Shown piece by piece: positions 1 to 64,000 of a stretch of DNA of 64,000 nt. The position numbers and the translations under genes are program-made. The stretch comes from a bacterium (GTDB taxonomy: Bacteria > CG2-30-53-67). Positions within the stretch are counted from its first letter, which is position 1. Each line of letters opens with the position of its first letter. The DNA is taken from the NCBI GenBank assembly GCA_919901565.1, contig CAKKPE010000014.1, positions 37,908 through 101,907 of the forward strand, written 5' to 3'. The notes under the pieces were generated by a model. It worked only from the letters and a program-made list of their open reading frames with translations, was not told the origin of the DNA and searched no databases.

Positions 1-837
1 CTCAAAGGTCCAGTATCCGAAGACCATCATGGCCGCTCCGGTTGAGGCAAGGAGCACGGCATAAAACAGGGGGGTCCCTTCACCGGTATGGAAAAATGGC
101 CCCAGGGCCTCGGCCGCCCACATGCTCGGGAGCAAGGGCGAGGCGGGGGCCTGCATCTCGGCCAGAAACATGGTCAGGTTGGCAAACCACTCGGGATTGA
201 TCAGACGTTCCGGACGCATGAACCGAACCAGCATATAAAGGAGTCCGAAAATCAGGAACCCGAGGAAAACAAAGAGCGCCTTTCCCCGGCGTGCCGGGAT
301 AACCGACATCAGCAGTATGGCCAGCCATATGCCGATGCCCACGGGTATGGCCACAAAGAGCGTAAGTATGAACAGGAGCCAGGGATAATACCAGACGTTC
401 ACGTGGAACTGGAGCCCGAAGGCAAAGAATACGGGGATCCCGAAAAGCAGGACCATCCAGGAGGCGCTGATCAGGGTTTCGATCCACTTGGCTGCATATA
501 TTTTTCCTCTGGAGACGGGAAAAGAGAGCATCATCGGGAGTTCCTGCGAAAGGTAGAAACGGCTGATGGCCGTGACCATGCCGCTGAACATCAGGATAAA
601 GAAGCTGACCAGGATAAACAGGGAGAGTCCCTTCAAGGTGAGGATCCTCCCGGCATCCTGGGAAAGGCTCTGGAGACGGGACAAGGCCTTGCCAAGCAGG
701 ATAATACTCCCTCCCCAGAAGCCTCCTCCAAAGATCACGAGGAAAAAGGTTCTGAAGTAGAGGGCCCGGTCAAATCTCAGGATTCTGTTCTTGAATGCCC
801 ACCAGTGGGGCGCCAGTAGAATCAGGATCTCTTTCAT
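1..837 (-). CDS. Membrane/permease component of an ABC exporter (partial, runs off the window edge)
   Basis: Hand translation of the minus strand from ATG at 837 gives MKEILILLAPHWWAFKNRILRF... with several hydrophobic helices and stays open to position 1. It lies 18 nt downstream of the ABC ATPase gene. It is absent from the ORF track because it is truncated. Confidence 0.6.
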   Translation of the reverse strand, partial: MKEILILLAPHWWAFKNRILRFDRALYFRTFFLVIFGGGFWGGSIILLGKALSRLQSLSQDAGRILTLKGLSLFILVSFFILMFSGMVTAISRFYLSQELPMMLSFPVSRGKIYAAKWIETLISASWMVLLFGIPVFFAFGLQFHVNVWYYPWLLFILTLFVAIPVGIGIWLAILLMSVIPARRGKALFVFLGFLIFGLLYMLVRFMRPERLINPEWFANLTMFLAEMQAPASPLLPSMWAAEALGPFFHTGEGTPLFYAVLLASTGAAMMVFGYWTFE

Positions 838-855
838 GGTTTTTCCACCTCGTGA

Positions 856-1608
856 CTACAGTATCTTGATCAGGTCCATCATCTCTTCGCCGCCGGTGAG
901 GTGGAGAAAAACCTCCTCCAGACCTTTGCCGCTCATGCTGGCCTGCTGACGGATCTCCTCGGAGGTCCCTTCCGCAATCAGCCTCCCCTTCAGGATGATC
1001 CCCATCCGGTCGCACATCTTTTCGGCGATCTCAAGGATATGAGTGGACATGAGGATGGTCATCCCGTGGTCCCTGGAAGACTGCATGATCTCCCTCAGAA
1101 GCCTCGCCCCCTTGGGATCCAGACCCACCGTGGGCTCGTCCAGGATCAGGATCTTCGGTTTCCGGAGGAATGCCGAAACCATGCAGAGGCGCTGTTTCAT
1201 CCCGTGCGAGAAGTTGCCGATGAGTTCATCCTGCCATTTCTCGAGTTCAAATAGTTTCAAGAGTTCCTGACTCCGATCCTTTAAGGTCTGCTCATCCAGT
1301 TCATAGAGCCCCGCAATGAAACGGAGGAACTCCCATGCGGTCAGCTTTTCATAGAGGTACGCCCGGTCAGGGACATAGCTGATCATCTTCTTGGCCGGAA
1401 TAGGATTTTCCCGGATGTCATACCCGCCGATCCTGATCGTCCCGGATGTGGGCTTCAGAAGCCCCATGATCATCTTGATGGTCGTGGTCTTGCCGGCGCC
1501 GTTGGGCCCGAGAAGACCGTAGATCTCCCCCTCCCGGAGTTGCAGACAAAGATCGTTCACGGCCGTATGCCCCTGGTACTGTTTGACAACATGATCGATG
1601 GTGATCAT
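856..1608 (-). CDS. ABC transporter ATP-binding protein
   Basis: Walker A GPNGAGKTT, Walker B LILDEPTVGLD, and an ABC signature region. Confidence 0.9.
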   Translation of the reverse strand: MITIDHVVKQYQGHTAVNDLCLQLREGEIYGLLGPNGAGKTTTIKMIMGLLKPTSGTIRIGGYDIRENPIPAKKMISYVPDRAYLYEKLTAWEFLRFIAGLYELDEQTLKDRSQELLKLFELEKWQDELIGNFSHGMKQRLCMVSAFLRKPKILILDEPTVGLDPKGARLLREIMQSSRDHGMTILMSTHILEIAEKMCDRMGIILKGRLIAEGTSEEIRQQASMSGKGLEEVFLHLTGGEEMMDLIKIL

Positions 1609-1649
1609 AAAACCTCCATTATCTGACGGCTTCGTAAAAAGCCTAAAAA

Positions 1650-1762
1650 CTCCCTCTCCCTTGATGGGGACCAGGGTGGGGGTGAGGGTGAGGGTGAGAA
1701 ATGCTGTTTCAGCCTGTTACACCCCCCTCCCCTTCATCCCCTCCCACCAGGGGAGGGGAAAT
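1650..1762. repeat. G/C-rich hairpin repeat cluster (GGGGAGGGG / GGTGAGGG words)
   Basis: It contains ctccctctcccttgatgggga...gggtgagggtgagggtgag and cccctcccaccaggggagggg. Related hairpins occur at 40046-40086 and 56753-56820. Confidence 0.6.
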
Positions 1763-1769
1763 ATGACTT

Positions 1770-3278
1770 TTACGAGACCTCCAAAACCTCGATCCTGATC
1801 TGTCCGATCTGATGGATAAAAGCGAGAAGGGTTTCCATGTCGCCCGTGACAAACCTGATCCGTGCGGCGCTGGCCGGCCATTCTCCCCGTGCAGGGTCTA
1901 CGGCCACCCACCGTCCGATCCAGACCTCAACCCATGTGTGAAAATAAAAGACCCCCCGGACCGGGACCAGGCCTGCTACCATGCGGGTCGGAAGGCCTGC
2001 GGCCCTGGCCGCGGCCGTGTACAAAACCGTATGCTCCAGGCACTCACCGACCCTAAATTTCTGCGCATCCAAAGCCGTGGGAACCTGGGTGCTCGGCTGT
2101 GCCTGGATCCAACCGTACATCCTTCCGGTGAAGATCCCGGCGACCATGGCCGCATCGGTCAAACCGCCCCTCACAGCCTTTGAAAAATTCTTTATTTTAG
2201 GATCATCGCTCTGCACCCACGGCGTCGGCTCAAGGTACGGTTTCAGGTCTTTCCCTGCGTAGGGAATATCATAAGTATCCTTTTTAACTTCTTCCTCGGT
2301 ATAACGCCGGATCTCGACCTGATCTCCCTTGAGCGTCTGATAGTCTCCATTGAGCACGGGAAATTGCGCAGGATCGATACCGGAGAGCCTGACCTTCATC
2401 TCCTTCACCTTGGACGGTTCGGAGATAACGATATTGCTCTTGACCATTGGAAGCATCAGGTAATCAAACAGAACGCCTTTTTTCACAGTCGATTTTGCAA
2501 TCACCTCGGACTCGTACATCACAAGAATCCCTGTGGGAAGTTCCTCACGCAGCATGACCCCGGCATCGCTCATCCAGAACCTGTCCAGGGTCCCGGGATA
2601 AGATAGGTTGATCCGGTATGCCGTATAGACCTGAATGCCAGACTTTACAGGGATCATATCCTCCACCTCGGCCTCTCCCTGAACCACATTCAGGGTCAGG
2701 AAATCAAGCACGGGGAGCTGAACCTTCCTTCCCATGACGAGCCCCTGTTCTAAAAGGGCGGCCTTGACCGTCAGCGGGAAATACGGAGGTTCCTTCATCT
2801 CCCTGTTGACGGCCCGGTGCTCTCCGCCTTTCTCCATGAACATGACCATGAGACCGTCTTTAAATTCACCGTGCGCCTTGTACGACGACCCTTCGACATC
2901 ATTCTCATAGTCGAATGACTTGATCCGGTAGGCGGCATCCGACAGGCACCGGAGGTCATCCCTGATCTTTTCAATTTTTCCATTCAGGTCCAGGGTCATT
3001 TCCGCATGCTGGACAAAACGGTATTCGTTCCCGATCTTTTCGGTGGTCAGGTGCATATGGCCGATCTTTTCCTTGTAATTTCCGGCCTCTGATTTGTGGG
3101 GGAGGTAAAGACCGAACCACTGGTCATGTATCCTGAAGAAATCGCCGCTGATTTTCTGTATCGGTGAGATCGCTACGCCGGAGACATAATGGCGGTAAAG
3201 AAGCAGGGAAAAAACAAAGATCCAAGCAGCGACAATCCCCCAGGTCAGCAAACGAAAGGACCGAACCGACATAAGCAT
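1770..3278 (-). CDS. Transglutaminase-like domain membrane-anchored protein
   Basis: N-terminal TM helix. The C-terminal GECLEHTVLY...YFHTWVEVW...WVAVDP arrangement resembles the Cys-His-Asp triad of the transglutaminase-like superfamily. Confidence 0.75.
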   Translation of the reverse strand: MLMSVRSFRLLTWGIVAAWIFVFSLLLYRHYVSGVAISPIQKISGDFFRIHDQWFGLYLPHKSEAGNYKEKIGHMHLTTEKIGNEYRFVQHAEMTLDLNGKIEKIRDDLRCLSDAAYRIKSFDYENDVEGSSYKAHGEFKDGLMVMFMEKGGEHRAVNREMKEPPYFPLTVKAALLEQGLVMGRKVQLPVLDFLTLNVVQGEAEVEDMIPVKSGIQVYTAYRINLSYPGTLDRFWMSDAGVMLREELPTGILVMYESEVIAKSTVKKGVLFDYLMLPMVKSNIVISEPSKVKEMKVRLSGIDPAQFPVLNGDYQTLKGDQVEIRRYTEEEVKKDTYDIPYAGKDLKPYLEPTPWVQSDDPKIKNFSKAVRGGLTDAAMVAGIFTGRMYGWIQAQPSTQVPTALDAQKFRVGECLEHTVLYTAAARAAGLPTRMVAGLVPVRGVFYFHTWVEVWIGRWVAVDPARGEWPASAARIRFVTGDMETLLAFIHQIGQIRIEVLEVS

Positions 3279-3563
3279 TTCCTACTGCGGCCATGAATGG
3301 CCTGCCTAAAACCTGCAGCAGCCCATTCAATATCATGACAATTCAATATTGTTAATAACCTTTATTATTAAATAATTATATCATATCATCAATGTAATAC
3401 AAGAGGTTTTTTAAACTCATTGAAAAACGCTGGATATCCTATGCATTTAAGCACAAATCTTTATTGACATAGCATCATCCTTTGCCTATGATTCATGATG
3501 ATTATCCAATCAAAGGGCGATGACGGTCGTTGCTTCTATATCTATTACAGGAGAAAAACGCCT

Positions 3564-3866
3564 ATGAATATCAAACGCGGTATTACCCTGATCATTCTCT
3601 CCGCATTGCTTCTCTTTCACATCGGCTGCGCCTATGTCCAGGTCAAGACCCCTTATGATGCCGACCTGAACCAGACCGAACTCGGGACCAAAATCGGGAC
3701 CGCCAGCGCCTACAGCCTTCTCTGGCTCGTCTCCTGGGGGGACGCCAGCTACGCCGCCGCAGCAAAGAACGGTGACATCAAGGTCATGAGACATGCGGAC
3801 CAGGAAGTCCATCAGATCCTCTTCGGCCTCTATTCCAAATGGACCGTGGTGGTTTACGGGGATTGA
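3564..3866 (+). CDS. TRL-like small lipoprotein
   Basis: ATG at 3564 is preceded by aggaga. Lipobox-like LLFHIGC is present. The GDASYAAAAKNGDI...VVVYGD C-terminus is typical of the TRL family. Confidence 0.7.
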   Translation: MNIKRGITLIILSALLLFHIGCAYVQVKTPYDADLNQTELGTKIGTASAYSLLWLVSWGDASYAAAAKNGDIKVMRHADQEVHQILFGLYSKWTVVVYGD

Positions 3867-3887
3867 TCAGACCGGGGAGCATGTCAT

Positions 3888-4244
3888 ATGCCGTATAAAA
3901 AAACCCTTATCCTTGTATTGTTGTTCGCCTTGACGGCCGGGTGTGCGGGCATAACCGGGAGGGCCGGGAACCGCGTCCTGAATGGTTATCTGTACACCCA
4001 TGTCCGCATCCCCTATACCATCAACATCGAGAACACCCCTGTCCCGGCCTCTCACGCCGGAGGGAATATCTTCCAGATCAATGAGCCCTTTTCCGGCTAC
4101 GGTTTCTATGCCAAGCTCAACTCCAATGCCATCGGCGACATCGCACAGAGGCACGGGCTGAAAAAGGTCTATTTTGCCGACATCGAGATCTTCAGCATAC
4201 TCGGCATATGGAGGGATGAAACCATCCATATCTACGGAGAATAG
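3888..4244 (+). CDS. TRL-like small lipoprotein (paralog)
   Basis: Lipobox LTAGC, GYLYTHVRIPYT, and a C-terminal IHIYGE. It is tandem with the previous gene. Confidence 0.7.
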   Translation: MPYKKTLILVLLFALTAGCAGITGRAGNRVLNGYLYTHVRIPYTINIENTPVPASHAGGNIFQINEPFSGYGFYAKLNSNAIGDIAQRHGLKKVYFADIEIFSILGIWRDETIHIYGE

Positions 4245-4309
4245 AACCCCGCTGTCTCTCTTCGATTTTCCGGTTCTTTTGGAATGGATATTGAATCTCA
4301 TCGTCAACC

Positions 4310-4948
4310 ATGGATATAAACCACTTCAAACACCTACCCATCATGGGCATCCTTCGCGGGATCACCGAGGAGATGGTCGAACCCATTGTCGAAACCGCAC
4401 AATCCGCCGGTCTGGAAACCCTTGAGATCACCATGGACACACCGCGTGCGGCAAACCTGATCAAGCGTATGATCCGGGCCGCCCAGGGCAGGATGACCAT
4501 CGGTGCCGGGACCGTTCTGACCATGGATGACCTGCATTCGGCCCTTGATGCCGGAGCAACCTTCATCGTCCTCCCCACCATCGTCGATGAAGTCGTGGCG
4601 TACTGTTCCCAAAACCGTATACCGGTCTTTCCAGGGGCATTGACACCGAATGAGGTCCACAGGGCCTGGGCATCGGGAGCCTACATGGTCAAGGTCTTCC
4701 CGGCCAATCTTTTCGGACCGGAATACTTCAAGGAAATCAAAGGGCCTTTCCGAAAGATCGAACTCCTTGCCTGCGGCGGCGTCACCGCAGAAAACATTCA
4801 GTCGTTTTTTTCGTGCGGAGCATCAGGCGCCTCATTCGGCGGCAGTATCTTCAAGCCGGAATGGCTGAAAAACAGGCAATACCCCCTGATCGGCGAATCC
4901 TTAAAAACCCTGCTCAACCGATTCCTGGGGTGGAGGAACCAGGCGTGA
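4310..4948 (+). CDS. eda: KDPG/KHG aldolase family protein
   Basis: ILRG...LETLEIT...GAGTV...MVKVFPA...ACGGV pattern of 2-dehydro-3-deoxyphosphogluconate aldolases. Confidence 0.85.
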   Translation: MDINHFKHLPIMGILRGITEEMVEPIVETAQSAGLETLEITMDTPRAANLIKRMIRAAQGRMTIGAGTVLTMDDLHSALDAGATFIVLPTIVDEVVAYCSQNRIPVFPGALTPNEVHRAWASGAYMVKVFPANLFGPEYFKEIKGPFRKIELLACGGVTAENIQSFFSCGASGASFGGSIFKPEWLKNRQYPLIGESLKTLLNRFLGWRNQA

Positions 4949-5060
4949 AGAACAGCATATCTGATAAATTTACTTCAGTGGATTTGACGGATCTCCCATT
5001 GCACCGTATACTCAAGTCATGAATCCTGATAAGGCTGATAATGCTTATGTTTGTATGCCC

Positions 5061-5080
5061 GTTGTGATTTAAATCACAAC
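5061..5080. promoter_or_regulatory. Perfect 20 bp palindrome with a CRP/FNR-type TGTGA-N6-TCACA core
   Basis: The sequence is gttgtgatttaaatcacaac. It lies about 100 nt upstream of the ORF starting at 5182. Confidence 0.5.
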
Positions 5081-5181
5081 GTTTTTCAAGGATTGGGGTA
5101 TTTTGGTTATAACTAAACTCGTTCAGGTTCCGCTCAATAAAGTGTTGCATGTTTGATCAGTATTTATAAGGAGGGAGAACG

Positions 5182-5616
5182 ATGGGTACTCAAGTCAAGA
5201 TGGAAAAAAAAGAAGATCTTTCCAGAATGATTGGAAGATGGAAGGAAAAACAGGAGGATACGCGCAGGAGCGCCAAGGAACTCCATGAAAAGAGCAAAAG
5301 CTATTTCGTCAGGATCATCGCAAATGCAATCCGGCGGGACGCCGAAAAGCATGAGGAGATCCTCCAGTCCGTTCTGGACTGCCTGGACTGTACGGTGACC
5401 ATTACACCGGATGAACTCGGTGAACTGTCGAACCTGCTGAGTTCGCATCTTGAAGTGGAAAAAAAGACAGAGGAACTGGCAGAAGTCGCATTGAAGAAAC
5501 ACCAGCACTATATCACGACCTATCTGATGAAATATCTTATCGAGGATGAGAAAAAGAACTTTGTCCTTATGGATCGGCTGAATGAATTCAAAAGCAAGCT
5601 GTATCCCTATGGCTGA
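5182..5616 (+). CDS. Hypothetical helical, charged protein
   Basis: The ORF has an upstream aaggaggga RBS. No family was recognised. Confidence 0.5.
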   Translation: MGTQVKMEKKEDLSRMIGRWKEKQEDTRRSAKELHEKSKSYFVRIIANAIRRDAEKHEEILQSVLDCLDCTVTITPDELGELSNLLSSHLEVEKKTEELAEVALKKHQHYITTYLMKYLIEDEKKNFVLMDRLNEFKSKLYPYG

Positions 5617-5653
5617 TGGTTCGCAATGTCCCCCGTGCCACCCTCCAAGGTCC

Positions 5654-5681
5654 CCTCTCAAACAGAGAGGAGATTTTTTTT
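5654..5681 (+). terminator. Putative intrinsic terminator
   Basis: cctctc-aaaca-gagagg stem followed by a T8 run, about 40 nt after the stop at 5616. Confidence 0.45.
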
Positions 5682-5731
5682 GACGGTACTCACCCTCACG
5701 TCCTGCCATCCAAGCTACATGTTAGGTTTTT

Positions 5732-6172
5732 TCACTTAATGTTTACCATAGTTTCAATATTTTCAAAGGTGTTTCCAGTCAATTTGTAACTCCCAATCCG
5801 CAGTAAAGAAATGTCTCCCTGTATTTCTAATCCAAACGAAGTTAAATCAATGTGAGTTATTAACATATGAGACTCGTCTTCTTTTGAACCCTGTAATATC
5901 ATTTTATCACTTAAGTAGATTGCCATCATTTTACCGTTATGAAGAACTCTAATGTTCTCATCTCTTGAAAGCCCTTCCTCAACAATATAAAACCACTTAT
6001 TGTTTTTATCACGAACATTCAACCATAATTTTGGTGGGTCACCCCTACCGATTAAAAATACTGGATGTCCATCAACCGCGATAGGAATTTTACCGTTTAT
6101 TATGGTATTCCCACAAAGAGTCAGCTTTTCAAACGGTTGATAATTACTAGGCGTTATTGCTTTGTCAATCAT
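5732..6172 (-). CDS. Hypothetical soluble protein (146 aa)
   Basis: AT-rich ORF starting 5 nt downstream of the preceding minus-strand ORF, in an operon-like arrangement. No family was recognised. Confidence 0.5.
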   Translation of the reverse strand: MIDKAITPSNYQPFEKLTLCGNTIINGKIPIAVDGHPVFLIGRGDPPKLWLNVRDKNNKWFYIVEEGLSRDENIRVLHNGKMMAIYLSDKMILQGSKEDESHMLITHIDLTSFGLEIQGDISLLRIGSYKLTGNTFENIETMVNIK

Positions 6173-6177
6173 TTTGA

Positions 6178-6549
6178 TTAGTCCTGTTTATGTTTTTCGT
6201 AAAATGCTTCAATCTTCTTCATTGTTTTCTTTTTGTCAGAGGGTACGCGCCAGTTTATAAGTTCAAAAATAATTACGAGGGTGATTAGTATTACGAATGT
6301 GATCCACTCAAGTGTTGACACAGAAGTGGCCGCACTAAAATAATTGTGATCAATCAGTTTTGCGATCAATGTAACAAAGAAAACTCCGGTTCCTGCAAAA
6401 AAGCTGTGTGCCCAAATTGCAACAAAACTAGGTATTTTTGTTAAACGCAAAAAATCACCATCATGAAGAAGGTATGGCGTTTCACGCGTCTGAACCACCT
6501 CACTTCGATTAATGACTATGGTCTCTGTTTTAACTGTTTGATCGACCAT
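6178..6549 (-). CDS. Hypothetical membrane protein (123 aa, about 2 TM helices)
   Basis: Hydrophobic stretches FVAIWAHSFFAGTGVFFVTLIAKLI and WITFVILITLVIIFELINW, with a basic C-terminus. Confidence 0.5.
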   Translation of the reverse strand: MVDQTVKTETIVINRSEVVQTRETPYLLHDGDFLRLTKIPSFVAIWAHSFFAGTGVFFVTLIAKLIDHNYFSAATSVSTLEWITFVILITLVIIFELINWRVPSDKKKTMKKIEAFYEKHKQD

Positions 6550-6607
6550 TTACGTTGCCATTAGAAACCTAACGGTTTGAATGCTTACGTCTTCTTTGCT
6601 TGATCAT

Positions 6608-7625
6608 GGGACACCTCCTGAGTTATTAATAATACACTCTTAAGAAAGTGTCCAGAAATACTCTACCACCTCAGGTTTCACTATCGTATCATAGGGGGCT
6701 GGAGCTATCTGCACGGCATGTTGCACCAGGCGATAGAACAGCTTACCCCTTGATGCGGACTTACGTCGATTAAATCGGAACGTAAATTCATCGAGGTAAT
6801 AGTCCAAATGCTCATGACCGATTGCTCCCTGATGAGTTCCAAGGAGCCACCGCTTCAAAAGGGAAACTACTCGATGGACACGCGGCAGCAAATGCTCGCC
6901 TTCGGGCTGACGACGTTGGACATGGCGGGCGTGAACGTAACCTTCCATGCCGAGATAGGCATTCAGTCCATCGGTTTTAACCGTACTGCCGGGCTCTATG
7001 GCTTGCTTAATAAACCCATGCAAACTTGCTTTGGTCACATCAGGAATGCGACGAAGCCGAATGCGCCCGATGCCTTTGCCGTCCTCTTCGGCAGCCACAA
7101 TAATCAGAGCTTTTTCCTCGGTCAAGCGGCCAACGACGCCTTCTTCATCGCCGCCCCAGTACGTTTCGTCTACCTCGACCGTTCCTTTCAGTCGATCTCG
7201 GCCAGGACGAACCATGGCCCGTCTCAGTTTGTGCAACAGCGCCCAAGCAGTTTCATAGCTGCCAAGCCCAAGTACCCGTTGCAATCCTTGAGCACTCATC
7301 CCGTTCTTCTGGCTTGTAATGTACCACATGGCACGGAACCACACGGTCAGCGGCAGGTGACTGTCTTGGAAAATCGTGCCTGCTGTGACCGATACCTGAT
7401 ATTTGCAATCCCCACACTTCCACAAACCACGTTTCATCGGCCAAGACGTTTTACCGCTACAACGAGGGCAGATAAAGCCATCGGGCCAGCGAAGAATAAA
7501 CAAGTATTGTCTGCACGCCTGTTCACTGGAAAATCGCCTCTCCAGTTCCGGAAGAGTATGAGGATAGTCTTCACTCATGCCTCACATACTACCGATAGTA
7601 GTAGGTTGAGTCAAGTGGATATCCC
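6608..7625 (-). mobile_element. IS1595-family insertion sequence (the 6608 boundary is uncertain)
   Basis: Single transposase ORF. The end at 7604-7625 (ggttgagtcaagtggatatccc) matches the MITE TIR at 30274-30297 at 19 of 22 positions. The other end (gggacacctcctgag at 6608) is only weakly similar. No flanking 8 bp duplication is seen. Confidence 0.65.
6640..7578 (-). CDS. IS1595 family (ISXO2-like) transposase
   Basis: N-terminal zinc ribbon CPRCSG...CGDCKYQVSVTAGTIF. DDE-type region with VEVDETYWGG and TDGLNAY. Confidence 0.9.
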   Translation of the reverse strand: MSEDYPHTLPELERRFSSEQACRQYLFILRWPDGFICPRCSGKTSWPMKRGLWKCGDCKYQVSVTAGTIFQDSHLPLTVWFRAMWYITSQKNGMSAQGLQRVLGLGSYETAWALLHKLRRAMVRPGRDRLKGTVEVDETYWGGDEEGVVGRLTEEKALIIVAAEEDGKGIGRIRLRRIPDVTKASLHGFIKQAIEPGSTVKTDGLNAYLGMEGYVHARHVQRRQPEGEHLLPRVHRVVSLLKRWLLGTHQGAIGHEHLDYYLDEFTFRFNRRKSASRGKLFYRLVQHAVQIAPAPYDTIVKPEVVEYFWTLS

Positions 7626-8776
7626 TATTTCCTATTAACCCATTTCTTCTCAGGTTTCAGAAAGAGAGCCAGCTGATACAGTAACAGAAATCCGATAGTT
7701 GCTGATTTCCGAGAGAACTGATCTGGCTTAACTTCACCGTGTGCCATGGAGTGCCGAGACATTTGTGCTTCTTGCCCGTCCTTGAATTCGGCAAAATAGA
7801 CATTTTCAAGATAATGACGGAAGCTCTCTGGCAACAAGTAGGTGGCCGCGTGTCGGTCATTAGCATCTTTCTCGACTACTGCCTTAGCCAGATTTGAACC
7901 GGTTGGACGGTGCTTGATGCCGACGACTCTGCGATATGCTCGCATTATGCCCTCAATTCTGGGGAATAGAATGGAGGCAGTGCTGATAAAATCATTATTT
8001 AGGTATCTGTCTGCAGCACGTTCGATTAACTCGACGTGGTCTGAGATATACGGGTTGTCTCGCCAAACAGCCCTGGACTCTTCAAGCAGGCACTTGGTTT
8101 CTGTGGCGATTTCGTCAAGGAGGTCATCAAGTTGCCAGCCAGCCCTCACATGCTCAATCATCCTCTTCAGTAGCGGCTGCCCCAGATAGATAAACGGAAA
8201 CCATTTCTGCTTAATAAATTCTTTCCAGTCCTGCTCGGAAATCTTAAACAGATCCTGAAAAAGCAAATAAGCGTAGTATTGGCCGAGTGCCACCTCCAGA
8301 TCGTAGTTCCGCGGTACGGGATTGTGTCCTGTCGGGTTGAGGTCATAATATAAACCCTTGCGCCAACCGACAGAGAAAAGCACAGCGATTCCTGCATCAT
8401 CGGGAATATCGACCCCCTCAAATCGCATGCGATCGATATCAATAACATCCTTCAGGTATATGAAGTCCCCAGCCTTGTCCTCACGCCTGGTTCTCATAAG
8501 TAAGCTTGTCTTCAGTTCATTAACATAGATTGTCCCGGTTCGGTCTCTACGTATGATTGCTAGGAGGTGATCCACAACGGATGGGGTGATGCCAGCGGAC
8601 TGTGGAAGCATGGATATGAGTGACTGTGGGATTCCTTCGAGACGGGAGATGAACAGATCCCCGTCTTCGGAAGACACAAACTCCCTTACGCTCACTTGCA
8701 CAGTGCCTCCTCCCCGAATAGCCGTCATTGAATAGCCAGCCGGAAGGTTATCGCCGAACTTTACCTCGTAAGGCAT
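7625..8776 (-). CDS. Hypothetical protein with a C-terminal HEPN-like Rx4H motif
   Basis: 383 aa ORF. The motif SRHSMAHG (nt 7736-7756) lies about 40 aa from the C-terminus and is followed by a hydrophobic helix. No other domain was recognised. Confidence 0.55.
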   Translation of the reverse strand: MPYEVKFGDNLPAGYSMTAIRGGGTVQVSVREFVSSEDGDLFISRLEGIPQSLISMLPQSAGITPSVVDHLLAIIRRDRTGTIYVNELKTSLLMRTRREDKAGDFIYLKDVIDIDRMRFEGVDIPDDAGIAVLFSVGWRKGLYYDLNPTGHNPVPRNYDLEVALGQYYAYLLFQDLFKISEQDWKEFIKQKWFPFIYLGQPLLKRMIEHVRAGWQLDDLLDEIATETKCLLEESRAVWRDNPYISDHVELIERAADRYLNNDFISTASILFPRIEGIMRAYRRVVGIKHRPTGSNLAKAVVEKDANDRHAATYLLPESFRHYLENVYFAEFKDGQEAQMSRHSMAHGEVKPDQFSRKSATIGFLLLYQLALFLKPEKKWVNRK

Positions 8777-9019
8777 AGCGAAATACCTCTATGATTCCAA
8801 CGTATAGCGTTTTATCCGTAGTGCCGGAGGCATTGCGGATAAAACGTGTTGGACTGAACCGCTCTACGAGTCGTAGATCTGCAAATAATCGTTAAGTATT
8901 CGTTTATCAAATTCTATGGGATTTGTAAAGGGAATTGTGGCGGCAAGAGTAAGGAGCAGACTGTGCTGATGTAAAGCCTATCCTTTAACACATAAACGCT
9001 GTTACCTATTGAAGTCGGC

Positions 9020-9298
9020 TTAATAACAAACATCATGACTGCCGATCTCTATTAAATACACTCCCCCATCATCGAGTACTTTGAAAACGATCCTGTCTGA
9101 GTAACTGATAGAAAAGGCATAATAATCTCTAAGTTCGCCCTTCAGTTTATGGGTCTTTAACCTTTTATCAAATACATTCTCTCGAAAAATCTCAAGCCTA
9201 TTCTTAATCCGCTGCCTTTCAGTGTCCGTGAGTTGATTCTTATATTTTTTGAATTTCTTTTCGAATGCCGCGTCATAAGAGATGTATTTAGGTTTCAT
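9020..9298 (-). CDS. Type II toxin, RelE/YafQ-like mRNA interferase
   Basis: 92 aa. THKLKGELRDYYAFSISYSDRIVF...IGSHD is typical of RelE/StbE/YafQ toxins. Confidence 0.8.
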   Translation of the reverse strand: MKPKYISYDAAFEKKFKKYKNQLTDTERQRIKNRLEIFRENVFDKRLKTHKLKGELRDYYAFSISYSDRIVFKVLDDGGVYLIEIGSHDVCY

Positions 9299-9305
9299 AC
9301 AATTC

Positions 9306-9491
9306 TTAGATACTATCTATAAATTCCTTGGCAGAAACTCTCTTGACCTTGCCAACCCTTAAATTTTTCTCCGCCTCATCAATACGGAGCAAAAAATTCT
9401 GACGCTTTACTGTTCTAAACAATTCTTTTAAGATCCTGTATTCTTCCTTTGGGAGTGTTACAGTCTCTCCCTCGATAACCGGTTTACCCAT
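9306..9491 (-). CDS. Putative cognate antitoxin
   Basis: 61 aa ORF 7 nt upstream of the toxin gene, in the classic antitoxin-toxin order. Confidence 0.55.
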   Translation of the reverse strand: MGKPVIEGETVTLPKEEYRILKELFRTVKRQNFLLRIDEAEKNLRVGKVKRVSAKEFIDSI

Positions 9492-9526
9492 TTCTTTCTC
9501 CCTTTTTTAACACGTATCGAAGTCAA

Positions 9527-9555
9527 ATAGTATACTATGCATATACATGTGTCAA
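9527..9555 (-). promoter_or_regulatory. Putative sigma-70 promoter of the TA pair
   Basis: The minus strand reads ttgaca-N17-tactat. The spacer contains the palindrome tatgcata, a possible operator. Confidence 0.35.
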
Positions 9556-9625
9556 TTTAAAAGAATAATCATGACACCGATTAGTGGAGAATCAGATTGT
9601 CATAGAAAAAAAACCGTCTCTTTCC

Positions 9626-11848
9626 CTACGCCGGTTTGAAAAAGACCGCTCCGAGGGGAGGAATCACGATCTCTATGGAGCAAGGTTTGCCGTGCCAGGG
9701 GATCGGCTCGGAGTGGACCCCGCCCCCGTTTCCCAGGTTGCTCCCGCCGTAGAGGCTGGACTCGCTGTTGAGGACCTCGCGGTAATAACGGTGTTCGGGT
9801 ACACCCACACGGTAGGACCACCGCGGCACGGGTGTGAAATTGCACACCACCACGATATAGTCATGCCAGTCTCTGGCGCGCCGGATGAACGAAACGATGC
9901 TGTTTTCCGTGTCGTGCAGATCGATCCACTCAAATCCCTGATGTTCAAAGTCGACCTGGTGAAGGGCAGGTTCCCCGACGTAGAGCCGGTTGATGTCCCT
10001 GACGTAGTTCTGCAGGCGCTTGTGCTCCATGAAGCCGGTCAAATGCCAGTCCAGGCTCTGGTCGTGCTTCCATTCGTCCCACTGGCCGAACTCTCCGCCC
10101 ATGAACAGCAGTTTCTTCCCCGGATGGCCGTACATGAACCCGTAGTAGAGTCTGAGATTGGCCATCTTCTGCCAAACGTCGCCCGGCATCTTGCTGAGTA
10201 TCGACCGTTTCCCGTGGACCACCTCGTCGTGGGACAGAACCAGCACGAAGTTCTCGGTAAAGGCATAAAGGAGCCCGAAGGTGAGGTTGTTCTGGTGATA
10301 CTTGCGGTGGACCGCATCCCTGGAAATATACGACAGGGTGTCGTTCATCCACCCCATGTTCCACTTCAGATCGAAGCCGAGACCGCCGAGGTAAACCGGC
10401 CTCGACACAGCGGGCCAGGCCGTGGACTCCTCCGCAATGGTAAGGATCCCCGGATAGTACTGGTGAACGACCTCATTGAATTTTTTCAGAAAATCGATGG
10501 CCTCCAGATTCTCATTCCCCCCGAATTCATTCGGGATCCACTCTCCGGGCTTCCTCGAGTAGTCCAGGTAGATCATGGAGGCGACGGCATCGACCCTCAG
10601 GCCGTCGATGTGGTACTTCTCAAACCAGAACAGGGCATTGGAGATGAGAAAGTTTCTCACCTCGTTTCGGCCGTAATTGAAGATCAGGGTCCCCCAGTCG
10701 CGGTGCTCGCCCCTGCGCCAGTCCTGGTGTTCATAAAGACAGGTCCCGTCAAAGAAGCCGAGCCCATGTCCGTCCTTGGGGAAATGCGCCGGCACCCAGT
10801 CGAGAATCACGCCGATCCCGCTCTGATGGCACTGGTCGACAAAATACATGAAGTCATCCGGGCTGCCGTGCCGGCTGGTCGGCGCAAAATATCCGATGGC
10901 CTGATATCCCCACGAGGCGTCGAGAGGGTGTTCGTTCACGGGAAGGAGTTCAATATGGGTATAGCCCATCTCCTTGACATAGGGGACCAGCAACTGGGCC
11001 AGTTCCCGATAGGTAAGCATACGGTTATCTTCTTCGGGTTTCCTGGCCCACGAACCGAGGTGGACCTCGTAGGTTGCGATGGGTGATTCGAACCAGTTGG
11101 TCTGCGGCCGCTCCGCCATCCAGTCCTCGTCCTTCCACGGGTGTTTGCTGATATCACAGACCACGGAGGCGCTCTTGGGCCTCTGCTCAAAACGGAATCC
11201 GTAGGGATCGGCCTTGACCGCCTCGTAGTCTTTATATTTCGACCGGATAAAAAACTTGTAGATCTCCCCCTCGCCGAGGCCCGGGATGAAGATCTCCCAG
11301 ATGCCTGATGAGTCGAGAAAACGCATGGGATGCCTTCGGTTGTCCCAGCGGTTGAAGTCCCCGATCAGACTGACGTAGTTTGCGTTCGGCGCCCAGACGG
11401 CAAAATGCACGCCTCGTACCCCGTTGATTTCCGTGGTATGGGCCCCGATCTTCTCATACTTCTGGTAATGGCTCCCTTCGCCGATCAGATGGAGATCGTA
11501 GTCCGTGAGCACCTGTCCAAAGGAGTAAGGGTCTTTGAACTCCAGCACTTCACCTTCCCGGGTTTCCACCCTGAAACTGTAGGGGAAGATCCGGCCCCTG
11601 GGAAATCGGGCGAGGAAAAATCCCTGTGGATCGATCCTCTCCATGGGATGCCGCGCCCTGGTCTTTTCCTCGATCACCCACGCCTGCGCCGCCTCCGGAA
11701 GGAAGGCCGTGACCTCGATGCCCTGCTGCGGTCCCTCTCCTGCCATGTGCATGCCGAGCACGGCAAAGGGGTCCCCATGCCGGCCCTGGGTAATCAGCGC
11801 CAGATCCTTTTCCAATGAAATACAGGGTGCATCCACTCGTTGCTGCAT
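9626..11848 (-). CDS. glgB: 1,4-alpha-glucan branching enzyme
   Basis: The full length matches the GlgB pattern (GDPFAVLGMH, alpha-amylase catalytic region). ATG at 11848 is preferred over the tracked GTG at 11860, which lies inside a repeat element. Confidence 0.95.
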   Translation of the reverse strand: MQQRVDAPCISLEKDLALITQGRHGDPFAVLGMHMAGEGPQQGIEVTAFLPEAAQAWVIEEKTRARHPMERIDPQGFFLARFPRGRIFPYSFRVETREGEVLEFKDPYSFGQVLTDYDLHLIGEGSHYQKYEKIGAHTTEINGVRGVHFAVWAPNANYVSLIGDFNRWDNRRHPMRFLDSSGIWEIFIPGLGEGEIYKFFIRSKYKDYEAVKADPYGFRFEQRPKSASVVCDISKHPWKDEDWMAERPQTNWFESPIATYEVHLGSWARKPEEDNRMLTYRELAQLLVPYVKEMGYTHIELLPVNEHPLDASWGYQAIGYFAPTSRHGSPDDFMYFVDQCHQSGIGVILDWVPAHFPKDGHGLGFFDGTCLYEHQDWRRGEHRDWGTLIFNYGRNEVRNFLISNALFWFEKYHIDGLRVDAVASMIYLDYSRKPGEWIPNEFGGNENLEAIDFLKKFNEVVHQYYPGILTIAEESTAWPAVSRPVYLGGLGFDLKWNMGWMNDTLSYISRDAVHRKYHQNNLTFGLLYAFTENFVLVLSHDEVVHGKRSILSKMPGDVWQKMANLRLYYGFMYGHPGKKLLFMGGEFGQWDEWKHDQSLDWHLTGFMEHKRLQNYVRDINRLYVGEPALHQVDFEHQGFEWIDLHDTENSIVSFIRRARDWHDYIVVVCNFTPVPRWSYRVGVPEHRYYREVLNSESSLYGGSNLGNGGGVHSEPIPWHGKPCSIEIVIPPLGAVFFKPA

Positions 11849-11859
11849 CACTCGTCTCA

Positions 11860-12029
11860 CTTAGTGGCCCTATTCGTAAATACGGTGGCATTCGAGTGCC
11901 GTAGGGCGCTCTCCTCTGCGTTGCGCTCCTTGCGGTGTACCAGAGGGGTACGCCTCAGTCGCGCTCCTTGATGAGACCGCCCTACGACCCTCTCGGTACG
12001 TCACCATATTTACGAACAGGACCACTTAG
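11860..12029. repeat. 170 bp palindromic MITE-like element, family C, copy 1
   Basis: About 26 bp imperfect TIRs (cttagtggccctattcgtaaatacgg / ccatatttacgaacaggaccacttag). By eye it is about 90% identical to 25163-25333. Confidence 0.85.
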
Positions 12030-12187
12030 ATTGCCGTACAAACCCGGTCAAATCTGCATACAGAATGCCACCAATTCCATCGGATAGCAAGAAATACCGT
12101 AACTTATTTCTTTTCAACGGGATATCCGGCCTTTTCCCATTCGTTCCACCCGCCTTTCAGGGCGGGGGACGGAAGGACGGATATCCC

Positions 12188-12216
12188 TTGACATCACCAT
12201 GGCCGCATCCTATGCT
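12188..12216 (+). promoter_or_regulatory. Putative sigma-70 promoter
   Basis: ttgaca-N17-tatgct, about 75 nt upstream of the ATG at 12293. Confidence 0.4.
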
Positions 12217-12292
12217 TTATCCGGTCAATCAAAGATTGAATAAAAACATCAAAACCATCTCCTGAACCGGTTGCCTTGAGCCTGATGACGAT

Positions 12293-13552
12293 ATGATCCT
12301 GACCGCAGACTGCATCCTTCCTGTCTCTTCCCCTCCCCTGCACCATGGTGCGGTGGCCATCCAGGGTTCGAAGATCCTGGATGTGGGCGACATGGAATCC
12401 ATCTGCCGCAGGTATCCTGACCTTCCGCTGCGGGAACTCAAGGGATGTGTGCTGATGCCGGGGTTGGTCAATGCCCACACGCACCTGGAGCTGACCCTGC
12501 TGAGGGACCGCCTCTCCACCGTGGACGACTTCATCTCCTGGCTTCTCGCCCTGATCCCGGCAAAAATGAAAATGACCCCGGATGAGATTGAAGAATCCAT
12601 CCGGACCGGAGCGGAGCAAAGCCTGTCTTCTGGCACGACCTGTATCGGAGAGATCACCAATACCCTGTCCAGCCCCCGAATCCTGGGGGAGAAAGGCCTC
12701 CGTGGCGTGGTCTTCCTCGAGGTCCTGGGCAGGAACCATATAGACCCTGACGAGTGGGGGGATGAGGTCATCCGCAGACTCAGGGCCTTTGAGCATGATC
12801 CTTCCGGACGCATCACCATGGGCATCTCCCCGCACACGCCCTATACCCTCTCCGTGGATCGGCTTCAGGTGCTCTCCGGACTTTTGAGAAAAGAATCCCT
12901 GCCGTATACCATCCATGTATCCGAGTCCCGCGAAGAACAGGAATACTTCCTTGAGCAGAGCGGCGGTTTCAAGTCCCGCCTGTTCCCGGCCGTGGGATGG
13001 CAGGATCATCCTGACCCCATCGGGGCTCTCTCCCCGCTCCTGTACCTGGACAGGTTCGGGCTGGTCACGGACCGTCTCCTGATCGCGCACGGGGTGTACC
13101 TTTCCCCCGAAGACATGGACCGGATCAGGGAGGCAGGGGCCAGGGTGGTGATCTGTGCCGGGAGCAACCAGATGCTCGGTGTGGGCCGGCCTCCCATCAG
13201 ATCACTGATGCAGAAAAATATCCCTGTGGCGCTGGGAACGGACAGCCTGGCCAGCAACACATCGCTTTCACTCTGGGATGAGATGCGGCATGTTTACGCC
13301 CTGGTCAAGGATGCACCACCCATAACCGCGGATTCCGTCCTGAGCATGGCCACGCTGGGCGGGGCCCAAGGGCTGGGGCTTGCTTCGGACATTGGATCCA
13401 TCGAACCGGCCAAGGAGGCCGATCTGATCGCTGTGGAATGGGAAGAGCCGCGCGGAGATGACCCGGCCACGGACCTGATCAGCCGGACACAGGACCGTCA
13501 TATCCGTATGGTGATGGTAGGAGGGAGGATAGTAAAGAATAAGAAGATATAG
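12293..13552 (+). CDS. Metal-dependent amidohydrolase (nucleoside/aminodeoxyfutalosine deaminase-like)
   Basis: LMPGLVNAHTHLE HxH motif and overall chlorohydrolase/deaminase family layout. Confidence 0.8.
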   Translation: MILTADCILPVSSPPLHHGAVAIQGSKILDVGDMESICRRYPDLPLRELKGCVLMPGLVNAHTHLELTLLRDRLSTVDDFISWLLALIPAKMKMTPDEIEESIRTGAEQSLSSGTTCIGEITNTLSSPRILGEKGLRGVVFLEVLGRNHIDPDEWGDEVIRRLRAFEHDPSGRITMGISPHTPYTLSVDRLQVLSGLLRKESLPYTIHVSESREEQEYFLEQSGGFKSRLFPAVGWQDHPDPIGALSPLLYLDRFGLVTDRLLIAHGVYLSPEDMDRIREAGARVVICAGSNQMLGVGRPPIRSLMQKNIPVALGTDSLASNTSLSLWDEMRHVYALVKDAPPITADSVLSMATLGGAQGLGLASDIGSIEPAKEADLIAVEWEEPRGDDPATDLISRTQDRHIRMVMVGGRIVKNKKI

Positions 13553-13556
13553 GGGT

Positions 13557-15056
13557 TCAAGGGGTCAACCTCGTGGGATCTTTGTAGAAGATTGGATTGG
13601 TGACAATCTTATATTTGTCCGCCCTGACCACGACCCGGATATATCCTTTGGCCCTGGTTGCAGGGATATCCTGTGTAATGTTTAGAGGGGTCATCCCTTC
13701 GAGGGTGTACAGGGCATTCCCCGAATCGATGATCTCGATCCTGACCGGCACCGAGGCCGCATCACTCAAGCTTACGACGATGTGGAGGCTCATAGGGTCT
13801 CCTCGGGCTTCCACGGTACCTCCGGACATGGCCGCACCATCCTCATGGTTCTGCGAAGCCATGGAGAAGTCATCCAACCGTATCCTGGCCGTTCCCCCCT
13901 GATACACGGCATACATCCTGCCGTTGCGCATGGCGTCCAGGACTTGTTCACGGGTCTTTTCTCGGACCCAGAATATGGTCTCTCCCCTGTCCAGATAGGA
14001 CCACGAGTTCTGCCCTTGCTTGTGGAAGTCTAAGCCGCAGAACCCCCAAGCCGGTTTCTCCCTTACCCCGTCACAGTATCGGATCAGAACCTGGTCCCAC
14101 TCCCTGCCCGGTTCCGTGGCATGGATCGTATCCCCGTAAAGGGATTCAAACCCGGTATAGCCATTTGTCCTGATGAGATCGGACGGGTGCTTCTCCGTAA
14201 CCATGAAGACTTTGGGAAGTTTGAATCCCGCTATTTTTTTATCCGGAGCGGCTTCGGAAGCCCCGTAGTTCGCTTCGGGATGAGCCCAGAAGGTCATGCC
14301 TCCGTGCGAGTCCGCATAATCAATGACTTCCTGGAAGGGGCCTGTCCCCTGGTCCCCATGATAGGGGTCGAAAAGCGAGCTCTTGAACGGGTGGGCATCC
14401 CATGCCCCCAGTATCCCGAGGACAAGGAAAATCCTCCCTGCGGTTTTGAAGATCCCCTTCCAGGTGATCAGGACCAGGCTTAGCAGAATGATCCCGGTAA
14501 AGAAAAGGAACCGGGGGAGCAGCTGCATGACATAATGGGTCGAGAATCCGTTCTCAAGAATGGGGAGGCGCTCGATATCCTCAGGCCTGGTGAGACCTAT
14601 CACATGGATATGCTTCCTCAATCCGTGGACAGTCAGGTCCCCCTTCCAGATTGACCCGGTCCAGTAATAAAACGGGGCGGATTCAATGCCAGGGATGAGG
14701 ATCATGTCCTTGTTTTCGGCATCGATCTTGTTGACCGCCTCAAGATATTTACGGGCGCCCTGTTTCAGGACCGAGTTCCGTGAAAAAGTCATGGAGAGGA
14801 GGTGACGGAACGGCGGGACCCCGTAGGACAGGGCGATATTGTCGTGGTCGGTCAAAACGATCACGTCCAGTCCGCCTTTCCTGCCCATCTCGACCAGATC
14901 GGAAAGGGTATGGTCTCCGCTGCTGAATTCCGAGGAATGGACATGCACGGCGCCGGTCAGGGGTATCCAGCTCTCGGCATGGGCCGCGCGGCATGGAGTT
15001 ATGATCCAAAGCACCGCACACAAACAGTAAAAAACCTGGATCATGCATCGTTTCAT
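13557..15056 (-). CDS. PHP-domain metallophosphoesterase-like protein with signal peptide and internal TM region
   Basis: GAVHVHSSEFSSGDHT...VIVLTDHDN PHP motifs. There is a 4 nt overlap with the upstream gene. Confidence 0.7.
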   Translation of the reverse strand: MKRCMIQVFYCLCAVLWIITPCRAAHAESWIPLTGAVHVHSSEFSSGDHTLSDLVEMGRKGGLDVIVLTDHDNIALSYGVPPFRHLLSMTFSRNSVLKQGARKYLEAVNKIDAENKDMILIPGIESAPFYYWTGSIWKGDLTVHGLRKHIHVIGLTRPEDIERLPILENGFSTHYVMQLLPRFLFFTGIILLSLVLITWKGIFKTAGRIFLVLGILGAWDAHPFKSSLFDPYHGDQGTGPFQEVIDYADSHGGMTFWAHPEANYGASEAAPDKKIAGFKLPKVFMVTEKHPSDLIRTNGYTGFESLYGDTIHATEPGREWDQVLIRYCDGVREKPAWGFCGLDFHKQGQNSWSYLDRGETIFWVREKTREQVLDAMRNGRMYAVYQGGTARIRLDDFSMASQNHEDGAAMSGGTVEARGDPMSLHIVVSLSDAASVPVRIEIIDSGNALYTLEGMTPLNITQDIPATRAKGYIRVVVRADKYKIVTNPIFYKDPTRLTP

Positions 15057-16591
15057 GAAACCTCCATGGCATCGCGCAGAAGGTCGTGGACCAGCCCCTG
15101 GTTTCCCGGATAATCAACGGCACGAATCTTCATCTCGATCTCCCGGTCTGATACCGGGTCAAAGAGATCGGCCTTCATGTTCTCAAAGATGGTCTTCAAC
15201 CGCTCGATCAGGTATTCCTTGCCCTGCCCCTTCTCCGGGGTCAGGATCACGAAGGATTCATCCCCGAGAAACGAGACCAGGTCGCTGGACCGGATATTAT
15301 CCTGGAAGATCTGTCCCACGGCCCTGAACCGCTGCCGCCTTACCTCGTTGGTCTTGAACCGGTTCAGAAAAGGGATGAACCCCTTGATCTCAAAGATCAG
15401 GAGCGAGAAGTTCCGCTTGTCATAACGGTCACAGCTGTTGATCTCCTCAATGACTCTGCGGGTGAAATACCGGTAGCTGCTGAGTCCGGTCTCCTCGTCT
15501 ACCATGGATTCTTTTTCTGATTGGCGCAGACGGACAGACATCTTCTCCTCGATGAATGCGAGGGTCTTGATCCCGAGCATGATCCCCATGGCAATCAGGA
15601 TAAGGATGATCAGCGTGTAATCCGCGGGAATCAGGGTCAGGACGAATGCCGTGATGCCCAGATGGATGCAGAAGAAGTAGATCAGGAGAACCACGTTCTT
15701 TTCACTGATGCCGAGCCTGACCATCCGGTGGTGAAGGTGCTCGTGGTCTGCGGAAAAGATATTCCGGTTGACCCTGCTCCGCCGGGCCACGGCCATCAGG
15801 GTATCGAGAACCGGGAGCGCCAGGGCGGAGAGCGGAATTAAAAAAGCCATGACTGTGGCGCTCTTCTGTATGCCGTGGACCCCGATCACCGAGAGGGCAA
15901 AACCGAGGAACATGCTCCCCGCGTCTCCGAGAAAGATCCGTGCCGGAAAAAAATTATGGTGAAGAAATCCCAGGCAGCTCCCGGCCATGATGGCCGTGAT
16001 GACCATGTCCAGGGGATCATTGCGATTGATCGCCACAGCAAAGAGTGTCACGCAGACAATAAAGGCAACGCCAGCGGCCAGGCCGTCCAGGCCGTCGATC
16101 AGGTTCATGGCGTTGACCATGCTGACGACCCAGATCACCGTAAGAATCCCGCCCATGACCGCGCCAAAATGGATCTCTCCGCCGAACGGATTGGTCAGGA
16201 CCTCGATCCGGAAGCCCAGGACGGCGAGGACCGTCCCTGCCGCGGCCTGCCCGAGGAGCTTCAGTCCGGGACGGATTGAACGGATATCATCGATCAGGCC
16301 GGTGATCAGGATGATGCCTCCACCCAGAGAAAAACCGAGCATGAGCCTGCGCGGCTCAAGAGGGATATCAAGGGCATAATAATAATAGACTGCCATGAAA
16401 ACCAGGAGGAAAGAGAGGAAGATGGCAACGCCCCCGAAGTAAGGGATATTCCTGGTATGGATCTTCCTCCCGCCCGGACGATCCACACATCCCAACCGGA
16501 GGGCCAGCCGCCCGGCAAGGGGGGTCAGACCCCATGAGATAAGGAGCGCTGAACCAAAAAGTACGGGATAAAGGACCCAATTATCCATCAT
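15053..16591 (-). CDS. WecA/MraY-family polyprenyl-phosphate sugar-1-phosphate transferase fused to a degenerate GGDEF domain
   Basis: The N-terminal ~345 aa are polytopic with the NAMNLIDGLDGLA motif. The C-terminal ~155 aa show the GGDEF fold pattern (DEETGLSSYRYF...RSSDLVSFLGDESF). Confidence 0.85.
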   Translation of the reverse strand: MMDNWVLYPVLFGSALLISWGLTPLAGRLALRLGCVDRPGGRKIHTRNIPYFGGVAIFLSFLLVFMAVYYYYALDIPLEPRRLMLGFSLGGGIILITGLIDDIRSIRPGLKLLGQAAAGTVLAVLGFRIEVLTNPFGGEIHFGAVMGGILTVIWVVSMVNAMNLIDGLDGLAAGVAFIVCVTLFAVAINRNDPLDMVITAIMAGSCLGFLHHNFFPARIFLGDAGSMFLGFALSVIGVHGIQKSATVMAFLIPLSALALPVLDTLMAVARRSRVNRNIFSADHEHLHHRMVRLGISEKNVVLLIYFFCIHLGITAFVLTLIPADYTLIILILIAMGIMLGIKTLAFIEEKMSVRLRQSEKESMVDEETGLSSYRYFTRRVIEEINSCDRYDKRNFSLLIFEIKGFIPFLNRFKTNEVRRQRFRAVGQIFQDNIRSSDLVSFLGDESFVILTPEKGQGKEYLIERLKTIFENMKADLFDPVSDREIEMKIRAVDYPGNQGLVHDLLRDAMEVS

Positions 16592-16592
16592 G

Positions 16593-17822
16593 TCAACCGA
16601 CTTTCCTTTTGCGTTGTCTCTTGTTGAGAATACCGGTCAGGCGACCCGCCTGATCCGTGGCCCGGCCTTTCAGACTCAAACAGGTATCGTACAATCCCGT
16701 AATCTCACGTACCATGGTCCTTACATCGTATTTTTCATTGATTCTTTTCCGGGCAGCCTCACCCATTTTCACGGCTGATCCAGGGTCCCGCATGAGGCGG
16801 AGTACGGCTTCAGACAGAGCAGCCGGATCTCCGGACGGGACAAGGAATCCGGTGACACCGTCCACAATAACATCGGGAATCCCTCCCACACGGGAGGCCA
16901 CAACCGGCTTGCCGCAGGCCCCGGCTTCGAGGAGCACACGGCCCATGCCTTCAAAGAATGAAGGCAGGATACAGAGTTCGCATAATGAGGTGATCTCCGC
17001 AATCTTTGTCCGAAACCCTGCAAAGACCATAGACTGCTCGATCCCCAGCTTCCGGGCCAGTTCGATCAGTTTTGGTTTCAGGGGGCCTTCTCCGACCAGA
17101 AGGAGTTTCGCATCCGGTATCTCTTCCGCCACCCGTACCATGGCATGGAGAGCGATCTCATGCCCCTTCCCTTCCCAAAGTTTGGAGACAAACCCGATGA
17201 CGCGGCTCCCCTTCCCAAGCCCCAGTTCCTCCCTGAGTTTCCCCTGCTCTTCTTTCCCGTATCCATGAAACGCATCCAGGTCTATTCCGCTGTAGATTTT
17301 CGAATAGGACGTCCCCCTTAAAATTCCTTCCTCCCGGGCCCAGTCGATCATGGGCTGGGAAATAAAAATCGTATGATCCGCCCAAGGGGCTGCCAGCTTC
17401 TCCATAAGCCTGAAGATCGTGCGCCGCCACAACGGCTCGGATTGGTGAAAGGCGAAGCCGTGGACCGTATGGATGACCACCGGCGTCCCTGCAAGCTTTC
17501 CCGCCAGCCTCCCGAGGAAGCCGGCCTTGGAGTTGTGGGTATGGACAATGTCGATCTTCTCCCGCCTGATGATCCTGATGATCTCGAAGAGTGCAAGGAT
17601 ATCCTTGAGGGGATGGATCGGCTGCACCAGGTTCCGAACTTCATGGACATCCATCCCGGCTTCCCGCACGATCTCATTCAGCCGCCCGCCCGGGGCGCAG
17701 GCCAGGGCCGTTTCAAAGCGTTCGCCCGGCATCCCCTTCATAGTCAGATAGGTGTTGATCCCGGAGCCGCTGACCACGGGGAGTGTATGAACATGAAGCA
17801 CCCTGATCCTGCTCATGGGCAT
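16593..17822 (-). CDS. GT-B glycosyltransferase (family 1/4)
   Basis: IRVLHVHT N-terminus and the EGMGRVLLEAGACGKPVVASRVGGIPD EX7E region. Confidence 0.9.
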   Translation of the reverse strand: MPMSRIRVLHVHTLPVVSGSGINTYLTMKGMPGERFETALACAPGGRLNEIVREAGMDVHEVRNLVQPIHPLKDILALFEIIRIIRREKIDIVHTHNSKAGFLGRLAGKLAGTPVVIHTVHGFAFHQSEPLWRRTIFRLMEKLAAPWADHTIFISQPMIDWAREEGILRGTSYSKIYSGIDLDAFHGYGKEEQGKLREELGLGKGSRVIGFVSKLWEGKGHEIALHAMVRVAEEIPDAKLLLVGEGPLKPKLIELARKLGIEQSMVFAGFRTKIAEITSLCELCILPSFFEGMGRVLLEAGACGKPVVASRVGGIPDVIVDGVTGFLVPSGDPAALSEAVLRLMRDPGSAVKMGEAARKRINEKYDVRTMVREITGLYDTCLSLKGRATDQAGRLTGILNKRQRKRKVG

Positions 17823-18922
17823 GTCTCCTGTCTCACGGCGAGGCGCTCAACCACCTTCTGGAACACTTCTTCAGGCCGGATCTTTCTCATGCACTCCCTT
17901 TCCACGCATTCAAATGCGGTGCACGGGCTGCATTGCACGGAATGCTGGATAACCACATGAAACCCGTCGGGGCCATAGGGCCCATACCGGCCGGGGTTTC
18001 CAGGTCCGAAAAGAGCGACCACCGGCCTCCCCAGGGCCGCGGCAAGATGCATGGGGCCCGTGTCGTTTGTCACCATAAGATCACATCTCTCGATCAGGGC
18101 CGCAAGTTCCTGAATGCTGAGCCTCCCCACAAAATCGGACGGCTTTGTTTTCATCTTCATGATAACGCCGTCGGCTACGGGACGGTCTTCTTTTGCTCCG
18201 ACCAGGATGATCCTGGCGGAAATCCTTTCGGAGAGCAAGTCCCCGAGCCTGGCAAAATCTTCCTCAGGCCACCGTTTGTACGGGGCATCCCCGCCTATGT
18301 TCAGAACGATGCAGGGGCCTTCCCCGGATAAAAACCCTTCCCGGGCCAGGGCGCCTTGCACAGATACGCGGTCCCGGTCATCCACCCGGAATTCCAGGCC
18401 GCGGCCCGGGTCCAAAGCACCCAGCAGTTTGACCACGTCAAGGTTCAGCTCCACCTCGTGCCTTTGGCCATAAGACGGGTCCTCCCACGAATCCTGGATC
18501 GAGGCATCGTAGAATGTCCCTCTCCCGTCCGTGTTTCTCCCGGCCGTAAATCGTGCACCGACGGCCTTGCAAAGCGCTCTCATCCTGAATGCCCCCCTGT
18601 CGGAGAAAAGGTGATAGAGGTTGATGAGCAGATCATACTTCTTTTTCCTCAGGCCATAGAGGGTGCTGAGGATCGTCCAGAGGTCCCGCACCTTGACCCT
18701 GTTGGACATGCCCTGGGTCCGGATAACATATATATCGTCCAGATAAGGACAATTCTTTAACAGATCCGAACATTTAGGGGTTACCAGGAGATCAATGGCC
18801 GAATCAGGGAATCTCGAGCGGAGCGCCCTGAGCGCGGGCACAGCAAGAATCAGGTCACCTATACCCGCTGCCTTGACCACAAGGATCCGTTTTGGAAGAA
18901 ACACATCGCTCGCCATAATCAT
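17813..18922 (-). CDS. Glycosyltransferase family 9 (heptosyltransferase-like)
   Basis: RILVVKAAGIGDLILAVPALRAL motif. The start at 18922 forms an ATGA overlap with the asnB-like stop. Confidence 0.8.
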   Translation of the reverse strand: MIMASDVFLPKRILVVKAAGIGDLILAVPALRALRSRFPDSAIDLLVTPKCSDLLKNCPYLDDIYVIRTQGMSNRVKVRDLWTILSTLYGLRKKKYDLLINLYHLFSDRGAFRMRALCKAVGARFTAGRNTDGRGTFYDASIQDSWEDPSYGQRHEVELNLDVVKLLGALDPGRGLEFRVDDRDRVSVQGALAREGFLSGEGPCIVLNIGGDAPYKRWPEEDFARLGDLLSERISARIILVGAKEDRPVADGVIMKMKTKPSDFVGRLSIQELAALIERCDLMVTNDTGPMHLAAALGRPVVALFGPGNPGRYGPYGPDGFHVVIQHSVQCSPCTAFECVERECMRKIRPEEVFQKVVERLAVRQETCP

Positions 18923-20850
18923 CTTGCCTGACTCACAACAGTCTCCTTGTCCGGACAACCTTCCCTGTCCATGTAGATCCTGCACCATATCTCGAATGTG
19001 AGCAGGGCCCAGATCTGGTGCGTGTAGACCTGTTTGCCCTCAAAATGGTCCCGGACCATCCGCTCAACGAAACTCGGATTAAAGACCCCTCTTCCCATGG
19101 CTTGCCCCGACAAAAGCGTGTCCCGGACAAACCCCTGGAGGTCCCGTTTGAACCACACCCCGATCGGGACCATAAAACCCTGTTTCTTCTTCATAAGAAT
19201 CTCGGGGGGGAGCAGACCTTTCATCATGGACCTGAGCATCCCCTTTAAATGCCACCCCTTCATCTTCATCCCCGTCGGGACCATGAGCATGAATTCGATG
19301 AGCTTATGGTCGCAGAAAGGGACCCTCAGTTCCAGGGAATGGGCCATGCTCATGGCGTCACCCATGAGCAGAAGGTCATCAGGCAGGTAGGTGTTCAGGT
19401 CCAGGCTTGTGACGCTCTGCACATAATCCAGCTTGCCCTCCTGATCAAAAAAGTGCCGGTGGATGTCGGTCTCGTTATGATTCCGGAGCAGGCTCTTGAA
19501 ATCATCCGAATACAGCCCCTCCTTCATCTCCGGACTGAAAAAAGTGATCCAGCTCAGATACCGTGACACGGGGTCCAGCAGTCCCCCTCTGGCAAACCGC
19601 TTGATCCATCCAGTGACGTTCCTGCTCCGTGTGCTCTCGGGAAGCCGGTCAGCCAAAGGAGCGAACAGATACCTCCGGATATAACCGGGAATCACATCGT
19701 AAATCCCTGAAAGACGGGCACCCAGGTATCTCGGATAACCGGCGAAAACCTCATCTCCGCCGATCCCGCTCAGGGCCACGGTGACGTGCTTCCTTGTCTC
19801 CCGTGATATCAGGTAGGTCGGTATGGCGGATGAATCTGCAAAAGGTTCGCCGATCGCACGGATGATATCGGGAAGGAGAGAAACCACATCCGGCTGGAGG
19901 ATGAATTCGTGATGGTCGGTGCCGAAGGCGTCGGCCACAATCCGTGCTGAATCGAGTTCATTGAATGAGGCGTCCTCTTCTCCGTAACCGATGGTAAAGG
20001 TCTTGACCGGGCCGCTTGAATATTCGGACATCAGGGCAACGACACATGCGGAGTCCATGCCCCCGCTTAAAAATGCCCCCAGAGGGACATCGCTGACCAG
20101 GTGCATCCGGACCGATTCACGGAGCATGGACGCGGCCTCTTCCCTGTAGTCCCCCTCGTCCCGCTCTTCCGGCCGGGCACGATCCTCCTGCATGTGAAGA
20201 TCCCAATACCGCCTGATCCGGACCTTGCCCCTGCAATAGGTCAGGGTATGGGCCGGCGGCAGTTTCCGGATCGAACGGAACATGGATCTAGGAGACGGGA
20301 CATAAAGATAGGTCAGAAAATAGTTCAGCGCCTCCGGATCGAACCCGTCCTGCGATATTCCGGCGTCCAGAAGGGCCCTGATTTCAGAGGCAAATACAAT
20401 GTTCTCTCCGTCAAAGGTGTAAATTAGAGGTTTGATCCCCAGCCTGTCCCTGGCAAGGAAGAGGGTCTCTTTGCTGCGGTCCCAGATGGCAAAGGCAAAC
20501 ATTCCCCGCAGATGGCCGAGACATTCTTCACCGTATTCTTCGTAGAGATGGACAATGACCTCGGTGTCCGACGAGGTCGTAAATGTATGGCCGCGGCGGA
20601 CCAGACCGGACCGGATCTTTTTATAATTATAGATCTCGCCGTTGAAGACAATCCATACCGACTTATCCTCGTTATGGATCGGCTGGTGGCCGCCCTGACA
20701 ATCGATGATGGCAAGACGCCTCATGCCGAGGCTGATCCCCTGATCAGAAAAGATCCCCTGGTCATCGGGGCCGCGGTGGGAAAGGGCATAGCACATCTTT
20801 CCCACAAGCGCCGGATCACTGCGCCCTGCTATCCCTGCTATTCCGCACAC
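18919..20850 (-). CDS. asnB: Asparagine synthase (glutamine-hydrolysing) family amidotransferase
   Basis: N-terminal MCGIAG Ntn nucleophile and SGGMDS PP-loop. Confidence 0.9.
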   Translation of the reverse strand: MCGIAGIAGRSDPALVGKMCYALSHRGPDDQGIFSDQGISLGMRRLAIIDCQGGHQPIHNEDKSVWIVFNGEIYNYKKIRSGLVRRGHTFTTSSDTEVIVHLYEEYGEECLGHLRGMFAFAIWDRSKETLFLARDRLGIKPLIYTFDGENIVFASEIRALLDAGISQDGFDPEALNYFLTYLYVPSPRSMFRSIRKLPPAHTLTYCRGKVRIRRYWDLHMQEDRARPEERDEGDYREEAASMLRESVRMHLVSDVPLGAFLSGGMDSACVVALMSEYSSGPVKTFTIGYGEEDASFNELDSARIVADAFGTDHHEFILQPDVVSLLPDIIRAIGEPFADSSAIPTYLISRETRKHVTVALSGIGGDEVFAGYPRYLGARLSGIYDVIPGYIRRYLFAPLADRLPESTRSRNVTGWIKRFARGGLLDPVSRYLSWITFFSPEMKEGLYSDDFKSLLRNHNETDIHRHFFDQEGKLDYVQSVTSLDLNTYLPDDLLLMGDAMSMAHSLELRVPFCDHKLIEFMLMVPTGMKMKGWHLKGMLRSMMKGLLPPEILMKKKQGFMVPIGVWFKRDLQGFVRDTLLSGQAMGRGVFNPSFVERMVRDHFEGKQVYTHQIWALLTFEIWCRIYMDREGCPDKETVVSQAR

Positions 20851-20966
20851 ACGGCCTCCCAGACAGAAAAATCATGAAGGATGGAATTCACTAAACGATT
20901 TCTATTTTATTTTAATATACTTAGCCCATATAGACAATATTTTATTCACCAATTTGCAGGAATATC

Positions 20967-20996
20967 TTGACAACATTTGTTCTTTAATGCTAAATA
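20967..20996 (+). promoter_or_regulatory. Possible sigma-70 promoter of rpsT
   Basis: ttgaca followed at 17-18 nt by a weak ctaaat/taaata -10 element. Confidence 0.3.
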
Positions 20997-21026
20997 TATG
21001 TTTTTAAAATCCTGGAGGATAAAACA

Positions 21027-21302
21027 TTGGCGAATCATGCATCAGCAATCAAACGGATGAGACAAAACACTAAACAGGCTTTGCTGAACAAGCAGCACCG
21101 GTCCAGAATGAGGACCCTGGTCAAGAAGGTTGAAACCGAAATTTCAGAAAAGAATATAGAGGGGGCCAAGGCCGATCTTCCTGTAGCCCTGCGTATTCTG
21201 GACAAGTCCGTCACCAAGGGGATTATCCATAAGAATAACGCTGCCAGAAAGAAATCAGCCATCACCAGGAAGGTGAATAAACTCCTCGTTTCACAGGCTT
21301 AG
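21027..21302 (+). CDS. rpsT: 30S ribosomal protein S20
   Basis: ANHASAIKRMRQ... is a typical S20 N-terminus. TTG start. Confidence 0.9.
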   Translation: MANHASAIKRMRQNTKQALLNKQHRSRMRTLVKKVETEISEKNIEGAKADLPVALRILDKSVTKGIIHKNNAARKKSAITRKVNKLLVSQA

Positions 21303-22295
21303 CGGCCCTTTGCAGATGCGCTGGATCATGGTTTCGATCCATATCTGATGCCGGTTGCCGCCTGACTTGATCGATTCATCGATGGCAACCAGTTGCAGAT
21401 AATGATGAGCGATCTCCGGCTCCTGAAAGCCCTGCAGCTGTCTCAGAAACCTTTTTTCCTTGTACCGTACATTCAGGCTCCGCAATATCTCCTGATCTGA
21501 ACGACCTTCCCTTTCCAGTTCTTTTCCCAGCCATAGTTTACGGAACTTCGCCGCCAGAGCGGAGAGGATCATGAGAGGATGGGTCCCTTCTTCAACAAGA
21601 TGCGACAGGATCTTAAGGGCCTCGCCGAGGTCCTTGTCACAGATGGCGTCTGCAAGTTCAAACGAATTGAATCCTCGTGAATGCCCGGAAACCTCATTCA
21701 CATCAGAGAACGAGATCTCACCAGGAGACCCCTTATAGAGCATCAGCTTCTGAAGTTCGTTCTGCAGGACCTGAAGTTCGCGGCCGTGGGCCTCAAGCAG
21801 TAAACTAACCCCCTTGTCGTCAATCCGGTATCCCTGCTGCTTCAGGTACGAACGGATCCACTTCGCGGTCTGCTCCTCATCATACGGATGATAAAACTGG
21901 ACAGCGGGCCATTGCTTCTGGAGTTGAGCAAAAAATCTCTTCCGCATATCCGGTTTGACGGAGGTCATGACCAGGCAGGCTTCTTGTACCGGATCTTTGA
22001 TGTATTCCAGGAAACGCTCCTTTTGAGGGTCGGGCATCCGGTCAATCTCTTTGACAACCACCAGTTTCGTCCCTCCGAAAAGCGGAACGGTCCTGACGGC
22101 TTGTATGACGGTGGATGCATCAGCGTCGGCGCCATAGAATACCTCATACCCCATGGACGGATCGCCCTTACCCAAGACCTTCTTCCGGATCAGGTCCAGC
22201 ATCTCCTGAACCAGGAGCGCCTCTTCACCGTACAGCAGGCATACCGGAGGGATTTTCCCTTGCTGTATCTCTTTTTTAAATGTGTCGGGTTTCAT
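21291..22295 (-). CDS. holA: DNA polymerase III delta subunit
   Basis: The size and the N-terminal IPPVCLLYGEE pattern fit HolA. Confidence 0.8.
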   Translation of the reverse strand: MKPDTFKKEIQQGKIPPVCLLYGEEALLVQEMLDLIRKKVLGKGDPSMGYEVFYGADADASTVIQAVRTVPLFGGTKLVVVKEIDRMPDPQKERFLEYIKDPVQEACLVMTSVKPDMRKRFFAQLQKQWPAVQFYHPYDEEQTAKWIRSYLKQQGYRIDDKGVSLLLEAHGRELQVLQNELQKLMLYKGSPGEISFSDVNEVSGHSRGFNSFELADAICDKDLGEALKILSHLVEEGTHPLMILSALAAKFRKLWLGKELEREGRSDQEILRSLNVRYKEKRFLRQLQGFQEPEIAHHYLQLVAIDESIKSGGNRHQIWIETMIQRICKGPLSL

Positions 22296-22313
22296 AAGAA
22301 TTTAAAAACAGTT

Positions 22314-23069
22314 TTACACTATATGACAGGAACTGCATTCATCTGCAGACTTCTTCACACCACAGGATTCCCGCTGCTCCTGACCGATCTTAAAGATCCC
22401 TTCCGAAACCCCTTCGGGTATGACGATATTTTCAGACTCCGGGGAATGCAAAACAATCTTGGAGGATTCCCAGAAGGTGGTGAGAAGTTTCCTGTTGAAC
22501 CCATAGATGGTGAGCGGACTTTTCTCAGGAATCTCAACGGCAGAGGTGGAGAGATGGACCCTGGCCGCATAATCCGCATGGTACGAAACGATCCCGTTTC
22601 CGCGGACATGAAAAAAAGGGAATGACGTTTGAATGGGAAGGGAGAGCCTTTTTGCGCTGAGACGGATCTCAATGATCTTCTCACCTCCGGATTGTACGGT
22701 CAGGATGTACCGGGACTTCTCTTGTTTCCACTCAAAGGCCGCTTTTTCCTGATGAAGCCCCCAAACCCCCTTATGAAAATAAGTATCTTCCATGGACTCT
22801 ACCCTGGAACAGGGGACATAAAATCCTTTTTTCTTCCTGTACCGGACCAAAGCCGGAAAGGCGCTGAATTCACTCAAAGCCCCGAATGCCCCGGTGTTGT
22901 ACGATGCAGCATACAGGCCTGACAGAGTGAAACCTGGCAGGACATCAGCGACCTCCAGAGGAGCAGGCACAAAGGGTATCATCCTCCTGGATGAGGCAAG
23001 ATAGAAAATCATCATGCAGTACCCTCCCAATGCCCAGGGGGGTCTTACTCCAGCCATGGGAGACTCCAT
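22314..23069 (-). CDS. Hypothetical protein (possibly acetoacetate-decarboxylase-like beta barrel)
   Basis: Long ORF in an operon-like position. The family assignment is only a weak impression. Confidence 0.4.
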   Translation of the reverse strand: MESPMAGVRPPWALGGYCMMIFYLASSRRMIPFVPAPLEVADVLPGFTLSGLYAASYNTGAFGALSEFSAFPALVRYRKKKGFYVPCSRVESMEDTYFHKGVWGLHQEKAAFEWKQEKSRYILTVQSGGEKIIEIRLSAKRLSLPIQTSFPFFHVRGNGIVSYHADYAARVHLSTSAVEIPEKSPLTIYGFNRKLLTTFWESSKIVLHSPESENIVIPEGVSEGIFKIGQEQRESCGVKKSADECSSCHIV

Positions 23070-23136
23070 GATAACGGCGGCATTGCCTGCCCCAATGGTT
23101 TGCTCTGCCGGGCCCGTCCTTTTTTCGGACTTCCTC

Positions 23137-23601
23137 TCATACCAGAACGCTCATTTTTTTCTCCCTCCATTCCTTGATGCCGGCAATCAGGGGATTGGAC
23201 AAAAAATAGGCCAGAACAGCTGCGGCCAGCCCGATCAGGAGACTCCCAAGACTCATGGGGAGCAGGATCTTCCAGCTCATATGCAGGACATCAAGGGGAT
23301 GGGTGGAGGAAAGTTTCAGAATCTTCGGGCCGTCTCCCAGTATCCAGCGACCAACCTTGTAATCCAGGAAAAAGATAAAAGAAAAAGTTAAAGGATTCGC
23401 CACCCAGGTCCCTATAAGGGCCATGAATTTGTTCCCCTTCAACAACATGGCCAGTGCAACGGCGAGAAGCATATGGAACCCAATAAACGGGGTGATCCCC
23501 ACGAACACCCCGATGGCAAGCCCCCGGGCAATCTCCTTGGGATTGCTCCGCATACGGATGAGGCGAAGATACAGATAACGAGCCGAACGTTGCAGGGTCA
23601 C
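23137..23601 (-). CDS. DUF2062 family membrane protein
   Basis: PKEIARGLAIGVFVGITPFIGFHMLLAVALA pattern. Confidence 0.7.
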   Translation of the reverse strand: MTLQRSARYLYLRLIRMRSNPKEIARGLAIGVFVGITPFIGFHMLLAVALAMLLKGNKFMALIGTWVANPLTFSFIFFLDYKVGRWILGDGPKILKLSSTHPLDVLHMSWKILLPMSLGSLLIGLAAAVLAYFLSNPLIAGIKEWREKKMSVLV

Positions 23602-23702
23602 AGGTATCTCACTCTTTGCTACAGACCCGGCAGGATGGGATCAAATATAGTGCTGAATGCCTTTTTTCAACCATGATAAATAATATGCCCTTGATTGTCA
23701 AT

Positions 23703-23734
23703 GGAATCTCCCTGCTTTGGAATCTCCCTGCTTC
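23703..23734. repeat. Tandem 2 x 16 nt direct repeat
   Basis: ggaatctccctgcttt followed by ggaatctccctgcttc, between glgC and the DUF2062 gene. Confidence 0.8.
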
Positions 23735-23759
23735 ATGTTCTCACTCGGACACCGTCGGT

Positions 23760-24983
23760 TCAAGGCACTGCTTTTTTTGTAATCACCGTGATTCCGGTCT
23801 CGGTGACATGATAATGTCTTGAATCATCCTCAGGGTGATACCCGATGATGGAGTTAGGCGGGATACTGACCCCTTTTTCGATGATGGCCTTCTTGATTTG
23901 CGAGTTCCTGCCAATCTCGGCATTTTCCATAATCACGGACTGGTGGATGTTGCAGAAGCTGTTCACCCTCACATTGGGCGACAACACGGAGTTCTGTACC
24001 CGCCCGCCGCTGATGATGCACCCCCCGCAGACAATGGAGTCGAGGGCCACGCCCAGTCTCCCGCCGGAGAATTCCTGTGCAAAGACAAATTTTGCAGGGG
24101 GTTCAAAGCCCTGGAAGGTACGAATCGGCCAATCAGGATCATAGAGGTTACAGACCGGGCTCACCGATACCAGATCCATATTGGCCTCCCAGTAGGCGTC
24201 CAGGGTCCCCACATCCCTCCAGTATGCCGGTTTCCGGGTCTTCTTATCCTTGAAATTATAAGCATGAACCACAAGTTCCTTGGCCATCTTGGGGATGACA
24301 TTTTTTCCAAAATCATGTTCGGATCGCTCATCTTCCGCATCTTTCTTCAGCTGTTCGACCAGGGGCTGGATTGTAAATACATAAACCCCGAGAGAAATCA
24401 GGCATTTGTCGGGGTCCCTGGGAAGGGGCTGGGGCTTCTTGGGCTTTTCCTGAAAACCCATGATCCTGCCCTTGTCGTCCACCTGGATCACGCCGAAATT
24501 GCCGGCCTCGTGCTTTTCCACCTCCAGTGCTGCGACCGTCACATCCGCTTTTTTCGCCTGGTGAAAACGGATGAGTTCTCTATAATCCATCTTGTATATG
24601 TGGTCACCGGAGAGCACAAGAAGATATTTCTGGTTTTCCCTCAGGATTGAGTAGAGGTTTTGATAGATGGCATCTGCTGTCCCGCGGTACCAGCTTTCAT
24701 CAATTCTCTGCTGCGGCGGCAGGGGGACGACAAACTCGTGCAGTTCGTGACTCAGGAATCCCCAGCCCAGCCGGATATGTCTTTCCAGGGAATAGGACTT
24801 GTACTGGGTAAGGACAAAAGCCTTCTTGATCCCGGAATTGATACAGTTGCTGAGGCTGAAATCAATGATGCGGTACTTGCCGCCGAAAGGAACAGCCGGT
24901 TTCGCCCGATCTTCTGTCAAGGGATAGAGGCGGCTCCCCTTCCCCCCGGCCATGACCACTGCGAGAACCTCGTTGATGCTCAA
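23760..24983 (-). CDS. glgC: Glucose-1-phosphate adenylyltransferase
   Basis: AGGKGSRLYPLT motif plus a C-terminal left-handed beta-helix region. Confidence 0.95.
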   Translation of the reverse strand: MSINEVLAVVMAGGKGSRLYPLTEDRAKPAVPFGGKYRIIDFSLSNCINSGIKKAFVLTQYKSYSLERHIRLGWGFLSHELHEFVVPLPPQQRIDESWYRGTADAIYQNLYSILRENQKYLLVLSGDHIYKMDYRELIRFHQAKKADVTVAALEVEKHEAGNFGVIQVDDKGRIMGFQEKPKKPQPLPRDPDKCLISLGVYVFTIQPLVEQLKKDAEDERSEHDFGKNVIPKMAKELVVHAYNFKDKKTRKPAYWRDVGTLDAYWEANMDLVSVSPVCNLYDPDWPIRTFQGFEPPAKFVFAQEFSGGRLGVALDSIVCGGCIISGGRVQNSVLSPNVRVNSFCNIHQSVIMENAEIGRNSQIKKAIIEKGVSIPPNSIIGYHPEDDSRHYHVTETGITVITKKAVP

Positions 24984-25162
24984 GCGCCTCCCCTCCCCTT
25001 TTTCGTTCTTTCCCGCGGATTCTTATATATATCAGCACCGGACCGAACCCGGCTGATTTCACAGAAGATCCTGGATATTGAACTTTACATAAAACCAATG
25101 GAATGGTCAAGATCAATTCATTCAGATCAATTCATTCAGAACCCTTTTCCGACGGGTCAAAA

Positions 25163-25333
25163 CTTAGTGGCCCTATTCGTAAATACGGCGGCATTCGAGT
25201 GCCGTAGGGCGGTCTCCTCGGCGTTCCGCTCCTTGCAGCGTACCACAGGGGGTACACCTCAGTCGCGCGCCTTGATGAGACCGCCCTACGACCCTCTCGG
25301 TGCTTCACCATATTTACGAACAGGACCACTTAG
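25163..25333. repeat. 171 bp palindromic MITE-like element, family C, copy 2
   Basis: Same TIRs and orientation as 11860-12029. It overlaps the last 16 codons of glnD. Confidence 0.85.
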
Positions 25334-28057
25334 CGTCTTCAACAGGGCCTCCTGAATCTTCTGAAGTTTCTCCTTTTCCATGATCTTTTGCCCGAAGATG
25401 TCCGTTACGTAAAAGGCATCGATGGCCTTATCCCCCTCGGTGGTTATCTTGGAGGAGTGGATATAAACCCCCTGAGCGGCCAGGCACGAGGTGATATGAT
25501 AAAGAAGACCGATACGGTCCTCTGCATAGACATCGATTACGGTGTACTTGTCTGCTACCGTGTTGTCGAAGAGGACACGGGAATCGGTCCGGTGTCTCTT
25601 TTTTTTCCTCAAATACGAAGGGGGCTGATGGATGACCAGAATATCATCGACACGGCTGGCCCTCTGTACGACCGAACGCATGGTCTCTGCAATCTCTTGC
25701 CAGAAATCATGGTCCACACGTTTCTGTTCCTCCGGGGCTTCCATCTGGAAGCAATCGATCACCACGCCCTCCCGGCTCGTAAAAATACTCGCACCCAGGA
25801 TATTGATGCCCCGGGAGGCGAGCACCCCTGCAATTCTGGAGAAAAGCCCCGGGGTATCCGTATCATAGGTGCAGACATTGAGCTCCGTATATCCCTGTGT
25901 GGCATAATGGGTCCACTCCGCAATAAAACCTTCCGCCTCCATCCTCCTGATCATGGAGAGGTGTTTCATCACCCTAAAATGCGGAGTGGAAAGAAAATAC
26001 CGGTCCGGAAGGGTTATAAGGATATTCTCGATTTCCTCTCCGAAAATCGTTCTCCCTTCCTCCCGGATCCTGTCCCTGATCTTTTCAAGGGAGGATACCC
26101 TGTCCGGTTCCATGGCCCTTTCAGCACCGGAAAGGAACTGCTCCCGGGTCCTTTGAAAAAGCTCCTGCAGGAGCGTATCCTTCCAGTCGTTCCAGACCCC
26201 GGGGCCCACGGCATTGGTATCACAATAGGTGACCAGCGTCAGCATCCTCAGATGTTCCTGGTCATGGACCAGCCGGGAGAGACGGTCAATCAGTTTGGGA
26301 TCATGTATATCCCGACGCTGCGAGAGGTGCCCCAGAACCAGATGATTCCGCACCATGAATTCAATGGTATCGGACTCTTCTTTTGAAAGTCCCATCCGGC
26401 GGGCAATGTCAGGAATCACATTGCTCCCTGTCTGGACATGGCCCGGGCCTACGGCCTTGCCGATATCGTGCAGAAGGATTGAAAGATAGAGGATCTCGGG
26501 CTTCAGGACCTCCATGAAGAGATGTGAATAGAAACGATTGCCAGGATATGGGCTCCCCCGAAGGCCTTCCAGCTGCTCCATGGCGAAAAAGGTGTGTTCA
26601 TCCACGGTATAGGTATGGTAGAGCTCATGCTGAACAAGCGCGGTCAGCGCGCCGAACTCCGGAATGTATTTGCCCAGAAAACGCAGTTCATGCATCTGCC
26701 TGAGGGTGCTCACCACCCTCTGCTCCCCTCCGAGGATCTTAAGAAATAAATCCTTCACACGTACTGAAGTACGGAATTCATCATTCACGAGTCTGAGTGA
26801 AGAAAGGATCATCTGTTTTGTGGCATCCGCCAAAGAAACGCCAAACCGTTGGGCAAGGAGAAATATCTGCATGAGCCGTTCGGGTTCCTTGCGGAAATAG
26901 TCCTTCCGGTCATCGGGAACACACAGTGTATTCCCGATTATGGTCAGCCCGTCTCCAACCCGTTTTTTCAGAAAAGGGAGGGCTGAAAATCTTTTTTGCC
27001 CCATGGAAGAGGCACAGCGGTTCATTAAAAGACTCGTAAAATACCGGATGTTTCTCGTCTGGAGATAGTATGCCCTCATGAAGCGTTCTACGGCCAGGTA
27101 GTGTTTGAAATCCTTGTACTTCAAAAAGACAGCGATTTCATCCTGCATATCCATGCTCAAAAGATCGTTACGCCTCCCGCTCAGAAAATGGAGATGATTC
27201 CTGACCTTCCAGAGGAATTCCAATGAGCGATGAAGAATCTTTTCTTCCTTTTCAGAGATCACCCCCTTGTCTTTCAATTCACTGAAAGAATTCACGCCAT
27301 ATTTGACCTTTGCTATCCAGAAAGCCGTATGAATATCCCTGAGTCCTCCCACACCCTCCTTGACATGGGGTTCCTTCATATAGAGTGAACCGCCGTACTT
27401 CTTGTACCGCTCATGCACGTCCGAGAGTTTGGTCCTCAGATAGGACTCGGAATCCTTGCGCAGGATTTTCTTCTGCGACTCCCTTAAAAACAGATCATAA
27501 GCCTCCGGATCACCGGCGATCAGCCTGGACTCGATCAGAGAGGTCTTTGCCCGGATGTCCGATGCCGCCAATGTCACGCAATCCTGAACGCTCCGCATGC
27601 TGTGACCGATGTCCAGATTCAGATCCCACATAAGATACAGACAGTTCTCAGATAAAGTTCGGGCGGCCTGATCGGCCTCATTGACGGTAAGAAACATGAC
27701 ATCCAGATCGGAAAAGGGGTTTAACTCCCCTCTGCCGTAGCCGCCGATGGCAAGGAGCGAACACCGGACATCTTTTTTGGTTCGGGATATTTTTTTTGCA
27801 ACATCAAAAAGCTCCCTCAAGACCGCATCGGTCCATGCCGTTATCCGGTAAACCACTTCGGTGCCGCTCGCTCCGGAAAGGTGGATCTTCCTGATTCTCT
27901 CCCTTCCCTCCTGAAACACAGACTTCAACCCGGCCACGTAGGCGCTTCTATCCTGCTTGGCGGAAAAAACAGTCCCCTGTTCCCGAAGCCTCTCTTTCAA
28001 TTCGGAACCGTAGGAAGCCTGATAGTGTTGTAAACCTGGGTTATCGATGACCGTCAC
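25286..28057 (-). CDS. glnD: [Protein-PII] uridylyltransferase/uridylyl-removing enzyme
   Basis: Nucleotidyltransferase motif GGYGRGELNPFSDLDV, HD domain LLHDIGK, and two C-terminal ACT-like regions. GTG start. Confidence 0.9.
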   Translation of the reverse strand: MTVIDNPGLQHYQASYGSELKERLREQGTVFSAKQDRSAYVAGLKSVFQEGRERIRKIHLSGASGTEVVYRITAWTDAVLRELFDVAKKISRTKKDVRCSLLAIGGYGRGELNPFSDLDVMFLTVNEADQAARTLSENCLYLMWDLNLDIGHSMRSVQDCVTLAASDIRAKTSLIESRLIAGDPEAYDLFLRESQKKILRKDSESYLRTKLSDVHERYKKYGGSLYMKEPHVKEGVGGLRDIHTAFWIAKVKYGVNSFSELKDKGVISEKEEKILHRSLEFLWKVRNHLHFLSGRRNDLLSMDMQDEIAVFLKYKDFKHYLAVERFMRAYYLQTRNIRYFTSLLMNRCASSMGQKRFSALPFLKKRVGDGLTIIGNTLCVPDDRKDYFRKEPERLMQIFLLAQRFGVSLADATKQMILSSLRLVNDEFRTSVRVKDLFLKILGGEQRVVSTLRQMHELRFLGKYIPEFGALTALVQHELYHTYTVDEHTFFAMEQLEGLRGSPYPGNRFYSHLFMEVLKPEILYLSILLHDIGKAVGPGHVQTGSNVIPDIARRMGLSKEESDTIEFMVRNHLVLGHLSQRRDIHDPKLIDRLSRLVHDQEHLRMLTLVTYCDTNAVGPGVWNDWKDTLLQELFQRTREQFLSGAERAMEPDRVSSLEKIRDRIREEGRTIFGEEIENILITLPDRYFLSTPHFRVMKHLSMIRRMEAEGFIAEWTHYATQGYTELNVCTYDTDTPGLFSRIAGVLASRGINILGASIFTSREGVVIDCFQMEAPEEQKRVDHDFWQEIAETMRSVVQRASRVDDILVIHQPPSYLRKKKRHRTDSRVLFDNTVADKYTVIDVYAEDRIGLLYHITSCLAAQGVYIHSSKITTEGDKAIDAFYVTDIFGQKIMEKEKLQKIQEALLKTLSGPVRKYGEAPRGS

Positions 28058-28062
28058 CCTTT

Positions 28063-28258
28063 CTTTCTATCGTGCTTGAGTTGGACCATCCAGAAGTTGA
28101 AAATCCAAGTATTTCCTGCACGCCTTAAGAAATCAAGAATCAAAGATCAAAATGACAAATCAAATTATAAAAGTTATGCAGCCTCTTTTGATATGCATTT
28201 TTTATTTTTACTTTGTCATTTTGATTTTTGATTTTTTAACTTTAATTTTCTATATACC
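28063..28258. repeat. Family A inverted-repeat element, short core-less copy (A1)
   Basis: It shares the outer end cgtgcttgagttggacc and the arms ...aatcaaagatcaaaatgacaaatcaaa / tttgtcattttgatttttgatttttt with 50407-50775 and 56586-57064. Confidence 0.75.
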
Positions 28259-28278
28259 GCACCCTCTTGAACAATCCG

Positions 28279-28983
28279 TTACCCGCCAGTCATCAGCCCC
28301 TGGTCCACGAAGCTGAGGTACCTTCCGTCTCCGATCACCAGGTGGTCCAGTACCTTGATCCCGATGAGTTCCCCGGCCTGGATAAGACGCCTGTTCATTT
28401 CGATATCCTCCCGGCTCGGCGTGGGGTCACCGCTCGGATGATTGTGGATCAGGAGGACCGCTGCCGAGGATTCCCGAATCGCCGGTGCAAAGACCTCCCT
28501 GGGATGCACGAGACAGGCGGTGAGGCTCCCCTCCGATACAGTCACGGTGCGGATCACCCTGTTCTTCCCGTTCAACAAAACCACCCGGAAAACCTCTTTC
28601 TTCAGGTCTCTCAGATAGGGTTGGCATGACTCAAAAACATCACGGCTTCCCCGGATCAGATCGCCCTCTTTCAGGGGAAAGGCCTGTACCCGCCTGCCCA
28701 GTTCCAGGGCCGCAAGGACCCGCGCGGCCTTGGCCTTGCCGATTCCCGGGACACAGCAGATATCCGGGATCCCTGCCGTGCTCATTTCCCTGATGTCACG
28801 GTAGCGGCTTAGAAGATCCATGGCCACACTCACAGCACTTCTGCCGGCATTTCCGGTACCAAGAAGGATGGCTATGAGCTGGGCATCGGACAGGGTCCCC
28901 GGTCCGTATTGATGAAGTCTTTCCCTTGGTCGCTCCTCCTCCGGCCAATGCTTGATAGGAAGGTTCATTTTAAGATCAGCCAT
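28279..28983 (-). CDS. radC: RadC-family JAB-domain protein
   Basis: EERPRERL N-terminus, HhH region, and HNHPSGDPTPS JAMM motif. Confidence 0.9.
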   Translation of the reverse strand: MADLKMNLPIKHWPEEERPRERLHQYGPGTLSDAQLIAILLGTGNAGRSAVSVAMDLLSRYRDIREMSTAGIPDICCVPGIGKAKAARVLAALELGRRVQAFPLKEGDLIRGSRDVFESCQPYLRDLKKEVFRVVLLNGKNRVIRTVTVSEGSLTACLVHPREVFAPAIRESSAAVLLIHNHPSGDPTPSREDIEMNRRLIQAGELIGIKVLDHLVIGDGRYLSFVDQGLMTGG

Positions 28984-29252
28984 CTCTTTTTCTCCTTTAA
29001 CTTTTTCATATGGGGTTTTGTCAGGCAGAAAAATCGGCTTATTTCGATCTATTGGATTATATAACCTTTAAAAAAAACTTCAAGTCTTTTTGATAACTTA
29101 TTAAATATTCGGAGATTTCATAGCCAGTTTTAAAATTAAAGGGTCACGGTTATTTTTTTCTTGATCTGAATATTAGTATAATATAATATCCAGTAAAATT
29201 GTCTTCAAGTACAGTTTCTTCTTCACTAAATAAACTCCTGAGGGGGAGTAAA

Positions 29253-30245
29253 ATGAAAACTTCAAAGCAAAAAATTTCTTTAAAGGGACGTTTGATTATT
29301 GTCTTTCTGATCCTGGTCATCTTTGTCGGGGGCGGGACCGTGGCCTACCATGTTCACGATTTCACGGAAAACAACCCCAAATTCTGTGTCAGCTGCCACC
29401 TGATGCAGTCGGCCTACGATGCCTGGGAGAAGAGCGCCCACAGCAATGTCACCTGCCATGAGTGCCACTATGCCACACCCAGCGAACAAAACCGTATGCT
29501 CCTGATGACCATCCTCAAGAAACCCACGGCCGTAGAGGAAAGACACGGCAAGGTCATTGTCCCATGGAAATTCTGTTTCAAGTGCCACTGGGAAACGGAA
29601 AAAGGATTTGAAGCCGCTCCGAATATTGCAAAATCCGCCGGGCATGCAAAACATGTATTCATTGAACAGATTGAGTGCTCCAAGTGCCACGGATATATCA
29701 AAGAAAACAAAACCGGCCTCCATGAGTTCCTTCCCAGCGACCGGTTCTGCCTGAAATGCCATGAAGGCAAGGAGGTCCATGGCCTCGGGATGGAGGGGCT
29801 GGCTTGTCTGGCTTGCCATACGGACAAGACCACGGATATCCGGCCGAACCGTGAAAAATGTCTGACCTGTCACGGTGATGCAGAAACCCGCTCAAAGATC
29901 GCCCTGGCCCCAAAAACCGTGGATACCAGACACTTCATCCCTGACCCGGCCATGGTGCAAAAGGCCTCTACCAATGGGATAAAATTCCCTGAAGGGGCCC
30001 CCATGTCTTTTGAATGCTATACCTGTCATAAACCGCACGCCGAGGTAAAGCCTGCACAGTCAGAGTGCTTCAAGTGCCACCGTGAGATCCAGAAAGTCGG
30101 CAAACACGACCTCCATATCAATATGGTCGGCATGGAATGCATCGCCTGTCACAAGCCGCATGAGTGGAAGGTCAGCAAGGCTGCTGCAAAGACCGCTTGC
30201 AAAGCATGCCATGAATACAGGGATCCGGAGTCATTTCTCCGTTAG
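29253..30245 (+). CDS. Membrane-anchored multihaem cytochrome c with a NapC/NirT-like N-terminal module (11 CxxCH)
   Basis: ATG at 29253 follows agggggag. There is one TM helix, then FCVSCHLMQSAYDAWEKSAH. Eleven CxxCH motifs were counted. Confidence 0.9.
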   Translation: MKTSKQKISLKGRLIIVFLILVIFVGGGTVAYHVHDFTENNPKFCVSCHLMQSAYDAWEKSAHSNVTCHECHYATPSEQNRMLLMTILKKPTAVEERHGKVIVPWKFCFKCHWETEKGFEAAPNIAKSAGHAKHVFIEQIECSKCHGYIKENKTGLHEFLPSDRFCLKCHEGKEVHGLGMEGLACLACHTDKTTDIRPNREKCLTCHGDAETRSKIALAPKTVDTRHFIPDPAMVQKASTNGIKFPEGAPMSFECYTCHKPHAEVKPAQSECFKCHREIQKVGKHDLHINMVGMECIACHKPHEWKVSKAAAKTACKACHEYRDPESFLR

Positions 30246-30273
30246 GACCATTCACAAACAAATCAATAAAAAA

Positions 30274-30480
30274 TAGGGGTATCTACTTGACTCCACCGAC
30301 CCCAATATCTTGAAACCATATCCCCGATAGAAACACTCGGGGATGACAAATAACTGCTTGATAAAATGTCATTCCCGAAGGTTTATAAGCCTGCCCCGGT
30401 ATGTTTTTAAGCCGGGGGGAATCTGGTGCTGCAGAGAGACACCACATATTGTGCCTGGTGGAGTCAAGTAGATACCCCTA
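30274..30480. mobile_element. 207 bp MITE related to the IS1595-family element
   Basis: Perfect 24 bp TIRs (taggggtatctacttgactccacc / ggtggagtcaagtagataccccta). They are flanked by the 8 bp direct repeat ataaaaaa (30266-30273 and 30481-30488). There is no ORF. Confidence 0.85.
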
Positions 30481-30488
30481 ATAAAAAA

Positions 30489-30526
30489 AGAGGCCCGGAT
30501 GTTCAATTCCGGGTCTCTTTTTTTTT
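30489..30526. terminator. Bidirectional intrinsic terminator
   Basis: agaggcccgga / tccgggtctct 11 bp stem (one G-U pair), preceded by an A-run and followed by a T-run. Confidence 0.7.
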
Positions 30527-30588
30527 ATTACGATCAATCGAATGAAGAACCAATACTTCTAACGGGGTCAGAAGGTGTGTAAAAAAGT

Positions 30589-30816
30589 TTAGCGGATTTC
30601 TATCATCATGACAACGTAACCCACCATGGTCACACCGCACAAACAGAGTTTTAACATGATATTCAAGAGTTTTCCCTGCCTGATCTCGATCGTCTCCTGA
30701 CTGAATACCATGTCATCGGACAGTATACTGAGCAGGGCAACAGTCATGATCAATATAATCGAGACCATCAACAAGGAATATATGACTATTTTAATAACCG
30801 ATACCAACTCATGCAT
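30589..30816 (-). CDS. Possible small membrane protein
   Basis: AT-rich ORF with two hydrophobic helices. There is no homology impression and it could be non-coding. Confidence 0.3.
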   Translation of the reverse strand: MHELVSVIKIVIYSLLMVSIILIMTVALLSILSDDMVFSQETIEIRQGKLLNIMLKLCLCGVTMVGYVVMMIEIR

Positions 30817-30927
30817 GAATTCACCCCCCACTTAAAATCAGGTTTTTAATTTACTGGAACTTTTTATATCAAATAACCTTACCCGTGTCAAAACATTTTT
30901 AAAATCACTCTTCTTTTAAAAAATATA

Positions 30928-30955
30928 TTGACATGAGGGTAAAACATGCTATTAT
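30928..30955 (+). promoter_or_regulatory. Putative sigma-70 promoter of the oxidoreductase operon
   Basis: ttgaca-N16-tattat, about 185 nt upstream of the ATG at 31142. Confidence 0.45.
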
Positions 30956-30972
30956 GCGAATATTTTTAAATG

Positions 30973-31000
30973 TGTGATTTTCCGGGGGGTAAAAATCACA
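30973..31000. promoter_or_regulatory. Inverted repeat tgtgatttt-N10-aaaatcaca (possible operator)
   Basis: Perfect 9 bp arms just downstream of the putative -10. The half-sites match the palindrome at 5061-5080. Confidence 0.4.
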
Positions 31001-31141
31001 GATTCATCGTAACAATGATTCACCATTGCTTTGACACTATAGCATTGCAACAGCCGTTTTAAATCCCTCTCAAATAAATTAGTTAATCTTACAAAGAACC
31101 CTAAGGAACAAAAGGGCCGTTTTATCTCAAAGGAGGAAATC

Positions 31142-31798
31142 ATGCCCGAAAAATCCTCTCCCATTGCCCCGGCAGATGATGAGAAACGGAAGACCCGTTA
31201 TGCGATGGTCATCGACCTCAGGCACTGCGTCGGCTGCCACAGTTGTTCTGTCGCCTGCAAGAGCGAGAACGAGGTCCCGCTGGGAAAGTTCCGATCCTGG
31301 GTCAAGGTCATTGAAAAAGGCCGGTATCCGGATGTGAGCCGCCAATTCCTTCCCTCCCTCTGTAACAACTGTGCCAATCCCATCTGTAACCGCAACTGCC
31401 CGGTCCGTGCAACCTACATACGCCCGGACGGCATTGTCGGAGTAAACCAGCACCGATGCATCGGATGCATGTATTGCATGGCCTCCTGTCCTTACGATGT
31501 GAGGTACATCAATCCCTTGAGAAAGATTGTACAGAAATGTTTCTTCTGTGACCACCGCGTGGACAAGGGCCTGGAACCCGCCTGCGTGGAGACCTGTCTG
31601 GGAAAGGCCCGGATCTTCGGAGACATCAATGATCCCAACAGCGAGATTGCCCAGGTTATGTCGACCAATCCCGTGGTCACGCTGAAACCCGACCTGGGGA
31701 CTGAACCGCATGTCTTCTATATCGCGGCAGATTATGACGCCATGGACCCGACAAGCGGGGTAGACATCAACTTCATTCTTTTTGAAGAACCTTATTGA
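31142..31798 (+). CDS. 4Fe-4S ferredoxin-type subunit of a molybdopterin oxidoreductase (PsrB/PhsB/TtrB/NrfC-like)
   Basis: Four Cys clusters: CVGCHSCSVAC, CNNCANPICNRNCP, CIGCMYCMASCP, CFFCDHR...CVETC. Confidence 0.9.
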   Translation: MPEKSSPIAPADDEKRKTRYAMVIDLRHCVGCHSCSVACKSENEVPLGKFRSWVKVIEKGRYPDVSRQFLPSLCNNCANPICNRNCPVRATYIRPDGIVGVNQHRCIGCMYCMASCPYDVRYINPLRKIVQKCFFCDHRVDKGLEPACVETCLGKARIFGDINDPNSEIAQVMSTNPVVTLKPDLGTEPHVFYIAADYDAMDPTSGVDINFILFEEPY

Positions 31799-31825
31799 TC
31801 AAAATAAGAGACGGAGGAATAACCC

Positions 31826-32761
31826 ATGGATCCCAGCAATGTCAACCTGCTATATAATTCCCCCCATCAGATCCCACTGGGGATCCTTCTTGCCCAGTAC
31901 TTCTATCTCACGGGGCTCAGTGCCGGGTCCTTCGTGGTATCGGTCATCGCTATTCTGGGAGGAAAAACCGAATATAAACCCCTCGGGAAGATCGGTGCCG
32001 TGGTCGCTCCGCTCTGCCTGATCCTCGCTCCCATGAATCTTCTGGTTGAAATGGCACAGCCGCTGCGCGCCTGGCACCTGATGACCTATCTGCCCGGCTA
32101 TATCAACCCGAAATCTCCTATCACATACGGGGTCATGCTCCTTACGGCCTATCCCATATCAGCAATCATTTACGCCTTTTTCGTCTATACCGGGAACATG
32201 AAGATGTCCAAGGTTTTCGCCATCATCGGCATTCCGCTTGCCATCTCGGTTCACGGTTATACGGGTTTCATTATCGCCCTGGGCAAAGGGCGTGCGCTTT
32301 GGAATACCGCCCTGATGCCGACACTCTTTATCGTCTCGGCCATGGTCTCTGGTATCGCCCTGATGATTCTGGCGGCCATCATCAGAAATGTCTATTTTTC
32401 ACAGGGGAAAACAGAGGAAGAGATAGAAGCGGACCGCAAACTGATCTATGGACTGGGAAAGTTTCTCGGCGCGGTCATCATCTTTGATCTCTTCCTGATC
32501 CTTAATGCCGTGCTGGTCCTTCTGACCTCGTCCAAAGGGGCATGGCATGCAGCCGAACTTCTGTTATGGGGAAGGTATTCTCTGGATTTCCTGGGTGTCG
32601 AGATTCTGCTTGGAAGCGTGATTCCGCTCTTCATGGTTTTCTATCCGAAAACGGCAACCAGCCTCAAGGGCCTGACGATTGCTTCGATCCTGGTCATGGT
32701 AGGAATCTATGCCATGCGTTATTCCGTGGTCATCGGTGGACAAAGCGTACCACTCCATTGA
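31826..32761 (+). CDS. NrfD/PsrC-family polytopic membrane quinone-interacting subunit
   Basis: About 8 TM helices. Its position between the FeS and catalytic subunits fits the family. Confidence 0.85.
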   Translation: MDPSNVNLLYNSPHQIPLGILLAQYFYLTGLSAGSFVVSVIAILGGKTEYKPLGKIGAVVAPLCLILAPMNLLVEMAQPLRAWHLMTYLPGYINPKSPITYGVMLLTAYPISAIIYAFFVYTGNMKMSKVFAIIGIPLAISVHGYTGFIIALGKGRALWNTALMPTLFIVSAMVSGIALMILAAIIRNVYFSQGKTEEEIEADRKLIYGLGKFLGAVIIFDLFLILNAVLVLLTSSKGAWHAAELLLWGRYSLDFLGVEILLGSVIPLFMVFYPKTATSLKGLTIASILVMVGIYAMRYSVVIGGQSVPLH

Positions 32762-32808
32762 TCTTGGTGGCGAATCTGTCCCCGGCTTGCCCGGGTTAGG
32801 AGGAAGAA

Positions 32809-35163
32809 ATGAAATTCAGCAGACGAACATTTCTGCAGCTCGGTGCCGCCGGTGCCGCATCCCTTGGCCTGGACAAGATCCTTCAAACCCAATCCGATGC
32901 CATGGAACTGATCATGGGAGGGGCTGAGGTTTCAAGGACCACAGGAAAACACCTGAAGCCTATCCCGAGCACCTGCCTGAACTGCTACGCACGCTGCGGA
33001 AATTACGGTTTCAATGCCTACGGGACATTGATCAAGATCGGGCCCAATCCTGAACACCCCAACAGCCGCGGGCGGATGTGCGCCAAAGGGCAGGCAGGAC
33101 TCAATCTGGTCTATGATCCGGACAGAATCCTCTATCCCATGAAACGCGTCGGTCCGAGGGGAGAAGGAAAATGGCAGAGGATCACATGGGAAGAGGCATA
33201 CCATGAAGTCGCCGACCGTATGAAAGCGGTCATGGCTTCAGGACGTCACGAAGAATTCGTATTCCAGAGCGACCGGGACATCACGACCCAGGACTTCACC
33301 CGCCGCTTTGTCCATGCCTTCGGTTCACCCAACGCCTTTGTGAACCATCCTTTAGGGGGCCCCAACAAACAGCTGGCCCAGCAACTGACCTGGGGTGCCG
33401 ATTTTGAGATACCGGATGTCGCCAACTCCGAATACATGCTGATTTTCGGTTCCAATCCCTTTGAGGCCCATTACCTGAGGACCAGCTTTGTACAGAGAAT
33501 GGTGGAAGCACGCTCCATCCGCCGTTTCAGCGCCGACCTTCTCCGACCCAAAGCCAAAATGGTCACTTTTGACGTGCGTGTCTCCCAGACCTCCGGCAGG
33601 AGCGACGAGTGGCACCCGATCATTCCCGGAACCGACGGCCTGGTGGCTCTGGCCATGTGTCACGTCATCATGGAAGAAGGGATGGAGGACAGCTCATTTA
33701 TCAACACGTGGACCAACTATTCTCCGGATGCGCTCAAGCAGCACCTGAAGGATTACACTCCCGAGCTTGCCGAAAAAATCAGCGGCGTACCGGCGAGGGA
33801 AATCCGCCGGATCGCAAAGGAATTCGCTTCAGCAAAACCGTCAACCACGATCTCCACGGGGGGTGTGACCAAACACTGGAACGGCGTCTACTCCGAGAGG
33901 TGTGTGGCCCTTCTGAATATCATCACCGGCAACATCGATATCAAGGGAGGATACTGCCTCCCTAAATACTATACCTTCAATGAACCCGGCCCGGTTCCAC
34001 CCGTACCAAGAATGAAAAGCAGGCTGAATGGATTATCCAACTATCCGCTTGCCATGACGGAACTGCATCACAATGTTCTTCCGATGATCAAAGAAGGACG
34101 GCAACGCATAAAAATCTACATGACCTATCAGCACAATCCCGTCTACTCCAATCCTGAAGGAAAGATGATGGAACTGATCCTCAAAGACGAGGACCTGATC
34201 CCGTACTATGTCTGCATCGATTCTTTCATGACCGAGTCGGCGGCCCTTGCAGACCTGGTCCTGCCCGCAGCGACTTACATAGAACGGATGGAGGTTGAGG
34301 CGCCTCCGGCCTTTGAAATGGTCCCGTTCGTCTCGCTCCGGCAGCCCATGATCCCCCCTCTCGGAGAATCCGTACCCATCACCGACATACTGATCGAGAT
34401 GGCGCGCCGTCTCGGCGGAGGCATGGAGAAATACTTCAAATTCGATACAGAAGGATACATCCGTGAGAGGATCTCCGGAATCAAACCTCTCATGGATGCC
34501 GGAGGGCTGGAATACCTGAAGAAGAACGCGGTGTTCTATGATAAAACCGTGGAACCCCAGTATGAAATCTTCAGGGAAAAAGGGTTCAATACGCCGTCCG
34601 GCAAGATCGAGATCTATTCCAGGAGGATGGAGGAACAGGGGTTCAACCCCCTTCCCAGCTATGATCCCATCCCGGTTCACCAGACCATCAAGGACAGTGA
34701 ACTCTATATGGTCATCCATCAATGGATGGTGCATACTCATGACCGGACAGCCAACTGCATGTGGCTTTCTGAAATCGTCCATGACAATCCCGTTTATATC
34801 AATTCCATGACAGCGAAAAAATTTGATCTGAAGAACTATGACCGGGTGAAAGTAATCTCCAAGGCCGGAGAGATGGAGACCAGTGTCCGCGTGGTTGAGG
34901 GAATCCATCCAAAAGTCATTGCCATTGGAGACAGCTGCGGCCATTGGGGGTTCGGACGCATTGCACAGGCGGAGGCCTTCAAAAGTCAGGACCCGAACAC
35001 CCACCTCCTCTGGTGGGGCAAGGAAAAAGAAGGATGGTGGGCCGAGGAAGAGAGGGACAGAGGAAGCGGCGTCCACCCCAAACCCATCATCCCGATATTA
35101 AGCGATCCGCTTGGCGGAGGCCAGTGCTGGATGGATACGAAGGTGCGTATCGTTAAGGTTTGA
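32809..35163 (+). CDS. Tat-exported molybdopterin (Mo/W-bisPGD) oxidoreductase catalytic subunit, PsrA/PhsA-like size
   Basis: Twin-arginine signal SRRTFLQLGAAGAA. FS0 motif CLNCYARC...RMCAKG. FGSPN and FGSNP motifs. Confidence 0.9.
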   Translation: MKFSRRTFLQLGAAGAASLGLDKILQTQSDAMELIMGGAEVSRTTGKHLKPIPSTCLNCYARCGNYGFNAYGTLIKIGPNPEHPNSRGRMCAKGQAGLNLVYDPDRILYPMKRVGPRGEGKWQRITWEEAYHEVADRMKAVMASGRHEEFVFQSDRDITTQDFTRRFVHAFGSPNAFVNHPLGGPNKQLAQQLTWGADFEIPDVANSEYMLIFGSNPFEAHYLRTSFVQRMVEARSIRRFSADLLRPKAKMVTFDVRVSQTSGRSDEWHPIIPGTDGLVALAMCHVIMEEGMEDSSFINTWTNYSPDALKQHLKDYTPELAEKISGVPAREIRRIAKEFASAKPSTTISTGGVTKHWNGVYSERCVALLNIITGNIDIKGGYCLPKYYTFNEPGPVPPVPRMKSRLNGLSNYPLAMTELHHNVLPMIKEGRQRIKIYMTYQHNPVYSNPEGKMMELILKDEDLIPYYVCIDSFMTESAALADLVLPAATYIERMEVEAPPAFEMVPFVSLRQPMIPPLGESVPITDILIEMARRLGGGMEKYFKFDTEGYIRERISGIKPLMDAGGLEYLKKNAVFYDKTVEPQYEIFREKGFNTPSGKIEIYSRRMEEQGFNPLPSYDPIPVHQTIKDSELYMVIHQWMVHTHDRTANCMWLSEIVHDNPVYINSMTAKKFDLKNYDRVKVISKAGEMETSVRVVEGIHPKVIAIGDSCGHWGFGRIAQAEAFKSQDPNTHLLWWGKEKEGWWAEEERDRGSGVHPKPIIPILSDPLGGGQCWMDTKVRIVKV

Positions 35164-35166
35164 TAT

Positions 35167-35850
35167 ATGAATCCAAAAAGACTTTTAGACAATGAGGCGG
35201 CTCAGCGGAGCGCTGTTTATGCAATCCTCTCACGTGCCTTTCTGAAGGAGCCTGACCTCGAGCTGATCCGTTTCCTGAAAAGCGGCAGGATCCGGGAAAT
35301 TCTTGAGAGCCTGGATCTTTCATTGGGAGATGATTTTCCGGAAAAAGACGAAGCCTCTCTGATAGAGGAGCTTTCTCTTGAATACGCCCGTCTCTTCCTG
35401 ACCCCCCCCTCGCACCTCCCTCCCTGCGAATCCTTTTATGTAGGGGGACTTCAGGATGACATGGAAAATTTTGAGCCTTTTCTCCAGGGAAAGGCTGCCG
35501 ATGAAGTCCGGACATTCTACCGTGAACACGGGATTCTCATGCCCGAAGAGACAGGCGTTTTTCCCGACCATATCGGAGTCGAACTTGAAGCCTTACGGCT
35601 GCTCTGTGAGCTTGAATCCATGGCCATAGACTCCGGCCGCCCTGACCGTGTCCGTCAACTCCGACGAATCACAGGCAATTTTCTCAACGAACATCCGAAG
35701 CGGTGGATGCTCCTCTTCTCAGAGTTGATCCTCAAGAAGGCGGAAAAACCTTTTTATCGAGTCATTGCACAGTTGACCCGTGCCTTTATTGACTCCGAAC
35801 TGGCAGAACTCTCGCACTGCAGAGTTGAAGAGGAGGAAGTCATTTTATGA
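35167..35850 (+). CDS. TorD/DmsD-family redox enzyme maturation chaperone
   Basis: AVYAILSRAFL...EYARLFL pattern. It lies immediately after the catalytic subunit. Confidence 0.75.
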   Translation: MNPKRLLDNEAAQRSAVYAILSRAFLKEPDLELIRFLKSGRIREILESLDLSLGDDFPEKDEASLIEELSLEYARLFLTPPSHLPPCESFYVGGLQDDMENFEPFLQGKAADEVRTFYREHGILMPEETGVFPDHIGVELEALRLLCELESMAIDSGRPDRVRQLRRITGNFLNEHPKRWMLLFSELILKKAEKPFYRVIAQLTRAFIDSELAELSHCRVEEEEVIL

Positions 35851-37067
35851 ATATCAAAAAGTTCTCACCCTGGAAAGTCATTATCGTCATGCTCATTCTG
35901 CTGAGCATCCCTACGCTCTTTGTCTTTCTGCTGGAACGTTACACCACATCAGATGAGAATTTCTGCATGACCTGCCATTATAAAATGTGGGGAGAGGCCT
36001 TTCTGGTGCACTCGAACATACACCCCGATACGGTCCGGTGTCCGCAGTGTCACGCCAACGCCAAGGATTTCATCCCCAAGGACTTTTCGGCCCATCCGGA
36101 ACGGATCAACCCCAACTGCGTCCGCTGCCACCCTGAGATGTTCAAAAAGAAAGACATGGAAGGTTTCAAATATAATGTCATGAATATCTATATGCCCCAC
36201 AAGTTCCATCTTCAGGAGGTAGGCGCCCTTTGCACGGACTGTCACCTCAACATCAAACACGACAAATTGCGTCCCATGACCAACCGTCCGAGAATGGAGA
36301 GCTGTTTTGAATGCCATGACCAGGCAACCACACCCTGCTCCAAATGTCACCAGCGGGGCGCAAGCGAAGTGATCGCCGCATTGCCCAAGACCGATGTCAT
36401 CGAGAGGCCGGAATGCGAAAAATGTCATGCGGATTTCGCATCCAAGCCTATTACTTTCTACCAGGTCGACTTCCCTCATAACCAGCACCTGAAACAGGGG
36501 CTTTCCTGCATGGAATGCCATTCCAATGCCACGAAACACGGTCAGATCGTCAAGTCACGGGCTTTATGCATGCAGTGTCACCACAAGAACATCAAAAAAG
36601 AATGCATCGAATGCCATGCCTTTGAAAATAAATTCCGCAATGGTTCGGCCATGGAGGAAATCAAGGGAGATCCGGACCCTATGGCCGAGATCGTCTCCTG
36701 TGACGTCTGTCATGCGAAGATCAGCGAAGGACATATCAAAAAGGATGTTCTCAGCACCTGCTCCATGTGTCACAAGGATGCGGGATTCGAAAAGAAAGTG
36801 GATGGAATCCAGAAGAAGACGGACGACTCGATCAAGGATCTGGAGAAACTTCTGGCAACCAAAAAGAAAATGATATCCGATCTCCCCGACACCTCCCAAA
36901 AAGAGGTCCAGGCTATGATCGACCAGGGAGAAAAGATCCTGCAGACACTGAAAAAGGATCGAAGCCGGGGTTTCCATAACGCAGCGTACTCGTCTCTTCT
37001 TGTCAAGAATGCCAAAGATATCCTCGAGAAGGCGGCCGCTCCCAAGGGGGAAAAAGGGAAACAATAA
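35847..37067 (+). CDS. Membrane-anchored multihaem cytochrome c with a NapC/NirT-like N-terminal module (12 CxxCH)
   Basis: ATGA overlap with the chaperone gene. There is a TM helix, then FCMTCHYKMWGEAFLVHSNIH. Twelve CxxCH motifs were counted, and the C-terminal tail is charged and coiled-coil-like. Confidence 0.9.
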   Translation: MNIKKFSPWKVIIVMLILLSIPTLFVFLLERYTTSDENFCMTCHYKMWGEAFLVHSNIHPDTVRCPQCHANAKDFIPKDFSAHPERINPNCVRCHPEMFKKKDMEGFKYNVMNIYMPHKFHLQEVGALCTDCHLNIKHDKLRPMTNRPRMESCFECHDQATTPCSKCHQRGASEVIAALPKTDVIERPECEKCHADFASKPITFYQVDFPHNQHLKQGLSCMECHSNATKHGQIVKSRALCMQCHHKNIKKECIECHAFENKFRNGSAMEEIKGDPDPMAEIVSCDVCHAKISEGHIKKDVLSTCSMCHKDAGFEKKVDGIQKKTDDSIKDLEKLLATKKKMISDLPDTSQKEVQAMIDQGEKILQTLKKDRSRGFHNAAYSSLLVKNAKDILEKAAAPKGEKGKQ

Positions 37068-37376
37068 TAAAAGCGATCCGTTCCTGTGGTTTATTATTAC
37101 ATAAGGAATACGCCTTTCCAGAAGCCGGAGGTGATTCCCCCTTGCGCGTATGAATGTCCGGAACATTTTTTTGCAAGAAGTAGAAAAACGCCTCAAAACC
37201 GGCCGATTTTGCCCTCCTTATATTCCTTTAACTTTCAATGGATTACATTCAAATATATCCTGATGTGACATATCGCCCCATCAGGCCATAACCCTATATC
37301 CTCACGCCTTGATCCATCCCGAAAAATATCGCTTTGAAATGAATGGGTTGCACACGAATATCCATCCCCGTAAACA

Positions 37377-37392
37377 TGGCATCATATTTGCT
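37377..37392 (+). promoter_or_regulatory. Sigma-54 (-24/-12) promoter
   Basis: tggcatcatatttgct matches TGGCA-N6-TTGCT (GG-N10-GC spacing). It is about 95 nt upstream of the response regulator ATG. Confidence 0.55.
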
Positions 37393-37484
37393 ATATGATT
37401 AACAGAATCTGATTTATAAGTTCGGCTTAAGGGATTACAAACCCAACCACTGGTAACCATGCTTAATCATGGAAAGGGCTCACC

Positions 37485-37898
37485 ATGACACCTTTAAAAA
37501 GCGGGAACGGCCATGATCGGCATATCCTGGTCATTGACGATGATTATGAGATGTGTCAACTTATCAAGAAGTTTCTGCAGATGGAAAACTATCATGTACA
37601 AACGGCGTTAAGCGGGTACGAGGGCCTTTTTCTGCTCAAGCAGCATTCATTCGACCTGGTCATCAGCGATCTCAAGATGCCGGGAATATCGGGGATTGAA
37701 TTGATCCGGAAGGCCAGGGCCGTCACCCCGGAGACGCCCTTTATTCTGATTACGGCATTCGGTGATGTAAAAACCTATATTGAAGCCATGGATTCAGGCG
37801 TTTTCGAATTTTTGAACAAACCGATCAAGATGCAGGACCTCAAACTCATTATCCATAAAGCGCTTCAAGACCATTGCCGGGAATGCAAAATACAATAG
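37485..37898 (+). CDS. Single-domain CheY-like response regulator
   Basis: VIDDD acidic pocket, phospho-acceptor in LVISDLKMPG, T in ILITAF, K in NKPI. There is no output domain. Confidence 0.9.
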   Translation: MTPLKSGNGHDRHILVIDDDYEMCQLIKKFLQMENYHVQTALSGYEGLFLLKQHSFDLVISDLKMPGISGIELIRKARAVTPETPFILITAFGDVKTYIEAMDSGVFEFLNKPIKMQDLKLIIHKALQDHCRECKIQ

Positions 37899-38058
37899 CC
37901 CCTGCATAAAAAACGCTTTATCTCTCCAGTAAAAACAAATATAATGAAGACCATCTTATGATCTCCTGCAATGATCCGGTATGTCTCAAATGAAGTATCC
38001 TGGATTGAAGGATTACCGGATCCATCCTGTTCCATGAACCGAGAAGGAGTCGCATAAA

Positions 38059-40026
38059 ATGACCGGTCTTCCAAATGAGGCAAATAAAACATTCCCCGTG
38101 CCCGAAGAATTCGCTGCCGGAGCCAAAATCAAAAGTGAGGATTATGAAAGGTTATATCATGAATCCATCCAGGACCCTGACCGTTTTTGGGGGGAAGTGG
38201 CAAAACGGGTCCATTGGTTCCGTCCATGGAACAAGGTCAGGGATTCAGACTTTGCAAATGCAAGGATCGCCTGGTTCACCGGAGGCAAACTGAATGTCAG
38301 TTACAACTGTCTCGACCGGCACCTGAGCGGCCCCCGCAAAGACAAGGTGGCCCTGATCTGGGAAGGGAATGAACCCGGCCAGTCCCGGCACATCACCTAT
38401 GCCGAATTGCACCGGGAAGTCTGCCGTTTCGCGAACGTCCTGAAGAAAAAGGGGATCCGCAAGGGGGACCGTGTGACCATCTACCTGCCTATGGTCCCGG
38501 AACTGGCCGTGGCCATGCTGGCATGCACAAGGATCGGCGCCATCCACAGCATCATCTTCGGCGGATTCAGCCCGGATTCCATCCGTGACCGCGTCAGCGA
38601 TTCCGGCGCCGTGATGATGATCACCGCCGATGTGGGTTACCGGGGATCCAAGGAGGTCCCCCTCAAGCAGAACGTCGATCAGGCCCTGGAGAGGTGTCCG
38701 CAGATCAAAACCTGTATCGTGTTGAACCGCTCAGGCAGGCGTTCGGCAGACATACGGTCCGGAAGAGATTTCTGGTGGGAAGACGAGATGTCATCTCCCG
38801 ATATCACCGACACTTGCGAACCTGAACAGATGGATGCGGAAGACCCGCTTTTTATTCTCTACACTTCAGGCTCCACCGGCAAGCCCAAAGGGGTCATGCA
38901 TACAACCGGAGGCTATCTGGTTTATACCAGCTTCAGCCATGAGATGATTTTCGACCTCCGGGAAGACGACGTCTACTGGTGTACCGCTGATATAGGATGG
39001 ATCACCGGACACAGCTATATCGTTTATGGACCTCTCTGCAATGGAGCAACCACCCTTGTCTTTGAAGGGGTCCCGAGTTATCCGACATGGAGCCGTTTCT
39101 GGGACGTTGTGGACCGCCATCAGGTTTCCATTTTCTACACAGCCCCCACGGCGATCCGGGCCATCATCCGCCAGGGTGATCAACATCTCAAGAATAACCG
39201 CCTGACCAGTCTGAGACTGCTCGGCACCGTGGGCGAACCCATCAATCCGGAGGCCTGGCTCTGGTACCACGACAAGGTTGGAAAAGGGAGGTGTCCCATC
39301 GTGGATACCTGGTGGCAGACGGAAACCGGCGGGATCCTGATCACCCCCCTTCCAGGCGCCATGACACTCAAACCCGGATCGGCCTGCAGGCCGTTTTTCG
39401 GCGTGGAACCGGTGATCCTGGACCAGGATGGAAAAGAGTTGACCGGTGAAGCGAACGGTCTGCTGGCCATCAAGAAGGATTGGCCCGGCATGATGAGGGG
39501 CGTATTCGGGGACCAGGAACGATTCTACAAGACTTACTTTGCAGCCTACCGGGGATACTACCTCACCGGTGACGGCGCCAGGAGGGATGCTGACGGTGAT
39601 TATTGGATCACAGGACGCGTGGACGATGTGATCAACGTCTCCGGCCATCGGATCGGCACGGCCGAGGTGGAGTCCGCTCTTGTCCTGCACAAGAGTGTTG
39701 CGGAAGCCGCTGTGGTAGGGTACCCTCATGAAATCAAGGGACAGGGCATATACAGCTATGTGACGCTTAAAGACAGTCTTACCCCATCGGCAGAACTCAA
39801 GGAAGAACTGATCCGGATGGTCAGAAAAGAAATCGGACCGATCGCCACCCCGGATATTATCCACTGGGCGCCCGGACTTCCAAAAACCCGGAGCGGCAAG
39901 ATCATGCGCAGAATCCTCCGAAAGATCGCAAGCATGGAATATGACCAATTGGGGGACACATCCACGCTGGCCGAACCTGAGGTATTGGATATTTTGATCC
40001 GTGACCGTAAAAAAATGAGATCCTGA
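38059..40026 (+). CDS. acs: Acetyl-CoA synthetase
   Basis: [14 protein letters not shown]-binding motif and full-length Acs pattern, including the C-terminal SGKIMRR. Confidence 0.95.
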
Positions 40027-40045
40027 AACCGGATTTCACTGATTT

Positions 40046-40086
40046 CAATAAATTCCTTCTCCCTTTTGGGGAGAAGGAATTTATTG
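40046..40086 (+). terminator. Perfect 18 bp-stem hairpin after acs (REP-like, possible terminator)
   Basis: caataaattccttctccc-ttttg-gggagaaggaatttattg. There is no clear U-tract. The core is shared with the hairpin at 56753-56775. Confidence 0.45.
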
Positions 40087-40142
40087 ATTGCCCTAAACCT
40101 TGTCCCCAAAGGAACTGAATCTCCATAATTGTGACACAGTCC

Positions 40143-40305
40143 CTGGATCGGGGAATCCATGGTTCGACAAGCTCACCATGACAATTGTCACCCTGAGCAT
40201 GTCGAAGGGTGGATTGTCCGGTCAAGCCCCGGTAAACCGAGGGCAAGCCGGACAATGACAATCATTATGTAATCCTGATGTGTACCAATCCCCCGATCCA
40301 GTAGG
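40143..40305. repeat. Palindrome-rich intergenic element
   Basis: Outer inverted repeat ctggatcgggg / ccccgatccag. Inner hairpin attgtccgg...ccggacaat. It also contains the word gtcaccctgagcatgtcgaagggtg. Confidence 0.5.
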
Positions 40306-40347
40306 AGGACAGGCATTTTTGTCGCAGGCCCATCCTTTTCCCGGTAC

Positions 40348-40375
40348 TTGATATCCTCCTGTCTTATGGTATAGT
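40348..40375 (+). promoter_or_regulatory. Putative sigma-70 promoter
   Basis: ttgata-N16-tatagt, upstream of the DksA/TraR-like gene. Confidence 0.4.
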
Positions 40376-40442
40376 TATGCTATTCATGAAGGGATGACCG
40401 CATGAGCTTGTGAGCATAACCGCTCAGACAGGAGTGAGAATC

Positions 40443-40784
40443 ATGGAGACGGAAAGACTCATATTTTTCAAGGACATGATACTTTCAGACCGGGGTAAAC
40501 TCCTGAAAAGCATCAGCAGTGTCGACAGCGAAATTGCCGCTTATATGGATCAGCAGCTGATTGAGTTTAGCGAACGGAGCGAGGAGGATGCCGTAGTCAA
40601 TCTCCTGAACCGTCTGGACTATCGGCAGAAAAAAGAACTTTCTCTCATGGAAGAGGCCCTATCGAGGATCCGGTCCGGAACCTATGGGATCTGTATGCAT
40701 TGCGGTCATAACATCCCGGAAGACCGCCTTCTGGCCATCCCCTACACCACCTCCTGCAAGCTCTGCACGAGCAAAGAAACCTGA
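40443..40784 (+). CDS. DksA/TraR-family C4 zinc-finger protein
   Basis: CMHCGHNIPEDRLLAIPYTTSCKLC. ATG at 40443 follows aggagtgag. Confidence 0.8.
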   Translation: METERLIFFKDMILSDRGKLLKSISSVDSEIAAYMDQQLIEFSERSEEDAVVNLLNRLDYRQKKELSLMEEALSRIRSGTYGICMHCGHNIPEDRLLAIPYTTSCKLCTSKET

Positions 40785-40827
40785 AACCGTTGAACCTTTA
40801 TTGAAGGGATCTTCTTTGAAAGAGGCC

Positions 40828-41823
40828 ATGCTCTACCAGAAGACCCGGGGGAATGAAGTACTCTGCAATCTATGCAGCCATCGATGCCGGATCAAGGATT
40901 CAAAACGCGGTATCTGCGGGGTTCGGGAGAACAGGCAAGGGGTCCTCTATTCACTGGTCTACAGAAAACTCATCTCCAGGGCCGTGGATCCCATCGAAAA
41001 AAAACCTTTTTTTCATTTTCTGCCCGGGTCCAGGTCATTATCCATCGCTACCGTCGGATGCAATTTCCGATGCCGTCACTGTCAGAACTCCGATATCGCC
41101 CAAATGCCCCACGATTTGCACCAAATCCTCGGCGAGGACATCTCTCCGGAAGAAATCATCCGGGAATGCAGAACCCGGCAGTGCCGGAGCATCTCCTACA
41201 CGTACACCGAGCCCACGATTTTTTTCGAATATGCCTATGATATTGCAAAGCCAGCCCACGAAGTGGGGATCAGAAATGTCTTTGTCAGCAATGGATACAT
41301 GACCGGAGAGGCGATCGAGGTGATCGCCCCCTATCTCGATGCCGTCAATATTGATCTCAAGGGGCTGGATCCATTCTATAAAAAAATATGCAATGCCAGG
41401 ATGGAACCTGTTATAGAGACGATCCGGAGGATGCACGAACTCAAGATCTGGGTTGAGGTGACGACACTGGTCATCCCTTCGCTGAATGACAGTGATGAAG
41501 AACTGAGGCAGCTCGCTGAAATCCTGGCCGGTATCGACTGCTCCATCCCCTGGCACCTCAGCGCCTTCCATCCCTGCTACAGGCTCCTTGACAAACCCGG
41601 AACGCCGGCAGAGACCATCCGCAGGGCCAGAGAGATCGGAATCCAGGCCGGCCTGAAACATGTCTATGTAGGGAACCTCTCCGGTGAACAGGGAGAGAAT
41701 ACTTTTTGTACCCGATGTCACCAGCTTCTGGTTGAACGCACCGGTTACACGATCATGCAGAATCGCATGATCAAGGGAAAGTGCCCTGATTGCGGAATTC
41801 TCATAGACGGTGTGTGGTCCTGA
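40828..41823 (+). CDS. AmmeMemoRadiSam-system radical SAM enzyme
   Basis: CNLCSHRCRI...GICGVR N-terminal Cys motif and CNFRCRHCQN radical SAM motif. The start could instead be the TTG at 40816. Confidence 0.8.
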   Translation: MLYQKTRGNEVLCNLCSHRCRIKDSKRGICGVRENRQGVLYSLVYRKLISRAVDPIEKKPFFHFLPGSRSLSIATVGCNFRCRHCQNSDIAQMPHDLHQILGEDISPEEIIRECRTRQCRSISYTYTEPTIFFEYAYDIAKPAHEVGIRNVFVSNGYMTGEAIEVIAPYLDAVNIDLKGLDPFYKKICNARMEPVIETIRRMHELKIWVEVTTLVIPSLNDSDEELRQLAEILAGIDCSIPWHLSAFHPCYRLLDKPGTPAETIRRAREIGIQAGLKHVYVGNLSGEQGENTFCTRCHQLLVERTGYTIMQNRMIKGKCPDCGILIDGVWS

Positions 41824-42476
41824 TGAACTATACAACCCAGCGGAAAAAGATGGTGGAGACCCAACTTATCCAGAGAAACATCAAGGATGCCAGGGTCATC
41901 GAGGCCATGCAGGAGGTCCCCAGAGAATACTTCATCCCGGAACTATCCCGATCCTTGGCCTATGAGGACCGCCCGGCACCTATTGGAGAAGACCAGACTA
42001 TTTCCCAACCCTATATGGTGGCCTTGATGACCCAGGCTCTCAAACTTTGCGGCCGGGATATTGTCCTTGAAATAGGTACCGGATCCGGATATCAAACCGC
42101 GATCCTTTCAAAAATTGCAGCGCATGTCTATTCCATCGAACGTATCCCGACCCTGGCCGCAAAGGCAAAAGAGACCCTCAATACACTCGGATATACCCAT
42201 GTAACGGTCATGGTCGGAGACGGGACCAAAGGGGATCCGGAACATGCCCATTATGACGCCATCATCGTCACAGCGGGTTCACCAGGAATCCCCCCATCCC
42301 TGAAGGAACAGCTCGCTGACGGCGGCAGACTGGTCATCCCCGTAGGAAGCCGGGGCTATCAGGAGCTTCATAGAATCACCCGTAACGGGAATGATTTTGT
42401 CACAGAAAACCTGGGCGGGTGCATCTTTGTCCCACTGATCGGAGTGGAGGGATGGGGAAAAGACGTTCCAATGTAG
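41823..42476 (+). CDS. pcm: Protein-L-isoaspartate O-methyltransferase
   Basis: LEIGTGSGYQTA SAM-binding motif. The ATG overlaps the upstream TGA by 1 nt. Confidence 0.9.
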   Translation: MNYTTQRKKMVETQLIQRNIKDARVIEAMQEVPREYFIPELSRSLAYEDRPAPIGEDQTISQPYMVALMTQALKLCGRDIVLEIGTGSGYQTAILSKIAAHVYSIERIPTLAAKAKETLNTLGYTHVTVMVGDGTKGDPEHAHYDAIIVTAGSPGIPPSLKEQLADGGRLVIPVGSRGYQELHRITRNGNDFVTENLGGCIFVPLIGVEGWGKDVPM

Positions 42477-42548
42477 AGCTTGCAGAATCCTCACGATCGG
42501 GTATAATTTTAAGAATCATTTCCAAAAAGTACGCTGCAATGACGAAGG

Positions 42549-42836
42549 ATGAAGCGCTTGGAAGAGAAAATCATGGTCGAAGGGATTGACCTCCAGGAAC
42601 TCATGGTGAACTGGTCGAACCATCTCCTTTATCTGTGGGACACAAGGCATATGATCTTCAAAAGGTTTCATGTTCTTCACATGAGCCGAACCGCCCTTGA
42701 AGCTGCGGCCTGGGGAGAGGCATACAAGCCCGGCAGTCACGAACTGCTCACGGACATCAAGGCCGCAACCTATCATAACCTGCTTATAGAAAAGCATGCC
42801 GGAGTCTGGACCGCGGAAATCCTGCTGGATATTTAA
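42549..42836 (+). CDS. Archease, C-terminal part only (N-terminally truncated, possibly a pseudogene)
   Basis: ELMVNWSNHLLYLW...IKAATYHNL...AEILLDI matches the C-terminal two thirds of archease. There is an in-frame stop at 42540-42542, and only 72 nt separate this ORF from pcm. Confidence 0.6.
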   Translation: MKRLEEKIMVEGIDLQELMVNWSNHLLYLWDTRHMIFKRFHVLHMSRTALEAAAWGEAYKPGSHELLTDIKAATYHNLLIEKHAGVWTAEILLDI

Positions 42837-42851
42837 AAAAGGATCTTACAG

Positions 42852-44297
42852 ATGGAGCTCAAAGATCTCAAAAAAATACATGACAATCTTTATGAAATCC
42901 CGAGACAGGGGGAGATGAGGGTTCCCGGCCGCATCTATGCCAATGCAGGACTGCTCAAAGATATTCTTTCAGACAAAAGCCCGGAACAGGTCATGAATGT
43001 GGCTACCCTCCCCGGGATTCTCAAGTATTCCCTGGCCATGCCGGACATGCATTGGGGATATGGATTCCCTATAGGCGGGGTCGCTGCAACGGACATGGAA
43101 ACCGGCGTCATATCTCCTGGCGGCGTGGGGTATGATATCAACTGCGGATGCAGGCTGGTCCGGACCAGCCTTTCCTATGGCGATATCAAGAACCGGATAC
43201 ATGACATGGTCACGTCACTGTTTCAGAATATCCCCTGCGGTGTGGGTTCCCATGGCGCCATCCCGAAGCTGACCCGTACTGAGGAGGAAATGGTCATGGT
43301 CCATGGATCCGCATGGGCCGTAAAGAACGGCTTCGGGACCCAGGACGACCTCGATCATACCGAAGAATCCGGATGCATGTCAGGCGCAAACCCGGACAAG
43401 GTCAGTGACCGGGCCAGAGAACGGGGACTGAACCAGTTGGGCACGCTCGGTTCAGGGAATCATTTCATCGAGATCCAGGTGGTCGAACAGATCTTCGATG
43501 ATACCGTGGCACAGGCATTCGGCCTTTTTGAAAATGGGATTACCTTCATGATCCATTCGGGTTCCAGAGGATTCGGCTACCAAATCTGCGACGATTACCT
43601 CAAGATCATGTCTCACACGGCATCCAAATACCACTTTAACCTTCCCGACCGCCAACTGGCCTGCGCACCCCTATCCTCTCCGGAGGGCAAGGACTATATG
43701 GCAGCCATGGCCTGTGCTGCAAACTTCGCCTGGGCAAACCGCCAGATCATGATGCATCTGTCCATAGGTACCCTGCAGAAAGCTCTGGGTATCGGCCCCA
43801 GGGAGATCGGGGCCAGGCTCGTTTATGATGTCTGCCACAATATCGCCAAATTCGAAGAGCACCAGATCAACGGCGGGAAGCAAAAGGTCTGTGTACACAG
43901 AAAAGGGGCCACACGGGCCTTTCCACCTGGTCATCCCCTCGTTCCAAAAGATTACCGCCATGTGGGCCAGCCGGTCCTGATTCCAGGAGACATGGGGCGC
44001 GCCTCCTATGTCTCGGTGGGTACTGAAACGGCCATGCAGCAGACCTTCGGTTCCAGCTGCCATGGAGCGGGCCGTTTGCTCTCCCGGCACGGGGCCATCA
44101 AGGCCGCCAGAGGAAGGGCCATTTACAGGGAACTCGAGGACCAGGGAATTATCGTGATGTCCCGTGGGAAAAAGACCCTGTCCGAAGAGATGCCAGAGGC
44201 ATATAAAGATATCCATAACGTAGTGCAGGTCATGCACGATGCCGGAATCGCCATGAAAGTGGCCAGGATGAGGCCTATTGGCGTAATCAAGGGATAA
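42852..44297 (+). CDS. rtcB: RNA 3'-phosphate ligase RtcB
   Basis: DMHWGYGFPIGG, GSGNHF, HSGSRG and HRKGAT motifs. Confidence 0.95.
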   Translation: MELKDLKKIHDNLYEIPRQGEMRVPGRIYANAGLLKDILSDKSPEQVMNVATLPGILKYSLAMPDMHWGYGFPIGGVAATDMETGVISPGGVGYDINCGCRLVRTSLSYGDIKNRIHDMVTSLFQNIPCGVGSHGAIPKLTRTEEEMVMVHGSAWAVKNGFGTQDDLDHTEESGCMSGANPDKVSDRARERGLNQLGTLGSGNHFIEIQVVEQIFDDTVAQAFGLFENGITFMIHSGSRGFGYQICDDYLKIMSHTASKYHFNLPDRQLACAPLSSPEGKDYMAAMACAANFAWANRQIMMHLSIGTLQKALGIGPREIGARLVYDVCHNIAKFEEHQINGGKQKVCVHRKGATRAFPPGHPLVPKDYRHVGQPVLIPGDMGRASYVSVGTETAMQQTFGSSCHGAGRLLSRHGAIKAARGRAIYRELEDQGIIVMSRGKKTLSEEMPEAYKDIHNVVQVMHDAGIAMKVARMRPIGVIKG

Positions 44298-44476
44298 TGA
44301 GAGGCTTATGGATCTGATTTTGGTTTTATCAGGAATTTATTCAGATTCCGATTAAAAAAGCAGGCTACATGACAAAACGGAATTTGAAAAAAAGAAATTG
44401 CCGAATGAACACATTCGGAGTTACAATATCCATATAACATAAAAAAAATAAACCTGAAATAAAAGGAGTAACAGTT

Positions 44477-44716
44477 ATGACAACAACTATTACACCGGAC
44501 AAGACTTTGGATGTTAGAGGAATGGCTTGCTCACTGGTCATGATGAAAAGCAAACAGACCCTGGACGGCATGGCAGCAGGACAGATTCTGGAAGTGGTCA
44601 CCACGGACGCCTGTACCGAATATGATATTCCCACTTGGGTATCGAAAACGGGCAAAGAGCTTCTTACGACCACCAAAGACCAGGGAACGATCAGGTTTTA
44701 TATTAAAAAGAAATAA
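44477..44716 (+). CDS. TusA/SirA-family sulfur carrier-like protein
   Basis: LDVRGMACSLVMMK...ILEVVTTD pattern. The Cys is present but is followed by Ser rather than Pro. Confidence 0.7.
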   Translation: MTTTITPDKTLDVRGMACSLVMMKSKQTLDGMAAGQILEVVTTDACTEYDIPTWVSKTGKELLTTTKDQGTIRFYIKKK

Positions 44717-44725
44717 GCCATTTTT

Positions 44726-46669
44726 TTATTTTGAATTTTTATCGTTTTGTGGGGTGAAGACTTTTTCGATTCCCTCTACGTTATAGGTTACCGGACAGCG
44801 TGGGAGGCTTCGCATGAAGACCTTTCCATAGGATCGTGATCGTATACGTCTGTCCATGATGGAAAGCACACCGCGGTCCTTCTTGTTCCGGATCAGGCGT
44901 CCAAATCCCTGTTTAAGGGTGATGACCGCTTCCGGCAGCTGATACTCGTAAAAGGGGTCCCCTCCCCTCCTCCGGATTGAATCGATCCGGGAGGCGACCA
45001 CAGGATCCGAAGGCGAGGCAAAGGGAAGTTTATCGATGATCACACAGGAGAGGGCTTCCCCCTGGACATCGATTCCCTGCCAGAATGACCGCGTGGCCAG
45101 AAGCACAGACTCCGTTTCTTTACGGAATCTTGAAAGAAGGGCATCTCTGGAATCATCTCCCTGTTTCAATATAGGATATTCTATCTTCCCCTGAAGCAGC
45201 TCATAGACTGCATGCATGTGACGGTAGCTTGTGAAGAGAATCAGTGCACGTCCCCTGGTCCTTTCCAGTATTTCCCGGATATGATTCGAGGCCTCTTCGA
45301 CAAAGCCCGAACCATCAGGTTCGCTCTTCATATCAGGAATGTAAAGAATAACCTGAGAGGCATAGTCAAAAGGCGAAGGGAAAGACCTCTCAGCAGCATC
45401 TTTCATCCCTAAACGTTTCTTGATAAATTCAAAACTCCCTCCGGCCGTCAGTGTGGCCGAAGTCAGCACTGCACAGAAAACCTTTGAAAAGACTCTCTCA
45501 GCCAGATCATTGGAGACGTCTATGGGCGATGCATGAAGAAAAACCCCCTTCCCCCGGACCTCACGCCAATAGACCATCTCCGGGTCCGAGGTCTCCATGA
45601 TCTGCTGTAGGTCGCTGGAGATCTCCCCCGCCCTTCTGGTGCATGAGGCCAGCGCTTCTCCATCCGCTGCAGCCCCCAACAGTTCTCCCTGCAACCGGTC
45701 CAGAACAAGAATGACTTGAGAGCCTTTAAGGATAAGGGCGCCGTCCATGTTCTCCCGCAAAAGCCGCATCTTTTCCGGCCCGTGCGGAAAAGCTGAAAAA
45801 TAATCCGTGGATTTTCCCTCCAGTTCAACACAGATTTGCTCGATCCTGCCTGCGCCCTTGGCGTCTTTAAGTTCACGAAGCCCATGGCGTGTGTCCCGGA
45901 TCAGTTCTCCAATCCGGTAATTGCTGACCTGACATCCGAAGTAATGGGTGGCCACATCCTCGATCAGATGGGCCTCATCGAAGATCACCGCGTCATACGA
46001 CGGGATCACCTCTCCGTAACCCTTCTCCTTGACAGAAAGGTCCGCAAAAAAAAGATGATGGTTCACAATAAGGATATCCGCTTTGGCCGCCGCTCTGCGC
46101 ATCTGTGTGATGAAACATTTTTCGATATCCGGGCATTTGCTACCCAGACAGGTCTCCACCCCTGAGTTAATCCTCCGCCAGAGCTGGGAGTTCTCGTCAA
46201 CACCATAGAGATCTGCAACATCCCCGGTCTTTGTCTTGACAGCCCATTGCTGCACCCTCCGGAAAAGCCTGCCCTCACCGGGGGTATCAAATAAAGATAA
46301 GGCCCCAAACTTGATAAATCGGTTCAGACAGAGGTAATTGGACCGCCCCTTCATGTAGCTCGCAAAAAAACGGATGGGCAGCGCTTTTCGGATCAGAGGG
46401 ATGTCTTTGTAGAAAAGCTGTTCCTGAAGGGCCTTGGTCCCGGTAGAGATGATCACCTTCTTGCCTGAGAGGATCGCCGGTGCAAGATAGGCAAAAGTCT
46501 TGCCGGTCCCTGTCCCGGCCTCCACCAGGACATGGCCCCCCTCCAGCAATGCACGGTAGATGATATCGCTCATCTCCATCTGCTGGGAACGGGAATCGTA
46601 GTCTGGAATAACCCCTGCAAGACTCCCAGACTCGCTAAATATGCCTTTGAGATCATGGACCTCAGCCAT
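44726..46669 (-). CDS. dinG: DinG/XPD-family ATP-dependent DNA helicase with Fe-S cluster Cys
   Basis: AGTGTGKT Walker A, DEAH box (FDEAHL), and Cys cluster C..NRF...ETCLGSKCPDIEKC. Confidence 0.85.
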   Translation of the reverse strand: MAEVHDLKGIFSESGSLAGVIPDYDSRSQQMEMSDIIYRALLEGGHVLVEAGTGTGKTFAYLAPAILSGKKVIISTGTKALQEQLFYKDIPLIRKALPIRFFASYMKGRSNYLCLNRFIKFGALSLFDTPGEGRLFRRVQQWAVKTKTGDVADLYGVDENSQLWRRINSGVETCLGSKCPDIEKCFITQMRRAAAKADILIVNHHLFFADLSVKEKGYGEVIPSYDAVIFDEAHLIEDVATHYFGCQVSNYRIGELIRDTRHGLRELKDAKGAGRIEQICVELEGKSTDYFSAFPHGPEKMRLLRENMDGALILKGSQVILVLDRLQGELLGAAADGEALASCTRRAGEISSDLQQIMETSDPEMVYWREVRGKGVFLHASPIDVSNDLAERVFSKVFCAVLTSATLTAGGSFEFIKKRLGMKDAAERSFPSPFDYASQVILYIPDMKSEPDGSGFVEEASNHIREILERTRGRALILFTSYRHMHAVYELLQGKIEYPILKQGDDSRDALLSRFRKETESVLLATRSFWQGIDVQGEALSCVIIDKLPFASPSDPVVASRIDSIRRRGGDPFYEYQLPEAVITLKQGFGRLIRNKKDRGVLSIMDRRIRSRSYGKVFMRSLPRCPVTYNVEGIEKVFTPQNDKNSK

Positions 46670-46844
46670 AAATTCTCCTTTTGATAAAAAATAACATAGT
46701 ATATCGAGGTTGCCAATCTTTTCGTTCTTTTAATATTTCTTAGGCAGGTAGACTTGATCTTTTCCTGGATTTTGGATAGATTAATATCCATATCAGTCAT
46801 GCCTTATCAAAAGAGAAGGCATCCCATCTAAAAAGGAGACGACC

Positions 46845-47243
46845 ATGAGCCCGACAGCTGCCTACGGAATTCGGAAAATTCTTTCATGCACCTATGAAGA
46901 AGCCTTGCCCAGGGTTAAGGAGGCCCTGTCCAAGCAGGGCTTCGGAGTTTTGACAGAGATTGATGTCAGGGCTACCTTGGAAAAAAAGCTGGATCTCGAT
47001 TTTAACAAGTATGTCATCCTGGGGGCATGCAATCCGACCATGGCCTATCAAACCCTCCAGGAAGAGATCGAGATCGGGCTTCTGCTCCCGTGCAATGTGA
47101 TTGTTTACGAGAATGCCGAAAAGCAGACTGTGGTCTCTGCCATTGATCCTGTAAAGATGCTCGAAATCGTTGAAAATGAAAATCTGACTCTGAACGCCAA
47201 TAAAGTCAAGGAAATGCTAAAAAAGGTCATATCATCCCTGTAG
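46845..47243 (+). CDS. DUF302 domain protein
   Basis: GFGVLTEIDV...YVILGACNP...LLPCNVIVYE pattern. Confidence 0.75.
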   Translation: MSPTAAYGIRKILSCTYEEALPRVKEALSKQGFGVLTEIDVRATLEKKLDLDFNKYVILGACNPTMAYQTLQEEIEIGLLLPCNVIVYENAEKQTVVSAIDPVKMLEIVENENLTLNANKVKEMLKKVISSL

Positions 47244-47512
47244 ACAGAACCAAAAACAAAGATATTTTTTTATTTATATTTTTATTGACTTTATACATTA
47301 TTTATATTAAATTAACATGATATTGTTTTATTGAAAAATAGGAGTGAGTTTCTTGTATTAGGAGATTTAATAAAATTCCTTCCCAAGGATACCTCAAAAT
47401 ATCTTCCGGATTTTTCAGTAAACAACCTTAAAAAATAAAGATGCCGCTCCTTTGAAAAGAGAATTCTATTTTGCTTCTTAGAAGATGATTGAGAACGAGA
47501 AAGGTGAATGAA

Positions 47513-49597
47513 ATGTTAAGAACAGATCAAAAGAAATTGAGAAACATCGGTATCAGTGCTCACATCGATTCGGGCAAGACCACCCTGACCGAGAGGATTC
47601 TTTTTTATACTAACAGGATTCATGCAATTCACGACGTGAAGGGCAAGGACGGCGTGGGCGCCACCATGGATTTCATGGAACTGGAAAGGGAGCGCGGCAT
47701 TACCATCACCTCTGCTGCGACACACTGCATCTGGAAGGACTCATTCATCAATATCATCGACACCCCCGGACATGTTGACTTCACGATTGAAGTGGAACGT
47801 TCTCTCAGGGTGCTGGATGGCGCCATCCTCGTCCTCTGTGCCGTTGGCGGCGTACAGTCGCAGACATTGACCGTTGACCGCCAGATGCGCCGTTATCATA
47901 TCCCCCGCATCGCCTTTATCAACAAATGCGACCGTTCCGGAGCCAATCCTGAACGGGTGATCCAGCAGCTCAAAGAGAAATTAAATCATACGGCTGTAGC
48001 CGTCCAGATCCCTATCGGCCTTGAATCCGATTTGCAGGGCGTGGTGGACCTTGTGACCATGAAGGCCTGCTATTTTGACGGTCCCAACGGAGAAAATCTC
48101 CGCATCGAGGATATTCCGGCAGACCTCATGGATCAGGCCGCAGCCGAACGCGAGAAGATGCTGGATGCGATCTCCCTCTTCTCTGATAAACTGACCGAAG
48201 CCATCCTGGAGGAAAACGTCACAGAAGAGCTCATCTATGATGCCATCAGGAAAGGAACCCTCTCTCTTGCAATGACCCCTGTCCTGGTTGGTTCTGCCTA
48301 TAAGAACAAGGGGGTTCAAAGCCTGCTCGATGCTGTTATACGTTACCTTCCCAGCCCGGAAGACACGTCCTATACGGTTCTGGACCTTGATCAGGATGAA
48401 AAGGAAGTAGCCCTGACCCAATCACCTGACGCCCCTGCTGTAGCCCTGGCGTTCAAGATAGAAGAAGGCCGATATGGGCAGTTGACCTATATCCGCACAT
48501 ACCAGGGTAAGGTTGAAAAAGGCGACACTTTATACAATACCCGCAGCGGGAAGAAGTTCAAGGTCGGCCGGTTGATCCGCATGCATGCCGACAAAATGGA
48601 GGATATCGAGTTAGCCTACAGTGGCGAGATCGTAGCCCTATTCGGAGTCGACTGTGCATCCGGGGACACCTTTACCGATGGCAGTATGAACTATGCGCTC
48701 TCTTCCATGCATGTCCCCGATCCCGTCATCAGCCTGACCGTCACTGCCAAGGATAATAAATCACAGGAGAACATGTCCAAGGCGATGAACCGTTTCTGCA
48801 AGGAGGACCCCACCTTCAAAAGCCACGTGGACCCTGAAAGCAATGAAACGGTCATCTCCGGAATGGGGGAACTTCACCTTGACGTTTACATTGAACGGAT
48901 GAAGCGCGAATATAATGTTGAGGTAGAAACAGGCATGCCGCAGGTGGCATACAGGGAGACCGTCACGTGCAAGGCTGATTTCAACTACACGCATAAAAAA
49001 CAGACCGGCGGTTCCGGGCAGTATGGCCGTGTAGCCGGATACATAGAACCTTATGACGAGGGAGACTACCATTTCGAAAACGAGATCACCGGAGGGTCTA
49101 TCCCAAGGGAATTCATCCCATCCTGTGACAAGGGTTTTCAGGCGTGCCTGAAACGGGGGAAGCTTATCGGTTTCCCGATCACCCGGGTTCAAGTCGTGAT
49201 CAATGACGGGGCCTCACACGCAGTGGACTCCTCTGACATTGCTTTCCAACAGGCCGCTATCGGTGCGTTCCGGGAAGCCTATGCAAAGGCAAAACCGATC
49301 ATTCTGGAGCCGGTCATGAAGGTTGTGGTAGAGGGCCCTTCCGAATTCCAGGGCTCGATTCTGGCAACACTGAACCAGCGCCGGGGCATTATCTCCGCAG
49401 CAACGGAAAACGGGGCCTTTTCGGTCATTGAATCCGAGGTCCCGCTTGCCGAGATGTTCGGTTATTCCACGGTACTGCGGTCCGCTACACAGGGAAAGGC
49501 CGAATTTACCATGGAATTCGCCAGATATAAACCTGTTCCCCAGAGCATTTCCGAGGAACTGATTAAAAAACTTTCTACTCAGAGAAAAACCGCATAG
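47513..49597 (+). CDS. Elongation factor G family GTPase (probable paralog)
   Basis: [14 protein letters not shown] and NKCD motifs. It is not in a str-operon context (no rpsL/rpsG/tuf nearby). Confidence 0.9.
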
Positions 49598-49685
49598 ACT
49601 CCCCTGAATTTTTGTGCTATGCTCCATTCCCGGTACCTCTTTCTCCCCTTCACGATCCGTAAAAACCCGGGAAGGAACGCGGAGA

Positions 49686-50396
49686 ATGCTCAAACAGGAG
49701 TTCATCTTGAAAAGTCCAATACGTATCCTGCAGAAAGCCACCCAGGGAGGGCTTGGCAATGGGAATCTTGGTGTCTTCATGGCTCGGCCCGGTGTCGGAA
49801 AGACCGCCTGCCTTGTTCACGTGGCCCTGGATTGCCTGTTCAAAAACCAGAAGGTTGCCCATGTCGGCATTGGAGAGTCCGTGGAGAAGATACAGCTCTG
49901 GTATTCAGAGATCCTGTCAGACCTCTGCAAGACCTTCGACATGAAGGACCCCAGAAAACTGAATGAAGAAATTGAACAGAACCGGCTGATCCTTTCATAT
50001 TCACCGGTCACTTTTACGGTAAAAAAGCTTGCACAGGACCTGAAAGACCTTGCAGAGCAGGGAGGCGTGGCGCCGGAAGTCCTCTTAATAGACGGCTTTG
50101 ATTTTGAAAACCTTCATTCCGGATGGGACACCCTTGCGGCATTCAAATACCTGGCTACAGAACGGCACATGGAAATCTGGTTCTCTGCACAAACCGAAAG
50201 TGGAGCGGACACAAACGGCCATGGAAAAATCCCCGCTCCGTGCCATGACGTGGAAAATCTTTTTTCAGTCATCCTTTTCTTAGAACCTACCGGCGATAAA
50301 GTCCACCTGAAGCTCCTCAAAGACCATGATAACCCTTTAAATCAGGATCTTTCTCTTAAACTCAACCCCAACACACTCCTGTTGATTGATGAATAA
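49686..50396 (+). CDS. RecA-superfamily (KaiC/DnaB-C-terminal-like) P-loop ATPase, function unknown
   Basis: Walker A ARPGVGKT and Walker B-like VLLIDGFDF. ATG at 49686 follows ggaaggaacgcggag. Confidence 0.6.
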   Translation: MLKQEFILKSPIRILQKATQGGLGNGNLGVFMARPGVGKTACLVHVALDCLFKNQKVAHVGIGESVEKIQLWYSEILSDLCKTFDMKDPRKLNEEIEQNRLILSYSPVTFTVKKLAQDLKDLAEQGGVAPEVLLIDGFDFENLHSGWDTLAAFKYLATERHMEIWFSAQTESGADTNGHGKIPAPCHDVENLFSVILFLEPTGDKVHLKLLKDHDNPLNQDLSLKLNPNTLLLIDE

Positions 50397-50406
50397 AGTA
50401 AACAGT

Positions 50407-50775
50407 CTTTTTCGTGTTTAAGTTGAACCACGGAGAAATTGGAAATCAAAGTATTTCTTGCATGCCTTGAGAATCAAAGATCAAAGATAAAAAATCAAAA
50501 TGACAAATCAAAATATAAAAATTGTGCAGCCTGTTTTGGAAAGCCTGCTCTGTATTCAAGACATGAGATGCCAAACGGACAAGACGCCGAAGCATCCGAT
50601 TATGAATGACTCTATAGATTCTCCCCCTCTCCCGCACATCAATAAGCTCGTTTATACCAAGAGAAAATCTCAGAACCCGTCTTCAATGCTCATTTTTGAT
50701 TCTTACTCTGTCATTTTGATCTTTGATTTTTTATCTTTAACTTCTATAGCCATTCAACTTTCTTACGAAAGAACC
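50407..50775. repeat. Family A inverted-repeat element, full copy (A2)
   Basis: It aligns end to end with the reverse complement of 56586-57064. The arms are rich in TCAAAG/TCAAAA words. Confidence 0.8.
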
Positions 50776-50845
50776 AATAAAAAACCTGCTCCAGATCATT
50801 TGCACCCGGAACAGGCTGTTATCACACCATGCTGAACGGCTGTAT

Positions 50846-51325
50846 TTAATCCTCTGCCATTCTTTCTATAATATCCGTAAGCGTCACATGGATGTCGTCA
50901 CTCGGAACAACATCTTTTTCATGAAAGCTGAAATAGACGTTCCTCCATGTGCTGAAATCCTGAATTGCGGCGAAGATTTGTTCCTTGACCATGCTTTGAA
51001 TACAGTTCTGTTCGACCCTCCCCATCTCTACAAAGATTTTCCCAAGGCGTCTGCTTATGGATTCATTCTTTTGTTTTGCAAGAGAAACGGCCACATCCTC
51101 CCGGGTCAGAAATCCTTTTTGGATCAGCAGGTCGCCCAAAGGCGTAGACGATGGCGCATCTGAATCCACGATGTTTCCATTCAGGAACCGGAGGGTTCCC
51201 CTCCCCTTTTCCGCCTCCAAAGTCAGTTCACCTGTCTTTTTTTGCAAGGAGGTGATCAAAAGAATATCTTCCAGCGTATAGCCATCTGCAAAATGAGCCA
51301 TCATACCCTCCCATACGGTTTCCAT
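50846..51325 (-). CDS. DUF4388 (PATAN-like) domain protein
   Basis: LEDILLITSLQKKTGELTL...GTLRFLNGNIV pattern. Confidence 0.5.
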   Translation of the reverse strand: METVWEGMMAHFADGYTLEDILLITSLQKKTGELTLEAEKGRGTLRFLNGNIVDSDAPSSTPLGDLLIQKGFLTREDVAVSLAKQKNESISRRLGKIFVEMGRVEQNCIQSMVKEQIFAAIQDFSTWRNVYFSFHEKDVVPSDDIHVTLTDIIERMAED

Positions 51326-51525
51326 TTTATATGTTTATTATTTCATTGTTCTCCTCGTATGTCAATTTTTTCTTTCAAAACAATGACGAAATTACGTTTT
51401 CAAAAAATGTTTTGAAAATACCACATCTTGTGGCCTCCCAACTTATGCTTCATTTTATTGTATTTTTTTCTTTACACTGAAAACTTTTTATGGTAAAAAT
51501 CCTGAAACCATTTAGGAGATCACCC

Positions 51526-54500
51526 ATGCGATTCAAAAGCGTCGAAATGATTGGATTTAAGTCCTTCCCGGACCGCACCAAGGTGACTTTTCAACCCGGA
51601 ATTACCTCTATTGTCGGGCCTAACGGTTGCGGAAAGAGCAATATTTCCGATGCCATCCGATGTGTACTGGGAGAACAGAGCGCCAAACAGATCCGCGGCG
51701 AACGCATGGAAGACGTGATCTTTAACGGAACCCGATCCCGTGCCCCAATGGGCATGGCAGAAGTCACATTGGTCGTCACCGACCTGGGTGCCGGGATATC
51801 CTCTGATTTTGCAGCCTTTGATGAGATCCAGATCACCCGGCGGTACTACCGTTCGGGTGAAAGCGAATACCTGATCAACAGGATACCCTGCAGACTTGCT
51901 GATATCCGTGAACTCTTTATGGATACCGGTATGGGCGCCAAGGCCTATGCCATTATCGGGCAGGGGAACATCTCCGCTGTTTTGAATGCAAAGCCCAAAG
52001 ACAGGCGGTTCCTCTTTGAGGAGGCTGCCGGAATCTCCAAATACAAGGCCCGAAAAGATGAGGCCCTTCGAAAGCTCGAAAGGACACGTGAGAACCTGTC
52101 CCGTGTGCGGGATATCATCGCAGAGGTAAATCAGCAGAGAAATTCCCTGAACCGTCAGGCCAAAAAAGCAGAACGATACAAGACATACAAAAATGAGATA
52201 CAGGAGATCGATCTCCATCTCTCTTCTCATGATTACGCTGCGATGTTCCAGGAATGGAAGAAACTCGAAGAAGAGTATCTGAACCACAAGAACCGGGAGA
52301 CGGAGCTCCTTGCCATATCTTCTTCAAAAGAAACCCATATCGAGGAACTTGAGCTCGATGTCCTTGACCGGGAAAAACGCATTTCAGAATTGCAGGACAA
52401 AACCCACCTCATTGAATCCGAGATGTCCAGAAATGAAAACCGCATCGAGGTCCTCTCGGCAGAGATCTCACATCTGAACAATCTTACTGAAGGATCCAAC
52501 CGGGAGATCTCCCGGCTGCAGGAGGAGATCAGCAAAAACAAGTCTGGCACCGCTCTACTCGATGAGGAATACGCTTCCATCTCGAGTGAGACCGATGCAA
52601 AGAATCATCAGCTTGCGGAAAAGGAAACGGAATTAACAGATCTGATCTCTTCTCAAGAGCAGGAAGAATTGGGACTGGAAATGGAAAAAGGACGGCGTTC
52701 TGATCTGATGCAGCAGATCGGGATTCAGAAGAGCCGGATCGAAAACCTGGTCCATCAGAAGGATTCCATTTTAAAGGTCTCCAATGGTTATGATGCAAAC
52801 CATATGGAACTGATGGCCCGCCTTTCCCATACACAGGAACAGCTCTCAGAAAAAATGCAGCGGCTGTCTCATCTCAGGAACACCATTGATGATGTCCGGA
52901 CCGAGCATCATTCCGTACAATCGGTACTGGAACAGAAACAAGAGGCGCTCTCCGCGGTTCAGGAACGGGTTTCTCTCCTTCGGGAGCAGATCGGACAGGA
53001 AAGCTCCCGTTTCGCAACACTGGCCGAACTCCAGGAAAACCTGGAAGGATATGATGACGGGATCCGATCCCTGCTGCAATACAAGACGGACAACCCTGAA
53101 TCGGAATCCCTTCCTGAAATTCATATTCTGGTGTCCAAAATCTTTGAGACCGCTCCCAGATTCGAAGTGGCCATAGAATCTGCAATCAACAACCGCTACC
53201 AAAGCCTCGTGGTCAATAATCCTGAAGACTCTATCAAAGCCGTGGCATTCCTGAAGAATAATGATATCGGCAGGGGATCTTTTATTCCTCTTCAACCAAA
53301 GAACCCGAAGATGGATCCTTTTGTCCCCGCAGAAGGAACCGGCGTGGTCGGCGAGGCCCTTAACCTGGTACAATACAACCCTCAATATGCAGGAGTCGCA
53401 GAATATCTCCTGGGGGATGTCGTGGTCATGGAGTCCCTGGAGCAGGCCGTTGCACTCTATCGCTCAAACGGTTTTCATCGTACCCTGGTCACCCTGAACG
53501 GCGAGGTATTGGATACGTCCGGCATGGTGGAAGGCGGCGCGAGGAAAATGAACGCCGGCGGCTTTATACAAAGAAAAAGGGAGATACGCGAACTGAAGAT
53601 ATCGCTGGATGTCCTGAAGGACCAACTCGTTCAGGCGGAAGAGCAGCGGGAATCTCTGTCCCGTGAGATCTCGCAATTCAAGCAACAGCGGAGCGTCATC
53701 GCCTCAAGGCTGCAAACCCTCGAGGCAGAGAGCGTCGGGCTGGAAAAAGAGGCCTCTACCCTGGAAGGGAATGTCGCACATCTCTCCCAGCAGATCGACG
53801 GGCTCTCACACGAGAATCAGAACCGTTCGTCGGATCTTCTCTTGCTTGAAGAAAGCCTGGCTGCATGCCGTCACGAACTCCACCAGTTGGAATCGGATTT
53901 CGAAGAAAAAAACGGATTTGTCGCCATTTGCGCAGGAAGGATCCATGCCCTGAGGGAACGGGTTGAGCAGGGAAGAAGAACCATCACTGAAGAGCGCGTC
54001 CACCTGGCGTCACTCATGGAGAGAAAAACTTCTCTTCTCTCACATATCGATAAAAATCACGACAACTTAACAAATCTGAATGCCTTGATTGATGCCCGCC
54101 TGCGCGAGATCGAAGAGTCAAAGGGCCGTATCCTTCAGGCTGAAGAAGAAAAAGGCCGCACAGAGTCAGCTATCCATTCCCTGATTGAACGAAAGGAAGA
54201 ACTGCACCACAGCATGACTCGGGAGCAGGAGGTCTTTGAATCAAAACGTAAAACCCTCCACGAGGAGCAGAAAGAATTCAAGGACATCCGGAGGGAGATA
54301 GAAAACCTAAACCGTCTGATCAACGATTTGGAAGTCAGACGAACCGAACTCTCCATCAAGATGGAGCATCTGCAGTCGAGAATCCAGGAAAGATATCAGG
54401 TATCGATCCAGGAGGCACTGCCCAGGTTCCAGGACCAGGAGATTGACAAACAGGCTTCGGCGGAACACCTCGCTGAATTGAACCGCAAGATCGAACAGAT

Positions 54501-55119
54501 GGGCCCGGTCAATATCCTGGCCATCGAGGAATACAATGCCCTTCAGGAGCGGTTTGAGTTTCTCACTTCCCAGGAGGCGGATCTCCAGGAATCCGTGGAG
54601 AGCCTCATGGCCGCCATCCGCAAGATCAATCATACATCAAGAGAGCGTTTCCAGGACGCCTTTGACGCCATCAACGAAAAATTCAAGACCGCCTTCATTG
54701 AGCTTTTCAGCGGCGGTCATGCAGAACTGAAACTCGAGCAAGGTGAAGACATCCTTGAAGCCGGTGTGGAAATCATTGTCCAGCCTCCGGGCAAGAAACT
54801 GCAGCATCTCTCCCTGCTTTCCGGAGGAGAGAAGGCCCTCACTGCCGTGGCCCTGATCTTTGCGGGCTTTCTGGTCAAGCCAAGCCCGTTCTGTCTTCTG
54901 GATGAAGTGGATGCCCCTCTTGATGATGCCAATGTGCTTCGTTACAATCAGATGCTGAGCCGAATGTCCATTGAGACCCAGTTTATTGCCATCACCCACA
55001 ATAAGAACTCCATGGAGTTTGCAAGCGCTTTATACGGCATTACCATGCAGGACCCAGGGGTTTCCAAAATGGTCTCTGTCCGTTTCAATGATAACCATGA
55101 AGCCAGGATGAGCGCATAA
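51526..55119 (+). CDS. smc: Chromosome segregation protein SMC
   Basis: N-terminal GPNGCGKSN Walker A, long coiled coils, hinge, and C-terminal LSGGEKALTA signature with LLDEVDAPLD. Confidence 0.95.
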   Translation: MRFKSVEMIGFKSFPDRTKVTFQPGITSIVGPNGCGKSNISDAIRCVLGEQSAKQIRGERMEDVIFNGTRSRAPMGMAEVTLVVTDLGAGISSDFAAFDEIQITRRYYRSGESEYLINRIPCRLADIRELFMDTGMGAKAYAIIGQGNISAVLNAKPKDRRFLFEEAAGISKYKARKDEALRKLERTRENLSRVRDIIAEVNQQRNSLNRQAKKAERYKTYKNEIQEIDLHLSSHDYAAMFQEWKKLEEEYLNHKNRETELLAISSSKETHIEELELDVLDREKRISELQDKTHLIESEMSRNENRIEVLSAEISHLNNLTEGSNREISRLQEEISKNKSGTALLDEEYASISSETDAKNHQLAEKETELTDLISSQEQEELGLEMEKGRRSDLMQQIGIQKSRIENLVHQKDSILKVSNGYDANHMELMARLSHTQEQLSEKMQRLSHLRNTIDDVRTEHHSVQSVLEQKQEALSAVQERVSLLREQIGQESSRFATLAELQENLEGYDDGIRSLLQYKTDNPESESLPEIHILVSKIFETAPRFEVAIESAINNRYQSLVVNNPEDSIKAVAFLKNNDIGRGSFIPLQPKNPKMDPFVPAEGTGVVGEALNLVQYNPQYAGVAEYLLGDVVVMESLEQAVALYRSNGFHRTLVTLNGEVLDTSGMVEGGARKMNAGGFIQRKREIRELKISLDVLKDQLVQAEEQRESLSREISQFKQQRSVIASRLQTLEAESVGLEKEASTLEGNVAHLSQQIDGLSHENQNRSSDLLLLEESLAACRHELHQLESDFEEKNGFVAICAGRIHALRERVEQGRRTITEERVHLASLMERKTSLLSHIDKNHDNLTNLNALIDARLREIEESKGRILQAEEEKGRTESAIHSLIERKEELHHSMTREQEVFESKRKTLHEEQKEFKDIRREIENLNRLINDLEVRRTELSIKMEHLQSRIQERYQVSIQEALPRFQDQEIDKQASAEHLAELNRKIEQMGPVNILAIEEYNALQERFEFLTSQEADLQESVESLMAAIRKINHTSRERFQDAFDAINEKFKTAFIELFSGGHAELKLEQGEDILEAGVEIIVQPPGKKLQHLSLLSGGEKALTAVALIFAGFLVKPSPFCLLDEVDAPLDDANVLRYNQMLSRMSIETQFIAITHNKNSMEFASALYGITMQDPGVSKMVSVRFNDNHEARMSA

Positions 55120-55158
55120 TTGAAGATTCTCTGCAACAACCCGCAGAGAATCTTTGAA

Positions 55159-56583
55159 ATGGAAAAGACTAACATCCAAACCTTTCGGACTTCTTTTGCA
55201 ACCGCAAGCAATGAAATGGACAAAAGTCTCATCCGTCATTTGCAGGAGATCGTGGGGACAGAGAATATTGATGCGTCCGACGAAGGGCGGATCTGTTATG
55301 CCTACGATGCAACCCGGATTCAGCACAAGCCTGAACTGATCCTCTACCCGAGAAACACGGAACAGGTCTCCCGCATCCTGTCGATTTGCAACCAGAACAG
55401 CATTCCGGTCTATCCCAGGGGCGCCGGTTCAGGGTTTGCCGGCGGATCGGTCCCTTTAAAAGGGGGTGTCGCTCTGGTCATGACACGCATGAACAGGATA
55501 CTGGGCATTTATCCTGAAGATCTGATTGCTGAGGTTGAACCGGGCGTAGTCAACGGTCAGTTCCAGAAACAAGTCGAAGAAATCGGACTCTTCTACCCGC
55601 CGGATCCAGGGAGCATGGCGTTCAGTACCCTTGGGGGAAATGTGTCCACCGGTGCAGGTGGGCTTCGTTCCCTGAAGTATGGGGTTACCCGAGATTATGT
55701 CCTGGCACTGGAAGCCGTCCTTGCTGACGGGACGGTCTTCCGGACCGGCGTAAAGACGCTCAAGGGAGTGGTTGGATATGACCTCACACGCCTCCTTGTC
55801 GGGTCCGAGGGGACACTGGCCGTGGTTACAAGAATCACCCTGAAACTCATCCCAAAGCCCGAATCTGTACGGACTGCCCTGGCCATCTATACCGGGCACG
55901 AGGATGCCGGATCCACTGTAGCCGATATCATCGCATCAAAGATCATTCCCAGCACCCTCGAATTCATGGACGGAAACTGCATCCGTGCCGTGGAAGAGGC
56001 CCTCCATCTTGGTCTCCCCATTGATGCCGGAGCATATCTCCTCATCGAGGTAGATGGTCATCCTGAAACAAACCAGCGGGACATCATGAAGATCCGTGAT
56101 ATCTGCATGAATCACCATGCCCGGGATGTCGTGATGGCTGAGGATCAGAGCACCCGCGAACGATTCTGGAAGGCGCGCCGCTCCATCTCGCAGGCCATCA
56201 ACAAGGTCGGTATCACAAAGATTAACGAGGATATTGCCGTTCCCAGAAGCCGGATCCCGGCAATGCTCGATTTTATCCAGGCCCTCTCCGTTGAGAGCCG
56301 TCTTAAAATCCTGACCTTCGGCCATGCCGGTGACGGGAATCTCCACGTCAACATCCTGGCCGACGACGCCGGCCTCGTCCGGGCTCAGGGCGCTGTTGAA
56401 AAAATATTCAGAGAGGTCCTGCGTCTCGAGGGAACTATTTCAGCAGAGCACGGCGTGGGCATCACCAAAGCCCCTTACTTCGGCATGGAGATACATCCCC
56501 CTGCCCTTTCAGTCATGAAGCGTATCAAGGATACACTGGACCCCAGAGGCATTCTCAATCCCGGAAAGATCTTTGGAGTGTAG
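55159..56583 (+). CDS. FAD-binding oxidase, GlcD/D-lactate dehydrogenase family
   Basis: PRGAGSGFAGGSVP FAD-binding motif and C-terminal LDPRGILNPGK. The start codon is uncertain (55159 or 55216). Confidence 0.85.
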   Translation: MEKTNIQTFRTSFATASNEMDKSLIRHLQEIVGTENIDASDEGRICYAYDATRIQHKPELILYPRNTEQVSRILSICNQNSIPVYPRGAGSGFAGGSVPLKGGVALVMTRMNRILGIYPEDLIAEVEPGVVNGQFQKQVEEIGLFYPPDPGSMAFSTLGGNVSTGAGGLRSLKYGVTRDYVLALEAVLADGTVFRTGVKTLKGVVGYDLTRLLVGSEGTLAVVTRITLKLIPKPESVRTALAIYTGHEDAGSTVADIIASKIIPSTLEFMDGNCIRAVEEALHLGLPIDAGAYLLIEVDGHPETNQRDIMKIRDICMNHHARDVVMAEDQSTRERFWKARRSISQAINKVGITKINEDIAVPRSRIPAMLDFIQALSVESRLKILTFGHAGDGNLHVNILADDAGLVRAQGAVEKIFREVLRLEGTISAEHGVGITKAPYFGMEIHPPALSVMKRIKDTLDPRGILNPGKIFGV

Positions 56584-56585
56584 AC

Positions 56586-57064
56586 GGTTCTTTCGTAAGA
56601 AATTTGAACGGCCATAGAAGTTAAAGATAAAACATCAAGAATCAAAGATCAAAATGACAGAATAAAAATCATAAATATTCAAGACGGGTGGGGTAACTCC
56701 CTTGAGTCGTGTCAATCTTGCAGTGTCTTTTGGTATTACCCCCTCATCCTAACCTTCTCCCCTATGGGGAGAAGGAATGTTTGAACTTCCTCTCCCTTGG
56801 GAAGAGGATTGAGGTGAGGGGGGGAAATGGAATATGTCATTTTAGACGTGACACGACACTAATCATTCGTAATCGAATGCTTCTGTGTCTTATTCGTTTG
56901 GGATCTCGTGTCTTGAATCCAAGGCAGTCTTTCTAAGAGATGCTGCGCCATTTTTATATTTGATTTGTCATTTTGATTTTTTATCTTTGATCTTTGATTC
57001 TTAACGGGTGCAAGAAGTACTTTGATTTCCATTTTATGCGTGGTTTAACTTAAACACGAAAGAG
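56586..57064. repeat. Family A element, inverted orientation, with a nested G-rich hairpin insertion (A3)
   Basis: It fills the entire glcD-like/ftsY intergenic space. Relative to A2 it has an extra segment of roughly 110-160 bp containing ccttctcccctatggggagaagg. Confidence 0.8.
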
Positions 57065-57070
57065 AGAAAT

Positions 57071-58204
57071 TTACTGATCAAAAAGAGCGTGCACAAATTC
57101 CTCCGGGTTGAAATCCCGAAGGTCTTCCATCCCTTCTCCGATACCGATCAGCTTGACCGGCAGGCCGAGTTCTCCCACAATGGCCGTGACGATGCCCCCC
57201 TTGGCCGTTCCGTCCAGTTTGGTCAGGACAATCCCTGTAACACCGACGGCCTCATGAAATGTCCTGGCCTGAGAAAGGGCATTCTGTCCCGTGGTTGCAT
57301 CCAGTACAAGGAGGATGTCATGGGGTGCACCGGGAATGACCTTGCCCATGACCCGTTTCATCTTCCGAAGCTCCTCCATGAGATTCGTTTTTGTATGAAG
57401 CCTTCCGGCTGTATCCGCTATTACCACTTGAGCATCTCTGGATTCCGCTGCCTTTAACGCATCAAAGACCACGGCTGATGGGTCCGCTCCGCTCTGATGT
57501 TTCACCACATCCGCTCCGACCCGCTTTCCCCAGATTTCCAATTGTTCTGTGGCGGCAGCCCTGAAGGTATCCCCGGCAGCCAGAAGGACCCGCTCCCCCT
57601 GCTGGATGAACCGCCATGCCAGCTTGGCAATGGTCGTGGTCTTCCCGACCCCGTTTACCCCTATGACCATGATCACATAGGGGCCCTGTTCCGGACGGTT
57701 GAATCCTTGTCCGACCCCTGCCAGTATTTTTGTAATTTCCTCCCGGATCAATCCCTTGATTTTCTCAGCGTCCTGGAGTTCCTTCCTCTTTAGTCCTTCC
57801 CTGATTTTCCGGATGAGCGACAGAGACTGCTGAACCCCGATGTCCGACTCGATCAGGATCTGCTCCAGATCTTCGATGGTCTCCATATCGATCTTCGGCC
57901 GGACTGAGAACAGGCGATCGATCCTTCCCGTCAGACCATCCCTGGACCTGGAGAGTTTTGAACGCAGCCGCTGGAACATAGATGGCTTTAGCGCATTATC
58001 TGCCGGCACAGATTCGTTTTTATCCTGCCCGGTTTCCACTTCTTCAGGTAATCCGGCATCAGAAACTCCGGAAGATTTTTCGACGTCCGCGGCGGCTTTT
58101 TCGGTGGATACCGCATCTTCATCCCGGGATCCATCGAGAGATCTTCCGGTCTCTTCAACAGCCCCATCCGCACTTTTATTTTTTCTTTTCCAGAAAAAGC
58201 CCAT
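57071..58204 (-). CDS. ftsY: Signal recognition particle receptor FtsY
   Basis: [10 protein letters not shown] and DTAGR motifs, with an acidic N-terminal region. Confidence 0.95.
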
Positions 58205-58209
58205 GCATT

Positions 58210-58647
58210 CTAACCTTTCTCCATAGATGAAATGATCTTTCTTTCCTTCACTCTCATCCGTGCCGCTTCCTTCATGGATATCTCATGATCGTAACCCAGG
58301 AGATGCAAGGCTCCATGAATCAGAAGCCGGGTGATCTCGTTCTCGAAAGAGTCTCCAGCCTCTACGGCCTGCCGCGCAGCAGTCTCCACGGAGATCACGA
58401 TATCTCCCCACATTCCGGGTTGTGGATCGGGTAAATCCCCCTGATTCAGGGCAAAAGAGAGCACATCGGTGGGTCGGTTGATGCAGCGGTATTCCCTGTT
58501 GAGTTTTAGAATCCCATCATCATCAATAAACACAACACTGATTTCACCATCTTTATTCTCGCTTTCGAAGACTTTTTTCAATACTGACGTCACCAGCTTT
58601 TTTGGCACTTTTAGCGATCTCTGCTGCTGGTTGACCCATACCTTCAT
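58210..58647 (-). CDS. ybeY: rRNA maturation endoribonuclease YbeY
   Basis: HGALHLLGYDH zinc-binding motif. Confidence 0.9.
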   Translation of the reverse strand: MKVWVNQQQRSLKVPKKLVTSVLKKVFESENKDGEISVVFIDDDGILKLNREYRCINRPTDVLSFALNQGDLPDPQPGMWGDIVISVETAARQAVEAGDSFENEITRLLIHGALHLLGYDHEISMKEAARMRVKERKIISSMEKG

Positions 58648-61069
58648 TCTTTACGCCTCCATCGTCATCATCAGCAAGCTTTACAGAAGGATAGTTTATC
58701 CTCTGATGATAAATGCTGTTCAAGATCGGAACCATCCTCTTCTTTATTCTCCACAAATCCTTGAGCGTCAGATCGCACTCATCCAATTGCCCGTCAAGAT
58801 AGATCCTTTCCATGATCTTGTTGACCATCCCTTCGATCCTTGAAGGCGTCGGGTTTGTCAGCACGCGTGAAGCAGCCTCCAGTGCATCTGCAATCATAAC
58901 AATGGCCGCCTCCTGGGTTTGAGGCTTGGGACCGGGGTATCGGTAATCCTCCTCCTTGACGGTATGCATCTCGGGATCCTCCATATCTTTTGCCTTCTGG
59001 TAGAAAAAGGTAATGAGGCCCGTTCCATGATGCTGCCGTAGAATGTCGAGGATGGCCGGAGGGAGTTTATTCTCCCTGGCTATTTCAGCCCCATCCTTGA
59101 CATGAGAAATCAATATCAAGGCGCTCATGCTCGGTGTAAGTTTGTCATGAGGGTTCTCGAGATTGATCTGGTTTTCCACAAAATATTCCGCCTTCTGGAT
59201 CTTGCCGATATCATGGTACAGGGAACTGACCCGTGCCAGAAGCGGGCTGGCGCCCACCGCCTCTGCAGCTTCTTCAGAAAGATTTCCTACCATGAGAGAG
59301 TGCTGGTACGTGCCGGGGGCATGGACCAGGAGATCCTTCAGAACCCGCTGGTTGGTATCTGACAGTTCAAGGAGACGGATGTCTGTTGTGATCCTGAACA
59401 ATGTCTCAAGGAGCGGGACCACCCACGAAACCAGTACAGAAACCAGTATTCCCCCGATAAATGCAAATATGGTATTATCAAGCCCTTTCTGGAATGTGAA
59501 ATCATTGTGCACCATCAATATGGTAAGCGCTGTTATGGCATTGGCTGCACCGACTCTGAGACCGCCCCTCAGAAGGGCACTCCGTCTTCTGCAGTTCTGG
59601 ACCGTCATTGCGGCGGTCACGTTCCCGACAAGTGAATACAGAGTAAAAGAGAGATCTTCATGGATCATAATGCCTGAAAGAATGCTGATAATCAGGATGG
59701 GGAAAATAAAGATTCTGACTTCGAACAGAACACCGATCAGCATACCGCAGAATGCGTAAGGGATGGCATAGAGGATCGAAGTGGGTTCCACGGATTCGAG
59801 GTTGGACATGACTATCCTGGCTATCCAGTAGAAGATCTTATTTATGGCCAGAGAACTTACAATGATCAGACCAAGAAGCGTCAGCCTTTGCAGATCGGCG
59901 GCTATAGACCGTTTGAACCGGTTTATATAAAAAAGGAATATATAGAGAAGAATGGCATTAAACAATACCAGGCCGAAAAAAACAAGGGACAAGTTGCTTC
60001 CTCTCTGGACGGCATTCAGGGCATTCATTTTGGAAAGGTGTTCTTCAGTAACCTTTTCCCCTTCCCGTATAATCATCTCGCCCTTTTTGATTTTATAAAA
60101 AACGGTCTTTACGGCATCCATGGCCTGAACCTTCCTGTATTCGGTATCATGTTTGTTGAAGGTCAGGTTCGGGACCACAAGACCCATGGCTACATCCTTC
60201 ATCGCTTTAACCTTATCCCTCGCCATGTCGTCTATGATCGGGTCCGAATATTGTTCTATAAGTTCCCGGGCGGTTTCCAGATCAAGAAAGACCGTGGTAT
60301 CTGTGATCACTTTCTCATATTTCTCTTCCACCCCTTTGATGATGATCCCTTTCCCGGCCTCGTTGAGCAGAAGCTCCGGACTGCTGACCACACCACGGCT
60401 CATCACGGCCTTCAGCATAGCCCCGATGGCAGCGGCATTTTCAGGAGCAAAGCCATCCCTTTTCAGGATCTTCAGGACATTTGGAGACAGCTTCAGATTC
60501 AGGGTATCTTCGAAGGTCCTCAGGCCCTCGTCGAATAGCTGCTGTTCCGTTTTCTGCGCAAGGGTATGACCTGCGGCCGGTTCCTTCGCTCCGGTCTTTT
60601 TCTGATTCAAATCTTCTCTTCCGAGAGCGTTATCCTCTCGCAGTTTTTTATCCAGGTAGTAACGATTCATGTCGGAAAAGGCTTTTTTTATCTTTCTTTG
60701 AAGGGTGTCAATGAGGGATAGATCGAAATCGTAGACCGAATGGGATTCCTGCGCAACTTGCAGACGTTTCTCTTCTGTAGCCTTGACATCAGGTACATCA
60801 AAATCCTGCGGGGCCTTGATGTTCACAGGACAGATACTTCCTATCTGATATTTAGATGGGACAAACTGAATCTCCGGAAGCAGCAATAAGCTCAAAATCA
60901 GAACGACCCCGGAGGCCAGTAAACCTTTCTGGAATATACTGCTCTTGTAAAAGGCCACGTCCTGTATCTTCCATCCGCCCTTGAAAAATTTCCGGACTTT
61001 TTCCCGCAGTTCCTGGATACGGCCGGAAAGGGTCTTTTTCTTTTTTCTCTTTTCTATTCCGCCGTTCAT
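58553..61069 (-). CDS. 7TM-HD (HDIG, PgpH-like) membrane phosphohydrolase
   Basis: Extracellular N-terminal region, 7 TM helices, and an HD domain (SLYHDIGK). Confidence 0.85.
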   Translation of the reverse strand: MNGGIEKRKKKKTLSGRIQELREKVRKFFKGGWKIQDVAFYKSSIFQKGLLASGVVLILSLLLLPEIQFVPSKYQIGSICPVNIKAPQDFDVPDVKATEEKRLQVAQESHSVYDFDLSLIDTLQRKIKKAFSDMNRYYLDKKLREDNALGREDLNQKKTGAKEPAAGHTLAQKTEQQLFDEGLRTFEDTLNLKLSPNVLKILKRDGFAPENAAAIGAMLKAVMSRGVVSSPELLLNEAGKGIIIKGVEEKYEKVITDTTVFLDLETARELIEQYSDPIIDDMARDKVKAMKDVAMGLVVPNLTFNKHDTEYRKVQAMDAVKTVFYKIKKGEMIIREGEKVTEEHLSKMNALNAVQRGSNLSLVFFGLVLFNAILLYIFLFYINRFKRSIAADLQRLTLLGLIIVSSLAINKIFYWIARIVMSNLESVEPTSILYAIPYAFCGMLIGVLFEVRIFIFPILIISILSGIMIHEDLSFTLYSLVGNVTAAMTVQNCRRRSALLRGGLRVGAANAITALTILMVHNDFTFQKGLDNTIFAFIGGILVSVLVSWVVPLLETLFRITTDIRLLELSDTNQRVLKDLLVHAPGTYQHSLMVGNLSEEAAEAVGASPLLARVSSLYHDIGKIQKAEYFVENQINLENPHDKLTPSMSALILISHVKDGAEIARENKLPPAILDILRQHHGTGLITFFYQKAKDMEDPEMHTVKEEDYRYPGPKPQTQEAAIVMIADALEAASRVLTNPTPSRIEGMVNKIMERIYLDGQLDECDLTLKDLWRIKKRMVPILNSIYHQRINYPSVKLADDDDGGVKNEGMGQPAAEIAKSAKKAGDVSIEKSLRKRE

Positions 61070-62037
61070 CAGCCTTCCTTCTTTCTTTCATGTCGTTCGT
61101 ATGCACGGATTATGTCCTGGACCAGTTTGTGCCGGATGACATCCTTGTTCGTAAACAATGCAATGTGAATACCCTTGATCCCATGAAGGATCCCCTGTAC
61201 CTGGATCAGACCGGATTGTTTGTCCTTTGGGAGGTCCACCTGAGTGATGTCCCCGGTCACTACAACCTTGGAATTGAAACCGAGCCGTGTGAGAAACATC
61301 TTCATCTGTTCCGGTGTTGTGTTCTGTGCCTCATCCAGAATAATGAAAGAATCATTTAAAGTCCTTCCTCGCATGTAGGCCAACGGAGCAATCTCAATGG
61401 TCCCGCGTTCGACCAAACGGTTGGCTTTTTCCGGATCCATCATGTCGAAAAGAGCATCATAGAGCGGTCTGAGATAGGGATGGATCTTCTGATAAAGATC
61501 TCCCGGCAGGAATCCGAGATGTTCTCCGGCCTCAACCGCAGGGCGTGTCAGGATTATCCTCCCGTATTCCTTGCTCGTCAGTTTCGAGACGGCCATGGCC
61601 ATAGCCAGATAGGTCTTGCCTGTCCCTGCCGGACCGATTCCTAATACAATATCGTAGGCGGCGATGGCATCGATATATTTCTTTTGTGCCGGGGTTTTGG
61701 GAACGATCACTTTCTTGCGGGAAGGAACCCGAATCCCGTCGGCGGCGAGCTCTTTGAGCACGGTCTTACCGTGATCACCCATGGCCCGGATGGAATACTC
61801 AATGTCCTCCGGACGGATACGCCCATCGGAAAGAGACCTGTTTAATTCCTCAATCACCGATCTGGCCTGGTCGACTTTCCCTGATTCTCCATGAATCTCC
61901 AGCATCTTGCCGCGTGCTGCAACCTTGATCTCAAAGACTTCCTCGATCAGGTTCAAATTTTCGTCATTCCTGCCGTAGAGAGACAGCAGATTCTCCGGTT
62001 CCACTTGTAAAAGGGCCTGACCTCTTTTTTCAACCAT
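61069..62037 (-). CDS. phoH: PhoH-like ATPase
   Basis: GPAGTGKTYLA Walker A, in the conserved phoH / 7TM-HD / ybeY context. Confidence 0.9.
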   Translation of the reverse strand: MVEKRGQALLQVEPENLLSLYGRNDENLNLIEEVFEIKVAARGKMLEIHGESGKVDQARSVIEELNRSLSDGRIRPEDIEYSIRAMGDHGKTVLKELAADGIRVPSRKKVIVPKTPAQKKYIDAIAAYDIVLGIGPAGTGKTYLAMAMAVSKLTSKEYGRIILTRPAVEAGEHLGFLPGDLYQKIHPYLRPLYDALFDMMDPEKANRLVERGTIEIAPLAYMRGRTLNDSFIILDEAQNTTPEQMKMFLTRLGFNSKVVVTGDITQVDLPKDKQSGLIQVQGILHGIKGIHIALFTNKDVIRHKLVQDIIRAYERHERKKEG

Positions 62038-62104
62038 TCAATCAACCTGGAAAAAACCGCTGCATGGCCGGTTCATTAATGATATTTGGTTCTTCTCCCA
62101 TTTA

Positions 62105-62328
62105 GTGGGTAAAAGGGGTCGAGGGTTCAAGGGGTCAAGGATTCAAGTGAAATACTTAAACGCAAACAAAATCTCCAGAGAAAAACACTGGAACCCTTGA
62201 CCTCTGATATTTTTAAGCACTTCACTCGACCCCTTGAATCCTTGGCCCCTCGGACCCTCAAGTCTTGAAAAGCACTTCACTTGGCCCCTGGAATCCTTGA
62301 CCCCTTGAACCCTGATGTTTTCACCCAC
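62105..62328. repeat. Family B inverted-repeat element built from TCAAGG words
   Basis: gtgggtaaaaggggtcgagggttcaaggggtcaaggattcaagtgaa... is mirrored by ...ttcacttggcccctggaatccttgaccccttgaaccctgatgttttcacccac. The right arm is duplicated internally. Confidence 0.8.
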
Positions 62329-62408
62329 TCTTTTGGAGATAATCCTGATATTGAAATTGTTATATTATACCTTCGGGCAGGTGATGTGACAAGAGAAAAA
62401 TGTGTGGA

Positions 62409-63701
62409 CTACTGGGGAAGATAGGTCCTCTTCAGGACCGTGAACCGTCTCTCTAAACCTGTATCCATAATACTGGATGATTTGTGTTGAATCCCGGCAT
62501 TTGCCTGTAAATTGAGATAAATCTTAGGAACCGGCGTTCTATGCGGGTTTCCAGGATCAGCCTGATTTGAGGCGATTAAAACCCCGTTGATCTCCGCGCC
62601 CTCCTCAAGACGGACATTGACATCCTGATTGAAACCGGTATTCCTCGGAAGCAGGATAATTAAACCACTAAACTTCCTGTCTTTATTGATGGTCAACCCG
62701 CAGGAATAGTCGCCGTTAGGGTTGAGGTACTCTTCAACGATGAGTATACCGTTCAAGTCCGCATTGACGATCAACTCTCCCTTTATGTATTTGATCGTAG
62801 AGCTGTAGAACTGTTCTGCATCCGGATTATTTTCAGCCCCGGCGATATGATCCGCATTGATTGTAATCTGCCCGCCCTGCACAGGATCAACTTGCCGGCT
62901 GAGCAAGTCGCGTACCTCATGCAGTTCCTGGATGGATGGGTTGGCCAAAACATCGGGCTTCTGTATCACGCCATTCGGTCTGACGAGATCCAGTCCGGCA
63001 GGACCATAATCGGATAATTCCGTATTCAGAGTATCCGTGGTCACCATCCCATCTTTTGTCACGTTATCGCCTTCATCCTTACCATCGATCAATGCGCTGG
63101 AATCCATGCTCAACACGATATCATCATTGATCAGGTTCACCGCACCGTCATAATTGATCAGTACCTGTTCAATCATATAGGAAACCTGGTCTATTCTTTT
63201 CGCCGGATTGCCCTTTTCATACTTGCAGGAAATAAGATAAAATGTTCCATTGATGTCATTCAAGGGATCGTCAGGCAGATTGATTTCAGCCTCATCCTGA
63301 TCGTCCTCGATGCGAACGGAATGGATATATGAGTCCTCCAGGCCGTCCGGATTGCAATAGGTCCCATAAAAATCCTGGGTATTCAGATATAGCCCAAGAA
63401 TAGACGATATGTCGCCGTCCGGCGTGCCATCCCCGTCACTGTCAAAACCAAGAAGGTTTTCGATATTATGAATGCCCATCTGCATAATCGCAGGATTAGT
63501 GTCTGAGATCAGCCCGGTCAGTGAAGCAAGGGCAAGTTCCGCCGCCCCTTCGGAAGCATAAAATTCCTGACCGGATCTATAATCGTTTCCGGCAATCATG
63601 GTATTGATGGTCGTGTTGGTCATGGCCGTAACCGCAAGCAGGGTTAATCCCACAAGAATGAGCAGGGCCGTAACCAGGGCCATACCGCTTTCATTTTTCA
63701 T
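62409..63701 (-). CDS. PilX-like type IV pilus minor pilin/assembly protein
   Basis: N-terminus GMALVTALLILVGLTLLAVTAM matches the PilX N-terminal domain pattern. Its position after a pilW-like gene fits. Confidence 0.6.
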   Translation of the reverse strand: MKNESGMALVTALLILVGLTLLAVTAMTNTTINTMIAGNDYRSGQEFYASEGAAELALASLTGLISDTNPAIMQMGIHNIENLLGFDSDGDGTPDGDISSILGLYLNTQDFYGTYCNPDGLEDSYIHSVRIEDDQDEAEINLPDDPLNDINGTFYLISCKYEKGNPAKRIDQVSYMIEQVLINYDGAVNLINDDIVLSMDSSALIDGKDEGDNVTKDGMVTTDTLNTELSDYGPAGLDLVRPNGVIQKPDVLANPSIQELHEVRDLLSRQVDPVQGGQITINADHIAGAENNPDAEQFYSSTIKYIKGELIVNADLNGILIVEEYLNPNGDYSCGLTINKDRKFSGLIILLPRNTGFNQDVNVRLEEGAEINGVLIASNQADPGNPHRTPVPKIYLNLQANAGIQHKSSSIMDTGLERRFTVLKRTYLPQ

Positions 63702-64000
63702 AATTTGTTCCTCAGGACAACTCTTTTTGTCAGAACAATCCGGCGGTACCCCGATCCTTCAGTGCCGGTGTACCCTGGATCCATGTGCCTTGTACGTGCC
63801 ACGATGGTCAGAATCACCACATTCGGGTTGTAAGTATCAGCCTGGAACACAGGTATGTCCTGTATGTTGTCACCGTTCACATCCTGAATGAAGCTTGCAA
63901 TGATCTCGTTGGTACGGCCGATTCTTTCGGAAACATCATCTCGTGTCGGGTCACCTGTCCTGAATTTAAAGTAATATGTATCACCATCTATATCAATAAT
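63698..64000 (-). CDS. PilW-like type IV pilus minor pilin (partial, runs off the window edge)
   Basis: The frame was checked by hand and stays open to position 64000. The C-terminus is ...RRIVLTKRVVLRNKL. There is an ATGA overlap with the pilX-like gene. Confidence 0.45.
   Translation of the reverse strand: MIDIDGDTYYFKFRTGDPTRDDVSERIGRTNEIIASFIQDVNGDNIQDIPVFQADTYNPNVVILTIVARTRHMDPGYTGTEGSGYRRIVLTKRVVLRNKL

Follow-up and report, generated by a model that had tools for sequence, protein, structure and literature searches.

Organisation of the locus

The analysed window, i.e. the whole stretch of 64,000 nucleotides, originates from an uncultured Nitrospirota bacterium. At positions 29253-37067 it harbours, in this order, an 11-haem cytochrome (cyt1), a MITE-like repeat, a terminator, a promoter, the FeS (beta), NrfD (gamma) and Mo-bisPGD (alpha) subunits, a TorD-type chaperone and a 12-haem cytochrome (cyt2). 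All six ORFs described earlier in a sequence-only reading of this DNA were found in place, and both Pfam matches and topology agreed with its gene-for-gene description.

The repeat, terminator and promoter that had been proposed between cyt1 and the FeS gene are all real. The first of them, a 207 bp element with 35-nt terminal inverted repeats (30274..30480; inverted repeat I1, 89% complementary), can be called a MITE with qualification only: the window has one copy only, none of the loci contains it, and its repeat matches 19 of 22 bases at 7604-7625, the end of an IS1595-type transposase gene. It is followed by a bidirectional hairpin resembling an intrinsic terminator, with A-run, GC stem and T-run (30483..30524; I2, 17-nt arms, 94% complementary; terminator scan match at 30513-30494), which is located between the convergent cyt1 and a small ORF. 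The sigma-70-like promoter (30928..30955, plus strand), TTGACA-16-TATTAT with a TG extension (extended -10), was the best match in the region (11/12) and lies 186 nt 5' of the FeS start codon. The FeS leader itself matched no Rfam family and folded no better than shuffled sequence.

The small ORF (30589..30831, minus strand), situated between cyt1 and the FeS gene and overlooked in the sequence-only reading, encodes a conserved membrane protein of 80 aa with two TM segments, to which no Pfam family could be assigned. Nine Nitrospirota loci have a homologue immediately 5' of the FeS gene (24-53% identity, motif L.SI..DD..F), on the minus strand in L008 and L015 and on the plus strand in L010-L014 and L018. 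This protein is a possible accessory subunit, with its gene inverted relative to the operon in the source clade. It should also be added that a stand-alone response-regulator receiver domain (37485..37898, plus strand; PF00072 at 5e-29) has counterparts at the equivalent place downstream in L007, L015 and L041, and is on this synteny possibly associated with the operon.

FeS, NrfD and chaperone subunits

The beta subunit (31142..31798, plus strand; PF13247) contains 16 Cys in four ferredoxin-type groups and is predicted to be a four-cluster [4Fe-4S] protein, devoid of a signal peptide of its own and presumably exported as a Tat hitch-hiker. Its best NCBIfam match was TtrB (226 bits) and its best PDB match PsrB (2vpw_B, 3.9e-54). 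The gamma subunit (31826..32761, plus strand) was matched over its full length by PF03916 (3.5e-41) and has eight hydrophobic segments; it appears to be an integral, quinone-interacting membrane subunit of the NrfD/PsrC type with 8 predicted TM helices. No cofactor motifs were detected in gamma, its scores against NCBIfam equivalogs were all far below the cut-offs, and the PDB sequence search gave no match. According to the literature, NrfD proteins with 8 TM helices accompany true Mo enzymes, whereas those with 10 accompany cofactor-less or non-Mo partners.

The redox-enzyme maturation chaperone (35167..35850, plus strand) was assigned to the TorD/NarJ family by PF02613 (1e-19, 71 bits vs cut-off of 22), with weak matches to TorD, DmsD and type-II chaperone models.

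Catalytic subunit and its missing canonical molybdenum ligand

The alpha subunit (32809..35163, plus strand) consists of 784 aa with a Tat motif SRRTFLQ and the domains PF04879, PF00384 and PF01568. Its FS0 motif is formed by C56, C59, C63 and C91, followed by K93. PsrA (2vpw) was matched at 1.3e-67, and at 1.8e-103 with the family profile. Furthermore, an AlphaFold2 model (pLDDT 83.5) had ArrA and PsrA as top Foldseek matches (TM 0.77-0.81), and we consider alpha to be Psr/Arr-like in sequence and in predicted fold. The best family model was PhsA, at 360 bits, below the equivalog cut-off.

The new finding is that this catalytic subunit is, as judged from the alignment, deprived of the canonical Mo-ligating Cys. 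PsrA, ArrA, acetylene hydratase and F420-FDH all have their ligands in one and the same alignment column, which is variable in the alpha family and at which the locus has Gly183-Gly184. The ligand Cys is 0% conserved in a crown group of 72 members, and in a neighbour-joining tree, based on one MAFFT alignment with two outgroups, it was apparently lost once at the base of this group. The sequence-only reading had not registered the absence of the ligand. A clade-specific, conserved Cys383 sits in the motif GGYCLPK, and its equivalent occurs already in relatives retaining the canonical Cys (Azoarcus, L031 and L034).

The FS0 site, the Lys/Arg relay and motifs for cofactor binding are kept. Column statistics revealed all four FS0 Cys in 78/78 sequences and Lys/Arg93 likewise in 78/78. 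PsrA, PhsA and the Azoarcus relative have 116 identical positions in common; in the crown group of 72 members, 84 of these reach a conservation of 70% or more, including DxR 255-257, PGTD 273-276 and ADxxLP 481-486.

Multihaem cytochromes

Both cytochromes had been proposed to be of the NapC/NirT type, which was confirmed for cyt1 but not for cyt2. The former (29253..30245, plus strand) starts with an ATG behind a GGGGGAG Shine-Dalgarno sequence and has one N-terminal TM helix and 11 CxxCH motifs. Its N-terminal ~130 aa form an NrfH/NapC-type module with FCVSCHLM, i.e. the CxxCHxM signature of NrfH, which is conserved in the cyt1-like family. Scores were 29.3 bits against the Pfam NapC/NirT family PF03264 (cut-off 24.1) and 1.9e-13 over the whole TIGR03153 NrfH model; the best PDB match, to NrfH (2j7a_C), has haems 1-2 in the aligned part. 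Synteny of cyt1 was seen in L008-L010 and L012; L015 has no such gene. As had been suspected, cyt1 is a separate transcription unit in the window, since a terminator, the divergent small ORF and a promoter intervene; ancestrally it is part of the cluster.

In turn, cyt2 (35847..37067, plus strand; PF14522 and PF14537) has one TM helix, 12 CxxCH motifs and 12 further His, and scored below the PF03264 threshold (19.4 vs 24.1 bits). The N-terminal motif of its family, YTTxxxxFCLxCH...SxxHP, was recognised in about 70 loci and is devoid of the NrfH Met, which weakens the earlier proposal of three quinone-coupling modules in the locus. Weak PDB matches were obtained to the ActA chain of ACIII (6lod_A), a cytochrome c7-like chain (8k9e_A) and NrfH, and homologues were named only 'hypothetical' or 'multiheme cytochrome'. 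The cyt2 start overlaps the TorD stop in an ATGA, as reported before; cyt2 is translationally coupled to TorD and probably represents the family-specific partner of the Mo subunit.

Distribution and conservation of the cluster

A synteny search, as had been suggested, recovered the FeS-NrfD-Mo-(TorD)-multihaem cytochrome cluster in 80 species-level genomes, all of them MAGs, under about a dozen phylum-level names. The conserved gene order is (NrfH-type cytochrome)-FeS-NrfD-Mo-(TorD)-multihaem cytochrome. In 63 of the 68 loci with enough downstream sequence, the Mo or TorD gene is followed by a multihaem cytochrome, and in 18/61 an NrfH-type cytochrome is located upstream; these conserved positions tie the cytochromes functionally to the enzyme. 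The cytochrome partner varies in haem number from 5 to 21. TorD was adjacent, at the same position, in 17/80 loci only. In a deltaproteobacterial subclade NrfD, Mo subunit and cytochrome are kept and the FeS gene is absent, which leaves the cytochrome as the sole candidate in that cluster for a redox partner to the Mo subunit.

No NCBIfam equivalog cut-off was reached by the locus proteins, each being missed by a wide margin, and their close relatives are all unnamed MAG proteins. The locus belongs to a widespread clade without a characterised member, which agrees with the expectation that alpha would not nest within a characterised group. Tests for membership in Psr, Phs, Ttr, Arr, Qrc and ACIII failed for the locus.

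Functional interpretation

We favour, with a probability of about 0.55, a periplasmic molybdoenzyme that is linked to quinone and has a cytochrome partner of its own, built on a polysulfide/arsenate-reductase-type base. What follows on cofactor content, substrate and electron direction of the clade we infer from sequence. The Tat-exported alpha would carry the FS0 [4Fe-4S] cluster and a Mo/W-bisPGD fold, with the four-cluster beta travelling along; the 8-helix NrfD/PsrC subunit would exchange electrons with menaquinone, and the TorD-type chaperone would serve cofactor insertion and export. The small two-TM protein is probably also a component. Two electron routes may connect the menaquinone pool with the Mo site, one via NrfD, the four FeS clusters and FS0, and another via the haems of cyt1, whose N-terminus would act as an NrfH-type quinol dehydrogenase, and of cyt2, the putative dedicated 12-haem membrane-anchored cytochrome co-translated with the chaperone, to FS0. 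Such dual feeding would be comparable to that of Nap (NapC and NapGH) or of TorA (TorC); Nap is a precedent for a single enzyme served by two quinol modules in parallel. The long haem chains would also permit exchange with other periplasmic redox proteins. Replacement of the Mo-ligating Cys of Psr, Phs and Arr by Gly-Gly suggests either a metal to which the protein gives no canonical ligand, the situation in arsenite oxidase, or the candidate Cys383 as ligand. Retention of the cofactor is suggested by FS0 and Lys/Arg93 in all sequences, the 84 of 116 ancestral positions kept, the encoded TorD and the 8-TMH NrfD. The low number of loci with an adjacent TorD (17/80) counts against this reading.

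A less probable but serious alternative is a cofactor-less conduit, i.e. a multihaem-cytochrome:menaquinone oxidoreductase serving periplasmic or extracellular partners, in which the Mo-like subunit would be a scaffold or an FeS relay. The ligand loss throughout the crown group is the one feature overlooked earlier that points towards such Qrc-like drift; for other lineages of MopB (Nqo3, FhcB, ActB), the literature takes a missing canonical ligand to mark the loss of the cofactor. The subunit inventory (membrane-anchored multihaem cytochrome, Mo-like, FeS and NrfD proteins) equals that of QrcABCD, and the cytochrome partner is near-universal. It should be added that Nqo3 keeps an off-pathway cluster, and FS0 retention alone is no proof of a cofactor. 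Moreover, cyt2 has the weak similarity to ActA and to the c7-like chain, some relatives possess C-terminal class-I cytochrome c domains, HAO-family octahaem enzymes adjoin the cluster in Scalindua and in one Bacillota locus, and the basal Cys-retaining relatives (Azoarcus, L031 and L053) are devoid of a cyt2-type partner. The Qrc/ACIII-like identity suggested earlier is nevertheless disfavoured by comparison with the features in the literature: the clade strongly conserves FS0, its Lys/Arg relay and the motifs for PGD binding, whereas QrcB and ActB are listed as lacking the Mo cofactor, and QrcB as lacking clusters altogether; beta has all 16 Cys, whereas QrcC and ActB have a [3Fe-4S] cluster; NrfD has 8 helices and not 10; no ActB fusion was seen; and a translationally coupled TorD-type chaperone is encoded. 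The QrcB, QrcC and QrcD models reached 196, 115 and 28 bits, with cut-offs at 440, 400 and 570, and where the FeS gene is missing, in the deltaproteobacterial subclade, the cluster offers no obvious end point other than the Mo subunit. As regards the link to extracellular electron transfer suggested earlier, no outer-membrane or extracellular component was found near the locus.

It is rather unlikely that the complex is a substrate-oxidising enzyme, similar to arsenite oxidase Aio/Arx or to Soe, which would pass electrons from a reduced inorganic compound via the haem wires and FeS/NrfD to the quinone pool. The precedent for a ligand-free Mo site, arsenite oxidase, is an oxidase, and no other well-studied active MopB enzyme is known in which the protein provides no ligand to Mo; multihaem and class-I cytochromes are typical acceptors for periplasmic oxidases. 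The cluster of Azoarcus sp. KH32C adjoins a Phosphonate-bd binding protein, a histidine kinase and a sigma-54 regulator, a set that we take to resemble the AioXSR architecture, with arsA and arsB(ACR3) beside it; however, the Azoarcus protein keeps the canonical Cys, has no cytochromes and may not share the function. Scores against the NCBIfam models were low (ArrA, 172.7 vs 1600; arsenite oxidase, 19 vs 359), and the ArrA segment RGRY, presumably the (R/K)GRY substrate motif, aligns to non-matching residues of the family. Quinol oxidation is usual for NrfH-type cytochromes and PsrC-type subunits, and no arsenic, sulfur or selenium handling genes were conserved around the 80 loci.

Finally, an ordinary polysulfide, thiosulfate or tetrathionate reductase beside unrelated cytochrome genes, in spite of PhsA and TtrB as best family models, PsrA and PsrB as closest solved structures by sequence and a gene order as in ttrBCA, is very improbable and appears largely refuted by synteny and ligand analysis, since all equivalog cut-offs were widely missed, the Mo-ligating Cys common to Psr/Phs/Ttr-type enzymes is absent, the cytochrome genes are fixed in position across phyla with cyt2 overlapping the TorD stop codon, and no rhodanese or Sud-type gene is conserved nearby.

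Comparison with known systems

PsrABC of Thermus thermophilus (2vpw) is by sequence the closest solved relative of alpha (27% identity in structural alignment) and of beta. Common to both are a Tat-exported alpha with FS0, a four-cluster [4Fe-4S] beta that lacks its own signal peptide, an 8-helix NrfD/PsrC and orientation towards the periplasm. The PsrA/PhsA size of alpha and the B-C-A order of the locus, both pointed out in the sequence-only reading, were confirmed; this order differs from A-B-C in PsrABC. The Mo-ligating Cys173 of PsrA is replaced by Gly, the clade-specific Cys stands where PsrA has Tyr, and TorD and the two multihaem cytochromes belong to the conserved cluster of the locus. 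ArrAB of Shewanella sp. ANA-3 (6cz7), ranked first by Foldseek for the alpha model (TM 0.78; 22% identity), shares with the alpha family the C-terminal motif GHWxYGRxA, whereas the Cys ligand and the RGRY segment of ArrA are not conserved.

With TtrBCA the locus has the B-C-A order in common, and TtrB is the best NCBIfam match of beta; however, the TtrA, TtrB and TtrC models scored 133.5 vs 1750, 226.5 vs 416 and 48.5 vs 314, TtrA has about 1020 aa, beta is devoid of a Tat signal and cytochromes are present. QrcABCD and ACIII (ActABCDEF) resemble the locus in the four kinds of subunits, in a Mo-like subunit without canonical ligand and in the weak likeness of cyt2 to ActA; the locus differs in keeping FS0 and PGD-binding motifs, in having TorD and in the 16 Cys, by which no [3Fe-4S] is expected, and, from ACIII, in having neither the ActB fusion nor ActD, ActE and ActF. 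In having the gene of a TM-anchored multihaem cytochrome next to that of a periplasmic Mo enzyme, the locus resembles TorCA, DorCA, NapC/NapGH-NapAB and NrfHA, with 11 and 12 haems vs 4-5 in NapC/NirT/NrfH-type systems; unlike there, cyt2 forms a separate family without the NrfH Met, and the cytochromes occur together with a complete FeS/NrfD module.

Among the relatives found, just one comes from a cultured organism, namely that on plasmid pAZKH of Azoarcus sp. KH32C (AZKH_RS23105-23120; 39.7% identity over 96% of alpha). It has the same FeS-NrfD-Mo-TorD order and the Cys383 equivalent, but retains the canonical Cys (SVCESSKK) and is devoid of cytochromes; a divergent binding-protein/kinase/sigma-54 regulator set and a NapF-like polyferredoxin are present. 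The Azoarcus protein branches basal to the Cys-less crown group.

Organisation of the locus

Complex iron-sulfur molybdoenzymes drive a large part of the anaerobic respiration of sulfur, arsenic, selenium and nitrogen, and molybdoenzyme function is routinely read from clade membership together with the metal ligand. All six reading frames that the sequence-only reading had placed in this locus were recovered, and the order FeS, NrfD, Mo on the plus strand is indeed that of ttrBCA. The gene of the 11-haem cytochrome (cyt1) starts at position 29253 with an ATG after a GGGGGAG ribosome-binding site and encodes one N-terminal hydrophobic helix and 11 CxxCH motifs. The FeS subunit (beta; 31142-31798, + strand) has 16 Cys in four ferredoxin-type groups and the NrfD-family subunit (gamma; 31826-32761, + strand) has eight hydrophobic segments, helix counts being derived here from hydropathy alone. 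The subunit with the Mo-bisPGD fold (alpha; 32809-35163, + strand; 784 aa) has SRRTFLQ as its twin-arginine motif, and its three Pfam domains are those of Mo-bisPGD enzymes. Starting 3 nt past its stop codon, beside the gene of a Tat-exported Mo enzyme, is the gene of a TorD/NarJ-family chaperone (35167-35850; PF02613, 71.3 bits vs a cut-off of 22.2). Its TGA is overlapped by the ATG of the 12-haem cytochrome (cyt2; 35847-37067; 406 aa, one helix, 12 CxxCH). No outer-membrane genes or additional cytochrome genes were found in the window.

The MITE-like element, terminator-like hairpin and promoter-like match described earlier were each located in the gap between cyt1 and the FeS gene. The element (30274-30480) is 207 bp long with 35-nt terminal inverted repeats, the hairpin (30483-30524) has flanking A and T runs, and TTGACA-16-TATTAT (30928-30955) is the best sigma-70-like promoter match of the region. 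The element occurs once, with no further copies in the window or in 85 loci, and its terminal repeat resembles the end of an IS1595-type transposase gene in the window (6640-7625, - strand; 312 aa, zinc-ribbon N-terminus), 19 of 22 bases being identical at the adjacent end of that reading frame (7604-7625). The 4-10 kb around the transposase gene have a GC content of 46-47%, below that of the flanks. Directly 3' of the promoter-like -10 element lies an inverted repeat, AATGTGTGATTTT / AAAATCACAGATT (30969-31004; TGTGA...TCACA, 10-nt loop), a possible operator or leader hairpin. Neither the 186-nt leader nor the rest of positions 28900-37600 gave a credible Rfam match to a Moco or other riboswitch, and the leader folded no better than shuffled sequences.

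The same gap holds a reading frame overlooked by the sequence-only reading (30589-30831, - strand), which encodes 80 aa with two hydrophobic helices. Its conserved counterparts in nine related Nitrospirota loci directly precede the FeS gene (for instance, at 7797-8024 in L008, 7882-8154 in L015 and 7990-8220 in L010); they are likewise inverted in the two closest loci and run along the operon in the remaining ones, and co-orientation with the operon characterises the Nitrospirota clade of 60% identity. Actinobacterial loci have in this place another conserved reading frame, of 44 aa with one transmembrane helix (MWYI..FF..N..AT..IL...FGIPP.INWL).

The catalytic subunit and its missing canonical ligand

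No subunit reached any NCBIfam equivalog threshold, the best model for alpha being PhsA (NF012032; 359.9 bits vs a cut-off of 694). The closest solved structures by sequence were Thermus thermophilus PsrA for alpha (2vpw_A, 1.3e-67) and PsrB for beta (2vpw_B, 3.9e-54); a sequence search of the PDB with the NrfD subunit gave no match. An AlphaFold2 model of alpha (pLDDT 83.5, pTM 0.84) matched ArrA and PsrA best, at TM 0.77-0.81, and no chain of alternative complex III (ACIII) appeared among its top 50 structural matches.

Known or presumed metal ligands of four reference enzymes share a single column of the profile alignment: the Cys that binds Mo/W in PsrA, ArrA and acetylene hydratase, and the selenocysteine of an F420-dependent formate dehydrogenase. 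Alpha has Gly183 in this column, followed by Gly184, and PsrA Cys173 falls opposite Gly183 both pairwise and by profile. Among 78 non-identical members of the alpha family the column is variable (G29, Y13, E6, S5, L5, C4, T4, F4), with Cys in four sequences. The assignment of the ligand position is alignment-based, with the four independent references and two Cys-bearing relatives in agreement.

In a neighbour-joining tree calculated from a single alignment and rooted on PsrA and PhsA, the family splits into three small basal groups and a crown group of 72 members. One basal group, consisting of Azoarcus sp. KH32C and three Bacillota MAGs, keeps the canonical Cys ('CE'); the crown group is wholly devoid of it (0/72), which implies a single loss. 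The surroundings of the site are preserved: the four Cys of the alpha-subunit [4Fe-4S] cluster, FS0, are invariant (78/78), the second residue past the fourth of them (K93 in the window) is always Lys or Arg (78/78), and Asn186 is found in 75 of the 78. PsrA, PhsA and the Azoarcus protein have identical residues at 116 positions, of which the crown group conserves 84 at ≥70% and 56 at ≥90%, including the DxR, PGTD and ADxxLP...E motifs, and the ligand Cys in no case. The crown group would thus appear to have lost one residue while retaining an otherwise intact cofactor scaffold. A different cysteine, Cys383 (GGYCLP[R/K]), is present in 73/78 members, where PsrA and PhsA have Tyr; judging by its distribution, it is older than the loss of the canonical Cys.

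Distribution and gene order

The nearest proteins (97% and 93% identity) are metagenomic, as are all 120 relatives listed, none of which bears an informative name. A family-profile scan of one genome per GTDB species returned 80 loci, all from metagenome-assembled genomes, the closest (75-78% identity) belonging to uncultured groundwater Nitrospirota. The others were labelled Armatimonadota, Bacillota, Syntrophobacterales and other Thermodesulfobacteriota, Chloroflexota/Dehalococcoidia, Scalindua-type anammox bacteria, Methylomirabilota, Nitrospinota, Actinomycetes/Thermoleophilia, Cytophagia and candidate phyla. The clade is widespread in groundwater and sediment lineages, among them Nitrospirota, marine anammox bacteria, Methylomirabilota, Chloroflexota, Actinomycetota and Thermodesulfobacteriota.

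Reading frames of these loci were called mechanically, and neighbours were classified using the window's own proteins. The FeS-NrfD-Mo-(TorD)-cytochrome arrangement recurs: NrfD lies upstream of the Mo gene in 75 of the 80 loci, an FeS gene is present in 63/70 loci with room for one, and a same-strand multihaem cytochrome follows the Mo or TorD gene in 63/68 with room. TorD is adjacent in 17 of the 80 loci, and an NrfH-type cytochrome with at least seven haems lies upstream in 18/61. One Nitrospirota locus (L008) has the same order as the window, glgC-glnD-radC-cyt1-small ORF-FeS-NrfD-Mo-TorD-cyt2, another (L015) has the window's flanks without cyt1, and in a third (L009) cyt1 ends 33 bp ahead of the FeS gene; these arrangements make cyt1 an ancestral member of the cluster. 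The earlier suggestion that cyt1 forms a separate transcription unit is supported for the window's lineage, where this state would have arisen upon inversion of the small reading frame.

Conserved neighbours in the 80 loci comprise haem-containing HisKA_3 kinases, SPFH proteins, cytochrome b, HemL and radical-SAM proteins, with no substrate-specific gene among them. In 17 loci, a HisKA_3-type sensor kinase with CxxCH motifs in its periplasmic domain is encoded on the same strand, 2-5 kb upstream (for example, L043, 6075-7562); SPFH/Band-7 genes are immediate neighbours of the Mo gene in about ten loci, and cytochrome b genes lie nearby in nine. HAO-family octahaem or heptahaem proteins (PF13447, one with Hao_C) are encoded next to the cluster on its flanks in Scalindua-type anammox MAGs, and one Bacillota MAG has two more about 4 kb downstream; the positions in these MAGs are 2769-4334 and 12568-14265 in L039, 5298-6866 in L036 and 16773-19120 in L034. 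An anammox cluster up-regulated on electrodes (kustd2021 / EX330_11030-11050) proved unrelated, as it encodes a phosphatase-like protein, a peroxiredoxin, a hemerythrin and an HAO. In the Nitrospirota of 60% identity, extra NrfD/FeS/multihaem modules stand beside the cluster (1557-5350 in L003, L011 and L014; downstream of cyt2 in L010, L013 and L018), forming respiratory gene islands with it. One type consists of NrfD (410-478 aa), an FeS protein (322-412 aa) and two pentahaem cytochromes, another of a tetrahaem cytochrome, an FeS protein (about 308 aa) and NrfD (about 408 aa).

The only relative found in a cultured organism is that on the Azoarcus sp. KH32C plasmid (L086; NC_020548.1, 52624-72999), with the order FeS-NrfD-Mo (879 aa)-TorD, hypothetical proteins and a NapF-like polyferredoxin. 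Alongside and divergent are genes of a Phosphonate-bd binding protein, a histidine kinase and a sigma-54 regulator, and beyond these lie arsA and arsB(ACR3). A link to arsenic through this neighbourhood is only suggestive, since the protein keeps the canonical Cys and the locus is without cytochromes; a weak rhodanese-like match in the neighbourhood (E = 0.006) points equally to sulfur.

Multihaem cytochromes

The cytochromes of these loci fall into two families, and the earlier proposal that both are of the NapC/NirT/NrfH type holds for cyt1 only. The cyt1-like motif (D/N)PxFCxxCHxM...W..S.H, which is the NrfH haem-1 signature, occurs in 23/25 cyt1-like sequences; cyt1 aligns with Desulfovibrio vulgaris NrfH over haems 1-2 (FCVSCHLM opposite FCTSCHIM) and passes the NapC/NirT threshold (PF03264, 29.3 vs 24.1 bits, covering 6-166 of 174). 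It stays below the NrfH equivalog cut-off (50.6 vs 134.2) and has 11 haems rather than 4. On the grounds of signature, alignment and threshold, we regard cyt1 as an NrfH-type quinol dehydrogenase module with seven further haems.

The cyt2-like motif is YTTxxxxFCLxCH...SxxHP, with no Met at +2, and cyt2 remains under the PF03264 cut-off (19.4 vs 24.1 bits), covering only 9-75 of 174. Members of this family have 5 to 21 haems and, in some cases, C-terminal class-I cytochrome c domains. Cyt2 contains exactly 12 His beyond the 12 in CxxCH, a number compatible with bis-His ligation of all haems, and its matches in the PDB are weak (cytochrome c7-like 8k9e_A, 3e-4; the ACIII chain ActA 6lod_A, 6e-3). 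A deltaproteobacterial subclade (L063, L069-L073, L078) has no FeS-subunit gene, the order being an atpE-like gene, NrfD, Mo and a six-haem cyt2-like gene; L067 belongs to the same subclade and was left out of the count, as its contig begins too near the cluster. There the cluster offers the Mo subunit no candidate redox partner other than the cytochrome, and the persistence of NrfD-Mo-hexahaem cyt2-like is our main reason for taking cyt2 as a dedicated partner and not a mere neighbour.

Possible function

We consider it most likely, with a probability of roughly 0.55, that the cluster encodes a quinone-linked periplasmic molybdoenzyme whose first coordination sphere would be non-canonical, and in which electrons would pass between the Mo site and menaquinone via NrfD, FeS and FS0 and via the haem chains. 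A more specific version, which we put forward tentatively, is an active Mo/W-bisPGD family of the Psr/Arr lineage that would hold its metal on a relocated ligand (Cys383, gained before the canonical Cys disappeared) or with no protein ligand and would work in a permanent molybdoenzyme-multihaem supercomplex. If true, both its first-coordination-sphere solution and the respiratory module would be new, the latter occurring across many anaerobic phyla and catalysing a reaction assigned to no gene so far. One paper refers to a proposal of joint action of membrane multihaem cytochromes and molybdopterin enzymes in Fe(III) reduction in Pyrodictium, which is a lead and not evidence for the present locus.

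Loss of the cofactor throughout the crown group, leaving a cytochrome:quinone oxidoreductase, is less likely but the strongest competitor. Published phylogenies read a missing ligand as the sign of such loss, the Cys-keeping relatives mostly lack cyt2, and in Scalindua and one Bacillota MAG the cluster is flanked by octahaem enzymes of the HAO family; on the other side stands the conserved cofactor scaffold. Were it correct, the clade would be a further independent transition from molybdoenzyme to electron-transfer scaffold, less far advanced than Qrc or ACIII, with FS0 and the binding motifs still in place. Less probable again is an oxidase, suggested by analogy to the ligand-free arsenite oxidase and by the Azoarcus neighbourhood with its Phosphonate-bd binding protein, kinase, sigma-54 regulator and ars genes. 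An ordinary Psr, Phs or Ttr enzyme with chance neighbours is essentially excluded by the missing Cys and the recurrent arrangement. Annotations of clade members go no further than 'molybdopterin-dependent oxidoreductase' or 'thiosulfate/polysulfide reductase chain A', and the latter is very likely wrong. As for the preferred quinone-linked molybdoenzyme, an active enzyme would mean a new way of holding Mo or W and an unassigned respiratory reaction.

Comparison with known systems

In Nap, two quinol modules (NapC and NapGH) serve a single periplasmic Mo enzyme in parallel, and TorC/DorC provide a precedent for a membrane-anchored multihaem partner of a Mo enzyme. Full-text searches yielded no published name or description of the present cluster, but instead ACIII-like (also in MAG studies), Qrc, 'Moly', Psr-like and Soe-like clusters; a review of NrfD proteins lists no such complex. 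In a large curated MopB phylogeny, unnamed novel lineages 'appear to utilize a Cys', and each sequence was checked to see whether it had the ligand proper to the family assigned, a step that, we infer, would have removed the present Cys-less clade.

Ttr shares the gene order B-C-A and nothing else, the scores being far from the cut-offs (TtrA 133.5 vs 1750, TtrB 226.5 vs 416, TtrC 48.5 vs 314). Phs differs in the PhsA score (359.9 vs 694) and in the membrane subunit, which is NrfD-type here and, in the annotation of Salmonella phsC, a cytochrome b subunit. The likeness to Arr is limited to the fold and one C-terminal motif: the ArrA equivalog gives 172.7 vs 1600, the ArrA Cys falls in the variable column, and the ArrA RGRY segment lies opposite non-matching residues of the alpha family.

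The Qrc/ACIII-like character suggested by the sequence-only reading is weakened by several features. Subunit inventory and missing ligand are in common: Qrc, too, has a membrane-anchored multihaem cytochrome with Mo-like, FeS and NrfD subunits, the Mo-like one without the canonical ligand. According to the literature, however, QrcB and ActB lack the Mo cofactor (QrcB being devoid of cofactors), QrcC and ActB contain a [3Fe-4S] cluster, and the partner NrfD has 10 helices, whereas the locus has the FS0 Cys, all 16 beta Cys, an 8-helix NrfD and a TorD chaperone. The comparison with QrcB and ActB draws on these descriptions and on the NCBIfam scores, which for Qrc stay below the cut-offs (QrcB 196 vs 440, QrcC 115 vs 400, QrcD 28.5 vs 570). 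Furthermore, there is no ActB fusion, alpha and beta being separate genes with nrfD between them; ActB chains match beta only, and the cluster contains no further membrane or monohaem genes corresponding to ActD, ActE or ActF.

With Psr the locus shares alpha with FS0 and the Mo-bisPGD fold, a beta subunit with four [4Fe-4S] clusters and an eight-helix PsrC/NrfD protein. It is not a member of Psr, because the Cys ligand is absent, the gene order is different and extra conserved subunits are present; by analogy, nevertheless, its alpha-beta-gamma core is expected to work like that of Psr.
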